A DNA stretch of 64,000 bases, from positions 11,656,001 through 11,720,000 of the forward strand of contig CATNEN010000039.1 of NCBI GenBank assembly GCA_950097015.1, written 5' to 3'. This stretch comes from Macrostomum hystrix. Lineage: Eukaryota; Animalia; Platyhelminthes. Both the position numbers and the translations under genes were made by a program. The stretch's first letter is position 1; each line of letters starts with the position of its first letter. Shown one piece after another: positions 1 through 64,000 of this stretch. The notes below the pieces were generated by a model. It did no database searches. It saw only the letters and a list, made by a program, of their open reading frames with translations, and had not been told where the DNA came from.

Positions 1-128
1 CACGTTGTGGCGATTTAGCAATTAACCATATTTTATTTCACAGCACAGACTAAAGGAGATTTGATAATTCAGTCAGCTTACTTCAAAAATAGGGCCAAAC
101 CGAACCTACGTCACAAATCCACTGCCAG

Positions 129-281
129 ATGTACCACAGCCCAGCTACATCAGACGAGGCAGCATTGTCAACCGTTTACTCAAACAACGGCTCAAAAGCT
201 CTGCTTCATCACCATGGCGACCTGCACCAAGAGCTGCCGGCACCGCTACCGCCACTGTACCCATTGATGAGTCTTGAACAT

Positions 282-347
<66 letters not shown>

Positions 348-1519
348 ATGCAGCATGAATTGCTATTAGTGAATCCTACTGACCAGCATACAAACTATTT
401 TTGCCAAGAATCAGCTGCTTCTGTAGAACAATACTATTATCAGCAGCAGCAGCAGCAGCTTCACCAAGGATTTTATCCCGAACCAGCTTATGATCCACAC
501 GGGTTATCTTACAATGCGGCCCTCCTGTGTCCAGAGTCTTATCAGCCGCATCATCAGCATCAGCAGCATCAGCATCAGCAGCAGCAGCAGAGATTATCAT
601 ACTTTGATCCAACCACAATGGGATTTCCGGTAAATTGATTAATTACAAATTAGTTATCGATCTACCAGGCGCTTTCCAATGCCCTAATGAATGCTTAATG
701 AAATATTTTACGCGAAACTCATTAAAGGATCCCATTTGCGGCTCGAGAACAGCTGATCTGTATGCCCACCAGCAGAACTATTATCAGCAGGTAAGTTTGA
801 CGAGATGCACTTTAGGGATTCACCAATTTTTGGGCATGGTTCGGCAACCTTATATGGCTATTTTGCCAATGTGATAATCCAAAATATAACTGCTGGCTGC
901 ATTGTCAGTGGAGAGATGAGATATGTGAGAGATGAGACAGGGGGAGAGATGAGACAGGGGGAGAGATGAGACAGGGGAGAGATGAGAAATGGAAGAAATG
1001 AAAAACAGGAGAGATGAGACACAGGAGAGATGAGACACAGGAGAGATGAGACACGGGAGAGATGAGACACGGGAGAGATGAGACACAGGAGAGATGAGAC
1101 ACGGGAGAGATGAGACACGGGAGAGATGAGACACAGGAGAGATGAGACACGGGAGAGATGAGATACGGGAGAGATGAGACACTGGAGACAGAATACATGG
1201 GAGAGATGAGACACGGGAGAGAGAAGACACGGGAGAGATGAGACACGGGAGAGATGAGACACTGGAGACAGAATACATGGGAGAGATGAGACACGGGAGA
1301 GATAAGACACGGGAGAGATGAGACACGGGAGAGATGAGACACTGGAGAGAGAAGACACGGGAGAGATGAGGCAGGGGAGAGTAAAGGCGTTGTTTTGCGA
1401 GATATGGGGTCCATTCATGCACTGCAAAGATGTCCTTTCTACGAAAGCTTTAAAGTACGACCTTCTGATCACCCATCAATCACAAGCAGCAGCATCTGCA
1501 ATCGTCGACTCCACTGCAA

Positions 1520-1583
<64 letters not shown>

Positions 1584-2490
1584 CACCACCGCCAGTGACG
1601 TCTCCAATACATCAGCCAGCAAAGCGTAATCATCAGAATCAGCAGCAGCAGCAGCCCTCCGTTTCGAAGCCAGTGGCCAAATCGGCTGCTAAATCGAAGC
1701 AAGCCAATGCCCAGTCCCAGCAGCCACCTGCTTCGGCGTCAACCGGGCTTCAGCATCAGCAGCAGCTGCCATCAACATCGTCAGCAAAGGCGTCGGAATC
1801 AGCCAGCCGGCAGATTTCATCGCCGACATCGGCTTCAAAGCTTCGGGGCAGCAACGGCTACGAGCGCAGGCGGCGCCTGCTAGGCGACATCAGCAGAGCT
1901 TCGGCTGAGCTGACTGCGGCCGCGTCGCTGATTCAAGTCGCTGGCAACCCAAGCAGGAAGGCCAACAGTCGGGGCAGCAAGGCCGCTTCCAGCAGCAGAG
2001 AGGACGACAATTTCAGCGACAGCAACGACGACGAAGACTTCGCCAGCGATGATATCGACTTTCGAGAGGACAACGACGATGATGACGAAGATGACGCGAA
2101 CTTGACCCCGGAGGAGAAACTGCAACGGGAGAAGGCCAGGAGACACGCCAACAATGCGAGAGAGAGGTGAGCACTCATCATCAAACCATAATTAGAGAAA
2201 AAATACTATTCTTATTCCTATGTTCCAACTCCAAGATCCCAATCTAGGAGCAGATTGATCAGATCCGAAGAATGTTTATCCCAAATATGGGAATACAGAC
2301 CAATTTACTAATAATTGGTCTCGTCAAATTTATGACCTTGAAATCCCAGAAATCTTATTCGAAACCGTGCATTATTTAAATAAAGCAAACGCGACAATAT
2401 TTAGGCTCCGAGTTAAAGACATCAACGATGCGTTCAAAGAGCTAGGAGAAATGGTTGACCTGTACAGCGGCTGCATTGAAATTAACAATT

Positions 2491-2527
<37 letters not shown>

Positions 2528-5500
2528 ACTGACAAAGCTTGCTGTACTGCAGCAGGCAGTCAATATAATTTCTTTCCTCGAGCAGCAAGTTCTAGGTTCG
2601 ATGAGTCTTTGCTCTGATGCCAGGCAATTTGTTGCAACAATCTATATTTTCCGATTGCATTGTTTTGCTGTGAATAATCAATTAGTTATTAGGTGAAAAT
2701 TAGCTCATCGTAAAGGGAGGATAATTTTGATCCATTGGTAGCTATCTCCTGCTTTTAGAAGTCTGTTAAAATTGTTTTTGACAGTCTATCAGGTTATCAG
2801 TTTAACAGTCTGTAATACTTTGATCAGAGAGTTTCCACTACCGTGTGCAGTGAAGGTGTCGGTTAACAAATCAATGACCAATAGTTTGCCTATTCAATGA
2901 AAAACTGCACGCAGGATTCGAGTCCGCGACATCAACGGCGCATTCAAAGAGCTCGGCCGCATGACGATGATGCACTTGAAGTGTGAGAAGCCTCAAACAA
3001 AACTGTGCGTACTTCAACAGGCTGTCACTGTGATAACGGCCCTCGAGCAGCAAGTCAGAGGTCTTTGTAGCCATTTGTATGAGCTAACTAATTTTTCATT
3101 TTTCGCTGATTAGTTCTGCGGTGTCGCGATGGTTGTTTTCTAAAACTTCTAATTGAAATGTTTGAATGAGTGAAATCTAATTTCATATTCGCATCAGCCA
3201 ATCACAGTTGCCCTGTAAAATATAACAGAGCCCACAATGTACACACGACATCAGCCAATCGCAGTTGCCCTGTAAAATATAACAGAGCCCACAATGTACA
3301 CACGACATCAGCCAATCGCAGTTGCCCTGTAAAATATAACAGAGCCCACAATGTACACACGACATCAGCCAATCGCGGTTGCCCTGTAAAATATAACAGA
3401 GCCCACAATGTACACACGACATCAGCCAATCGCAGTTGACCTGTAGATAGAACAGAACCAGAATGTACACACGACATAAGCCAATCACAGTTGCCATGTA
3501 AATAGCTCGTAGAACAGATCCATAATGTACACACGGGATCAGCCAGTCACAATTGCCCTGTAAAAAAGAACAAGCCACAATGTACACACGACATCAGCCA
3601 ATCACAGTTGCCCCATGAAACAACAGAGCCTGAATGTACACTTCACATCAGCCAATCATAGTAGCCCAGGCACAGAAGAGCTGAACCAATCACCAGTCAT
3701 CTTCAACGGAGTAAGATAAGCAAAGCGCAGTAATTAATTCATTCTTGCTTTTCATTTTGGTTGCAGAGCGCAACTTGAACCCTAAGGCGGCTTGTCTGAA
3801 GCGACGCGAGGAGGAGAAATCGAGCGGGGGCAGCGATCACGAGTTGCCGACAATTCGTGCTTCTTCAAGCGGTTTAGCTGGCCAAACAGCCTGCGACAGT
3901 AAGGTAAATAGGGGAGACAAAACATTATCTGTCATCCGCGCATTCTCACTGCTTATCCTATATTTAATTCCCAGCTAATGCTCGCACTAATCGCATGTGT
4001 TATTTAACATCGAAACAAGATTAACAGCATCTAGCGCTAACATTATTTCAGGACTAACTGAAGTCTGAATGCCGAAGATCTAAAAACTCCGATTCTAAAC
4101 TCGTTAATCCCGAACATACGAAAATTTAATTGCAATTTTCTCAATCTAAACCCTCATTCCTTGCTATAAACTCAAGTCCTTAATCCCAAATATAAATCCG
4201 AATACATCCCGATTCTAAAACTAAATGCTTAATCCCTACTTCGAATCTCAATTCCTAATCCCGATTCTAAATTAGAATCCCAAAATCCGTAGAATCCACT
4301 AATTAATCCTGATATTTATCCCAAATCCTTAATCAATTTTATAAATCCTTAATGTCTTTTCCGGCTAGAAATTTCAATTCTTAATCCTTTTTTGTCAATT
4401 CCGATTTCAAACACGATTTCACGATTTCAAATCAAAAGTCCCCTAAATTCAGATCCTCAGTTCAAATACTTTATGTTGATTTTATGTTCCGATTCGTCGA
4501 TGTTTTTCGTACTAAAATTGTCATTATACTTCATAGTAAGTTTATCATTTTAATTAAACATTTTTTTTCATTTTGAGTTGCTACTGAAGTGATCAACGAG
4601 TTGAAGAGACAAAAACAAACAAAAAGTGCTGAGTTTGGTAAAACATATTTTACCTAAGAGCAAAACAAAATTTATATCATTCCTTTCAGTTCTCATCTCA
4701 GATAAATTTGCGGTGACACCAAAGAAAACAATTTTCAATAGCAGTTTCTGATAATTATTTTTGCATTTTCAACGGATTTAGTTCAGATCGGTGGCCGGTT
4801 CTGCCTTGTGCTCGTTGATTCCTAGAAATTTTGTTTTAGTAAACCACCAGTTGTTTTAATGGATTGGGTTGTTTTGGTACACATTTCCTACAACTCAGAT
4901 TATTGTCACTCTAACGCTCAGATCTTTGTCACCCAAGAACTCAGATCTTTGTCTCTTTACAACGCAGATCTTTGTCACTCTACAACTCAGATATTTGTCA
5001 CTGTACAACTCAGATCTTTGTCACTCTACAACTCAGATCTTTGTCACTTTACAAGCTAGATCTTTGTCACTCTTCAACTCAGATATTTGTCACTCTATGA
5101 CTCAGATCATTGTCACATTACAAGTCAGATCTTTGTCAATCAAAATCTGATTACTTTTGTCCAAACTTAGCACGGGTACATGTGGTATGCAGAAACAGTT
5201 TTTACCCCGGAGTTAAATTGAAAGTTTGTTAAAATGCGTGAAAGCAATTCAATGTGATCGTTTGATACTCGGTCGAGTTTTGATAAAGATTTGAAGAAAA
5301 AAATTATACAACTATTATTTATATATTTGTTTGAAAAATTGAAAAAAATCATACGTTTTATTCTAGCCTAGCTAGCTGGTCCAGAGGTACAAATGCCCGG
5401 CGCTTCCAAAGATTGTGTACAGCTTTTCCAGTCTGTGGACTGGGAAGGCCGCCATACTCTACCCCAGCTAGTGGCTGATTCTGGTACCAGTTTTACAGCT

Positions 5501-5830
5501 GGTTGAATAGATCTAGGAAATTATGTGTCTTTCTCAAGGACGCGAGTAGCTTTTATTAGACTGAGAGCTTCCGAACTTTGAGTCGAGTATGCATAAAAGT
5601 TTGTGAAAAATCACATTTCAGACTATCCACTGACTGCGGCTCCGCAGCTGGCACTCCCTAGCCAACCAGGGGCCAATTTTTATTGTCCATCCGAACCGCA
5701 CCACCTGGTACCATTGCCGCCACAGCAGCAACAACAGCAGCAGCAGCAACAGCCCAATTTTCAAGACAACTGCGGTAACACAATGCCTCACCAATACCTA
5801 ATGTACTATGCTTCTAGCGATCAGTTGATT

Positions 5831-5907
<77 letters not shown>

Positions 5908-6106
5908 AGACTCAAATAACTTATCTTCAAGCGATCGAATCGATGCCACAATCTCTGCTGCCATAGGCGAGCCCTACAATTGTTCCGCACATCAACGCCC
6001 TGACATTCCCGAAGATTCAGCTATGAGTTTTAGCGCTGACGAGTTCCTGCTGCCGCATCCGCCATCATCCACAAGCCAATCCAGACCTAGAGTGAGTACA
6101 CCCTAG
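129..6106 (+). CDS. Class I bHLH E-protein (daughterless / TCF3-TCF4-TCF12 family), spliced, polyQ-rich
   Basis: Diagnostic E-protein sequence [13 protein letters not shown]-[I/L]RV[R/K]DINxAFKELG...TKLxVLQQAV...[23 protein letters not shown]. Phase-consistent GT-AG exons: 129-629, 728-790, ~1487/1490-2166, [2405-2595 or 2915-3060], 3767-3898, 5622-6106. The 5' exons and start codon are less certain than the bHLH core. Confidence 0.9.
910..1380. repeat. Purine-rich minisatellite, ~16-bp unit GAGAGATGAGACACGG (intronic)
   Basis: Direct tandem repetition; same family as 61600-62800 in the opposite orientation. Confidence 0.95.
2405..2595 (+). CDS. Alternative HLH exon A (divergent, polyQ-expanded loop)
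   Basis: ttag|G CTC CGA GTT AAA GAC ... GTT CTA G|gttcga; encodes [17 protein letters not shown]...(Q)n [23 protein letters not shown]; 191 nt, phase 2 to phase 1. Confidence 0.75.
2915..3060 (+). CDS. Alternative HLH exon B (canonical type); absent from the ORF track
   Basis: gcag|G ATT CGA GTC CGC GAC ... GTC AGA G|gtcttt; encodes [48 protein letters not shown]; 146 nt, phase 2 to phase 1. Confidence 0.9.
3190..3690. repeat. 60-bp minisatellite (~8 copies, decaying at the 3' end)
   Basis: Unit catcagccaatcgcagttgccctgtaaaatataacagagcccacaatgtacacacga. Confidence 0.95.
4888..5140. repeat. 28-bp minisatellite
   Basis: Unit acaactcagatctttgtcactct(..) repeated about 9 times. Confidence 0.9.
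5390..5590 (-). mobile_element. Degenerate SINE copy related to the element at 39181-39477
   Basis: Minus strand reads gtccttgagaaagacac...ccagctgtaaaactggtaccag...tagctgggg, matching the core of the 39.2 kb SINE. Confidence 0.55.
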
Positions 6107-6691
6107 CAACAGCATAGCAACCGAGTTTCCTTATCGTTATCTGGACCTCCAAAGAAATAAAAGAAAAAAATGTTGCGATATTGTTGCACATGGTAGGTAA
6201 ACGGACAGCAGATTGTCCTACAGCTGATCGAGTATTCATTTTATAAATTATAAATGCAAAAAGTTACAAGCCGTGCTACAGTAAATTAACTGCTGCTTAA
6301 ATAATTTACATTGAGATAAAAAGGTAAAATTGTTTCGTTCTTTAGTTTCGTACAAGAACTTTTGTTTTTAATCGTCTTTTGAGTTAACTGGATAATTATC
6401 TTTCATGAGTTTTTGTCTCGTATATCTCGTACAAAGTCACATTTATGCACTGTCTATTGTGTGTTGACGTGAGAATGAAAACTTTTTGTTAAATCAAATA
6501 CAATTTGACTAATGCCAACAATATATATGATGCACGCATGAGAATTGCTACTGTAACTTCATTGCTGCAAGCTGTGCATTCGTCAAAGCGAAGCCGTTAA
6601 CCTAATTTGTTAGGTTCTGCCTTAATTAGCCTTTTGACTTCTGACTCATATACATAGTTACGAGTATGAACTCTGGCTGCTCACATAATAC

Positions 6692-6812
6692 TCAGCTGCT
6701 GACATTCTCTGATCCTTCAGCTGCTGACATTCTCTGATCCTTCAGCTGCTGACATTCTCTGATCCTTCAGCTGCTGACATTCTCTGATCCTTCAGCTGCT
6801 GACATTCTCTGA
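6692..6812. repeat. 23-bp minisatellite x5
   Basis: Unit tcagctgctgacattctctgatcct. Confidence 0.95.
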
Positions 6813-7059
6813 TGCTTTAGCGGACTTCACTGACACGTGTAACACCCGAGTACATTGCCAGACCGCCAGACCCCCATCCAGCTACAGGAACTTACTCCTG
6901 TACCTCCCTAATTTAAGCGGACTTACTGCCTTCAGGCGCACGTCTAAAGGCAGCCGCTGTGCCAAAAGGTCGAGAAAAAGCACAATGAAACGGACTTCCC
7001 CGACATTCTGACAATTTTGACGGATGAAAGCTCTCTTCGAAAGCTTTTGCCGATCTTCG

Positions 7060-7860
7060 ATCCCTTCCTTTAAGCTTTGGCGGACTTTCGAAACCTCCCT
7101 TATGCTTTGGTGGAGTGTCCGACACCTCCCTAATGCTTTGGCAGATTGTCGATACCTTCATTAAGCTTTGGTGGATTGTCGATACCTTCATTAAGCTTTG
7201 GTGGGATTGTCGATACCTTCATTAAGCTTTGGTGGATTGTCGATACCTTCATTAAGCTTTGGTGGATTGTCGATACCTTCCTTAAGCTTTGGTGGATTGT
7301 CGATACCTTCCTTAAGCTTTGGTGGATTGTCGATACCTCCCATAAGGTTTGGTGGATTGTCGATACCTCCCATAAGCTCTGGTGGATTGTCGATACCTCC
7401 CTTAAGCTTTGGTGGATTGTCGATACCTTTCTTAAGCTCTGGTGGATTGTCGATACCTTTCTTAAGCTTTGGTGGATTGTCGATACCTTTCTTAAGCTCT
7501 GGTGGATTGTCGATACCTTTCTTAAGCTCTGGTGGATTGTCGATACCTCCCATAAGCTCTGGTGGATTGTCGATACCTTTCTTAAGCTCTGGTGGATTGT
7601 CGATACCTTTCTTAAGCTTTGGTGGATTGTCGATACCTTTCTTAAGCTCTGGTGGATTGTCGATACCTTTCTTAAGCTTTGGTGGATTGTCGATACCTTT
7701 CTTAAGCTCTGGTGGATTGTCGATACCTCCCATAAGGTTTGGTGGATTGTCGATACCTCCCATAAGCTCTGGTGGATTGTCGATACCTTCATTAAGCTTT
7801 GGTGGAGTGTCCGATACCTTTATTAAGCTTTGGTGGAGTGTCCGATACCTCCCTTAAGTT
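7060..7860. repeat. 30-bp minisatellite (~26 copies)
   Basis: Unit ggtggattgtcgataccttYcttaagcttt. Confidence 0.97.
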
Positions 7861-8467
7861 TTGGAAATACTCAAAATCTTCACAACTGTTAATGTGTTAC
7901 ATATCAATACTTTGCTTAATTTAGCTTAAAATAGGCTTATCAATTATAAACGAAAAATGTTTGACATTGTTCGTAAATTTTATTTTTAGAAAATAGCACA
8001 CTGAACGAGTCATGCGACTGAAAGGTTTAATTTATTTGTATTGCCATGTTTTTTTAGCGAAAGTATCAATTATTGCACTGCTATTTGGAAAGATTAGTTG
8101 GGATAAAAATTACAACGACAAATTGGCTAGAAAATGCTTGAAAAACAGTTTATAGATTCCTAGAAAGGAAAATAAAGACAAGGCAGTTAAAGACAACAGT
8201 TGAAGAAAACAGCTGCAATACAGTAAATAGCACCAGAATTAATAAAATACACGCAGAGAGAAATGAGTCGAGAATAGCACAGCGTGCGAGGATGCTAAAT
8301 GAAGAGATGTGCTAGACCGGAATAAATAAGTAAATAAAATAAAGCAAATGCAGCACTTATTCAACTATAATTACTCGTATAAAGTAAAGCCTTCAATCCC
8401 ACGTGCTGGAGTAATCAGATATTTTAATTAAGAGAAGAGGTGATTGGATAACCAGTCGATCGGACGC

Positions 8468-9589
8468 TTAGAAGTCGGCGTCCATCTTGAACTCGCGATT
8501 GTTCTCGCCCATCACGCGGCTCATCACGCCGGCCTTCTGATATTCGCCGACTCGCTTCTCGAAGAAGTTGGTCTTGCCCTCCAGGCTGATGTTCTCCATG
8601 AAGTCGAACGGATTCTCCGAGTTGAAGGCCTTCGGGCAGTCGAGCTCGGTCAGCAGCCGGTCGGCCACGAACTCGATGTAGCGACACATCGAGGCGCAGT
8701 TCATGCCGATGAGAGACACCGGCAGGGCTTCGGTCAAGAAGCTCTGTTCGATGGCCACGGCGTCCCTGATGATCTCGGTGATGCGTTCCTGACTTGGCGG
8801 CTGACGCAGGTGGCGGAACATCAGGCAGGCGAAGTCGGTGTGGAGGCCCTCGTCGCGGCTAATGAGCTCGTTGCTGAATGTCAGACCGGGCATGAGGCCG
8901 CGCTTCTTCAGCCAGAAGATGGCGGCGAAGCTGCCGCTGAAGAAGATACCTTCAACGGCTGCGAAGGCGACAATTCGCTCGCCGAAGGTGGCTCGCCGAT
9001 GTGAGATCCAGTTGAGCGCCCAGTCGGCCTTCTGGCGCACCGGCGGCAGGGTCTCGATGGCGTTGAACAGCAGGTCGCGCTTGGCCGGATCGCGAACGTA
9101 GCTATCGATGAGCAGCGAGTACATCTCCGAGTGGATGTTCTCAATCATGATCTGGAAGCCGTAGAAACAGCGGGCCTCAGGAATCTGCACCTCCTGGGCG
9201 AAGCGTTCGACAAGGTTCTCGTTGACTATGCCATCGGAGGCGGCAAAGAAGGCCAGAACGTAGGACACGAAGTGGCGCTCGTTGTCCGTGAGCCGCTTCC
9301 AGTCCTCCAGATCCTTGCTGAGGTCAACCTCCTCGACTGTCCAGAAGCTGGCCACGGCCTTCTTGTACATCTGCCAGATGTCGTGGTACTGAATCGGCAT
9401 GATCACAAATCGGTGGGGATTTTCGCGCAGCAGAGGCTCCTCCAGCTCCTCTGGATGCTGCTGACGCTCCTTCTTGACTGGACTGTCGCCAGCAGATGAA
9501 GACAGCTTCTTCATGGGGCTTAGCAGCGGCTTTGAGGCATCGGTCGGCTGCTGGGGTGGTGGAATATTTTCGATCTCGACTGGGTCCAT
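8468..9589 (-). CDS. RRM2: Ribonucleoside-diphosphate reductase small subunit (R2), intronless
   Basis: 373 aa ORF with [47 protein letters not shown] (iron ligands, radical Tyr), [30 protein letters not shown]-terminal DADF. Confidence 0.99.
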
Positions 9590-9714
9590 TGTTGACTATT
9601 TTGCTATTTAGTTTAACACGTAAACTGAAATGGAGATGCAATATATTGTTAAGTAAAATTACGTTTAGTTTAACACTACTTTATGAAATAATATGCTACC
9701 GTGTGAGCAGGATA

Positions 9715-10610
9715 GGCGAGGGTGTGGGAGGGGTAGGAGCTGAGTGTGGGAGGGGTAGGAGCTGAGTGTGAGAGGGGTAGGAGAGGGGTAGGAGCTGAGT
9801 GTGAGAGGGGTAGGAGAGGGGTAGGAGCTGAGTGTGAGAGGGGTAGGAGAGGGATAGGAGCTGAGTGTGAGAGGGGTAGGAGAGGGGTAGGAGCTGAGTG
9901 TGAGAGGGGTAGGAGCTGAAGGTGAGAGGTGGGGTAGGAGAGGGGTAGGGGCTGAGTGTGAGAGGGGTAGGAGAGGGGTAGGAGCTGAGTGTGAGAGGGG
10001 TAGGAGCTGAGGGTGAGAGGTGGGGTAGGAGAGGGGTAGGAGCTGAGGGTGAGTGGGGTAGGAGCTGAGGGTGAGTGGGGTAGGAGCTGAGGGAGAGGGG
10101 TAGGAGCTGAGAGTGAGAGGTGGGGTAGGAGAGGGTTAGGAGCTGAGGGTGAGTGGGGTAGGAGCTGAGGATGAGAGGGGTAGGAGCTGAGAGTGAGAGG
10201 TGGGGTAGGAGAGGGGTAGGAGCTGAGGGTGAGTGGGGTAGTAGCTGAGGGTGAGAGGGGTAGGAGCTGAGTGTGAGAGGGGTAGGAGCTGAGTGTGAGA
10301 GGGGTAGGAGAGGGGTAGGAGCTGAGTGTGAGAGGGGTAGGAGCTGAGTGTGAGAGGGGTAGGAGAGGGGTAGGAGCTGAGTGTGAGAGGGGTAGGAGAG
10401 GGGTAGGAGCTGAAGGTGAGAGGTGGGGTAGGAGAGGGGTAGGGGCTGAGGGTGAGAGCAGTAGGAGAGGGGTAGGAGCTGAGTGTGAGAGGGGTAGGAG
10501 CTGAGAGTGAGAGGTGGGGTAGGAGAGGGGTAGGGGCTGAGGGTGAGAGGGGGGTAGGAGAGGGTATGAGAAGGGCTGAGAGAGGGTCGAGAGGGGATGA
10601 GAGAGGGTAA
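9715..10610. repeat. G/purine-rich complex satellite (GAGAGGGGTAG / GAGCTGAGTGT modules)
   Basis: Visible modular tandem repetition with G4 runs, immediately upstream of RRM2. Confidence 0.95.
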
Positions 10611-11051
10611 TTTAAACAGTTTTTCATCGGACATCATTTCAAGTGTTTTCTACTTTAAGTTTTTTAAAATAACAATACACTTGAAATAAATAAATCCAAA
10701 ATTAAATTCTGTTTAAATCCTACTTAAAACCCTATTAACAGTAGTATGTGTAGCGATAGAATTATTGCGCAAAAAAGTAAAAAAAAATTCATTCAGATTA
10801 TAGACTTTAAAGAAGGCTAGATTGCATAGTATATATAGTCATGCAAGGCAATATTTACAGTTAATCGCAAGCACTAATCGATCGATCCAATCCTGACAGT
10901 TATTACAGAAAATGCTTTAAAAAATTCAACACGCCAATAGTTATTAAATAAAATCATTGCAGTGAATTGTACTGGTATTACTAGTGTATAATAACCAGAG
11001 AAATAAAATTTCATGCGCAATCAACAGATTGTTGAGTATTTATCTCGGTTC

Positions 11052-14000
11052 TCACAGCAGTCTACCGCGGCAGTCTTTAGCGCGGCAGAAGCAGCGCAGA
11101 GTTTTGCCAGGCACACTGCCAACCTGATAATTGTAGTCCCAGCAGAGCTCATCGCCGGCGCGCACCCTGGCGCAGGTGAAGAATGCAATCTCAGGGAAGC
11201 GAGGATCGTGCGTATTGACGAACACATTCTGCACAATTACATTCGGAGCGCAGGAATGATTCAAATAGCGGCCTAGATTGCCGATCCGCTTGGCGTCCAT
11301 GATGTAGGGCTGGGCCTCGCCTAGGAATGCCCGAAGGCAGGCAGCCGGGCCGGCAGCGTCCAGTATGTCGTCGGCCGGATTGTCGTCCGGTACGAACGCT
11401 TCGATGGCTTCTTCGACGACGTCGTCGTCTTGTTCGTCGCCTAGCTGACTGAAAATGATGAGCGTTTGGAAAGCTGTGACGTTTAAGACGCGATCAAAGA
11501 GACTTTAAATTGAAATCGGTTAGCGTTAATTGAATACTTTAACTCGAGTGCTGCACAATTTATTTAACCACCACCTGGAACACATAAGGATAAAGATATC
11601 AAATACATTAGGAGGGAAGGGCTGGCTGGGGAAGAGATGGGAGGGGAAGGGGTGAGAGGGGAATGGGTGAGAGGGGAATGGGTGAGAGGGGAATGGGTGA
11701 GAGGGGAATGCATGGGTGAGAGGGGAATGCGTGGGTGAGAGGGGAATGGGTGAGAGGGGAATGCATGGGTGAGAGGGGAAGGGGTGAGGATTGAGGAAGG
11801 GGTGAGGATTGAGGAAGGGGTGAGAGGGGAATGCATGGGTGAGAGGGGAAGGGGTGAGGATTGAGGAAGGGGTGAGAGGGGAAGGGGTGAGAGGGGAAGG
11901 GGTGAGAAGGGAAGGGTGAGAGGGGAAGGGGTGACCCTGTAAAAAATTCGGCTGCTTCTTCGGCGGGTTTTTTGTGCAAAATAGGAGTGGAATCTACAAA
12001 AATCCCCCCTATCTCGCAAGAGTTAAAGAAACCACCCAGGAAGCAGCCGATGTAACCGTAAATTGTGCGGAAACCGCCGAAGAATCACCCGAACCAGTGG
12101 CCCATTGGACAACCAGAGAATTCTTTATGGGCGATTCCTCGGCGGTTTCTGAGCATGGAATCTTCCGAACTGGAGGATTCTTTGGGTGATTCCATTTCGC
12201 CACCAAGAAGCACCGAGAAAACGCCCAGTTGGGTAGATTCTAAGCATGGAACCATCCGATTGGTATGTTTCCAGCATTCGGCTGTTTCTTTTTCTGGAAA
12301 CACCGCAGATTCCAACTGGAATCACCCAAAGAAACATCCCTATTTTTTAGCGGGGAGAGGGGAAATGCTTAGATGGGCCAACGGGTGAGAGGGGAAGAGG
12401 TTGGAGGGGAACGAATAAAAAGAGAAGGGCTGAGAGGGCAAGGGAAAAGAGAAGGGGTGACTGGAAGAGATAAGACTGGAAGATATAAGACTAGAAGAGA
12501 TTAGAGATAAGAGGTTTGAGAAGTAAATAGACATAGGGTAAGAGACTAGAGCGGGATTGTGAAGTAAGGGAGGGACTGCAAGGCTTAAAAAGAAGAAAAT
12601 GAAGAAGGGAAATAGTCAAACCGGTAATTATGTGGCGCTAACCTTGCCGACGGATTACCGGCGCCATCGATCCGTCTGCTGCTGTCCTTGGGCACAGTGC
12701 TGGCGTCAGTCTCAGCCGATTCTCCCTGCAGCTCGTCGGTAGTTAATCTAATCCGTTTGGACTTGGTCGCAGCCGATTTCTTACCGACATTGTTGCCAGG
12801 GCGTTTTCTACGCCTGTCAGAGCCTGTGCAGTAATCCTCGTCATTCTCATCATCGTTATCTACGTCATCATCATCGTCGTCTTGCCCGTCGTTGGCCAGG
12901 TATTCGTCATCGTCCGGAGGCGAGACAGAAGTTGCTTCTTCTTGTTCAGCATCGTTGTCTTCGCCGTTATCGCTGCTCGGCCTCTCGCTGTTCCTGTTGT
13001 TATCCTCGTTGTCTTCCGCAGAAGATTGCGATTCAGTCTGGTCTTTCTGCTGCCGCCTGTGCTGCTGCTGCTGCTGAAGCGGCTCCAGAACACCGGCTTC
13101 GTAGCCAACTTTCTCCTGTTCCATGACTTCCAGGTGATCCAAATCAGCCTGATATTCGTCGCCAAACTGATCGCAGTACTGGACAGCCAGCTCCTCACTG
13201 TAGAGCTCGCCGGCGTACACGCAAACGAAGGCGCCTTTTGGTAGATCGTGCAGAGGGCGCAGACCCCAGCCCTTGCGGCTTGTTTTGAATATCTGCAGTC
13301 GGGCATTGAGGCCGCGTTGTACTAGACGATTGCGGCACTGCCAGTCCTGACAGGCGCAGCCGGAGTTGCACTCGTAGACGCCACCGATGAGGGCGCGAAC
13401 CAGGCGGCCGTTTTCGTAGGCCGGGCGACTGTCGGTCCGGCCTGGGGTTTTTTGATTCGGAGGGGGTAGCCCGTGTGTAGCCAAAATGAAACAGCAATGT
13501 AGCTAAACTATTATTGATCTTAATTGAATGAGAGCTCTCGGAACTGGCACATAGGAATGAGCCTACACTGAACAGGGTGGAGGTTGGAACGATCCACTGA
13601 ATGGATTGGGGTGGAGGTTGGGGCGATCCACTGAATGGATTGGGGTGGAGGTTGGAACGATCCACTGAATGGATTGGGGTGGAGGTTGGAACGATCCACT
13701 GAATGGATTGGGGTGGAGGTTGGGGCGATCCACTGAATGGATTGGGGTGGAAGTTGGGGCGATCCACTGAATGGATTGGGGTGAAGGTTGGGGCGATCAA
13801 CTGAATGGATTGGGGTGGAGGTTGAGGCGATCCACTGAATGGATTGGGGTGAAGGTTGAGGCGATCCACTGAATGGATTGGGGTGAAGGTTGAGGCGATC
13901 AACTGAATGGATTGGGGTGAAGGTTGAGGCGATCCACTGAATGGATTGGGGTGGAGGTTGAGGCGATCAACTGAATGGATTGGGGTGGAGGTTGAGGCGA

Positions 14001-17000
14001 TCCACTGAATGGATTGGGGTGGAGGCTGGGACGATCAACTGAATGGATTGGGGTGGAGGTTGGGGCGATCCACTGAATGAATTGGGGTGGAGGTTGGAAC
14101 GATCAACTGAATGGATTGGGGTGGAGGTTGGGGCAATCCACTGAATGGATTGGGGTGGAGGTTGGGACGATCCACTGAATAGATTGGGGTGGAGGTTGGG
14201 GCGTTCCAGTGAATAGATTGGGGTGGAGGTTGGGGCGTTCCAGTGAATAGATTGGGGTGGAGGTTGGGGCGTTCCAGTGAATAGATTGGGGTGGAGGTTG
14301 GGGCTTTCCAGTGAATGGATTGGGGTGGAGGTTAAAACGATCAACTGAATGGATTGGGGTGGTCCTCGAGCAAGCTCAGGAAATGGTACAATAGGCAGGT
14401 CACCATCCTTAAATGGATAGATTGAAAATTATGATGTTAGCAAATGAAATTTTAATTACCAGTGACAATAGCGGATGCCTCAGCAGTCAGTCTCAGACAA
14501 GCGCACTTGGTTCGATCTCTACAACCGTCTGTACAATCGCAGCAGACTAGAAAGCCTCTGTCCGATTCGTTGGTGCACACATTCAGAATTGGCATTCGCT
14601 GCGAAGTGTAATCGATATAAGGCGGCTCCTCAGCGTCCAGACAGTTGACAGCGGGCACTGTGATGCGCTCCTTGCCATAGCTGAGGTCGGCCAGCTGACG
14701 CCGAACACCCGTGGCGCAGAACTCGGTGGCCACGCGAACTAGCGGGTCGAAACAAAAGTTCATCGGATGCAGCCGGGAGCCGGTGTGGCCCAGGTAGCGA
14801 TCCAAGTCTGCTGGATTGCGCAATCGCCTGCCGCACGGAGTCGCGTACTCGATCTAGATTGCGCAATCAAAAATATCGCTTTTGGACATTTATCATGTCA
14901 GACAATTGTATGTACCTTTTTTCAAATTATTTTTTGCAAATTTATCTTGTGGGATATCCGACGGCTGTGTACAGCTGTTCATGCACTGAGTCCTTCAGTG
15001 TGTCAGCTGTTCATTTCTTCAGTGTGACACTAAAGTACAAGTACACTTAATGACAAGACTTAAAAGTACACGCATGAGAAAAAAAGAACTGACCAGTTCT
15101 CTGCGGCGAACTCGCCCGGAGCCACCAAGCCGGACTATAAACCGATGCCAGCCAAGCAGGAGAGGCACGTCCAACGGATTCCTGTCAACGGACAAAGCCA
15201 ATTCCAGGCGTTCCTGCTCGGACTTGTCCGAATCGGCCTCGTCCGAGATGCTGCCAACTAGAAGCAGACAATTGGGCTCGCAGACTTGGCCATGCTGATG
15301 CGGAAACGGTCGGAGCTGTCGCAGGGAAGAGCTGTCAATCGAAGCTACCATAACACCGGCGCGCGCTTCCTCGTAGCAGGCGTCTTCCTCGGAAGCATCT
15401 TCGCCAACGCTGGCAGACGACTGCTGCCTGTGAGTCAATAAGGTCGGAGCAGAGGACGACGAAGACAAGGTTTGCAACAGCTGCTGCTGCTGCGGCTGAT
15501 GCTTGTGCTGGCGTCGGACAGCGCCGCCAATGCTAGATTTTCGAGCGAACGCTTGACGAATCGCCGGCTGCTGATCTCCCGAAGGGGTCGCCGACGCCGC
15601 CGCCGCAGCAGCAGCGGCATTTGAGGCAGCAACTGCAGCTGCCTTCTCTCTAATCAGCATAGCTTTAAACAGATCCTCAAGGCGTGTACTGCCACGGTAT
15701 AACCATTCGCGACAGCCACTGCGAGTAGGAAAGCGAACCTGAACCAGGCTAGCGTCAACCTGCTCGACCACTGCGGTCAGCCACTCGCCTGTCAATGTCC
15801 GGTTGCGGTTAGATTCTTAGAAATTCTTAGTAACGGGATTTCAAACCGACTGAAATCAGTAGCTGGTCGATACAGTCGACTAGAAACGCTGAGACCTCTC
15901 ATCATAATCTTTCCCATGGTACTCGCGGGAATAAATGGGATAATATGGGGATTTCATCTTAACTCAAGGCTCTAGAACGGAGCCTGAAGTCAATTCTCGA
16001 ACCGAAACTCACTTAAATCAGGATTGACTGGATTCATTCGCGGAGATTAGGCTAGGAGGGTTACTAATAATAATGGCAGGAGGCCTGCGGGCAGTGGCAC
16101 ATCATTTGGTGACACTAGACCCGCAGCCAGCGAGGAGGCAATTCTGCCCATTTCGCTGACTCCTGAGCACACGCGCACACAGATACTGTACGCAGGCACA
16201 CACTCACACAGGTGTGTACATCTGCCCTGACTTTCTAATTGTCAGGCAGTGTACATTTCATTGTGCCTTGGGGGTTTGCCCTCAAGGGCGTAAATTGCAC
16301 GACAAGCCTCCAAGCCTCGCAAATAAATTTGGCCTCGCCGTGGAATCGAACTTAGGGACCGTGGTGCGAGTGGCAAACGCGATAACCGCTCTGCCACCGG
16401 GGGTTAGTCGGGTTAGATGCGGCCCTCGAAGCTACCAAATCAGACCACTCGCCCCTTGCAACACCTATAATATCCTGTCTTATTTATCATGTGTCTCAAC
16501 TCTCCCCTTTTTCCATATTCCTACAGTTAATTCGGCCCGCTTCCGAACAAGTTTGCCGACCCCTGCTTTAACCTAGCTAGTCCCATTACAGGCATTAATA
16601 GCCACAATACACCAGCAGCTCACCCCGCAGTTCAACTCGAATAGTAAGTCCAGGCCGCAGTCTGAGCATAGTCCTATTGGGATATTTGTCCAGATAGGCT
16701 CGCACGAATTCCTGAGAATCCTGGGCAACCTCGCGCCAATTATGCGGCGTCTGATGCAGCACTCGTCTGACATCGTTTGGCGGCGAATACTGGGCGAATC
16801 CGTCGTCGAAGAACAATAGATAACGCCTAGAGTTCCTCTCGCCAGGCGGCTCGGCAACAATTGCCGAATAATAAAATATTAAGCCGCGATCGTCAGTGTA
16901 GGAAGACACCACCCTGGCTCCCACCGGGTACTGTTCCAGTCTCTGTTCGGCGGTCTCAAACAATGCAACCTGACTAGGCCGCAAGTTCTTAGTAATCTTT

Positions 17001-18799
17001 GTTGTCTTATTAAAACACACTCGATACACTAGGCCATCGCTGCTATCCGGAGCCGGCTCTAGAACTTCGGCAATGGTCGCCTCGTTCCATAGTTCCCGGT
17101 CTTGCAATGCAAACACTGTTTGGCCTTGCTGAGCAACGCTGTAAATGCATTGTTGCGGGTGGCTGTGAGACATAGTGTACACATGACTGCACATTCGCTG
17201 TGACTCAGAGCTCTAAACACTGGGCTACAAAAAACATTATTCACAATTAATTTAGTGGATCGTCACAACCACAAGACGAATTCATTCATCGGATCGCCTC
17301 GGTGTCGAATAAATTTAGTGTTGGTGTAATTCTATCATCACAGCTTAGAACTCACACAGAAACGCTGACCAGCTCCTCCGGGTGGACTAATCGGTATTTG
17401 CGAACTCCATCAGCAGAAATGCTGCCAACAGCAGTGGCAGAAGCGGAGGCCTGTGGCTGCTGCTGCTGCGTTGGTGCTTCAATAATCAAAGACTTGGCCG
17501 CAGTGGAAGCTACCTGATGACTGTCACGACCGCCGCTGTCTTTGACGATAACAGCGTCGTCATCGTCTTTGCCATCGGAATCCTTGCCAGTTATGCTAGC
17601 TGCCACAGCCGATGTCAAATGGACAACCCGACCGTACCAGCTGAAGTTTATTAATTATAAATATAGCACTTTAGTGTATTTTAAACGAGTCTAGCTTGTT
17701 CCACGTTGCAAACTTCCACTTACGCAATCTGTTGATCGTGAGATCGCTTTTCCAATCGTTCCAGAATCTTTTCCTGATGCCGGATGGTCTCTTCTAGTTT
17801 CTGCTTCTGTTTCTCAAGCGCGCTAATTTTACTGAGCAGTTCGGCCCAGTGCGTGTCAGAGCCGAGAGCATTGTGAAATGCAGCCTCAATGTTGACTATT
17901 TGAAATAGAAATTTATGCACCAACAGTTCCACTGTTTTCCCGCTCACTTCAAACTCGGGGCGCACTGCAAATTAAGATGTAACGCGGCTTTATGCAAGCT
18001 CAAATTTAAGCAAATATAGTAATTTTACCCACGTCTGCAAGTTAGAAATCCTCGTCATCTAATTAGTGCTAGTGTTATTGCCATCTAATCAGCTGGAATA
18101 ATAATGTAATAATAATAATAATTACAGAAGGACTGCGGGCAATGGTGTATCATTTGGTGACACAAGACTTGCAGCCAGCGAGAAGGCAATTCTGCCCATT
18201 TCGCTGACTCCTGAGCACACGCGAAAACAAATACCGTACTGAGGCACACACTCACACAGGTATATACATCTGCCCTGACTTTCACATCGTCAGGCAGTGT
18301 AAACTATCACTGTGACTTGGAGGTTGGACCTTAAGGGCGTAAATTGGGGGAGGGGATTTCAACGAATGTGACGTCGCCACGGAATCGAGCTCAGGGACCT
18401 TGGTGGGAGAGGCGACCGCTTTTATGCTAAATGCTACAATTTGTTATAGAGCATTTAGAAATCGAACCCTGACTATCAAGTTGTGAGTCCAATGCTTGAT
18501 CATCGTCCTAGGCTAGGCTAAAATAATCTCAAACACTCACCAGTCTCATAGACACCAGGCTCAGTCAGTCGTAGATATTCCAAAGCGGTGCGAGCCAGCA
18601 GCTGACGCGGCACGTGTTCCTCTAGGGCGGCCATGTGCAGATCCCACAATCGCCTTGTAGTAAACCTGCCGTGTCCAACGTCTGATTTGAAGAACTCCGC
18701 CAGGCAAGTTACTAACACGCTGACTGATAATCGCCTGATCGCATCGATTCGCGACTCCCAGCCAGTTGGGATTGGTGGAGTTTTCGACCAGGCATTCAT
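11052..18799 (-). CDS. SETDB1: Histone H3K9 methyltransferase SETDB1/eggless (Tudor-MBD-preSET-bifurcated SET-postSET)
   Basis: Phase-consistent exons: 18799-18541, 17964-17724, 17640-17356, 17138-16624 (Tudor, [13 protein letters not shown]), 15788-15094 ([10 protein letters not shown]), 14853-14460 ([14 protein letters not shown], pre[19 protein letters not shown]), 13441-12643 (YECNSGC, KGWGLR, VYAG, acidic insert), 11448-11052 ([40 protein letters not shown]). Confidence 0.95.
11640..11934. repeat. G-rich ~16-bp minisatellite (GGGTGAGAGGGGAAT) in a SETDB1 intron
   Basis: Tandem repetition. Confidence 0.9.
11935..12356. mobile_element. Possible MITE-like insertion in a SETDB1 intron
   Basis: Imperfect inverted termini ccctgtaaaaaa ... 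ttttttagcggg. SETDB1 splices in phase without this segment. Confidence 0.3.
13575..14362. repeat. 34-bp minisatellite (~23 copies) in a SETDB1 intron
   Basis: Unit ggaggttggggcgatccactgaatggattggggt. Confidence 0.97.
16062..16402 (-). mobile_element. tRNA-derived SINE family 1 copy
   Basis: Near-identical reverse complement of 20372-20736; (ATT)n tail. Confidence 0.85.
18099..18418 (-). mobile_element. tRNA-derived SINE family 1 copy
   Basis: Homologous to 20372-20736, with (ATT)n tail. Confidence 0.8.
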
Positions 18800-18857
18800 T
18801 TGTCAGCTGAAATTTGGCTAGTATAAATTATGATGCGTTTGGGCTAGAAAATTCATG

Positions 18858-19010
18858 ACTGGGGAGGGGTGGGTGGCTGAAGGGGTGAGAAAATAATAAA
18901 AAATGAGACTAGCCGCCAATCAAAAAGCATCAAACAATCTTGGATGTATTTAGAGGCGAGTCAATAGGATTGGGGTGGGTGTCAATGGGCCTTAGCCGAT
19001 GACGTTAGAG
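18858..19010 (-). promoter_or_regulatory. Putative SETDB1 proximal promoter
   Basis: CCAAT (18916), ATTGG (18969), GGGGAGGGG/GGGGTGGG boxes and TGACGT clustered 60-210 nt upstream of the first coding exon. Confidence 0.35.
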
Positions 19011-19658
19011 GGGTATTAACTGCTTGCTAGATCCAACTATAACACGTAAGACTTGAAATGGATACAAATAAATTAGAACTGATTAAAATTCCAACTTTGA
19101 TTTGCTGTGACCTGCAGCAAATATGTCGTAATTTTATTTTTTCTTTTAAAGAAGCTCTTAAAAAACATTTTTACAGGATTTAATTATGTACAGTTTAAAT
19201 AAAAACATTTGTGTGAGCAGATATATTTGTTTAATTTTGCTATAGAAAAGGTGTAGTCCGAGATGTGCTATATAAAGATACAGATTGGGGCCTTTTAAAA
19301 TACAAAATTAGAGGATAAATTGTGATCAATGATGTAATTTTAATGCATGCCCTATATCAAACTATAACAACAAATAATAAAATGTAGCAGGGTAAATTGT
19401 ATGAAACATATCACAGTTGTTTGTGCATTACAACAAGCTGAACAAAAACAAAAATCACTGATTTAAACAATAGAATCTCATTTAAATGTAAAAAAGTCTC
19501 CATATAAATAGCAGAGTACTTTTAGGCTAATATTTCTTAAGAAAGCAACCGCTAGCTATAAAAAGTAATAGAGTATTAAAAACTTGTTTCTTAATTACAC
19601 TAATACAATAGCAGTCATCATTATTCGCTTCAGTCTGTCAATAAATCAGATATTCTAA

Positions 19659-22600
19659 TTAGCGACTGGAATCGACTGGAATGACAGCCGCACCTCTAGC
19701 TGAACTATCGAAGCTGGTGTACTTACTGCCGTAGAAGTCGGCAACAGCTAGGAATCTGGCAAACACGAAACCGAGGACAATGCCTAGCAGCTGCGGAATG
19801 ATGTTTTGTTGAAGACTTGTTTTTAGAAACTAAGAGTGAATAGAAAAATAATACATATAACCCAGTATTAGTGTACACACACAAGGCTATTTTTAACACT
19901 CTGGAGAACGACCATGGGGATACAATAAATACCCACTGCCTACTTCACGATAACTCCCAAACCGAATGACTGATTATTGTCAAAGCCCACTGTATGATAC
20001 GTCGAGATATTCAGCGATTATCGAAGAAGATCATGGTGACAAGGACAACTAATATTGCTTTATATAAAACCTGTACTGTGTAGCGAATCCATATTGGTTC
20101 AATAATAGAAACATCAACAATAAAATCACTACACACTATAATTTGCAGTAATAACCTACTTGAAACAATTATGTCAATATTGGCGGTTTTGCCACCAGAC
20201 AGCCCGACAAGAATCATTAAATATCACTGCAATATCCTGTGTTCTAGATTTTCATACGGCTTTGTTGTATATTTTGGGAGAAACAGAAGAAAGATAAATT
20301 CAGATATTTGAAATAAGCCCCGTGTTCTTTCTACTGTTATTGAACTTCCGAAAGCAATGGGATTTGAAGGTGGGGGGCTCGGTGGCAGAGCGGTTATCGC
20401 GTTTGCCACTCGCACCACGGTCCCTAAGTTCGATTCCACGGCGAGGCCAAATTTATTTGGGGCGCAGCCGCGGAGAGAAGGCTTGGGGGCTTGTCGTGCA
20501 ATTTACGACCTTGAGGGCCAACCTCCAAGGCACAGTGAAATGTACACTGCCCGACAATGAGAAAGTCAGGGCAGATGTACACACCTGTGTGAGCGTGCCT
20601 GCGTACAGTATCTGTGTGCGTGTGTTCTCAGGAGTCAGCGAAATGGGCAGAATTGCCTCCTCGCTGGCTGCGGGTCTAGTGTCACCAAATGATGTGCCAC
20701 TGCCCGCAGCCCTCCTGCAATTATTATTATTATTTAGGTGTATTATAATGTGCTAATATTAGCAACTTTCAAGGCAAGGCGCTAATTAAACAAAAAATCG
20801 CAGTAGCTGAGCACAAATCGATTCGCAGATTCAATAAGCAATGTGCTAATTATTCAAAATAGCTAGCCTTAAGAGGTGTCAGTGTATGAGCGATTAGCGC
20901 GTTTGCGAGGCCACATTTATTCGCGGGGCGCAGCCGCGAAGAGAAGGCTTAGTGGGCTTACTGTGCAATTTACAATTTTGAAACATGCCTGACGATGAAG
21001 ATAATCGATGTATACACATGTGAGTGTGGGCTCGGGAGTTAGCGAAATGGACAGAATTGCCTCCTAGCCGGCTCCACTGCACTACTACTGCAAACTATAC
21101 CACCCTGTATTGTTACACCTGACTTTCGTTATTTAATAGAAATACAGGCAGGCATATTCGGTATTCGGAAATAATCACGTGTATTCGTTCCATCTCTAAG
21201 CAAGTTAAGCCTTACCATGAGTATAACGTAGGTGATTCCAACGGCTCCGGTAACTAAAATACGAGCCGAAACGGTGGATTGCATGGAGTCAAAGCAGCCG
21301 TTTGTAAATAGGGCCGCATTGCTGCCAGTAAGTGGTGGCGGATTAGCCGGCGGTGTACTAGCTGCCGGCGTTGAGCCCTGGCATAGCGCCTGACTTTGAA
21401 TGCTAGAATCGGCACGGCGTACACAGCAGCTCAATGGCACATAGGGAGCTGTATCACCCCTGAGGATTGTAGTAGCCTGATACCAGGCGCTGGCATTCTG
21501 GTACAGGTACCAGGACCGGGTCGAATTGATGCCGCCGTACGCGCCGCAACAGGTAAACTGCGATGCGAGTACAGGAATTAGAGAGGAAATTGTATTTAAC
21601 AGTAGGACTAACAAGCCATTTTGCGTCCCATTTTTTTTAATTTTGGGGGGAATTTCCCATCTTTTTAGCAATAAATATTTATTGGCAGCGCCTGAATGCT
21701 AACTGCGCTGAGTGGCGACCGATTGGTTGACAGACTAGGCGATGGTATACTTTGGTAGAGCTGCGCCCAATACTGATCATTGAAATTGGAGAAATTCGCG
21801 TCAGGGTGTTCATAGTGGCCTATTTCCACCTGTTGTAGCCCTTGAAGGTCCAGCAGTCCGTCTAGATAAAAGCAGGTGACCACCGAAGACGGAGATGACG
21901 CAGGCACATTCGGGTGACCTGGCAAGGCCGAACTGAGGCGCTGTGCTAATTCGTGCATCGGGGTGTATAAAATACACTAGCTCTAATTGGAAAAATTTGA
22001 CCTTCACTTCATCTGGCCAGAACTTCATCTTGACGGTCTGAAAAGCTAAATATAGCTCCGTTTGGGTGCAACACAAAAATTCTCAGAAGGTTACCCCTTG
22101 GTAGCTAACTGAATAATAATACTCAATAATAAAACTCACATAGAGCTGAACAGCATCAGTGGCATCGGTCACAACTTTGTTCCTATCCGTGCTCAAATTA
22201 ATCCCATAATATTTGGCAATCGATGTCTCCATGCTCGTCTTGACTTGGCTTTGTAGATCTGTATAAAAAGCGAATCCGAGAGCGCCAACCACGAGGAATA
22301 TAACGAAGAGGCAGATGATAACGATCAGGTACTGCGGAAGGAATTGTCGTACAGGTAATGATATAAAAATAATGCTCATTCACCAAGTGTTTATCTCTCC
22401 CATCTCCCCCATTGCCACGGGGCAATTAATTGTACGCAATGGCTGGCCGTTGCCCTAAGAGCAGTTGGCACAAAGTGAAATTTTAGGCGATGGAACATAA
22501 TTGGTGACACTAGACCCGCAACCAGCAAGGAGGTAATTCTGCCTATTTAGCTGACTCCTGAGCACACACGCGCACAGATACCGTACGCAGGCATACACAG

Positions 22601-23205
22601 TCTAACAGGTGTGTACATCTGCCCTGACTTTCTCGTCGTCAGACAGTGACACCACTGTGCCTTGTACGTTAGCCCCCAAGGACGTAAATTGCACGACAAG
22701 CCATCTCTCCGTGGCTGCGTACCAGATGAATATGGCCTCGCCATGAAATCAAGCTGAGGGACCTTGGTGCACTCTGCACTGATTAACTGGTTATGACAAA
22801 AAAGAAATATTACAAGTATTGATAACTTACAAAAAGATGCAGGCAGGCACTATTTCTAACAGTGCCAACTAAACCAATGATGGAGGCCACAATCATAACA
22901 GAGCCAGTTATGATCAATAAGGAGTAGCTGGCCACATGATAATAGACTCCGAGCATGTCGCAGACTGAATTAATTATTGTTGTCTGAGTCGCTGTGTAAG
23001 CTCCAAGGCCCAGGACTACTATACCAGCAATTAGCATAATAAACACTTCGTGAATCAACATCATGTACTTCACAGCCTTCTCTCGAGGACTACTCATGGG
23101 CGGATACTGTGAGTAGTAACTAACAGTTTGATTATTGCTAGTTGAGACTGCAATTTCTGATTTAGATCCATGTAGAGGACCAGCATAACTAGGATCACTT
23201 TGCAT
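19659..23205 (-). CDS. Tetraspanin
   Basis: Four hydrophobic TM segments, large extracellular loop with CCG, VPLSCC and GC before TM4. All phase-0 exons: 23205-22831, 22331-22140, 21557-21216, 19790-19659. C-tail has YTSF (YxxPhi-like). The start Met could instead be the one in MSSPREK. Confidence 0.92.
19905..20055 (+). repeat. Dispersed repeat family X (unclassified)
   Basis: cccactgcctacttc...aaaccgaatgac also at ~43955-44140, ~48170-48540, ~53640-53710 and, reversed, ~39535-39670. Confidence 0.65.
20372..20736 (+). mobile_element. tRNA-derived SINE family 1, full-length copy
   Basis: Pol III A box (tggcagagcgg), B box (gttcgattcc), body shared by at least 7 copies in the window, (ATT)n tail. 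Confidence 0.88.
20885..21090 (+). mobile_element. SINE family 1, internally deleted copy
   Basis: ggggcgcagccgcgaagagaaggctt ... gcgaaatggacagaattgcctcct matches the family. Confidence 0.7.
21665..22075 (-). repeat. Dispersed repeat family Y
   Basis: Reverse-complement homolog of 56770-57205 (cacgaattagcac(a/t)gcgcctcagt...ccctgacgcgaa.ttctccaatttcaatgatca). Confidence 0.8.
22495..22775 (-). mobile_element. SINE family 1 copy
   Basis: Homologous to 20372-20736. Confidence 0.8.
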
Positions 23206-26200
23206 TGTGCATGTGGCTCAATAGGACCAGGCTAAATAAGTTAGACTAGCTGGAAAAAAAGAAGACTTAAATTAGAAATTTAAATTAAGCAATAGAAATT
23301 GTACTTAACTAATTTGGCTGAAAAAAATATTATTCTCAACATAATTTCTAGAAAATGTTTTGTTAAAGTAGATTCAAAACCCTAAAATTGTTGTCTTAAC
23401 ATTAATTAAATTCTTAATATTCTATCTATAGACATATGTTTCAAAATCAGAGATTCAGAAAGACTCACCTTAACTAACTTAATTACATGAAAAATAACAA
23501 GACTAGACTGCACTTCATTAGACAATCACATGCAAATGGAACCTATCCACAGTAAATATATAATATATATATACAATTGTACCTACAGCAATTAAACACC
23601 AAAAGCCAAAAAGCAACTTGGCTTTTCCTGCTTAATAAATAATTTTTTATTTCAAATCATTGTTTGTTACAATTAGCTTATATGTTGTGTTTGTATGGCT
23701 TATTGGGAAAATAATTCCTACCATTTAATTGTCTTTGTCATCTAAAGTCTGCTAATCAAATAGATAGAACATGTTGATTGATCCTATGTGATTTCCTATG
23801 GGCTCATGGCCTGCTTTGCAAATTAATAATAATATATGTCTGAACTAAACTGCCAAGGGCCATGTGAACTGTTAAATGACCAATTTTTAACTGGTTACAA
23901 TTGACTAAAGTATAACTATTAAAATTTATAGCATTTCTATACCATTATTCAATACCATTTCAATTATATTTTATTTTTCTAAACAAGAAAATTTACTCTA
24001 CACTACACATATTGTCATGGCTTTGAACTTGGTCTTCAACAGTTTTTTGTTTGAAGAAAGATTATTAATGGTGTGTTGTAGTATATAGGCCTATGTTTTA
24101 ATTCTATGTGAGAGGCCTAAATATCTTATCTAGATAGGCCTAGCTGACAACTTTGCCATCAGGATGACAAACTGTCTAGAATCTTAGAGAGTAAATGACA
24201 AGGTGATTTAGATTGTTGATACTTCTTTATCTATGTTATCATTGACATAGACATGACATAAACAATGCTTAGGGTTTTCTAAGGTTTTGTACTTCAATGT
24301 TCCTTTTTATTTGTGATGTACCTCTCCTTTGCATACCACCAATGTGTAACATTATTATTTTTAGTTCTCAGTATGCAGCTTTCTGCTCCCTATTGGAATA
24401 AGTTGACAAATCTTGTCCAACCATCTGTTGCAAGTTTAGACTTTTTGGTGTTGCATTACGTTGCAAGGCATCACCAAGGCATCGCACTACAGCACCTTGT
24501 CATGGCAGGAGGGTGGCATGGTGTGGTGCAGCATGGTATGTCGCCTTGCACTTTTGAGTCACATTTTTGACACCTATGTCATGCGTCTGCAGGTTTTTGA
24601 CATTTATTCTAATAGGGTTTCAGCTCAGCTACATTGAAGCTACCTGGGTCATATTCCCTATTTTGGTAAGCTGTAGGGTAATGTATCATCAACCGAACAG
24701 TGTAGGCCTATCTTCAAAACCAAACAAGAATTTTGACTTCTTCCTTGGTCTCATGCAAGACAGAAACAAGCAATTGTGTTTCACAGAACAACTAATTTGA
24801 AAGTTGAAGAAATTATCTACAAGCTGAGGCATGATGTGCAATGAAGCATTAAGAGGAAAGAAATATATTGATGTTTCAGTAGAAATTTTTATTGCAAAAG
24901 CATACTTTTTAACAACAATTTTTCTGTATGTACTTTAGACGAAGATTGTATCATTGTATGTGGTTGCTTGCCAATTAAATGACCATAAATGTAGTTATTT
25001 ATAGAGCATGAAAAATGCTTTCAAATTACATAATTCATGATAGTTCACTCCTTAAAATAAGATTAAACCACTAACTCAAATTGTAAAACCAAACATCAAA
25101 TTCTCTGTCTGGTTTGAAGATACATGAAAATCATTGTTCGGTTTTAGATAAAAAGCAGGAATAATTTTTTTTCTATTTGATAAAATAGCAAAGGCAGATA
25201 CTTTTTAGAAAGATGTAACTGTTTTCTATAACTTGGCTTTTGATTTATCATCATATCTTAAATAGAAAATCTGTAGCTTAAGTTTGAAGTTAAAAAATAC
25301 ACATTCTTGTTTGGTTGATGATACATTACCCTACATGCTGGAAAAATGTATGTTAAAAAACAGCAGAAGTAGCCTACATATTATCTTTCTCCTCTGCCAG
25401 TCTGCCTCCTTTTGACATTTTGTATCTTTCTCTTGCCTTTTTGTGTCTTTCTATTACAATTTACATACACTTTATATTACATATAACAATATAAGTCAAG
25501 ACAAACTTAGTTGTCCTAAATCTATTATTATTTGGTCCCAAGTATGGGGGGCCTACAGAATGAGAAAGTGGGAGGGGACAAAGTCTCACAGTTTGGCATC
25601 ATTTTAACATATACTTGTATGTAGCAGCCAACAACATCAGTAAAATGGAGTACAAATAGGCCTTTGTAGTACAAATATCTACAAAAAACACTGGTTGGTG
25701 CTTGGTGGACATCTATTGGTGTGGATGACTAACTGACCAAGAGTTAAAACATGTTGATTAGATGGATGACAAAGTTTTCTATCTTTGGTTTGAAGGGGGC
25801 TGACAAAACGAAATTATAAGATAATGAAGTTGTAGGATAGCAAAGTGCCTAGTAGACTTGGATCCTTGCTGCTTAGGGAGTGTTGCAAAAGTAGTAAAAT
25901 TGTAAAAATTACATACAAACTACATAGGCTAGGCCCTACATAAAAAATACAATTTAATTGTAAAAATATTACATTAAATATATATAATATAGTATAGGCC
26001 TATCGTAAATATCGTAAAAAAGTCTTTCTTAGTCTGTCTAGGCCTATCTAAATTGTAAAATATACGTGACAAATATGTTTAAGACTGCCTTTGTGTCTTT
26101 TTTCTCTTTTTTCTTTTCTCACTTTTCATTGTAGCTACTTTTTTAGGTACATGGATTCCTGCCGACCAGTATGCATGACCAAATAAAGCTAAAAAAGATA

Positions 26201-27341
26201 AATAAAGCTAAACCCCGTGAGATGTACACTCTGTACGATATCTACTTTCAATGTAAGCTAGTAAAACGACGCAAAGCAACATGGCCGCCCGTTTTAAATT
26301 AACGCCAATCTATCCAACCTAATCAAATGACAAAAATTGAAACAAACTGTTCAATCTTAAAAGCGAATAAAATACAGTAGAAAAGTAATTATTTCGACTT
26401 TCAGAGTTCATATTTGAGTATCATTATTTTGATTATTTTTCTGTAAGTCATTCTTTTCTAATATAATTATTATTATTTCAGTTTCTACGTAGGGCTAAGG
26501 AACTTATAATTACACTTAATGCTAACACAATCTGGAACCCTCGTGTGTGTTTTCTGTCAGTAAGATTTTTACACCAATATTTCAAAATAAAGAAGACTTT
26601 TTGCTTTAGCAAGCTAAATATATAGTTTTAATTAAAATCTCGTGAACAGCTGCTTTTGAAACAAGTATTTATAATATTACAACATGTGGATCTGCTAGGC
26701 CTATGACCCTGACCTATAATATTAGGGGGGCCTATTCTAAGACTTTCTCTGACTATAATGTATTTAAGAATTATCATCTTATAATATGTAGTAAAATCTT
26801 TGTAAGTTATATATTAATACCTGCATACCTGCCCAGAAACAGCATGGGTCATATATGGAAAATAAGCTTAATAGCCTGCCCTACAGTAGGCTAGGCCTAA
26901 GCTATACAGTTAAAAACCACTAAATTGTCTACTATGTAGCCTGCAGCTAAATTCAATGATGTTTCTAATTCTATTCTAATCTAATCTTGATGGCAATCCT
27001 TATCTACATGTGCATGGTTTTTTGCAAATAGTGTCAACTTTATCCTCATGCAATCATGGATGGATCCATGCCAATAATAGGCCTAGGGTTCCAGTAATCT
27101 CATCTGCCAACAAGCCACACAGTTTTCATAGTGGTAGTAGGCCTATGCTCAGAGGGCATAGATGGCAAGCTTCCATAGATCCCAATGTACATTTATTTAA
27201 CCAATCAATGCAATTTTAGGCCTTCTTTGTGACAATATAAGACAAGTACGAGGGTATTCCAAAAGTCCTTTCCCTTTTGAGCATAGCTTAGGATGTATAG
27301 GTCTGATTGTGAAGCCATTTTTTATGGCTTCTAGAACTTTT

Positions 27342-27870
27342 GGTAATTTTTCCTTACCTGACTGTAAATTATTTTTGGCTTCCTGTTTCAGTTTCTTTTA
27401 ATTTTTTGGCTAAAGTTGTGTATGTATGTGGGGCGCACATTTTAAGAAAAGAAAAAAATATTTCAACAGCACGTGCTACCCGGCACACGCAGCCTGACTG
27501 ACCAGTGGGCTGTGTACAACCAGCTGCCGAACCATGCCACTGTCAACCACTCCCTCAACTTCGTCAACGCTGCGGACCCAACTGTGCACACCCAGAACAT
27601 CAAGGGAACGTGGGGTCATGACAAGGCCAAGCTAAGACAGATGCATGGCACGTCGGGTGCACTCTTTGACACTTACCTCCAGGAGTTTATCTGGAGGCGC
27701 CATTGGGGAGGAGAGCGTCATTTTGAAAATTTCATTTACTGGGTCCAGCAATACTACCCATGCTGACTTTTAGCTTTTACCGTTAGCCCGTAAAAATATT
27801 TACATTTTAAATATAAAAAATTCGAAAAAAACTTAAAAAATAATTTACATTTGGGTAAGGAAAGATTACC
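27342..27870 (+). mobile_element. Internally deleted Merlin (IS1595/ISXO2-like) DNA transposon
   Basis: TIRs ggtaatttttccttacc...tgtaaattattttt / aaaaataatttaca...ggtaaggaaagattacc; 8-bp TSD gaactttt/aaactttt; contains a transposase C-terminus. Confidence 0.85.
27473..27766 (+). pseudogene. Merlin/ISXO2-like DDE transposase C-terminal fragment
   Basis: LPGT..TDQW..Y, HATVNHSLNFV, VHTQNI(K)GTW, YLQEFIWRR motifs; N-terminus absent; the expected catalytic E reads K. Confidence 0.85.
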
Positions 27871-29618
27871 AAACTTTTTTCTGTGATTCTTTTGATACCA
27901 AACTTATGCTAAATAGTAAAGCTGTTTCTGAGATATATACTAGGCATTGGTCATAGACACCTACTAGGCCTATTAGGTTTACAAAGATTGATTTTTCTGC
28001 CTAAAACCAAGTCTTGTGTTGTGTTGACTTAAATTTTAAAGCCCAAGAAAGGAAATGTTAGCCATAATCTTGACATGATTTTGCTGAAACATTACAATAG
28101 TCTTTCTGCAGGTATTGTGTTTTCAAAAGCCTTACTTCTTGTCAACAAGTTTGCTGTCTCTTTTGACATCTGGAGTTTGGATCACCTCCATGGATGCCCA
28201 CAGTGTCAAAGCACAGCAAGCTGCAATCTTTTTACTTGATCGAAAATGATCAAAAACCGCTTTGCAATCAGACCTCTATATCCTAAGCTATGCTCAAGGA
28301 AAGGACTATGGAAAGGACTTTTGGAACTCCCCTTGTAGCAGAGCAGACAAAAAGACTAGAAACCCTAATAATGCATAGTCCTACCTTATCTTCACTGCAG
28401 CTTGTAGGAATTGTTGGAAGCTTATTTCATTTACACACCTTTAATTTGGATCTTTTCCTTCTAGAACATATATATACAACATCAGTGCTGCTATAGTGAC
28501 ATGCGTAATTAACCTAGTTGTACTCTAGTTATCAAATTCAGTTCAGTAATAAAGTTTGTGGAACCCTTGAATTTAGCTGAATTAAAGTGAAAAAATGTCT
28601 TCCACACAATACCAATGTTCATGTCATGCCAATTGTTAACAAATATATATATTTGTTATAAATATAATATAACAAAAGTGTCTATAATTTAATAACTAAA
28701 AAGCAAATTGGCCTAGCTAATATAATTCTAACAATATGCCTAATTACTTGCAACCACAACCTCAGACAGGCAGTTACTTTCTAGCTACTGCTGGTTTATG
28801 GCATGCTTTATAATATATATGATTATAATTATAAAATATCTGACAAGTGAGGTCAGACAGGATACAAATCTCTCAAGAACGCAACTGGGATTTTGGTAAT
28901 TGAGATATAGGCTTAAATTTTTCTGTAGACAAAGAAAAGAAAAAAAATAATTTAATTAATTAACAAAGAAATATTCCATAGTCTAGATCATGTGGTATTT
29001 GTCCAAAATATTTTGGTGTGGATTGGTGTTGCCTGCCAAATTTGGCATGCACACTTAGTGCTCAAAGTGAGTATAATGCACATGTAACAATAAAGAGTAA
29101 TAGCAATAAAGACTAGTAGTAAAATGGTTAGCTGATTTTTCATCAAATTTTTTAACTTCTTTTAATTTAGCAAAATAGAAATAGTTTAAGTATGTACTTT
29201 AGCCTTCAAAGTTTTATGGTATCCACTCAGAGTCATCCAGAGAATCGAAATAATTTTTCAATTTTATACTTAACCTAATTTATAATAATATTAACTAACT
29301 ACTAATTACTTTTTAGTAGCTAGCTATGAAACTGAGTTAGTGTAGATTACTTCGTATACATGTACACAGCTTTAAGTTTAAGAACTAATAAGAGAACAAG
29401 ACTAGTGGTATGATTACTTCTCCGGGTGTTTTTCAATCAGATTCTATTGAAATGGTTTCTATTTACGAATCCTTCCAGATTCTTTGCTTGCATTGGCGTC
29501 CAGTTTAGCTTCAACCGTGAACTTCTCAAAACCCAAAACAATTCAATTTGAACTGGACTTAACTCAGAGTCCAGATAGGCACAGTGCAGAGTGCTTCAAT
29601 AATCAGCGGTTGGATTCG

Positions 29619-32600
29619 ATGAACGGCGGCGGCAGCAGGCGGCAAATGAATGGCGGCAGTCCATTGTCCAATAGTCGCGCATTTCCATCGCCATTCTCTT
29701 TGAACTTCAGCGCCTCCAGCGGTCAGGCTGTGGCGCCAAGTCCTAGCGGATTTGCCTTCTCTTTGAATGCGCCTTCGACATCTGCCTCCGCTGCCGCCGC
29801 CGCCGCAGCAGCAGCCGCCGCTGCACCAGACGAACCGCCATTGCGATTGGACGAAGTGCCCACCGCTGTGCGACTATTGCGTCAGGCGTTGCGTCAGCCG
29901 CATCGGAAACTGCTGGAAGATGCCGAGGTTGTACGGAAACTGAATAGATTATCTCACTGCCAGCCAGTTATTACGGTCAACACATTAGAGGATATTGCTA
30001 GACTGAATGCTCAGGTCTGTGGCTTGCTATGACTAGATTTTTTTAATTTGTCCTTTTAAATATTTTTTTAACTTCCATTTTTTTAATTTTCTAAGGAAAA
30101 GTGGCATATTTTCAGACATTTTCATTTTTTGTCCTTGATTTTTCTATTGATTGGCATCTTTTTTAAGCCTTAGGAAAGTCTAGGATATTTTTCCAGAATA
30201 CACGAATCTTTCTTGAAGATTGTGGGATATTTTCCAGCAATATTAGCTGCGGCGGGTCTTAGAGATGTAAGATTTTTAGTTCTTCCCATATTTATTAGAG
30301 CCACTAGAGTGTGTTCTACTTGTATGGTTCTTCCCAATTATTAATTGCATTGTAGAAAATGTTAATATTAACATCCTGTCATCAGGTTTCATCATATTGA
30401 ACTGAACTCTCGCCATTGTCAGGACGCGCGCGATCGCATATTTCTTTGCTTGGCCCGCCAGCCTTTGATCAATTTCACCTACTGCAGCGAGTTTGTTCAG
30501 TTGATGCGCACGGAATTTGAAAATATGATTATCCAGGCTGATAATAGCGCACCCATCACTACTAAGCTAGAGGTTGAGCACTTGCAAGCCATGTGCCTGT
30601 CCTGGAGACTAATGTGTGAGCACAGTTACGAATGCGTCATCTACAATCACGAAAGAATCCGCTCTCTGCAGCCAATGCTCATTGACAAGCTTCGCCCGCC
30701 GCGAGACAATCCGGACGCTGATATTGAACCGCTGCGCGCTTTCATCATACTGGACGGCGAAATGAAGCGAGTGCGCTGCGAATGGGACGAAGCCCAACCT
30801 GCGCTAAAGGCATGGCGTTTGGCTAACAAGCCGCCAGCTGACATTCCATGGCCGACTGATCCGCCTCGCAATGCCGAAGAACTGGCACTCGGCTCCGCTC
30901 CTGGACCGTTTGTTAGTTGCGAACGCTGCAGTAAAACTGTTTGCACCTGCCAGAGCTGCCGCATGACTCATTATTTCACCTGCGGAGTGCTGGCGCCCAG
31001 GCCCGCACCAGACGGTTCCGGCCGATTAGAATTCGACGACGATGAAGACGGCTTCGAGGAGAGCTTCTTGTCGTTGGGCCGTCAGTCCTCGCCCCCCAGA
31101 CCAACTCATCTCCATAATCAGCATCACCAGCATCAGACAGCTCAATCTACTCAGACAACATCAACATCGACATCGACTCAAGCCTCGGCTGCTCAGCCCG
31201 CCCAGTCAGCTGGAGCTGCAGCGGCTCCCGTGTCGGCCAATTACCACGCCAATAGGGACCGATTGCGACAGAAATTAAAAGAGAAAAGAAAGCAGAAAAC
31301 TGCAGCGGCCGCTTCCCCTAGCAGCAATGCTACTAACAGTAGAGATAGCTGCGTTGAACCACCCGATCAAGCATCAGAGCAGTCTAGGGCTAAGAAAAAG
31401 ACAAAAGCTTCAGCTGCATCCGATATAGACGAATTGGTGCGATTCATTGAGGGCCAAAACTCCACGGGTTCGACTAACGGCGGCGTTAATAACAATGCAA
31501 ATAGCGGCAGTCAGGCTAGTAACAAAACTGGACAGAAACAAAGACAACCTCCCACTACCACTGCCAAGACTAAAAAGCCTGTCAGCAAGTCTAAACAGCA
31601 GCAGCAGCTGGCGGTGTCTGCTAATTCTGGCACTGCTGTAAACAGTCGCGGTAGCAGTTATACCAGAAGCAACAATATTGACAGCGGTGAGTTATTTTAA
31701 TATTCATGCTATTACTGGTACATAGTCCTGCATTTTTGATTGTGATGTTTGATCCTCTAAACAAACCCATTTAGAGCTAAAGCGTTAACGAATTAATGTT
31801 AGTGTTTTTGATCAGGGACACAAGTTTTTCACCCTGCTACTTAGGTTAGATAAAAATTGATTTTGACTACTTTGAGTAGAAATGCGCACATTTTATTGAA
31901 AAAAGATATATTTATTTATTTAGTGTTTCTACCGCGCGGCGCCAGTCCCAGCTCCGCGTTCGACAACCGGCTCGACGAATATAATGACGATGATAACGAC
32001 GATTGCGCAGATTGGACCGATGGCGACGATCTAGATGATGACGAGTTGGATCCAGTTGTTGAACAGTTTAAAAGGTTTGAAACTGATCTTTATCTACATT
32101 AATAAGTTTTATTTTTTCAAATCACGGATTAAACTTGAGTGATTCTCAGCACCTTAAATTAATATCAAGGATTTCTGCGAATTGGGAATCAATGTAGAGA
32201 ATTAAGATTGTCTGTTATCTGATTTAATTGGGATTTTTATATTGAGCTGTAAATATTTCTTTTTATCAGGAATGGGATTTTGGTATATTCGATAATCTTA
32301 AATGGGATTTGGGATTTTAGATAATCTGAAATAGGATTTGGGGATCTAAAATAATCTGAAATAGTATTTGGGGATCTAAAATAATATGAAATGGGATTTG
32401 GGGATCTAAAATAATCTGAAATAGTATTTGGGGATCTAAAATAATATGAAATGGGATTTGGGGATCTAAAATAATCTTAAATGGGATTTGGGGATCTAAA
32501 ATAATCTGAAATGGGATTTGGGGATCTTAAATATTCTGAAATGGGATTTGGGGATCTCAGATGATCTGAAATTGGATTTGGGGATCTCAGATGATCTGAA

Positions 32601-33196
32601 ATGGGATTTGGGGATCTCAGATGATCTGAAATGGGATTTGGGGATCTCAGATGATCTGAAATGGGATTTGGGGATCTCAGATGATCTGAAATTGGATTTG
32701 GGGATCTCAGATGATCTGAAATGGGATTTGGGGATCTCAGATGATCTGAAATGGGATTTGGGGATCTTAGATGATCTGAAATTGGATTTGGGGATCTCAG
32801 ATGATCTGAAATGGGATTTGGGGATCTCAGATGATCTGAAATTGGATTTGGGGATCTCAGATGATCTGAAATGGACTTTAACAATCTCAGATATCCTATA
32901 ATATTACATTGTATTTTCGATTTCCGATAATCTAAAATCATCGATTAAATAATTTGTGAGGTGTCTGAGAGTCATGTAAGTAATTTCTTAATTGTGGTTT
33001 AGTTGTTTTTCCTTCGCCGTGTATTGTGCAATTAAATTAACTGATTTGTGTCCGCAGCTTCGTATTGAGCTCGCCGACTCCCTCGGCTCAGCGTCAGCGA
33101 GTATCCTGCCTGGACATGCAGTCTCTGGCCCGCCAGATGACCGGCCAGCGACCCAGCCCGGCGGCAGCTCCCGGCGCTAAATTTGGCACCAACTGA
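29619..33196 (+). CDS. FAM193: FAM193-family protein
   Basis: Exons 29619-30014, 30423-31686, 31924-32074, 33058-33196 (phases 0, 1, 2 consistent). Motifs recalled from FAM193A/B: CxCxxCxxxHxxTCG, RDRLRQKL, DIDELVRFIEG, C-terminal DSVFLP...ELDPVVEQFKSFVLSS..QRQRVS. Confidence 0.75.
32270..32878. repeat. 30-bp minisatellite in a FAM193 intron
   Basis: Unit atgggatttggggatctcagatgatctgaa. Confidence 0.97.
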
Positions 33197-33524
33197 CCGA
33201 GAACCGACCCAGTTGTGTACATATTTGGCAACTTCAGCTAAACAAACTGCGCTGGCACAAATTAAATGCTTTCCAATGCGAATCAGAAAGTTCCAGTTTT
33301 TTGTATATTCAGTTGTTTTTAATGTTTGGAGTTTTTTAGTTTTGCCTTGTTTCTAAGAGAATAATTTTTTAAGCGCCAGTCAATTGGCTTGATTAGGCTG
33401 CTGGATGCAGTGCAACCACCCGATAATTGTAACTGGGATATGGCTAATCCTGAAGGTAGTAATTAAAGGATTAACATTGGTTGCTTATCAGAAGGGGGTA
33501 TTAGGGATTTATCCTCTAGAAAAT

Positions 33525-33905
33525 TATTAGTGGTTTCTCAGAAAGGGAATAACTCGTGGTTTATCAAAAAGGGGATAATTAGTGGTTTATCAAAAAGGGG
33601 ATAACTAGTGGTTTATCAAAAAGGGGGATAACTAGTGGTTTATCAAAAAAGGGGATAACTAGTGGTTTATCAAAAAAGGGGATAACTAGTGGTTTATCAA
33701 AAAAGGGGATAACTAGTGGTTTATCAAAAAAGGGGATAACTAGTGGTTTATCAAAAAGGGGATAACTAGTGGCTAATCAAAAAAGGGGATAATTAGTGGT
33801 TTATCAAAAAGGGGATAACTAGTGGTTTATCAAAAAAGGGGATAACTAGTGGTTTATCAAAAAGGGGATAACTAGTGGTTTATCAAAAAAGGGGATAATT
33901 AGTGC
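33525..33905. repeat. ~29-30-bp minisatellite
   Basis: Unit ggggataactagtggtttatcaaaaa(a). Confidence 0.95.
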
Positions 33906-34407
33906 GTTTTACATCGTGTGATTTCAAAACAAGCAGGTTGTGTCCAGTAAAGAGAAGCACAAATATATTTTTATCACTATGTTTTTTCCACTAAGTAATT
34001 CATAAATTATGTGAAATTCGTGTAATTCCAAAAAAGGAATGTGTTAACATATTTTCTTACACTGTGCTGTAGTGTCTTCCCTCTATGCACCTTTTGTCCT
34101 TCAGTTTCATCATTTTCGTATGTGTCTTTTCATAATCTGTTGATGTGCCAGCATTCTAGAGAATATTTATAATCTTAAAAAAAAACTCCAAATAAACAAG
34201 AAATTTGAAATTACTTATGGAGGCGAAATTGATTGCGTCCTTTTAGGCAGTGTTTTAGGATAAAGTAATGATGACGTTCGGGTCATAATAGTTTCTCACA
34301 AAAACATAACGATGTTTCTAAAATATAATAATGATAATAGTGTGTAAAAATTAACTTTCATTTTTGTATGTTCGCTTACTGGGATTGTTTAATGATTTTA
34401 AAAAATT

Positions 34408-35122
34408 GGTAGATAAGGCGGCAGTTTCGGCTGCGCTGTGGGGGTAAATAAGGCGGCAGTTAAGGGTGCTGTGGGGTAGATAAGGCGGCAGTTTAGGGTG
34501 CGATGGGTTAGATAAGGCGGCAGTTAAGGGTGCGCTGTGGGGTAGATAAGGCGGCAGTTAAGGGTGCGCTGTGGGGTAGATAAGGCGGCAGTTTAGGGTG
34601 CGTTGTGATGTAGATGAGGCGGTAGTTAAGGGTGCGCTGTGGGTTAGATAAAGCGGCAGTTTAGGGTGCGCTGTGGGGTAGATAAGGCGGCAGTTAAGGG
34701 TGCGCTGTGGGTTAGATAAGGCGGCACTTTAGCGTGCGCTGTGGGGATAGATAAGACGGCAGTTTAGGGTGCGCTGTTGGGTAGATAAGACGGCAGTTTA
34801 GGGTGCGCTGTGGGGTAGATAAGACGGCAGTTTAGGGTGGTGTGGGGGTAGATAAGACGTCAGTTTAGGGTGGTGTGGGGGTAGATAAGACGTCAGTTTA
34901 GGGTGGTGTGGGGGTAGATAAGACGTCAGTTTAGGGTGGTGTGGGGGTAGATAAGACGTCAGTTTAAGGTGGTGTGGGGGTAGATAAGACGTCAGTTTAG
35001 GGTGGTGTGGGGTAGATAAGACGTCAGTTTAGGGTGGTGTGGGGGTAGATAAGACGGCAGTTTAGGGTGGTGTGGGGGTAGATAAGACGGCAGTTTAGGG
35101 TGGTGTGGGGTAGATTAGACGG
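34408..35122. repeat. 32-33-bp G-rich minisatellite with a variant gradient
   Basis: Unit gtagataaggcggcagtttagggtgcgctgtggg changes progressively to gtagataagacgtcagtttagggtggtgtgggg. Confidence 0.95.
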
Positions 35123-35415
35123 TCAAAGAAGCTATTCATTAGTCACAAATTATTGCCGTAATTTTTCGTAAATCTGTATGAAAGTTATATTTTGCAAGTT
35201 AATTGTTTATTAGCTTAACTACTCGTAAATAAACTCACACAGCGGGTGAAAAAACTTTAGCTACGAGTAAATCAGGTGACGATTGCCTTATCTGTGCTCA
35301 GAGGATTGTAAAAGCTTGTATTTCAGTAATTAAAGTAATTTAAACAAAAGTACAGGTACAGTTAGTTTCGCCAACTGTCAGTGTTAGTTGCGCCTGCCCA
35401 ATCCAGAGCTCAGTC

Positions 35416-35745
35416 TCATTGCCGGCTAGTTCGATTCTTGCCGCCGCCGCTGCTGCTGCTTAAATTTGAGTACTTTTTATCCCATATTGACAGTTGCATT
35501 ATTCTGCTCATCTCAGCTGTCAGCTGGCTGGTGTGCTGAACTAGGTCTAGCCCGTCAGTTAGCATGGTTCTCACTTCGGATATCAATTCGGCTGAGTCGG
35601 CTGACGCCGCGGTCAGACCTTCTTGTTGGCGCTCCTGTCGATGCTGAAAGCTGGATAGTGCTTGCCCTGGGCTTGGCTGCTCAGCCATGAATCTCCCTAT
35701 TTTGCGAAGATGCTTTTTCCTAACCAGATTCCTCCATTGTGGGTC
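35416..35745 (-). CDS. Possible terminal exon or small gene of unknown function
   Basis: Open frame of 110 codons from acceptor cactcccag|GAC (35745) or ATG 35688; exon-like GC content, helical/Q-S-rich; no recognisable family. Confidence 0.4.
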   Translation of the reverse strand, partial: DPQWRNLVRKKHLRKIGRFMAEQPSPGQALSSFQHRQERQQEGLTAASADSAELISEVRTMLTDGLDLVQHTSQLTAEMSRIMQLSIWDKKYSNLSSSSGGGKNRTSRQ

Positions 35746-35944
35746 CTGGGAGTGACAAAGGTTTTACACTGTATATGCGAGCATGGCTTGAAAAGCTACA
35801 GTTGGCAGACAATTCTAAATTATTAATAAGCTTTTTTCATGCATTATTCAGCTAGCGTATAACGCCGCAGATCCATCTTAAAAAGATTGACTGTACTATT
35901 CTGTTCCCATAGCAACTACAAATAAAGTATGAGAGTAGGATATC

Positions 35945-36665
35945 TCGTCAGATTGTCGGGTAAACTTGTCACATAGTTGGATAAACTTGTCAGATTGCAG
36001 GGTAAAATTGTCAGATTGTAGGGTAAACTTGTCGGATTGTTGAATAAACTTGTCAGATTGTCGGGTAAACTTGTCAGATTGTTGGATAAACTTGTCAGAT
36101 TGTAGGGTAAACTTGTCGGATTGTTGAATAAACTTGTCAGATTGTCGGGTAAACTTGTCAGATTGTTGGATAAACTTGTCAGATTGTAGGGTAAACTTGT
36201 CGGATTGTTGAATAAACTTGTCAGATTGTCGGGTAAACTTGTCAGATTGTTGGATAAACTTGTCAGACTGTAGGGTAAAATTGTCAGATTGTAGGGCAAA
36301 CTTGTCAGATTGTAGGGCAAACTTGTCAGATTGTCGGGTAAACTTGTCAGATTGTTGGATAAATTTGTCAGATTGCAGGGTAAACTTGTCAGATTGTTGG
36401 ATAAACTCGTCCGATTGTAGAAGAAACTTGTCAAATTCTTGGATAAACTTGTCAGATTGTAGAATCAACTTGTCCGATTGTACGAGTAGAATAAACTTGT
36501 CAAATTCTTGGATAAACTTGTCAAATTCTTGGATAAACTTGTCGAATTGTTGGATAAACTTGTCCGATTGTAAAATCAACTTGTCCGATTGTACGAATAG
36601 AATAAACTTGTCAAATTGTTGGATAAACTTGTCAGATTGTAGGATACTTTGAACAACTTGTCAGA
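35945..36665. repeat. 21-bp minisatellite with higher-order structure
   Basis: Unit aaacttgtcagattgtNggRt. Confidence 0.95.
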
Positions 36666-37999
36666 GCGTAGACCTAAAATCTGATTCTTGTAAAAAGGCC
36701 ACAGTGCACTTATGTGAATAGCTATATCTATAAGACCTCCCAATATCCGAATTCAATGTCCAAAATGGATCCATAATTGTTACTTATCTGTTATCAATGA
36801 GAATTGGATCGTGTGTCCACATTGCTGGTTGTAATTTATTTGCATGTTTAGTTAAGAAGTCTAGGGGCTTGGATCTTGTTTTCCGCCACCAAATAAATGG
36901 CATGCAATTAACTTTTTTATCTTATCTCTCGGCAATGAAACTCTAAATGCATTAGCTGCCCGGAATATTGTTGGCTTAACAATTGCAATACTGTCTAAAT
37001 TCGCGACAAACACGTGAACTTACGTGCCTGCGGATTAAGGAAGTACTGGTCCAATTTCTTCAATTTCTTGGACTCCTGAGCACACACAGATAATGTACAA
37101 AGGCTTACACACACTTTCTCATCATCAGGCAGTGTACACTATCACGGCTTAATTGTGAGCTGGGTAACTGCGTTTCTTAGAAAAAGCTATTTATTTCCTC
37201 AGTGATACCTTCTTTCAAGCTTCATTTGCGAAAATACTGATTCCATATTTTTTGCTTTTCTAATCATGGCCCTACCCAGTTCCTAAAATGCATTGAGCTC
37301 CTGAAACAACAATTCATTGGATAAAGTTCAATCCAAAGAAAAGCTTTGGATTTAGGATTTTTGCGATAGCCAGCTCCTTAAACTTTTTCTAAGAAACCTA
37401 GTTTTCAAAGCTCAGGCATTTTTTTCGCATACAAATTTCTCTGAAGAGATCAATTATTCTGAGCTAGAATACCCTCAGGGACGACTTTAGGGAAATAAAA
37501 TATGAATGCAGATAATTCTGACTATATGGTCTCTTCTGAAAGCGACAGACTCAGGAAACAGATAAAGTGAGCCAGGTTTCCCAGTGAGAGGGCTTATTGA
37601 TGTAGATTAGGGGGCTTGGCACTGCATTCAGGGACTGTAGACTTCAGCGCAGTGTTTGCCGAACAAAGATAAGCTGGCCCCGACTTGAAGGATGACATCC
37701 GCAGCTGCTTGGGATTATTATAATGGCAAAGAAAGGAGAGCTGAGTATTAACCGTTTGCCTAAATGACCCCCTAATCAGATGCTTCGACCCGATTCTTAT
37801 GGTGGGATTAGCATTTTCCCTGCGTTTTGGAACATTTCTAACAGTCAAAATGATTATATATTAGAGCCTTTTTAAAAAGCATTTATTGTTTTGAAAGTTA
37901 GTTCAATAATCAGTACGATTGTTTTATTAAACAGTTCTACTCATTTTTATTGTCCCTTAGCGTGTCAAATATAATTTATTTATCTATTATACACTCATA

Positions 38000-38140
38000 A
38001 AAGCATTTGGTTGGCGTCCCACCCCTTAACATGCGTGTTGGAGCTACTTCCGACTTTTCTGATTGGTTCGCGTGCCACCCCTTCGACTGTGTGATAACAT
38101 TCACTGCCGATCTTTCTGATTGGTCAATGGCTGGCGCCCA
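38000..38140 (+). promoter_or_regulatory. Putative CCAAT-box promoter (possibly for the PKA-RII gene)
   Basis: Two ttctgattggt boxes (~38056-38066 and ~38113-38123) with CACCCC boxes. Confidence 0.35.
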
Positions 38141-39180
38141 AACTCTCAGACTAATTTGACAGCAAATTTGTTGAACAAGAAGTTGACTAATTAGAGTTCT
38201 TAATATCGGCTAACTTTTAATTTCGCATTCTGCACTTTTAAGAAAACTAATCCTGCACTTTTCTTTGCCGTCTTTCATACTGAAACTGCCAATTGGTTTC
38301 TAGTCTGTTAGTTTGCCATCAACCTAGTTTGCAAACAAATTCAACATCGGATATACTTCATCTCTCCCAGTATGTCAAAGGCAATTTCCGCGACTGTGTG
38401 GCGGTGCTCTGTGACGTGCTGTTCCTTCTCGAGACAGGCAGAAGGCGACGGAAAAGAATGAGAAATTGAAAGAGAAGAGCAGAAGAGAGGCTTTGAGAAA
38501 AACGGCCGTGAGCAGAGTTTGAGAAAAGGGAATGTGATATTAGAAGGTTAATTAAAGCATATTTAAAATTTCAATTTCGAGAAAGAACCGAATCAAGCTG
38601 CCCGCAGCTTGTTACAGAGTTATTTAGATTCGCCGCAACTTTCACCTGCATTACGCCCAGGCTTCCAGCGCCTCGTTCTAAAAATGCTAATTTAGAACGG
38701 CGTTTTCCTTCCTGTCGCTTTTTCTTCCATCTACAAGTGCTGCGAGTTAATTTGCAAGTCACGTGTCAGCATACAAAATTAGTCATAAATTATCGACGAA
38801 CTTTATTGTCCGGATAGCATTGCCCTTGAGATATTGGATTTTTACGAATCAAAAATATTCTTCAAAAGGGCGCTCTTATTTTGTACTTTTGTTTTGAGCG
38901 TCACGTGATCGATGCAGCTTGACTTTACTGTCGATGCTATATAGTACATTTATCGATTTTTTGCATTTAATGAGACGCAAAAATTTCGATGACAAAACAT
39001 CGGCATCGTCAAGATACTCAACGTTTCTCGTCGGGGTGTCTGATGGCAAAAACCATATTAAAAACTACTTAGGCATAACATTTTTCCTCACAAATATTTC
39101 TTTATGTAACCATGTCGGCTGTTACTGTTGATGAAATTATATAGATTTTTGTGTTAATTATTATATTATTGAACTAATAT

Positions 39181-39477
39181 AGAGGTTGTAGCCTAGTGGT
39201 TAGGGCGTTGGACTCATGACTTGAAGGTCAGGGGTTCGATTCCCGACTCCACTGGAACAATTTGTGTTCTTTAGCAAGACACTTAACTCTGCATTGCTTC
39301 AGTTCACCCAGCTGTTAAATGGGTACCAGCATTAGCTGGGATAATTGAAGGTGGGTGTGGCGTCCCCCCTGTCCATGGACTGAACAGCTGTACGCAGCCT
39401 TCAGATGCGCCGCGCAATAGCTGCGGCTGTGCTGTCGGCTGCACATCTGGCCCAATTGGGGCAGGTGTAATAAAAAA
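39181..39477 (+). mobile_element. tRNA-derived SINE family 2 (CORE-like) with 13-bp TSD
   Basis: A box tagcctagtgg, B box ggttcgattcc, gcaagacacttaac...cacccagctgttaaatgggtacc core, A tail; TSD attgaactaatat at 39168-39180 and 39478-39490. Confidence 0.9.
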
Positions 39478-40492
39478 ATTGAACTAATATGGATTCGCCG
39501 TAGAGGTGTATACACAGCAATGCTAGTTCTGCTTGCCACCAGGGTCTTCGACAAGAATCGCTGAATGTCTTGACGATGCTGAAGTCGGAAGTCGGACGGT
39601 TTTGAAAGTTAGTGCTTCGTAAAGGGTGGAAAATTTTGGTGGACTTTCACGAAAACTCTGGTCATTCCGTTTGCGAGCTATCGTGAATTGTAGGCAGTGG
39701 GCATGAAATACCTTCGTGGTCTCTCCCGAGAGGGTACATAGCGTGGTGTTTCTACTCTATCAATGTATTTGAAGTTGCCGTACATGCTCGCACTACATAA
39801 TTTGATTGATTGATTGATTATTAATATAGATTGAATGCGACACTACTAAGTAGAACTCATGTCACAGCTTAAGCATCAAACACAGCATTATTCTATTCTA
39901 TCATTCGCATCTGGGCCAATTTTATCCAATCGAATCTGAGCGCACTCAAAACTACTTAATTTCGATCATTTCAACGCATAGAATTTCTGTCTCAACATCT
40001 GCACGCCTCGAGAACATTCGAAAATTCCGGCCATCAATTGAACTTGCCTTCACACTCACCTGCATGTTTTCATCCTGTTTTGCGAGGCAGAGAATTAGGG
40101 AGAGAGAGAGAAATAGGAAAAATTTTGAAAGGTTGAAGAGAGCGATAGAATTGCCAGGGGAATGAAAATCTGCTTCAGCTTTTCCGTGACACACAATATC
40201 TAGAAGGGAGCAATAGGATTGAGAAATATTTTAGTCGTCAGAGTCAGAGAGAAGCAGAAAAACACCTCGAGAATAGAAACTCGTACACCACCCCACTCCG
40301 CCCTCGGGTTGGCTTAGGCCGTTCTGCACACCGACCTACCCCCTCCCAGTCCTGCCCACTCCGCTTCAATACCTGCTGCAGCGATTGAGTGCGCTTCTAA
40401 TTTCTAAAACATCAGAGAATAAGAGCTCAAATTGCAGACCTACGCCCCACTCAAGGTCGAGCTATCGCTTTGAACCGTTGTCTAGGCAAGAG

Positions 40493-42184
40493 ATGTCTGC
40501 ACCGCCTCAACAGGCCGGCTTTGAAGTTCCCGAAGGTCTCCAGGAGCTGCTGCAGAATTTCACCGTGTCGGTGCTGCGCCGACGGCCGGCCAACCTGCTG
40601 CACTACGCGGCCGCATATTTTCGCCGCCTCGACCAGGCGGCTAACACCTGCGGCGCAGCCGTTGAGGCCGCCGCTGCGATGGCCGTCCTGAAGGTCCCCG
40701 CGAGAGAGGACTCCGGCGCCGAGACTGACGACGACAACGCTGCTATAGCCACAGCCGGCGCCGAAGCTGGCAAGGCTCCGTGGCGATCCAATCGCCGGGC
40801 TAGCGTCGCCGCGCCGTCATTTGACCCCGAGAAAAGCGAGGCCACGTATCAGCGCAAGATTGTGCCGAAGAGCGACGAGCAGAGGCGACGCCTTACCGAG
40901 ACGGTGAAGCACATCCTGCTGTTCCGCAGCCTGGATCGGCTCAGCCTTAGTCACGTGATTGACGCGATGCAGGAGCTCAGTGTGTCAGCCGGCGAGGTGA
41001 TCATCGAGCAGGACCAGGAAGGAGACAATTTTTACGTGATCGAGCGTGGAGTTTTCGAAGCCTACGTGACGGACTCGGCTAGCGGAGTGCGGCGCCTAGC
41101 CGTGACCTACAATCACAGCGGCTCGTTTGGCGAGCTGGCTCTCATGTACTACTGTCCCCGAGCCGCCACCGTTGTAGCCAAATCCGACGGCGTTCTCTGG
41201 TCGCTGGATTTGGACACCTTCCAGCAGAAGGTGCTAATGTCAGCTTTTAAGAATCGCAAAAAGTACGAAGCCTTCTTGGCCTCAGTGCCGCTACTGTCCG
41301 AGTTGACGCACTATGAGAGGCAGAATGTGGCTGACGCGCTAAAGGAGAGGGAGTACGACGATGGTGAGCCAGTGCTGTTTCAGATTTTTCATATTTTTTG
41401 ACATCTGACTCTGACTGAGAGTTCGCTAGTTCGACTCTTAGCCAAAGGGAAATAATCTAGCTCGCAAGTTCTTGGGTGCTTAGAGGCTGCAAAATGAGTA
41501 CTTAGCGTTAGCTGTGGTAGAAACTTTGGTGAATGTGCCGGCATGTTAAGTTCACTCTACTGACTGAATAAGTGTTCAAATACTTCAGAAATGACACAGT
41601 CTGTATATCAGATCTAACTCCGATAGGTATGATGAGTATTGGCTATTTTAGCAGGCCTGTATTGTTTTTTCAATAATCTTCGACGACACCAATGACGTGA
41701 CAGGAAAACAGTGTAGAACCGTTTTTCATTTCTTCATTTGATCAATTTGATCAACACGCTTTTGGATTGGAGTGGAAAAAACCTTCAGGGTTTGTTTTAA
41801 GCCTCGAAAAACCACCTTTCAGGCGAGCCGATTCTCTACCAGGGTGATCCCGGCAACGAAATGTTCTTCGTCGAGGACGGCAGCGTCAAGGTGATGCGCC
41901 GGCACTCGGACAACGGCCTTGAGACGCAGGTGAATCATCTGGAGAAGGGCGCTTACTTTGGCGAGTTGTCGCTAATCACGAAGCAGCCGCGAGCTGCCAG
42001 CTGCTACGCTGTGGGCCGGACTCGAGTCTGTGTGCTGCACGTGTCCGACTTTGAGCGCCTGCTTGGCCCCTGCCTGGAGGTGATGCGGCGCAACATCGAC
42101 AGCTACCGCAGCCAGCTCAGGGAGATCTTCGGTGACGCGACCAGCGCTGCGGCCGCGCCGCTTCGCATGGAGGCGTCTGTTTAA
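40493..42184 (+). CDS. PRKAR2: cAMP-dependent protein kinase type II regulatory subunit
   Basis: D/D domain (VPEGLQELLQNFTVSVLRRRP), RRAS substrate-type inhibitor site, two cNMP domains (FGELALMYYCPRAAT, FGELSLITKQPRAAS); exons 40493-41363 and 41823-42184. Confidence 0.96.
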
Positions 42185-45064
42185 GGATTCGAGTTCGTGA
42201 CGACGTCTCTATGGATTTAGTTTCTTTAGCTACCTGGAAAGTTAATTTAAAAAAAATGTCGCTATTTCCGAACCAAAATCCACAGAAGCAGAGTTTTATC
42301 GTACTGACGTCCAAACTTAAACGAACCTTTAACACTTTTTCAGCTGTTTTGATTCGGATTAAGGTCTTCGTGTTGTTTTCCATTTTGTGATGCAACGGCT
42401 TTTAGATGATTTCTTCTTTTCGTTGAACATTGCTTGGAGAGAAGGCATATACAATATTATTGTCGTGCTTTTGATTCTGATAAACCTGTTTAGTTTATGT
42501 TTGTATATTTGTGCTCTTATTGGTTAACTATGTATGTTGTATCGTTTTTTAATATGTTTTGGTGATTTTTAAGGCTAATTGTTTCGTCAAGTTTTTAACA
42601 GTTTTATCTGCGTCTCATTTAGTGGATTTTTCATTCGAACATGCTTAGCCTAATCTGATTATTACGAAAAGCTGAGATGCTTTTCTGCCTATTGGAACAG
42701 GGGGGACTTCACTGTGAAGTCCCTCTTCATGAGCCCACCCAGCTCATCTTATTAACTCAGACTCGCTCATTGATTTTGAACCAAGAGACTACTCAAAAAG
42801 CGAAGCAAAGCTTTTTCGCATTGCGTGCAGAGCCGGTCGCATAGGGTTCCCTAAGGGCCACTCTGATAGTGCCGTGTTAGTCTAACTGCTTGTTTCTCAT
42901 TTTTTCTTTTGTGTTCAGTCGGTGTTAAGTCGCTGTAGCAAGTCGTAGAGTAGCACTTCATTTGTATGTATCCACTATATGTAGTCCTCCTGTGTTCCTT
43001 TACAAATAAGGCCTATTTGTGGTCTATCAAGCCTACTGCAGATGTCTTGCAGCACCGTTCAACGTATCAATTCGTTGCATCTCCCCCCGGAAGCTCACTG
43101 AAAGCATTATAGCTAGGCTACAATCATTGCGTCCTATTTTAAAGGCAGTTTAGGATTTTTTAGTTTGATTCCTAATATTTGATTTGCTCTATTATACTAC
43201 GAGTAAATAAATTGTTTAACTGACCCCTCTACTAGAAAGCCTTGGCCCTGGACACGAGGTTATTAATTTAGAGCCCAGAAAACATGTTTCATTCGTAATT
43301 GGAAAAAGTTTTCTAAGAGGTCGCGACCATGTGGCGAGAAAACGTGCCAAAAGCTGTGACAGTCTGTGACAGATTGTCCAGCAGGAAGAGAAAGTCCACA
43401 GCTTCAAGTCGCCAATCTCATAAAAGAACTATACTAGAATTGGAAGAGTTGTACAGGAGTCACGAACGGACACGTTCTGTCCTGCAACACTGTATGGAGT
43501 CGTGCTCATCAAGGAGCGGGTTATTAAATTCTGGCCACTTTTTATAATCTTGGTGTCGAGAAATAAAACGAAATGTTCTTACTAGTAAAAGTCCTTCTTT
43601 CTTCTGTCTATAACTAACTATATAAAGGGTTGTCTTGACCAGAATAATGAGTGTCACAAATATAATCGATACAACAAACACAAATTATGTCTAACCTTTT
43701 AATTTCGGCTATTGTGTGCCGCTACAAAAGTACGGTACACCACACCTTAAACATCTAATTTTCTGCCCTGGCTAATGCTGGTACAAATTAAGTTCCAAAT
43801 AACTTACGAGATACGAAAACCGTTGTGTTCGAAAACAGCAATGTTTTATTCAATGCCTTAAAGTCTCGCTCTCATGTCTGTTCTGTACGTTTCTTTAAAT
43901 TGCCAACGGTAACGGTAGGGCAAAGTTTCGAAGCAACCTTTAACATGAGAAAGACCACGGGCCGGGTATTTCAAATGCCCACTGCTGTCTACTTCACGGT
44001 AGCTTCCAAACCAAACGACCGATTTTTGTGAGTCCACCACTCTCGTAGAAGCAACATATGGATCAACACTTTCCGCCGTTTATGATGAACTAACTTTCAA
44101 AGCCGTTCGACGTCAGCATCGTCGAGATGCTGTAGTATCGCCAGTACTGACGAAATCTTCAGCATTTCAGCAGTAACTTTGCTATCTGTACTCGAATATT
44201 CCTGACACAGAATCCGGGTGATGCAATTAACTAGAACTCTAGCTTTTAACGGATTCAATTTCCGCTGTCGGAACCAGACTGCATGGCTATGTTACAATGT
44301 CTCACCTCAGCTAGTAGTTCTCATTTGCTCTCCTTTCCAATTTCATTAATCTCTTCTTTCGTGGACTTCCGCTAATTGAGGGGCTGATCACAGGCAGCTA
44401 GGCATGCAATCACCATCGTCACAGAGCTGCGTAGCTGTTTGGTTCAGCTGTTGTCTGCAGTATTGTGTACTCCAGCTTCATGGCCTCTCTCATGCTGGTT
44501 CGACCAGTTCACTGATTATAGGTATCTCTAGTCTCTCTAGCTCTCTCTCTTTCTGCCGGCGCAGGAGCCGGAGCGGTAACAACTATGTTCTCTTCTGAGA
44601 AACGAAACCATTTCTATAATTGTGATCAGTGCGTCAAGAGCACGGTGGCAATATTTAAGTTGTTTTTCTGCTTAAGGACATACTCGAGCTGAAGAACACT
44701 ATACATGCTATCTGCTTTGAAGTTGCGTCCATTCACGCACTTCAAAAGTGCACGCAAACATATTTATAGAAATCGATCGGACTGCCACTTCACTTTGCTC
44801 AAGCCTCGGAAAGCGATCCCAGCTCTATAGCCGCAGTAGTCTGAGTCCGTCTGTTTCATTTTGCCTCGCAATCGATGCCGTCTGGCGGCCCACGCAGGCA
44901 GATCCGCATCGCGAGGCGCGATCGAAATATTTTTGAATTTCGAAAAATGTTTCTACTTAGAAATCACTGTTGCTATCGCTCCCACGCTCGGTGTATTGCT
45001 CTCTGTGTATCGCTCTCGATGTGTTATCATCTATGTGTCAGTCTCGATGTTTTACTCTAGATGT

Positions 45065-45870
45065 TTCTTTCTTGATGCGTCACTTTCGGTGTGTCACGCT
45101 TGATGTGTCATTTTCAATGCGTCACTCTCGATGCGTCACTTTCGGTGTGTCACGCTTGATGTGTCATTTTCAATGCGTCACTCTCGATGCGTCACTTTCG
45201 GTGTGTCACGCTTGATGTGTCATTTTCAATGCGTCACTCTCGATGCGTCACTTTCGGTGTGTCACGCTTGATGTGTCATTTTCAATGCGTCACTCTCGAT
45301 GCGTCACTTTCGGTGTGTCACGCTTGATGTGTCATTTTCAATGCGTCACTCTCGATGCGTCACTTTCGGTGTGTCACGCTTGATGTGTCATTTTCAATGC
45401 GTCACTCTCGATGCGTCACTTTCGGTGTTACGCTTGATGTGTCATTTTCAATGCGTCACTCTCGATGCGTCACTTTCGGTGTGTCACGCTTGATGTGTCA
45501 TTTTCAATGCGTCACTCTCGATGCGTCATTTTCGGTGTGTCACGCTTGATGTGTCATTTTAAATGCGTCACTCTCGATGCGTCATTTTTGGAGTGTCACG
45601 CTTGATGTGTCATTTTCAATGCGTCACTCTCGATGTGTCATTTTTGGAGTGTCACGCTTGATGTGTCATTTTAAATGCGTCACTCTCGATGCGTCATTTT
45701 CGGTGTGTCACGCTTGATGTGTCATTTTCAATGCGTCACTCTCGATGCGTCACTTTCGGTGTGTCACGCTTGATGTGTCATTTTCAATGCGTCACTCTCG
45801 ATGTGTCACTTTCGGTGTGTCACGCTTGATGTGTCATTCTCAATGCGTCACTCTCGGTGTGTCGCTTTCG
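45065..45870. repeat. 56-bp minisatellite (~14 copies; internal 18-19-bp subunits)
   Basis: Unit gatgcgtcactttcggtgtgtcacgcttgatgtgtcattttcaatgcgtcactctc. Confidence 0.97.
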
Positions 45871-46901
45871 ATTATCACGTTTGAGATTAGCATGCGGATC
45901 AATTTCTGCTGCTAACTGGCGCACAGTAAAGCTATATGAAGCCGGTCCAGACGAGTCCAAATTTCGCTGACGCAAATTAGAATTTTTAATTCCCTTTCAT
46001 CTTCGATGCGCTACATTTTATGCGTAAATTAAAGGCCCTACTACTAGATATGCTTGAACAGTTTACCAATGAAAAAAGCTTGCACGATTATTACGAGAGT
46101 CTGAGTGATGAGTCACACACGCTTGATTGATTAATAATCTGCGTCCTAGTTTTGTGAACTGACCTTTAATAATTACAATATGGCAGCCTTAATTTTCCTA
46201 TTGCATTAGATATAGTAGGAACCAACAAATTTAGGCATAGGGTTAATTTTTTAGAAATTTATATCAGTGCAGAAAAAAAGTTTAATTTGCCCTTTGTGCT
46301 TTTATTGCTTTTACTGGATTATTAAGCTCGATTAATATTGGGTCATTGAGAATAAATGTAATCGTGCATCTCTGAGCAAATGGACTTATACTACTCGTTT
46401 ACGCGCGAACTACCACGTAAGCATGATTTATGCACACAATATGCACACCAAAAATATGAATTCAATCTATAGTTTGCATTTTTCTCGATTCGAAGCATGT
46501 GTTGGAACTGTGTATAATGTTGGACGCACATGGATTTGATATTTTAGCAAATTATATTTTGCTAATTAAAAGCAAGTCAGGAAAAAGTTATATTAATGTA
46601 TTAAAAAAACAACCGGATGCTGTAAACGAACATCTAAGCGCTAACTCTCAAACAAAAATCATTTCTATTTGCAAAATCCGCTGTTTAAACTTTATCACGA
46701 CTTTTAGCTTGTTTGTTTTTACTTGCCATGAAAAAATGCTTGTCTTGTTGTTATACTACACCAAAAACCTAAGTTGCCATGAAAACATTCATCGGCGTAA
46801 ATTTTGACTTAATTAAAAGCCAGTTTATAATTGTTTAGAGGTAAAACCATTAAAGTGTTTGCATATACTTTAAAATAAATATCATTTAACCATCGATCAA
46901 C

Positions 46902-49900
46902 ATGTCTCCTGCTGAGCAGTGTATATGCAAAATGTGCAATTGTGGGTAAGTATATTATATAGTTACTACTTTTTACACTAAGTACGAAAAAGTATTTACG
47001 TCTAAAATGTATTTTTTAACTTTATCGTTTTGTTTTTATGTCTATGAAGCTAGTCACAATTACTACATCCTAATATTCTCGATTTTAGATTATATATTAA
47101 TGTATGCGACTCTTAGCCTGTTTGTCTCATTTACAATTTATAAACTCTCGAGCAAATTATATTGATTAGATGAAACTACATTGCGGAAAAGGTCAGACTT
47201 CCACGTTTTGAATTCAACCTGAGATTATTCGCAATGCCGACAGAAAGACTGTTAAAAGACAAGGCAATAAAAAAACAACAAGGCAGATAAAATAGATAAG
47301 GTAGAATAGGTCGTATTTATTAGTAGAAAAATTATCCTACAAGCTAGCTTTAAATCTGTATAGTTGTATTTTATTAATGTAAAACATGAGAATTTCGAAA
47401 CATTTTACAAAAAGTAAATTAAGAAACGGAATAGTAAGCAAATTTAAATTAAATCGAGTATGCAAACATTGAAATACATAGTGTCAACTAAGTAATCAAC
47501 ATTGATATTTTGTTTGTATTCTTTATAATAGTATTTTTTATAGTGACAATTAGAAGCATTATTGCTACACTGCCACTAAAGAACGTACAAGTCTTTAACC
47601 AATAGGCTATAAACCTTCATTACTGAAATTGAGAGCTAAAAAAGACGAAAATTAATTCGGTATCGATAAGGAATAAGAAATCGAGCATCTCTAAAAGACT
47701 CTTGCCCTTATTTAAGACAAACTGTAAATAAATTGTATGCTCAAACAGGCGGCACAAGTGCAAGCTGCACCCGAACCGGGCTGCGACCAACCGCGCTACC
47801 GGCCCATGTGGCTATTCCGAATACAAACAAAAGTACACACAGCACCCGCCGCAGGGCATGCTGCCAAGCTGCAAGCCGGCCAGCCAGTCGGTTCGAAATA
47901 GCGACGCCCCGATGGCCGACGAGACGACCAACCGGGTCGACTTCGTGCCGCATCCGTTGGAGAGGCCGAAGCTGCACCAGCACGAGCCGTACAGGCCGGC
48001 CTCTGGCACCATCGATGGCACCACCGTCTATCAGCGCGAGTTCACGGAGAAGCGCGGCGAACGAGCAGCGGCTGTTAAGCGGGAGCCTCGGCGAGCTAAT
48101 GCCGGTTCGTTCAGAAAATGCTCTCGCAATTTACAGTAGAAATTTACCACGCTATTTTTCCCCTTGGGGAAACCACGGGGAATTTCAAATACCCACTGCC
48201 TACTTCCCGACAGCTCACAAAACCGAATGACCGATTTTCATGAAAGTCCACCACATTAATCAACATTTTCCGCCCCTTGCGATGAAAAGAACTTTCAAAA
48301 CCGTCCGACGTCAGCATCGTCGAGAAATTCAGCGGTTCTTGTCGGAGAAGGACAACTAATATTGATCTGTAACTTTCTATTCAATCCAAAATAGTAAGAA
48401 ATGATAGCCGACGACATGGTTAAATGATGAAATTTTGTGAGCAGAAAAGTTATGCCTAAATTGGTGTCTTTTTCCACCAAAGACCACGACGAGAATCGTT
48501 GAATATCTCGAGGATGCCGATGTTGCGGGATTCTGGAAGTTGTTTCGTCGGATAAAGTGGAATATTTTAGCTGGTGTTTTGCATTTTCATGACGATTGGT
48601 TAAATATTTTAAGATACTGAAAAAATCTAAATGTGGGTATTCGAGGTCTTCCAACTGTTTGGACTTTCGAAGCAACGGAAAATAAGTAGGGAATTGCGGC
48701 ACAATCACAGGCGAATTCCAGGGCGAACCGACGTATGCTCGCGACTATCGCAAGTGGGAGCTGCCGGAGCGAGTGTCCGGGATCGGCCGGCCCGACCAGT
48801 GGGAGACGTCGCGAGACGCATTCGGAGGCCTGCCAACATACCAGATGGACTTCGTGGCTCATGGCAACGCGCGACCGCCGGCCAGTTGCAAGCCGGCCGA
48901 GGCTGCGAAGTCGTCGCAGGCTCCGCTGGATGACGTCACGGACTATCGGCAGTCCTACGTGCCGCATCAGGTGGAGCGCCGCCGGGCCAAGGAGGCGACC
49001 GACTGGCACCGGCCCGCCGTGCCGTTCGAGGCCGTCACGACCTTCGCCCGGGATTTCACGCCCAAAGCTGGCGGTGGTCGAACCCTTGTGAAGCCGAGCG
49101 CGCAGCCCTATTCATCGAATGCGCCGTTCAATGAGGACACGACGCACCGGCTGGACTACAAGCCCTGGGAGCTGATCAGGCCCTACGTGCACAAGAACGA
49201 CGCCTACGTGCCGCCAGAGGGCGCCGTCGAGGGCACCACCAGCTACGCCAGGGATTACCCGGCTCACCCAGGCCAAGGCCGAGTCGGATATCTCAAACGC
49301 GAAGGCCAAGGAAGGCCAAGCGGACCGTTTGAGGATGCTACGGATTATAAGTGAGAAATCCGTGGTTGAGAAATTCTTGGACCAGATGTACATCCAGCGG
49401 TTGACTGTGGTGGCCGACAGAACAAGAAAAAAATTCGATACCCTAGCCTAGGCTTACACTAAGGACGCAAATCTTCCATTTAGCTAAGATTCGAACCCCC
49501 AACCTCTCGGTCAGAAATTATCTGGTGAACACTAGACCCGCTGCTTGCGAGGATGCAATTCTGCCCATTTCGCTGACTCATGAGCAAACACGCACACAGA
49601 TACTGTACGCAGTCACACACTCACAGGTGTGTATATCTGCCCTGACTTTCTCATCGTCCGGCAGTGTACACTATAATGTGCCTTGGAGGTTGGCCCACAA
49701 GGGCGTAAATTGCACGACTGGCCCCCAAGCCTTCTCTCTGCAGCTGCGCCCCAAATGAAAGTGGCCTTGCCGCGAAATCGAGCAGGCGATTATCGCTCTG
49801 CCACTCACCGCAAGCTAGTTATTAACTTCTCCAAATTATTCTACTAACAGTAGCACATCGCACATTTAAAGTCTAGCAACCTAATTTACTGCTCATCCAG

Positions 49901-52900
49901 AGACAACTTTCGCCAGTGGGAAGTGTCGAGCCGCATTCCGGCGGGCCCCAATCGGCAGTACCAGCCGAGTCAGGCGCCGTTCGAGGGCCAGAGCACCACC
50001 GCCGCCCACTTTGTGCCGCACCAGCTGGAGGCCAAGAGGAACTTCAAGCCACCAGCCGATGCCTCCAGGAATGAGGGCCCATTCGACGGCACCACCCTCT
50101 ACCGGTGAGTCCAGAACTCAGTAGAGTATCAACTAGCATTATAGATGCGAGTTGAATGGAATGGAATAGAATGGAATAGAATGGAATAGAATGGAATAGA
50201 ATGGAATAGAATGGAATAGAATGGAATAGAATGGAATAGAATGGAATAGAATGGAATAGAATAGAATAGAATAGAATAGAATAGAATGGAATAGAATGGA
50301 ATAGAATGGAATAGAATGGAATAGAATGGAATAGAATGGAATAGAATGGAATAGAATGGAATAGAATGGAATAGAATAGAATAGAATAGAATGGAATAGA
50401 ATGGAATAGAATGGAATAGAATGGAATAGAATGGAATAGAATAGAATAGAATAGAATAGAATAGAATAGAATAGAATGGAATAGAATGGAATAGAATGGA
50501 ATAGAATGGAATAGAATGGAATAGAATGGAATAGAATGGAATAGAATGGATTAGAATGGAATAGAATGGAATAGAATGGAATAGAATGGAATAGAATGGA
50601 ATAGAATGGAATAGAATGGAATAGAATGGAATAGAATGGAATAGAGTGGAATAGAATGGAATAGAATGGAATAGAATGGAATAGAGTGGAATAGAATGGA
50701 ATAGAATGGAATAGAATGGAATAGAATGCGCCCCAATGACCTAACAAAACTAAGAATCAGTGCGCTTCTCCCCTTCCTCATCGTCTTTACTTCCTCTCTC
50801 CTCCTTCCAAAGCTTGGGCTAGCAAATCTCGACCTTCAAATCGAGAATTCCCTCCAATTGGGCGCCAACCTCCATCTTTTCTTGGAATTCTTGGTCTTCT
50901 TGGGTCTCGCTAAAGAAGCGCCAGTGGGGATTTGGAGAAAAAGAGGCCGAAATTTTTATTTCACGGAGCACTTTATTATTATTATTTTCTATTTCGACCG
51001 GCGGCCCAAGCCATGGGGCGAATGATTCTGGCCCCTCAGTTCCAGTCAATAATTTCGCACATCCTCTACGTTCCGACCCGCTCTGAGAACACGCCCGACC
51101 CACCCCTTCCCCCCGATTCACTTCCGGAACAATGCCCCTCCTAAGCCTGCCAGAAACTCGTATGCCGCCCAGTTCGCCCAGCCGTTTCTGAAAAACCGCG
51201 CTATCTGCCCTGGGGGCCGTTTTATGCCAAGTCCATTCTCCTTCTCTCTTTCTTTGAGTTGCCTGCCCTTTTGCCAATCGCTTTCCTTTCCTTTATTTTT
51301 TAACTCTCTCTATCTCTCTCTCAACTTCGCTCTACAACTCTTATCTTCCTTTCTCACCCTCTTTCTCACCTGTCTCTCTCTTTATTTTTTTATCACCATT
51401 TCTCCCCGTCTCCCTCTTTCTCCCCCTGTCTCCCTCTTTCTCCCCTGTCACCCTCTTTCTCCCCCTGTCTCCCTCTTTCTCCCCCTGTCTCCCTCTTTCT
51501 CCCTCTGCCTCCCTCTTTCTCCCCTGTCACCCTCTTTCTCCCCCTGTCAACCTCTTTCTCCCCCTGTCTCCCTCTTTCTCCCCTGTCTCCGAGCACCCAT
51601 GATGGTTTCATCCTACTCTCCCCTCTTTCTCTTTCTTCTCCTAAGTCGTCTTTCTGGCGATTGTGTTGCATTTACGTCTCTTTTGTAAGATACTGTTTTC
51701 CTGTCCCAATCTCTCCCGTTTCTCGCTTCTTCGTCCTCCTAATTCTTAAATAGCGCCACTGCCTCCCGACGTCAACCTACGAGCTAAGTGTTTAGTGAAG
51801 GCAGGTGATATTAAGATGAGGCTGGTAGTTGATGAAGTTAAGAAAACACTTTTAAGCTCGCTCAAAGGCCATGCGAAGCTTGTCCCTGCTTGTTCCGATA
51901 GCTAAGCTTAGATTATATTAAATAGGTAAATCGAATTTGGTTCTTAGCTAAGCTTGCTTTTAACAAGATGAGCTTAGAGTGAAGCCATTCCATTGAGATA
52001 CCGAAGATAAACATCCTGAGCAACATCCTGAGCAACAGTATAACAACTGTCGCTGTGTACTTATTTCATTGCGGAGGTGTATGTCGATCTAGGCCATTTT
52101 GCACGTGAAATATCTTTACAATATTTAATTTTACGATAAGTTTTGACTTATGTGCATCTTGTCAATAAAGTTAATCTCACCTTTTAATGAACTCCATCCA
52201 ACCTCTGAATTAATCCATCATGCTTACCAAACAAGCGTATATCACCTGTCAATCAACTGAATCTCACCTGCCAATCAACTGAATCTCACCTGTCAATCAA
52301 CTGAATCTTAGCTGCCAATCAACTGAATCTCATCTCTCAATCAACTGAATCTCATCTCTTAATCAACTGAATCTCACCTGCCAATCAACTGAATCTTAGC
52401 TGCCAATCAACTGAATCTCACCTGCCAATCAACTGAATCTCACCTGTCAATCAACTGAATCTCACCTGCCAATCAACTGAATCTCACCTGTCAATCAACT
52501 GAATCTTAGCTGCCAATCAACTGAATCTCACCTGCCAATCAACTGAATCTTAGCTGCCAATCAACTGAATCTCATCTCTCAATCAACTGAATCTCATCTC
52601 TTAATCAACTGAATCTCACCTGCCAATCAACTGAATCTCACCTGTCAATCAACTGAATCTTAGCTGCCAATCAACTGAATCCCACCTGCCAATCAACTGA
52701 ATCTTACCTGCCAATCAACTGAATCTTAGCTGCCAATCAACTGAATCTCATCTCTCAATCAACTGAATCTCATCTCTTAATCAACTGAATCTCACCTGCC
52801 AATCAACTGAATCTTAGCTGCCAATCAACTGAATCTCACCTGCCAATCAACTGAATCTCACCTGCCAATCAACTGAATCTCACCTGTCAATCAACTGAAT

Positions 52901-53497
52901 CTTAGCTGCCAATCAACTGAATCTTAGCTGCCAATCAACTGAATCTCACCTGCCAATCAACTGAATCTCACCTGCCAATCAACTGAATCTTAGCTGCCAA
53001 TCAACTGAATCTCACCTGCCAATCAACTGAATCTCACCTGTCAATCAACTGAATCTCACCTGTCAATCAACTGAATCTCACCTGTCAATCAACTGAATCT
53101 TACCTGTCAATCAACTGTATCTCACCTGTCAATCAACTGAATCTCACCTGCAAATCAACTGAATCTCACCTGCCAATCAACTGAATCTCACCTGTCAATC
53201 AACTGAATCTTAGCTACCAATCAACTGAATCACCTGTCAATCAACTAAATCACACTTGTCAATCAACTAAATCACACCTGCCAATCAAATGAATCACACC
53301 TGTCAATCAACCTCCGCAGCACCGAGTTCGTGCCAAAGCAGCCAGAGCCATGCCCAGCTGCCCAGCTGTTATCTGGCTCGTCTGTTTACCGATTTCAAGG
53401 TCGCGACGAGAAGGGGCACCAGGTCTTCGGGACCAGCACCGCTGATGACACGACCGTGATGGACTTGAAGAGTGGCCAAATGGTGCCAGTCAAGTAA
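46902..53497 (+). CDS. SAXO: Stabilizer of axonemal microtubules (SAXO / FAM154 family)
   Basis: N-terminal MSPAEQCICKMCNCG|RHKC signature and repeated Mn-type P-F/L-x-x-x-T-T-Y-x-x-D-Y/F motifs. Exons 46902-46945, 47749-48104, 48711-49350, 49901-50104, 53320-53497 (phases 2, 1, 2, 2 consistent). Confidence 0.9.
48170..48540 (+). repeat. Dispersed repeat family X, longest copy (SAXO intron)
   Basis: Homologous to 19905-20055 and 43955-44140. Confidence 0.65.
49522..49805 (-). mobile_element. SINE family 1 copy
   Basis: Homologous to 20372-20736. Confidence 0.8.
50153..50727. repeat. (GAATG GAATA)n simple satellite
   Basis: Pentamer/decamer tandem array. Confidence 0.98.
51398..51590. repeat. 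Pyrimidine-rich ~22-bp minisatellite
   Basis: Unit tctccctctttctccccctg. Confidence 0.85.
52240..53310. repeat. 21-bp minisatellite (~50 copies) ending just before the SAXO last-exon acceptor
   Basis: Unit caatcaactgaatctcacctgY. Confidence 0.97.
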
Positions 53498-53769
53498 CAA
53501 GGATCTGTTGCTGATTAATTAATTGCCAAGCCAAAAAAAATGGGAACTTAAAATTGCTTTGCGAACGGTTTTATCTACAAGGCACCGAGTTTTTTAAAAT
53601 AATATTTTGGTTTGAAAATGTGATTAATGCATGTGAAAACAACAAATACCGGATATTTTAAGCGCTACTCCCAAAGTCCCGAATGATCGATTTTTTCGAA
53701 GAGATTTTCAACTTTTAAACATATTTATTGCACAATTCACTTTCACTTCACAGCAATAAATAATTAGTA

Positions 53770-54755
53770 TAGCTTTTGCCATTCAATCTCAGTGTTTTGT
53801 CATTCATACTCAGCCCCCATAGAATTAATCCAGCCAGTTGGCGCGGTTTGGCCCATAGACTATCGCTCTGTGCCATTCAATCTCGGGTTTTGTCATTCAA
53901 ACTCAGCTCTTTATAAGCTCGGTCTCTCAAACGCAGTCCTCCAAAAGACAGCTAAATTACAAATTTCTTCCATTGCATTTGCTTACATGGCCCAACTTAC
54001 ATGGGCCATATGCTTACATGGAGCGCCTGGGCAACGTTGCACTGGACACTCTGACGCCTCTGAAGGCCGCAAACTGGGAGATTGCCTGCAGCCGACTGTA
54101 TCCACGGTGCATTATGCAAATTCCTTTTCTCTGAGTCACTGTTCTGATCCAAGACATTAACAATTCCGCTCAAATCCGTATGTTTCTCACAATGATGCTA
54201 GAGGTGTTTGACTTGTAATGTGTATGAACTGCATTATGTTTAACAAGTTTAACAAGTCAGTTTTTCGGTCCTGTGTAACATGAGCCGAGCTGAGGAATAA
54301 TAACCTGTTCATTCCTTATCCACATTCCTTCTCCACATTGACATATAACCAAGTGTGCGTAAACGTCTCAAGCTCGTGTATAGTTTATGGCCCAAAGGCC
54401 ATCAAAGAAATAGATTGAAGTGTGCAGTAAATTCCGCAACTGTGCGGTAAATGATACTCCACTTGATCTCCATGCCATCCCTCTTCTGAGCTACTATGCA
54501 GTAAATCCCAGACGGGTATTGTCTATGGGCCGAAGGAGCTGGTCTTGCGCACACACACTTGGTCATAAATCAATGCACTTATGCTAGGCTTCCTAGTGCG
54601 TAAATCTACCATTATAGCCTGAGTTTGAATGACAAAACCCCAGATTGAATGGCACAGAGCGATAGTCTATGGGCCAGACCGCGCCAACTGGCTGGATTAA
54701 TTCTATGGGGGCTGAGTATGAATGACAAAACACTGAGATTGAATGGCAAAAGCTA
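53770..54755. mobile_element. Non-autonomous DNA transposon / MITE with ~137-bp TIRs
   Basis: 53770-53906 is a near-perfect reverse complement of 54619-54755; TA (or TATA) on both flanks; no transposase ORF. Confidence 0.88.
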
Positions 54756-55429
54756 TATGTGTTTGCAGGTGTTTTTCCATTTTTTTCGTTAAAGCAAGCA
54801 ACCTGTGCTAATCGTCTGTTGTTGATTCTTACAATTATTTTCAGATTTACTAGAAACAGCAAATTTCATTGTGCAATCTAAATCTAATCTATTCTATATT
54901 TATCGTCAGAGCTTAGCCTACTTTTCCAGTTATTTGATCGCTTTCGATTGAAAAGTTCAAACAGATTGTAAAATTGTTTTTTTACCAACAATAATCCCTT
55001 TGCAATAAATTCACATCGAATTCACAGATTGTCTTGTCTAGTTTTTAACACTTTTTTACGAGTATTTTCACGCACAGCGTCGATCCAAATTGTTTGTTTG
55101 TTTTATCGATAATTTTTTTCCCGACCTACAGTGAGGCACTTGCATTCGCGGTTACCCTCGTTTCGCAAGCTTTTTTACAAGAACAACCCGTTTCCTTCTG
55201 TTTGGGCTACGAACCTCGAATAAAACAATGGTTTGAGGTTTAAGCACGAGATGGTTTTTTGAGTAAGCTCGGAATATACCAAATATTGATTAGCAATTTT
55301 ATAAGATTCTATCCTATTTCTTTTGTTATTAAATTTAAAAGACGCTTATACCTACACGCTCGTACGAGCTTCAGTCCTACTTAACTCCAATGCGGCACAA
55401 ACGAAAGTGTACATTCCCAGAACTCTTTG

Positions 55430-55815
55430 CCAAAACCCATCACCTCATTTTCCCTGCCCCCTTGTGCAAAGATCAGTCAACGTTCAATGTACAGCCAATT
55501 AGATTTTTTCGCTTGCCGCCTAAACCCGCCACCTCATTTTCCCTGCCCCCCTGTGCAAAGATCAAAGTCAACGTTCAATGTACAGCCAAAGAGATTTTTT
55601 CGCTTGCCGCCTAAACCCACCACCTCATTTTCCCTGCCCCCTGTGCAAAGATCAGTCAACGTTCAATGTACAGCCAAATAGATTTTTTCGCTTGCCGCCT
55701 AAACCCGCCACCTCATTTTCCCTGCCCCCCTGTGCAAAGATCAGTCAACGTTCAATGTACAGCCAAAGAGATTTTTTCGCTTGCCGCCTAAACCCACCAC
55801 CTCATTTTCCCTGCC
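55430..55815. repeat. ~90-bp tandem repeat x4
   Basis: cacctcattttccctgccccc...gtcaacgttcaatgtacagccaa...cgcttgccgcctaaaccc repeated. Confidence 0.9.
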
Positions 55816-56769
55816 TATCCATTTTCAAGGTGGTCGTGATGTGGCAGGTGTCAAAAGTACAAACCGCTAAATGGTTCATAATATTATAACTAAAAAGTAA
55901 ATGTTAACCTTCGAAGTAGATTTTTTACGCTCTCCAACGGCCATATTGGTTAGGGTAAGTCACAATCTTCAAGCCCTATTCCAGCCTAATATTTGCCCTG
56001 CTCGGATATATAGTGCGCTATAGCTGCGGTTTTCAGCGAGCCCGTTAGCCAGTCAAATGAAAGCGCAAATTCTTCTTCCGAAAGTAATTTTTCACAGTCG
56101 CCATCAACTTTCCTACACTAGCATAGCCCTCTAAGGCTTGCGGCAAAGGAAAATTTATGGGCGCAAGGGTCTGCTGACGTCGAAACACTGCCGACTAGGA
56201 AGTAGAACAGGATTGGAGCTGTGAAGAGCGGTCAAGGCAGAAGGATCAACCATGGTGTGGCCTTCAAAAACAGTTACTGACACTATACCCTGCTGTTAAG
56301 TTTTTAGTTTATTTTCGAACTTTCTTAAAGTAAACGTTAAGGTCCGCTACAAGCTCGTAATATATAATTTGGCCCAAATGATTTCAACTTTTATGGTGGA
56401 TACAAAATGACTTCTAGAAGGATATCGTTAGCTCCAAACTGCTGTTTGCTATTGCACCGATTTTGCTTTCTAATCTGCTTTTCTATTTTTTTAGTTTGCT
56501 CGTCAAATAATTTGCAAGCAATATACGCGCTCGTACAATCAACACCTGGGTCTACCCAACTCCCATTAGCGAATGCCATTCGCCACATGTGGGCCCGGTA
56601 GCAGCTATTCGCGATTTAGTTTTGATGCACTTTTAGGCTAGCCGTTTGGCATTGAATGCGCAGAGTCCATTCGTGATTTTGCGAACTAGCTACGAGTACA
56701 ATGGCTTCGCTTCCACTGTTTTGTGGACTCGATGTCGGAGCAACGCAAGCACACGAAACTCAAGAAAAC

Positions 56770-57205
56770 GGGCCAACTTTTTGTTGCGCATCTTCTGAAA
56801 CAATAATCAAGTCACCAGCTCTTCAGACCGTCGAGATATTCAATGTTTCTGGCCGAAGGTCAGACTTTTTCCTATAAGCGCTAGTGTATTTCACACACCC
56901 CTATACACGAATTAGCACTGCGCCTCAGTGCGGCCTTGCCAGGCCTTCAAAATTTAACAGCATGTCACCCGAATGTGCCTGCATCATCTCCGTCTGCGGT
57001 GGTCACCTTTATCTAGACAGATTTGCTGGATCGTCAAACGCTACAACAGGTAGAATTATACCACTATGACACCCTGACGCGAAGTTCTCCAATTTCAATG
57101 ATCAAGCCTAAATATTAGGCAATTAATTTCGACCACAGGACACCATCGCTTAGTCTATCAACAAATCAGTCTCCATCCAAGGCTGCCTTCAGGCGCTGCA
57201 AAAAA
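56770..57205 (+). repeat. Dispersed repeat family Y copy
   Basis: Homolog of 21665-22075. Confidence 0.8.
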
Positions 57206-57792
57206 GGTGTATCTAGTGGTTGGTGTATCTAGGGGTTGGTGCATCTAGTGGTTGGTGTATCTAGGGGTTGGTGCATCTAGTGGTTGGTGTATCTAGGGTT
57301 GGTGTATTTAGGGGTTGGTGTATTTAGGGTTGGTGTATTTAGGGGTTGGTGTATTTAGGGGTTGGTGTATTTAGGGGTTGGTGTATTTAGGGGTTGGTGT
57401 ATTTAGAGGTTGGTGTATTTAGGGGTTGGTGTATTTAGGGGTTGGTGTATTTAGGGGTTGGTGTATTTAGGGGTTGGTGTATTTAGAGGTTGGTGTATTT
57501 AGGGGTTGGTGTATTTAGAGGTTGGTGTATTTAGGGGTTGGTGTATTTAGAGGTTGGTGTATTTAGAGGTTGGTGTATTTAGGGGTTGGTGTATTTAGGG
57601 GTTGGTGTATTTAGAGGTTGGTGTATTTAGAGGTTGGTGTATTTAGGGGTTGGTGTATTTAGAGGTTGGTGTATTTAGAGGTTGGTGTATTTAGGGGTTG
57701 GTGTATTTAGAGGTTGGTGTATTTAGAGGTTGGTGTATTTAGGGGTTGGTGTATTTAGGGGTTGGTGTATTTAGGGGTTGGTGTATTTAGGG
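57206..57792. repeat. 17-bp minisatellite
   Basis: Unit ggttggtgtatttagRg. Confidence 0.97.
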
Positions 57793-58207
57793 ACTCGTAG
57801 ATTTTTCGCCTACGTTCAGTTCCGGCTAAAAGCTATTTTCACAAAACAGAACACTACAAAGTGCACTTCATGAACATTAGTTTCTGTTTTTTTTCTGACA
57901 CAAACTCTAAAGCAATTGCCTACAACAAGGTGAAAAAACAAAAAAGTAAATATAATGAGAATTTTAGGCCCCTTGAGAAGCTTTTAAGGATTACAAAATG
58001 CGGCAATTTCAATGCTTGACTACTTTTCTATTCGGCTGGTACAAAAACCGCATTCAGACTGCTTTTAAGCTGATTGTGTGACACCTGGGCCGATTAGGTC
58101 CGATAAGCAGCCTGTACAAAGTAGGATAAAAAGAAGACTGCAGTAGATTTGGAAAAAATGCTTCTAGTAGGACAGAAAATAAAACAGTTCATCTTGGCGT
58201 TAACTTA

Positions 58208-58627
58208 TACAGCTGTTAGACAGAGTGTTCAGCTGTTAGACAGAGTGTTCAGCTGTTAGACAGAGTGTTCAGCTGTTAAACAGAGTGTTCAGCTGTTAGA
58301 CAGAGTGTTTAGCTGTTAGACAGAGTGTTCAGCTGTTAAACAGAGTGTTCAGCTGTTAGACAGAGTGTTTAGCTGTTAGACAGAGTGTTTAGCTGTTAGA
58401 CAGAGTGTTCAACTGTTAGACAGAGTGTTCAACTGTTAGACAGAGTGTTCAGCTGTTAGACAGAGTGTTCAGCTGTTAGACAGAGTGTTCAGCTGTTAAA
58501 CAGAGTGTTCAGCTGTTAGACAGAGTGTTCAACTGTTAGACAGAGTGTTCAGCTGTTAGACAGAGTGTTCAGCTGTTAGACAGAGTGTTCAGCTGTTAGA
58601 CAGAGTGTTCAGCTGTTAGACAGAGTG
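58208..58627. repeat. 20-bp minisatellite x21
   Basis: Unit cagctgttagacagagtgtt. Confidence 0.97.
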
Positions 58628-59689
58628 GCTCATTGATGTGTCAAATTTTTGTGTCATTTAGAGACGCTCAAGTATAGAAAATCAAGCAAAGTAGAAGAAA
58701 GTTTTTGGGATGTGCCAACACTTTTTATTAATGCGAAAATTTGAACTAAACGTTCTGTACAAAAGGCGACGATACACTGCAATAGGTTCCAGCGGAATAT
58801 ACTATTAAGCTCCGTATTGATCCAGTCACCACAATGGGTTGGTTCAGAATTGAATCAGTTAGATTTTCAAGCTGCATATATTAAAATTTTGATTGAAAAA
58901 AAATAGAAAAGAATCCGGATTCAGGTCACGGGCTGTGTGGATGGCACACACACAGAGAGCTGGCAATTGTTGGCCCACCCAGACAGACATTCAACCAGAC
59001 CCTCTCGCAGACGTTTTTCGACGTACAGGAGCGCCACCCCCTACGACACCCGACCCGACCCGATCCGGTAGCGTTGTCCGCTTTTCCAGTTTGCGCGCGA
59101 GGAAACGGGGGTAGAGAGAGGAGGGAGAGAGAGAGAGAAAAGGGGATAAAAATATGGGAACGAGTTGGGTTTAGGAGGGGGGAATTTTTAGGGAGACAGA
59201 CGGTCGTTGGGTCTAGCACAAGTACTGGCTGCAGCACAGTAAAGAATATTAGAATCCCAAGCACCATCATTAAGCCTGCTCTAAATACACAAGCACGTAT
59301 ATATATGCCAGATGATTATTGGCTGAGTTAAAAGCCTTCAAGAGAGAAAGAGACAAGCCAGGGAGAGGCAGATTGGACGGTTAGAAGTATAGGAACGGGA
59401 GGGAGGGGTAGAGAGCTTTTAGTCTTGTCTATCCGCACACTCGTCCCCGGCCATTTTTGTATCCCCTCCAACCACCCCAATCCCCAACTCCCGTTTTCGC
59501 GCACATAAAACTGGCCCTTCTGCTCGCCTTGTTCGGTTGTGTCAGTGCGCGCCAAGCTTTCAGTAGCTGCTGGACTCAATTAGATCAGGGAATTCGGCTC
59601 ACTGAGACTGCTCCAGCTTGGAGAAGACTTTCGTTGCTTGGATACCGTCGGACATCAGCGGCTTCTTGATCGGCTCGAACGGCTGAGCC

Positions 59690-62600
59690 ATGAAAGTGCC
59701 CGATTTGATTGCCGAGCTGCTCAACGCGGCGGAGAAATCGGCGGAGATGGCAAGGGCCATCCGGCGCGAGGAGGCCCTGTTCCAGCTGCTCATCGAAGAG
59801 AAGACGGGCGACGATAAAGGGAGACGGTTCGGCTTCGACTTCAAGACGCTGGCCGATGTCATCATTCAGGAAATGATCCGACGCGATCTGGAGAAGAAGG
59901 CGAGCTAGAAAATCAATTTATCTATCAATTCATCATTCAACCAATCACAATTCATCAATCAAACAACCAATTTATAATAAAAAAACCAATTAACCAAAAA
60001 AAACAATCATCGCACCGATCAATAGATCGATTTATCAATCAATCAAATCACCAATCAATTCACCAATCATTAAACCAATTAATTCACCAATCTATTAACC
60101 AATCAATTCACCAATCAATTCACCAATCAATTCACCAATCAATTCACCAATCAATTCACCAATCAATTCACCAATTAATTCACCAATCAATTCACCAATC
60201 AATTCACCAATCAATTCACCAATCAATTCACCAATCAATCAACCAATCAATTCACCAATCAATTAACCAATCAATTCACCAATCAACTCACCAATCAATT
60301 CACCAATCAATTCACCAATCAATTCACCAATCAACTCACCAATCAATTCACCAACCAATTCACCAATCAATTCACCAATCAATTCACCAATCAACTCACC
60401 AATCAATTCACCAATCAATTCACGAATCAATTCACCAATCAATTCACCAATCAACTCACCAATCAATTCACCAATCAATTCACCAATCAATTCACCAATC
60501 AATTCACCAATCAATCAACCAATCAATTCACCAATCAACTCACCAATCAATTCACCAATCAATTCACCAATCAATTCACCAATCAATTCACCAATCAATC
60601 AACCAATCAATTCACCAATCAATTCACCAATCAATTCACCAATCAATTCACCAATCAATTCACCAATCAATTCACCAATCAATCAACCAATCAATTCACC
60701 AATCAACTCACCAATCAATTCACCAATCAATTCACCAATCAATTCACCAATCAATTCACCAATCAATTCACCAATCAATCAACCAATCAATTCACCAATC
60801 AATCAACTAATTTATAATTAACCAATCAAATAACCAACCAAACAATAATCGCACCAATCAATCGATCAATTCATCAACCAATCAATAATTTAATCAATCA
60901 ATTTATCAATTTACTAATCAATTCACCAATGAATGCATCAACGCATCAATCAATTAATCAAATTATCAATCATTGATCAGTCATTTATAATTTATCAATC
61001 AATTAATCAATCAATTAATCAATTCACTAACCAATCAACTCATCCAATCAACTGATCTATTCGTCAATCAACCAATCATCTGTCTATCTATCTACCTATC
61101 CATATTGCAGTTTCCCGGCATGGGCAAGCGCGTCACTGGAGAAGAGAATAACAAATTTACTAACACAGTTGGCGAGGCAGTTACCTTGGAGATCAAGGAC
61201 AACAAGAAGAAGACAATATCAACGCTTAGTAAGTGTCTTTTCGACTATTTTAGACCAGATTTGGGATATATGCAATATCCAATCCGTGTAGGGAGAGATT
61301 ATTAATTTGAGATTGGATTAATCACTAGTTGAGCTGCTCCGAAAAGCTAAATAAATATTCGCACAAAGGTGACATGCAGCTGTGAAAAACAGCTGTGAAT
61401 TCTAGTTCGGGAGCAGCTATCTAAACTCAAATGCAAGAAAAGGCTTTCTGCCCGACATGGAGACGCCATTCGGTGCAATAAATCATGACAGCAATATAAA
61501 CTTCATTTTAGAATGTTGAGTAAACTCTTCAGATTGAACTGATATCAGCCAGGTACGGCACTTGCTGCACCTGGACACTTAAAAACACTACACTACTCTC
61601 CAATCTCATCTCTCCCATCTCTCCCCTGTCTCATTCTCCCCCGTCTCATCTCTCCCGTCTCATCTCTGCCGTCTCATCTCTCCCGTCTCTCCCCTGTCTC
61701 ATCTCTCCCGTCTCTCCCCTGTCTCATCTCTCCTGTCTCATCTCTCCCGTCTCATCTCTCCCGTCTCATCTCTCCCCTGTCTCATCTCTCCCATCTCTCC
61801 CCTGTCTCATTCTCCCCCGTCTCATCTCTCCCGTCTCATCTCTGCCGTCTCATCTCTCCCGTCTCTCCCCTGTCTCATCTCTCCCGTCTCTCCCCTGTCT
61901 CATCTCTCCTGTCTCATCTCTCCCGTCTCATCTCTCCCGTCTCATCTCTCCCCTGTCTCATTCTCCCCTGTCTCATCTCTCCAGTCTCATCTCTCCCGTC
62001 TCATCTCTCCCCTGTCTCATTCTCCCCTGTCTCATCTCTCCAGTCTCATATCTCCCGTCTCATCTCTCCCGTCTCATCTCTCCCGTCTCATCTCTCCCCT
62101 GTCTCATCTCTCCCATCTCTCCCCTGTCTCATCTCTCCTATCTCTCCCCTGTCTCATCTCTCCCCTGTCTGATCTCCCCTGTCTCATCTCTCCTGTCTCA
62201 TCTCTCCCGTCTCATCTCTCCCGTCTCATCTCTCCCCTGTATCATCTCTCCCGTCTCTCCCCTGTCTCATTCTCCCCTGTCTCATCTCTCCAGTCTCATA
62301 TCTCCCGTCTCATCTCTCCCGTCTCATCTCTCCCGTCTCATCTCTCCCGTCTCATCTCTCCCGTCTCATCTCTCCCGTCTCATCTCTCCCGTCTCATCTC
62401 TCCCGTCTCATCTCTCCCGTCTCATCTCTCCCGTCTCTCCCCTGTCTCATCTCTCCCATCTCTCCCCTGTCTCATCTCTCCTATCTCTCCCCTGTCTCAT
62501 CTCTCCCCTGTCTGATCTCTCCTGTCTCATCTTTCCCGCCTCATCTCTCCCGTCTCATCTCTCCCCTGTCTCATCCCCTCCCATGTCTCATCTCTCCGTT

Positions 62601-63991
62601 GTATGATTTCTCCCGTCTCATCTCTCCCCTGTCTCATCTCACTCCTGTCTCACCTTCCCCTGTCTCATCCCTCCTATGTCTCATCCCTCCCATGTCTCAT
62701 CTCTCCGTTGCATGATCTCTTCCGTCTCATTTTTTTCCCTGTCTCATCCCTCCCATGTCGTATCTCTCCCCTGTCTCATCTCTCCTCCATTTCGTTTATC
62801 TCCTTTCTCATTTCCCCAGTCGAATAAAGAAATGACTATGCAGCAGTCTTCCTCCAGTGCCCCTGCTTAAGGAGACAAGGAATTGGCAGTTTAGTTTTTT
62901 CGAATCGCTCGCTAATCTCTCTAGATTCCTCTTTGAGCTTTCTGCTTCAAAGACAGTAAGACAGACAGAGGAGGTAGAGGGGGGGGGGCAGAGAGACACG
63001 AAAGGCCGAGAAGGAGAACGAAAAAGTATGCGGAGATCGTGCAGGCTAGTATTTAGATTACTCCCGCGGGCTTCCGAGAGAGATAGAAGGGGCACAGTGG
63101 CGGAGTGAATTTCCATATTTGATGACAAGCCGGGTTGAGTAGACTCATGTTCTCTTATGCCGCGGTCGGATGGCTATCAGTCCTTGCTGGTCATGTCCAG
63201 ATAATTCCGCTTTACTGCTTAAACGAGCTCTCGGGATTAGCTGTGTGGGAGCTTGTAGCCCAGTATTCAGGACTTTGCACAGTCCACAGACTGGGCAGCT
63301 GTGCACAGCCTATGAAAAGTCCGCGCATTCGCTGCTATAGTAACTCTGGCTCTACATCTGCCCAACTAGGCTAGATGTAGTTTATCTTCGAGCGCATTAT
63401 ATATATTCTACGATTGTTATATGATTGGTTGAAGATGTAGGAGCTGGGATAGGATAGGATAGTTTTAGAAGTGACTTTTTGTGGAATTTGAGGATTCTGG
63501 GATTTGAGGATTCTGGGATTTGAGGATTCTGGGATTTGAGGATTCTGGGATTTGAGGATTCTGGGATTTGAGGATTCTGGGATTTGAGGATTCTGGGATT
63601 TGAGGATTCTGGGATTTGAGGATTCTAGAAGTGACTTTTTGTGGAAGTTGGGGATTTTGGGATTTGAGGATCCGATAAGTGACCTTTTCTGGAATGTGAA
63701 AAGTCTGGGAAGAGAGACTTTTGCGGAGTTTGAGACTTTTTTATTTGAGGATAAAAAAATGATACTTCAAGAAATCGGGGCTTTTCACTTGCATCCGCCT
63801 TTATTCACAATCGCATCCACATCTGAACCCAAAAATTTCAGTGAAAATTCTAGATGGCAACGAGCGAGCTGCTGGAGTTCTCGCAACTTTGGCGCACGAC
63901 GATGTCAGCCTGCCGCGGCCAGCCGAGCTCCAAGCCTTTGAGCATCTTCAGCTGGACAAAAAGTCTATTGGCGTGTGGGTTGATCCCATTG
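59690..63991 (+). CDS. INPP1: Inositol polyphosphate 1-phosphatase, 5' part (continues beyond the window)
   Basis: AEKSAEMARAIRREEALFQLLIEEK, DFKTLADVIIQE, FPG...GEENNKFTN, GVWVDPI(D) metal-binding motif; exons 59690-59899, 61111-61228, 63842-63991. Confidence 0.93.
60030..60810. repeat. 12-bp minisatellite with degenerate flanks (59910-61080)
   Basis: Unit caccaatcaatt. Confidence 0.97.
61600..62800. repeat. Pyrimidine-rich 14-16-bp minisatellite
   Basis: Unit cccgtctcatctct / ccctgtctcatctctc; reverse complement of the 910-1380 family. Confidence 0.95.
63488..63626. repeat. 17-bp minisatellite x8
   Basis: Unit tgaggattctgggattt. Confidence 0.95.
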
Positions 63992-64000
63992 GTGAGAGTT

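What the first reader, a model, noticed from the sequence alone, without database searches (positions are those of the whole stretch)
2167..3766. Duplicated, phase-locked HLH exons: an E12/E47-like mutually exclusive switch in an invertebrate E-protein gene
Seen: after the exon ending in the basic region (NNARER, donor 2167) lie two paralogous exons, A (2405-2595) and B (2915-3060). Each encodes helix1-loop-helix2, each has AG/GT ends, and each runs phase 2 to phase 1. Including both or skipping both shifts the frame, so only one-or-the-other gives protein. Differences between the helices are largely synonymous (GCG/GCA, CTA/CTC, GGA/GGC, AAG/AAA, CTT/CTG, CAG/CAA, GCA/GCT), a sign that both copies are under selection. 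Known: vertebrate TCF3 makes E12/E47 from mutually exclusive bHLH exons, but those exons include the basic region. Inference: here the N-terminal basic region is shared and the dimerisation module is swapped, pointing to an independent origin that may switch partner choice.
Basis: partly seen in the sequence, partly recalled or inferred. Interest (0 to 1): 0.8.

Follow-up and report, generated by a model that had tools for sequence, protein, structure and literature searches.

The report
Ancient swappable dimer exons in E-protein
A flatworm gene for a widely used transcription factor (E-protein) splices in either of two duplicated exons for its dimer-forming part, and because the same two versions occur in other flatworms, annelids and ribbon worms, this is likely an ancient switch that would change which partners the protein pairs with.

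Summary
The anatomy is exactly as described: shared basic-region exon (ends 2166), HLH exons A (2405-2595) and B (2915-3060), common exon D (from 3767). Only A-or-B keeps the frame. Contigs of 4 public runs (one study) carry all four predicted GT-AG joints and no A>B or skip joint. The gene is a Macrostomum E-protein. Exon A is not a local copy of B. It belongs to a distinct 'A-type' HLH clade (100/98 support) that sits upstream of, or alternates with, a B-type module in other Macrostomum paralogs, tapeworm, monogenean, annelid and nemertean genes; bivalves have 2-3 A copies. A flatworm-only duplication is rejected (p-AU 0.0007). Crustaceans have their own HLH pair, and vertebrate E12/E47 exons include the basic region. 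Separate origins are likely but the tree does not prove them. 'Largely synonymous' is overstated: 12 synonymous versus 15 amino-acid-changing codons. This paralog's exon A is unusually diverged (polyQ loop, H>Y, R>L). Ten literature searches found no description of the spiralian switch. Changed partner choice is untested.

The parts
1595..2166 (+). Shared exon U (part covered by contigs; its true start is further upstream, open frame from 1469): low-complexity region, acidic stretch, basic region ending ...NNARE-R, phase-2 donor GTGAGC at 2167
   Evidence: (pieces 1595-2164 with 0 other letters)
2405..2595 (+). Alternative exon A: last basic Arg + helix 1 + loop with polyQ insert + helix 2; A-type (V17, Q25-P-L27); weak donor GTTCGA
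   Evidence: (joints 2166>2405 in X2, 2595>3767 in X5)
2915..3060 (+). Alternative exon B: canonical E-protein HLH (GRM...KPQTKL); weak donor GTCTTT
   Evidence: (2166>2915 in 3 of 4 runs, 3060>3767 in 4 of 4)
2596..2914 (+). A-B intron, 319 nt with 21 AG dinucleotides: too long for steric exclusion and without an AG-free zone
3192..3667 (+). 57-bp tandem repeat (8.4 copies) in the B-D intron; no role shown
3767..3903 (+). Common exon D ([18 protein letters not shown]...), strong pyrimidine tract; two apparent donors, after 3898 and after 3903
   Evidence: (pieces end at 3898 in X2 and 3903 in X3-X5)
5622..6161 (+). Likely last exon (acceptor inferred, no joint seen): polyQ-rich tail with the 3898 donor or a short ...KTIH end with the 3903 donor; AATAAA at 6156
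   Evidence: inference; contig cover 5917-6305

Best explanation
This Macrostomum E-protein (class I bHLH, daughterless/TCF3/4/12 family) gene splices either exon A or exon B between a shared basic-region exon and a shared C-terminal exon, and the A/B pair is likely an exon duplication inherited from the common ancestor of flatworms, annelids, nemerteans and molluscs that would give two proteins with the same DNA-reading helix but different dimer surfaces and loops. Shown: exon structure, frame logic, all four splice joints, and A-type/B-type modules in the same gene of other phyla. Inferred: exclusivity comes from competition between two weak-site exons under splicing-factor control, with nonsense-mediated decay removing double-inclusion and double-skip transcripts (first stops 233 and 118 nt before the end of exon D). 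Steric exclusion and a docking/selector RNA helix are not supported. Inferred and untested: the A-type changes (R15>Q/S/H/E, C17>V, small uncharged loop, K25>Q, Q27>L, position 31 M; module numbering) alter homodimer strength or the choice among class II bHLH and Id/Emc partners.
For: Frame test. Four GT-AG joints in 4 contig runs; the longest laid pieces at these joints have 0 other letters; no A>B or U>D joint. A precedes B in all 5 gene models found that hold both: M. lignano P0003 and P0004, Echinococcus P0283, Cichlidogyrus P0243, Lamellibrachia P0005. Lineus RefSeq isoform X2 has A and the other 7 of 8 named isoforms have B with identical flanks. Schistosoma rodhaini has an A model (P0311) and a B model (P0020) on contigs of the same length (same gene inferred). 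Tree of 55 modules: 21 A-type rows including window A form one clade, 100/98. Clades of window A+B, all Macrostomum rows and all flatworm rows are rejected at p-AU 0.042, 0.035 and 0.0007. Among 216 distinct 48-residue modules, columns not used to define the class also separate it: V17 in 35 of 37 A-type versus C in 144 of 179 others; Q25 in 37 of 37 versus K in 162 of 179; M31 in 36 of 37. Window A has V17 and a Q before the P.
Against: RNA support is from one study and from contigs only; the runs are not on record as RNA, and exon A rests on one run per joint (the A>D joint has 30 letters on its short side; no contig spans the polyQ). Contigs drop rare forms, so the missing A>B joint is weak evidence. 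The tree has only 48 columns and two of the three rejections are borderline. Many A rows came from searches with A-type queries. In molluscs I saw A and B in different species (gastropods and bivalves A, octopods B), never in one gene. Window exon A departs from otherwise near-invariant residues (Y at 20: 0 of 37 A-type; L at 48: 0 of 216 modules; 15-residue longer polyQ loop). No functional data exist for partner choice.
Confidence: 0.8

Rival explanations
1. The switch is ancient, but in this particular paralog exon A is decaying or has become a weak or inhibitory form: it is still spliced, while selection on it has relaxed because other Macrostomum paralogs keep a standard A exon.
For: H20>Y, R48>L, S42>F and a polyQ-expanded loop are not seen in other A-type modules. 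Against the close paralog P0003, module B is 100% identical but module A only 83%. M. lignano has at least three other E-protein models, and P0004 has a standard A. Exon A joints were seen in fewer runs than B joints (contigs cannot measure levels).
Against: Frame, both splice sites and the hydrophobic core residues are intact; Pfam HLH score is 37.9 bits, above the cut-off; both A joints occur in contigs. PolyQ tracts are common throughout this gene.
Confidence: 0.25
2. One bilaterian-age duplication underlies the vertebrate E12/E47, crustacean and spiralian pairs, with later turnover and intron shifts, so this is the homolog of the E12/E47 switch.
For: All share the downstream phase-1 junction before ERNLNP. 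The AU test does not reject A-type + E47 (p 0.32) or A-type + crustacean type 2 (p 0.14).
Against: The best tree keeps them apart. Vertebrate double models repeat the basic region; protostome ones do not. One module only in the listed isoforms of a hemichordate (15 of 15 listed, 18 in cluster), a tick (10 of 10) and a scorpion cluster (5 of 5).
Confidence: 0.1
3. Exon A is a recent Macrostomum-specific or flatworm-specific copy of exon B that converged on A-like residues.
For: Macrostomum B modules fall near the A clade in an unresolved fork; two rejections are only borderline (p 0.042, 0.035).
Against: A clade 100/98; flatworm-only clade rejected at p 0.0007; synonymous sites near saturation between A and B (pS 0.64); same A-then-B order in other phyla.
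Confidence: 0.04
4. Exon A is a pseudo-exon or assembly duplicate that is never spliced.
For: Weak donor GTTCGA and a poor pyrimidine tract.
Against: Both of its joints are in contigs; it is 65% identical to B over helix columns, so not an assembly copy.
Confidence: 0.02

Closest known systems
Vertebrate TCF3/E2A E12/E47 mutually exclusive exons 18a/18b (PMC6795145, passages; PMC5852603, passages)
   Same: Same gene family; two tandem paralogous exons used one at a time; same junction into [18 protein letters not shown]; isoforms differ in the HLH.
   Different: Vertebrate exons carry the basic region as well (double models P0006, P0008, P0295 repeat it); here a phase-2 intron after NNARE-R leaves the basic region shared. 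TCF3 is controlled by hnRNP H1/F, PTBP1 and a conserved intronic region more than 500 nt from either exon; the A-B intron here is only 319 nt and its regulators are unknown.
Bicyclus anynana daughterless seasonal mutually exclusive exons (PMC9218548; passages, section 16, supplement rows)
   Same: Invertebrate E-protein with a validated either-or exon pair next to the bHLH.
   Different: The paper's two reverse primers translate to QANNARE and QDNNVR, so those exons appear to swap the basic region and share the HLH, the mirror image of this case. That reading is my inference; the text I saw does not say it.
Pancrustacean daughterless HLH exon pair (database models only: Oratosquilla RefSeq isoforms 4 of 11 versus 7 of 11; Darwinula, Cyprideis, Hyalella double models)
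   Same: Shared basic region, two alternative HLH modules, same flanks.
   Different: Neither module falls in the spiralian A clade, and type 2 forms its own clade 100/98; likely a separate duplication.
Lophotrochozoan E12/E47 orthologs in the bHLH census of Bao et al. 2017 (PMC5381572, passages)
   Same: Same orthology family, counted as one gene in most molluscs and annelids.
   Different: The main text has no occurrence of 'splic', 'isoform' or 'two bHLH'; supplements not read.

Membership tests
E-protein / class I bHLH (daughterless, TCF3/4/12) | bHLH whose best matches are TCF3/TCF4/TCF12/da | tested here: met
   Exon B hits TCF4 and E2A structures at E about 1e-15 to 1e-17; homologs named TCF12/TCF4/E2-alpha
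E-protein / class I bHLH (daughterless, TCF3/4/12) | Basic region NNARER followed after helix 2 by [18 protein letters not shown] | tested here: met
   the same motifs in E2A chain 8ubk_P
E-protein / class I bHLH (daughterless, TCF3/4/12) | N-terminal activation domains (AD1-AD3) | not tested
   Upstream exons were not resolved (one search was swamped by repeats)
Mutually exclusive exon cluster | Tandem paralogous exons with the same splice phases | tested here: met
   (77% over 44 nt and 70% over 77 nt)
Mutually exclusive exon cluster | Each exon joined to both flanking exons in transcripts | tested here: met
   four joints, (contigs, one study)
Mutually exclusive exon cluster | Double inclusion and double skipping absent or rare | tested here: inconclusive
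   0 of 4 runs list such joints, but contigs drop rare forms; both forms are frameshifted
Vertebrate E12/E47 switch (orthology) | Alternative exons include the basic region | tested here: not met
   The basic region lies in shared exon U; vertebrate double models repeat it
Vertebrate E12/E47 switch (orthology) | A and B group with E47 and E12 | tested here: inconclusive
   Not so in the best tree; A+E47 not rejected, p-AU 0.32
Vertebrate E12/E47 switch (orthology) | hnRNP H/F and PTBP1 control; isoforms differ in dimerisation and targets | not testable with these tools
   needs experiments
Steric-hindrance MXE (tropomyosin type; definition recalled) | Branch point within about 50 nt of the upstream donor, short intron or AG-free zone | tested here: not met
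   319-nt intron with 21 AGs
Docking/selector MXE (Dscam, 14-3-3 type; definition recalled) | Conserved competing intronic RNA duplexes | tested here: inconclusive
   No strong inverted repeat; 1 of 15 region pairs beat all 30 shuffles, and it would loop out both exons; conservation could not be tested

The most novel reading that the evidence does not exclude
E-protein genes evolved either-or bHLH-module switches at least three and perhaps four times (whole bHLH in vertebrates, HLH only in lophotrochozoans, HLH only in crustaceans, basic region only in butterflies). The lophotrochozoan A/B switch, kept from before flatworms, annelids, nemerteans and molluscs split, is an undescribed cell-type-regulated control that resets which proneural, myogenic or Id partners the sole obligatory class I bHLH can bind, for instance in stem-cell versus differentiating states.
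Probability: 0.4. Interest if true: 0.78.

Novelty: new variant of a known kind. Interest (0 to 1): 0.62.

Why it matters
E-proteins are the common dimer partner of neural, muscle and blood bHLH factors (established knowledge), and the E12/E47 splice switch is generally treated as a vertebrate feature. A second, HLH-only switch shared across lophotrochozoan phyla, plus a third in crustaceans, would be repeated convergence on the same domain and would separate dimer specificity from DNA reading more cleanly than E12/E47 does. It is directly testable in Macrostomum, an RNAi-tractable regeneration model (own knowledge), and it means gene models and knockdowns of this gene in flatworms, annelids and bivalves often merge or miss isoforms: the double-HLH proteins in databases are probably mis-joined exons.

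Tried and rejected
No whole genome is held for the window, so paralogs could not be mapped on DNA. The run search listed 5 runs and no holder on record as RNA; that blank is not evidence either way, and the spliced joints come from laying the contigs. A second lay over 1-12000 at 80% likeness (X1, X2, X4, X5) was swamped by the 910-1381 repeat, cut the joint table, and did not resolve upstream or last-exon joints; X1 covered 1809-2129 but showed no depth over the HLH exons. Steric exclusion: rejected (319-nt intron, 21 AGs). Docking/selector RNA pairing: 15 region pairs tested; one (about 2247-2272 with 3096-3120, -24.7 kcal/mol, 0 of 30 shuffles as low) is not convincing after 15 tests and spans both exons. 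U12-type incompatibility: no U12-like donor is seen at the three donors (consensus recalled). A-versus-B dN/dS (about 0.2) was set aside as evidence of present selection because synonymous sites are near saturation. One search was a faulty script (no modules matched) and was redone. Earlier-findings look-ups by sequence, words and relatives gave nothing. No structure or complex prediction was run: an E-protein HLH dimer would pass by likeness to solved structures. PMC7570057 (passage) was irrelevant. PMC3289634 (passages) confirmed only that the HLH specifies dimer partners, not the residue-level E47 contacts I recalled.

Full report
Observation. The coordinates are right. The exon that encodes the basic region ends at 2166 after the first two letters of the last Arg codon of NNARER (donor GTGAGC). 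Exon A (2405-2595, 191 nt) and exon B (2915-3060, 146 nt) each begin after AG, complete that Arg, encode helix 1, loop and helix 2, and end in phase 1 before GT. Exon D starts at 3767 with [18 protein letters not shown]. Joined in a script, U+A+D and U+B+D are open, while U+D and U+A+B+D shift frame and stop at 3783 and 2962. A self-search found no third HLH copy in the window. Both exons pass Pfam's HLH cut-off, and exon B matches the solved TCF4 and E2A domains.

Splicing. The run search listed 5 runs, none on record as RNA. No 2595>2915 or 2166>3767 joint is listed. Limits: one study, contigs only, no levels; the polyQ in exon A was skipped, so no single contig spans it; the A>D joint has 30 letters on its short side; rare forms are lost in contigs.

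Organism and family. The exon B peptide is 100% identical to a module in a Macrostomum lignano UniRef model (P0003) and 81-95% identical to other M. lignano E-protein models. Exon A is only 83% identical to P0003's first module, so the window is a close paralog of that model, in M. lignano or a near relative (inference). No genome was available to map the paralogs.

The duplication is old. Searches with A-type queries and cluster look-ups showed a distinct HLH type. Among 216 distinct 48-residue modules taken from the 440 proteins held (window peptides and P0003 left out; modules of other length not counted), 37 were classed A-type by positions 15 and 27. Positions not used for classing agree: V17 in 35 of 37 (others C in 144 of 179), Q25 in 37 of 37 (others K in 162 of 179), M31 in 36 of 37, and a small uncharged loop. 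A precedes B in all 5 gene models found that contain both: two M. lignano models, Echinococcus granulosus, Cichlidogyrus casuarinus and the annelid Lamellibrachia satsuma. In the nemertean Lineus longissimus, 1 of 8 named RefSeq isoforms has A and 7 have B between identical flanks. Schistosoma rodhaini has an A model and a B model on contigs of equal length (same gene inferred). Oysters carry 2-3 A copies in tandem, and a mussel locus has two A variants in alternative isoforms. In gastropods I saw only A and in octopods only B, but the search was A-biased, so absence is not shown. Raw reading-frame proteins from several invertebrates begin the module after intron-like sequence and end it at QVR-G, which fits the same two intron positions (inference).

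Tree. With 55 hand-picked named modules and 48 columns, the 21 A-type rows, including window exon A, form one clade (100/98). Window A is nearest to the A modules of the other Macrostomum paralogs and window B to their B modules. Holding window A+B, all Macrostomum rows, or all flatworm rows together is rejected at p-AU 0.042, 0.035 and 0.0007. The alignment is short, the bootstrap had not fully settled, B-type rows are not one clade, and two rejections are borderline. The simplest reading is one duplication before flatworms, annelids, nemerteans and molluscs separated (an age above 500 million years is my own knowledge). Rotifer modules fell outside the A clade.

Relation to other switches. 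Vertebrate TCF3 double models repeat the basic region before the second HLH, as expected for E12/E47 (PMC6795145 and PMC5852603, passages). Crustaceans have their own HLH-only pair: Oratosquilla RefSeq isoforms split 4 and 7 of 11 between two modules with the same flanks, and three ostracod or amphipod models hold two modules. One module only was seen in tick (10 of 10 isoforms), scorpion (5 of 5) and hemichordate (15 of 15 listed) clusters. The best tree keeps spiralian A, crustacean type 2, E12 and E47 apart, but joining A with E47 or with crustacean type 2 is not rejected (p 0.32, 0.14). Separate origins are therefore likely on architecture and distribution, not proven. A validated either-or splice of butterfly daughterless is published (PMC9218548; passages, section 16 and supplement rows); its reverse primers translate to two versions of the basic region, so it appears to be the mirror-image swap.

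How it most likely works. The constant exons have strong sites (GTGAGC; a long pyrimidine tract before 3767) and both alternative exons have weak donors (GTTCGA, GTCTTT) and poor tracts, which fits regulated competition. The 319-nt A-B intron with 21 AGs argues against steric exclusion, and no convincing competing RNA helix was found. Wrong products stop 233 and 118 nt before the end of exon D, which has a downstream intron, so nonsense-mediated decay is a likely back-up (inference). Both proteins keep the same basic helix; the final Arg of the ERxR motif lies in the alternative exons but is the same in both. The HLH specifies dimer partners (PMC3289634, passages), so altered homodimer strength or partner range is the likely outcome. 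From recall only, E47 homodimers use a His at the end of helix 1 and three glutamines that would map to module positions 20, 18, 27 and 35; A-types change position 27 to Leu. None of this was tested.

Of 43 aligned helix codons, 16 are identical, 12 synonymous and 15 non-synonymous; pS 0.64 is near saturation, so 'largely synonymous' is wrong and the ratio says little about selection today. This paralog's exon A is atypical: Tyr at 20 (0 of 37 A-types), Leu at 48 (0 of 216 modules), Phe at 42 and a polyQ loop 15 residues longer. It may be relaxed or functionally weakened even though the ancient switch is real.

Literature. Ten full-text searches (listings and abstract starts seen) combining E12/E47, TCF3, daughterless, E-protein, mutually exclusive and spiralian taxa found no description of the spiralian HLH-only switch. 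The lophotrochozoan bHLH census (PMC5381572, passages) has no 'splic' or 'isoform' in its main text; its supplements were not read and may bear on this. The library lacks most subscription papers, and the isoforms are already implicit in RefSeq models. Three look-ups of earlier scan findings were empty.

Verdict. A real, transcribed mutually exclusive HLH exon pair; a new variant of a known kind, working like E12/E47 but not shown to be its ortholog, and shared across lophotrochozoan phyla. Interest 0.62.

Noticed in passing
window 3898/3903 and 5622-6161: Exon D appears to have two donors 5 nt apart (GTAAGG after 3898, GTAAAT after 3903; contig pieces end at each). With the candidate acceptor at 5622 they would give a long polyQ tail or a short ...KTIH end. 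The acceptor was not seen in a joint.
   Followed up: partly
proteins P0123, P0125, P0276/P0392: Bivalve E-protein genes carry two or three A-type HLH modules, a further expansion of the cluster.
   Followed up: partly
proteins P0272/P0414, P0009, P0010, P0011: Crustacean daughterless genes have their own pair of alternative HLH modules; the insect-type module forms a separate clade.
   Followed up: partly
PMC9218548 supplement primers; proteins P0312-P0323, P0330: Butterfly daughterless seasonal exons appear to be alternative basic-region exons. Abalone isoforms also differ just upstream of NNARER, so the basic region may be alternatively spliced in several protostomes.
   Followed up: partly
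proteins P0007, P0258, P0274 (unnamed ENA reading frames): Two B-like HLH modules in tandem in one reading frame, suggesting further duplications in unidentified invertebrates.
   Followed up: no
window 8468-9595 (-): Intronless ribonucleotide reductase small subunit gene (Pfam E 2.6e-116); contigs also show a related copy with 15-17 differences.
   Followed up: partly
window about 10850-15816 (-): SETDB1-like histone methyltransferase pieces (Tudor_4 and Pre-SET hits).
   Followed up: no
window 40277-41401 (+), 48686-49354 (+), 59818-60810 (+): PKA regulatory-subunit-like ORF, SAXO-like ORF and a DUF445 ORF. ORF 30372-31700 (442 aa) has no Pfam match.
   Followed up: no
window 910-1381, 3192-3667, 4888-5138, 7057-7864: Minisatellites (16, 57, 23 and 30 bp units) in and after the gene; the 16-bp repeat draws very deep contig cover, so it is widespread in the runs.
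   Followed up: no
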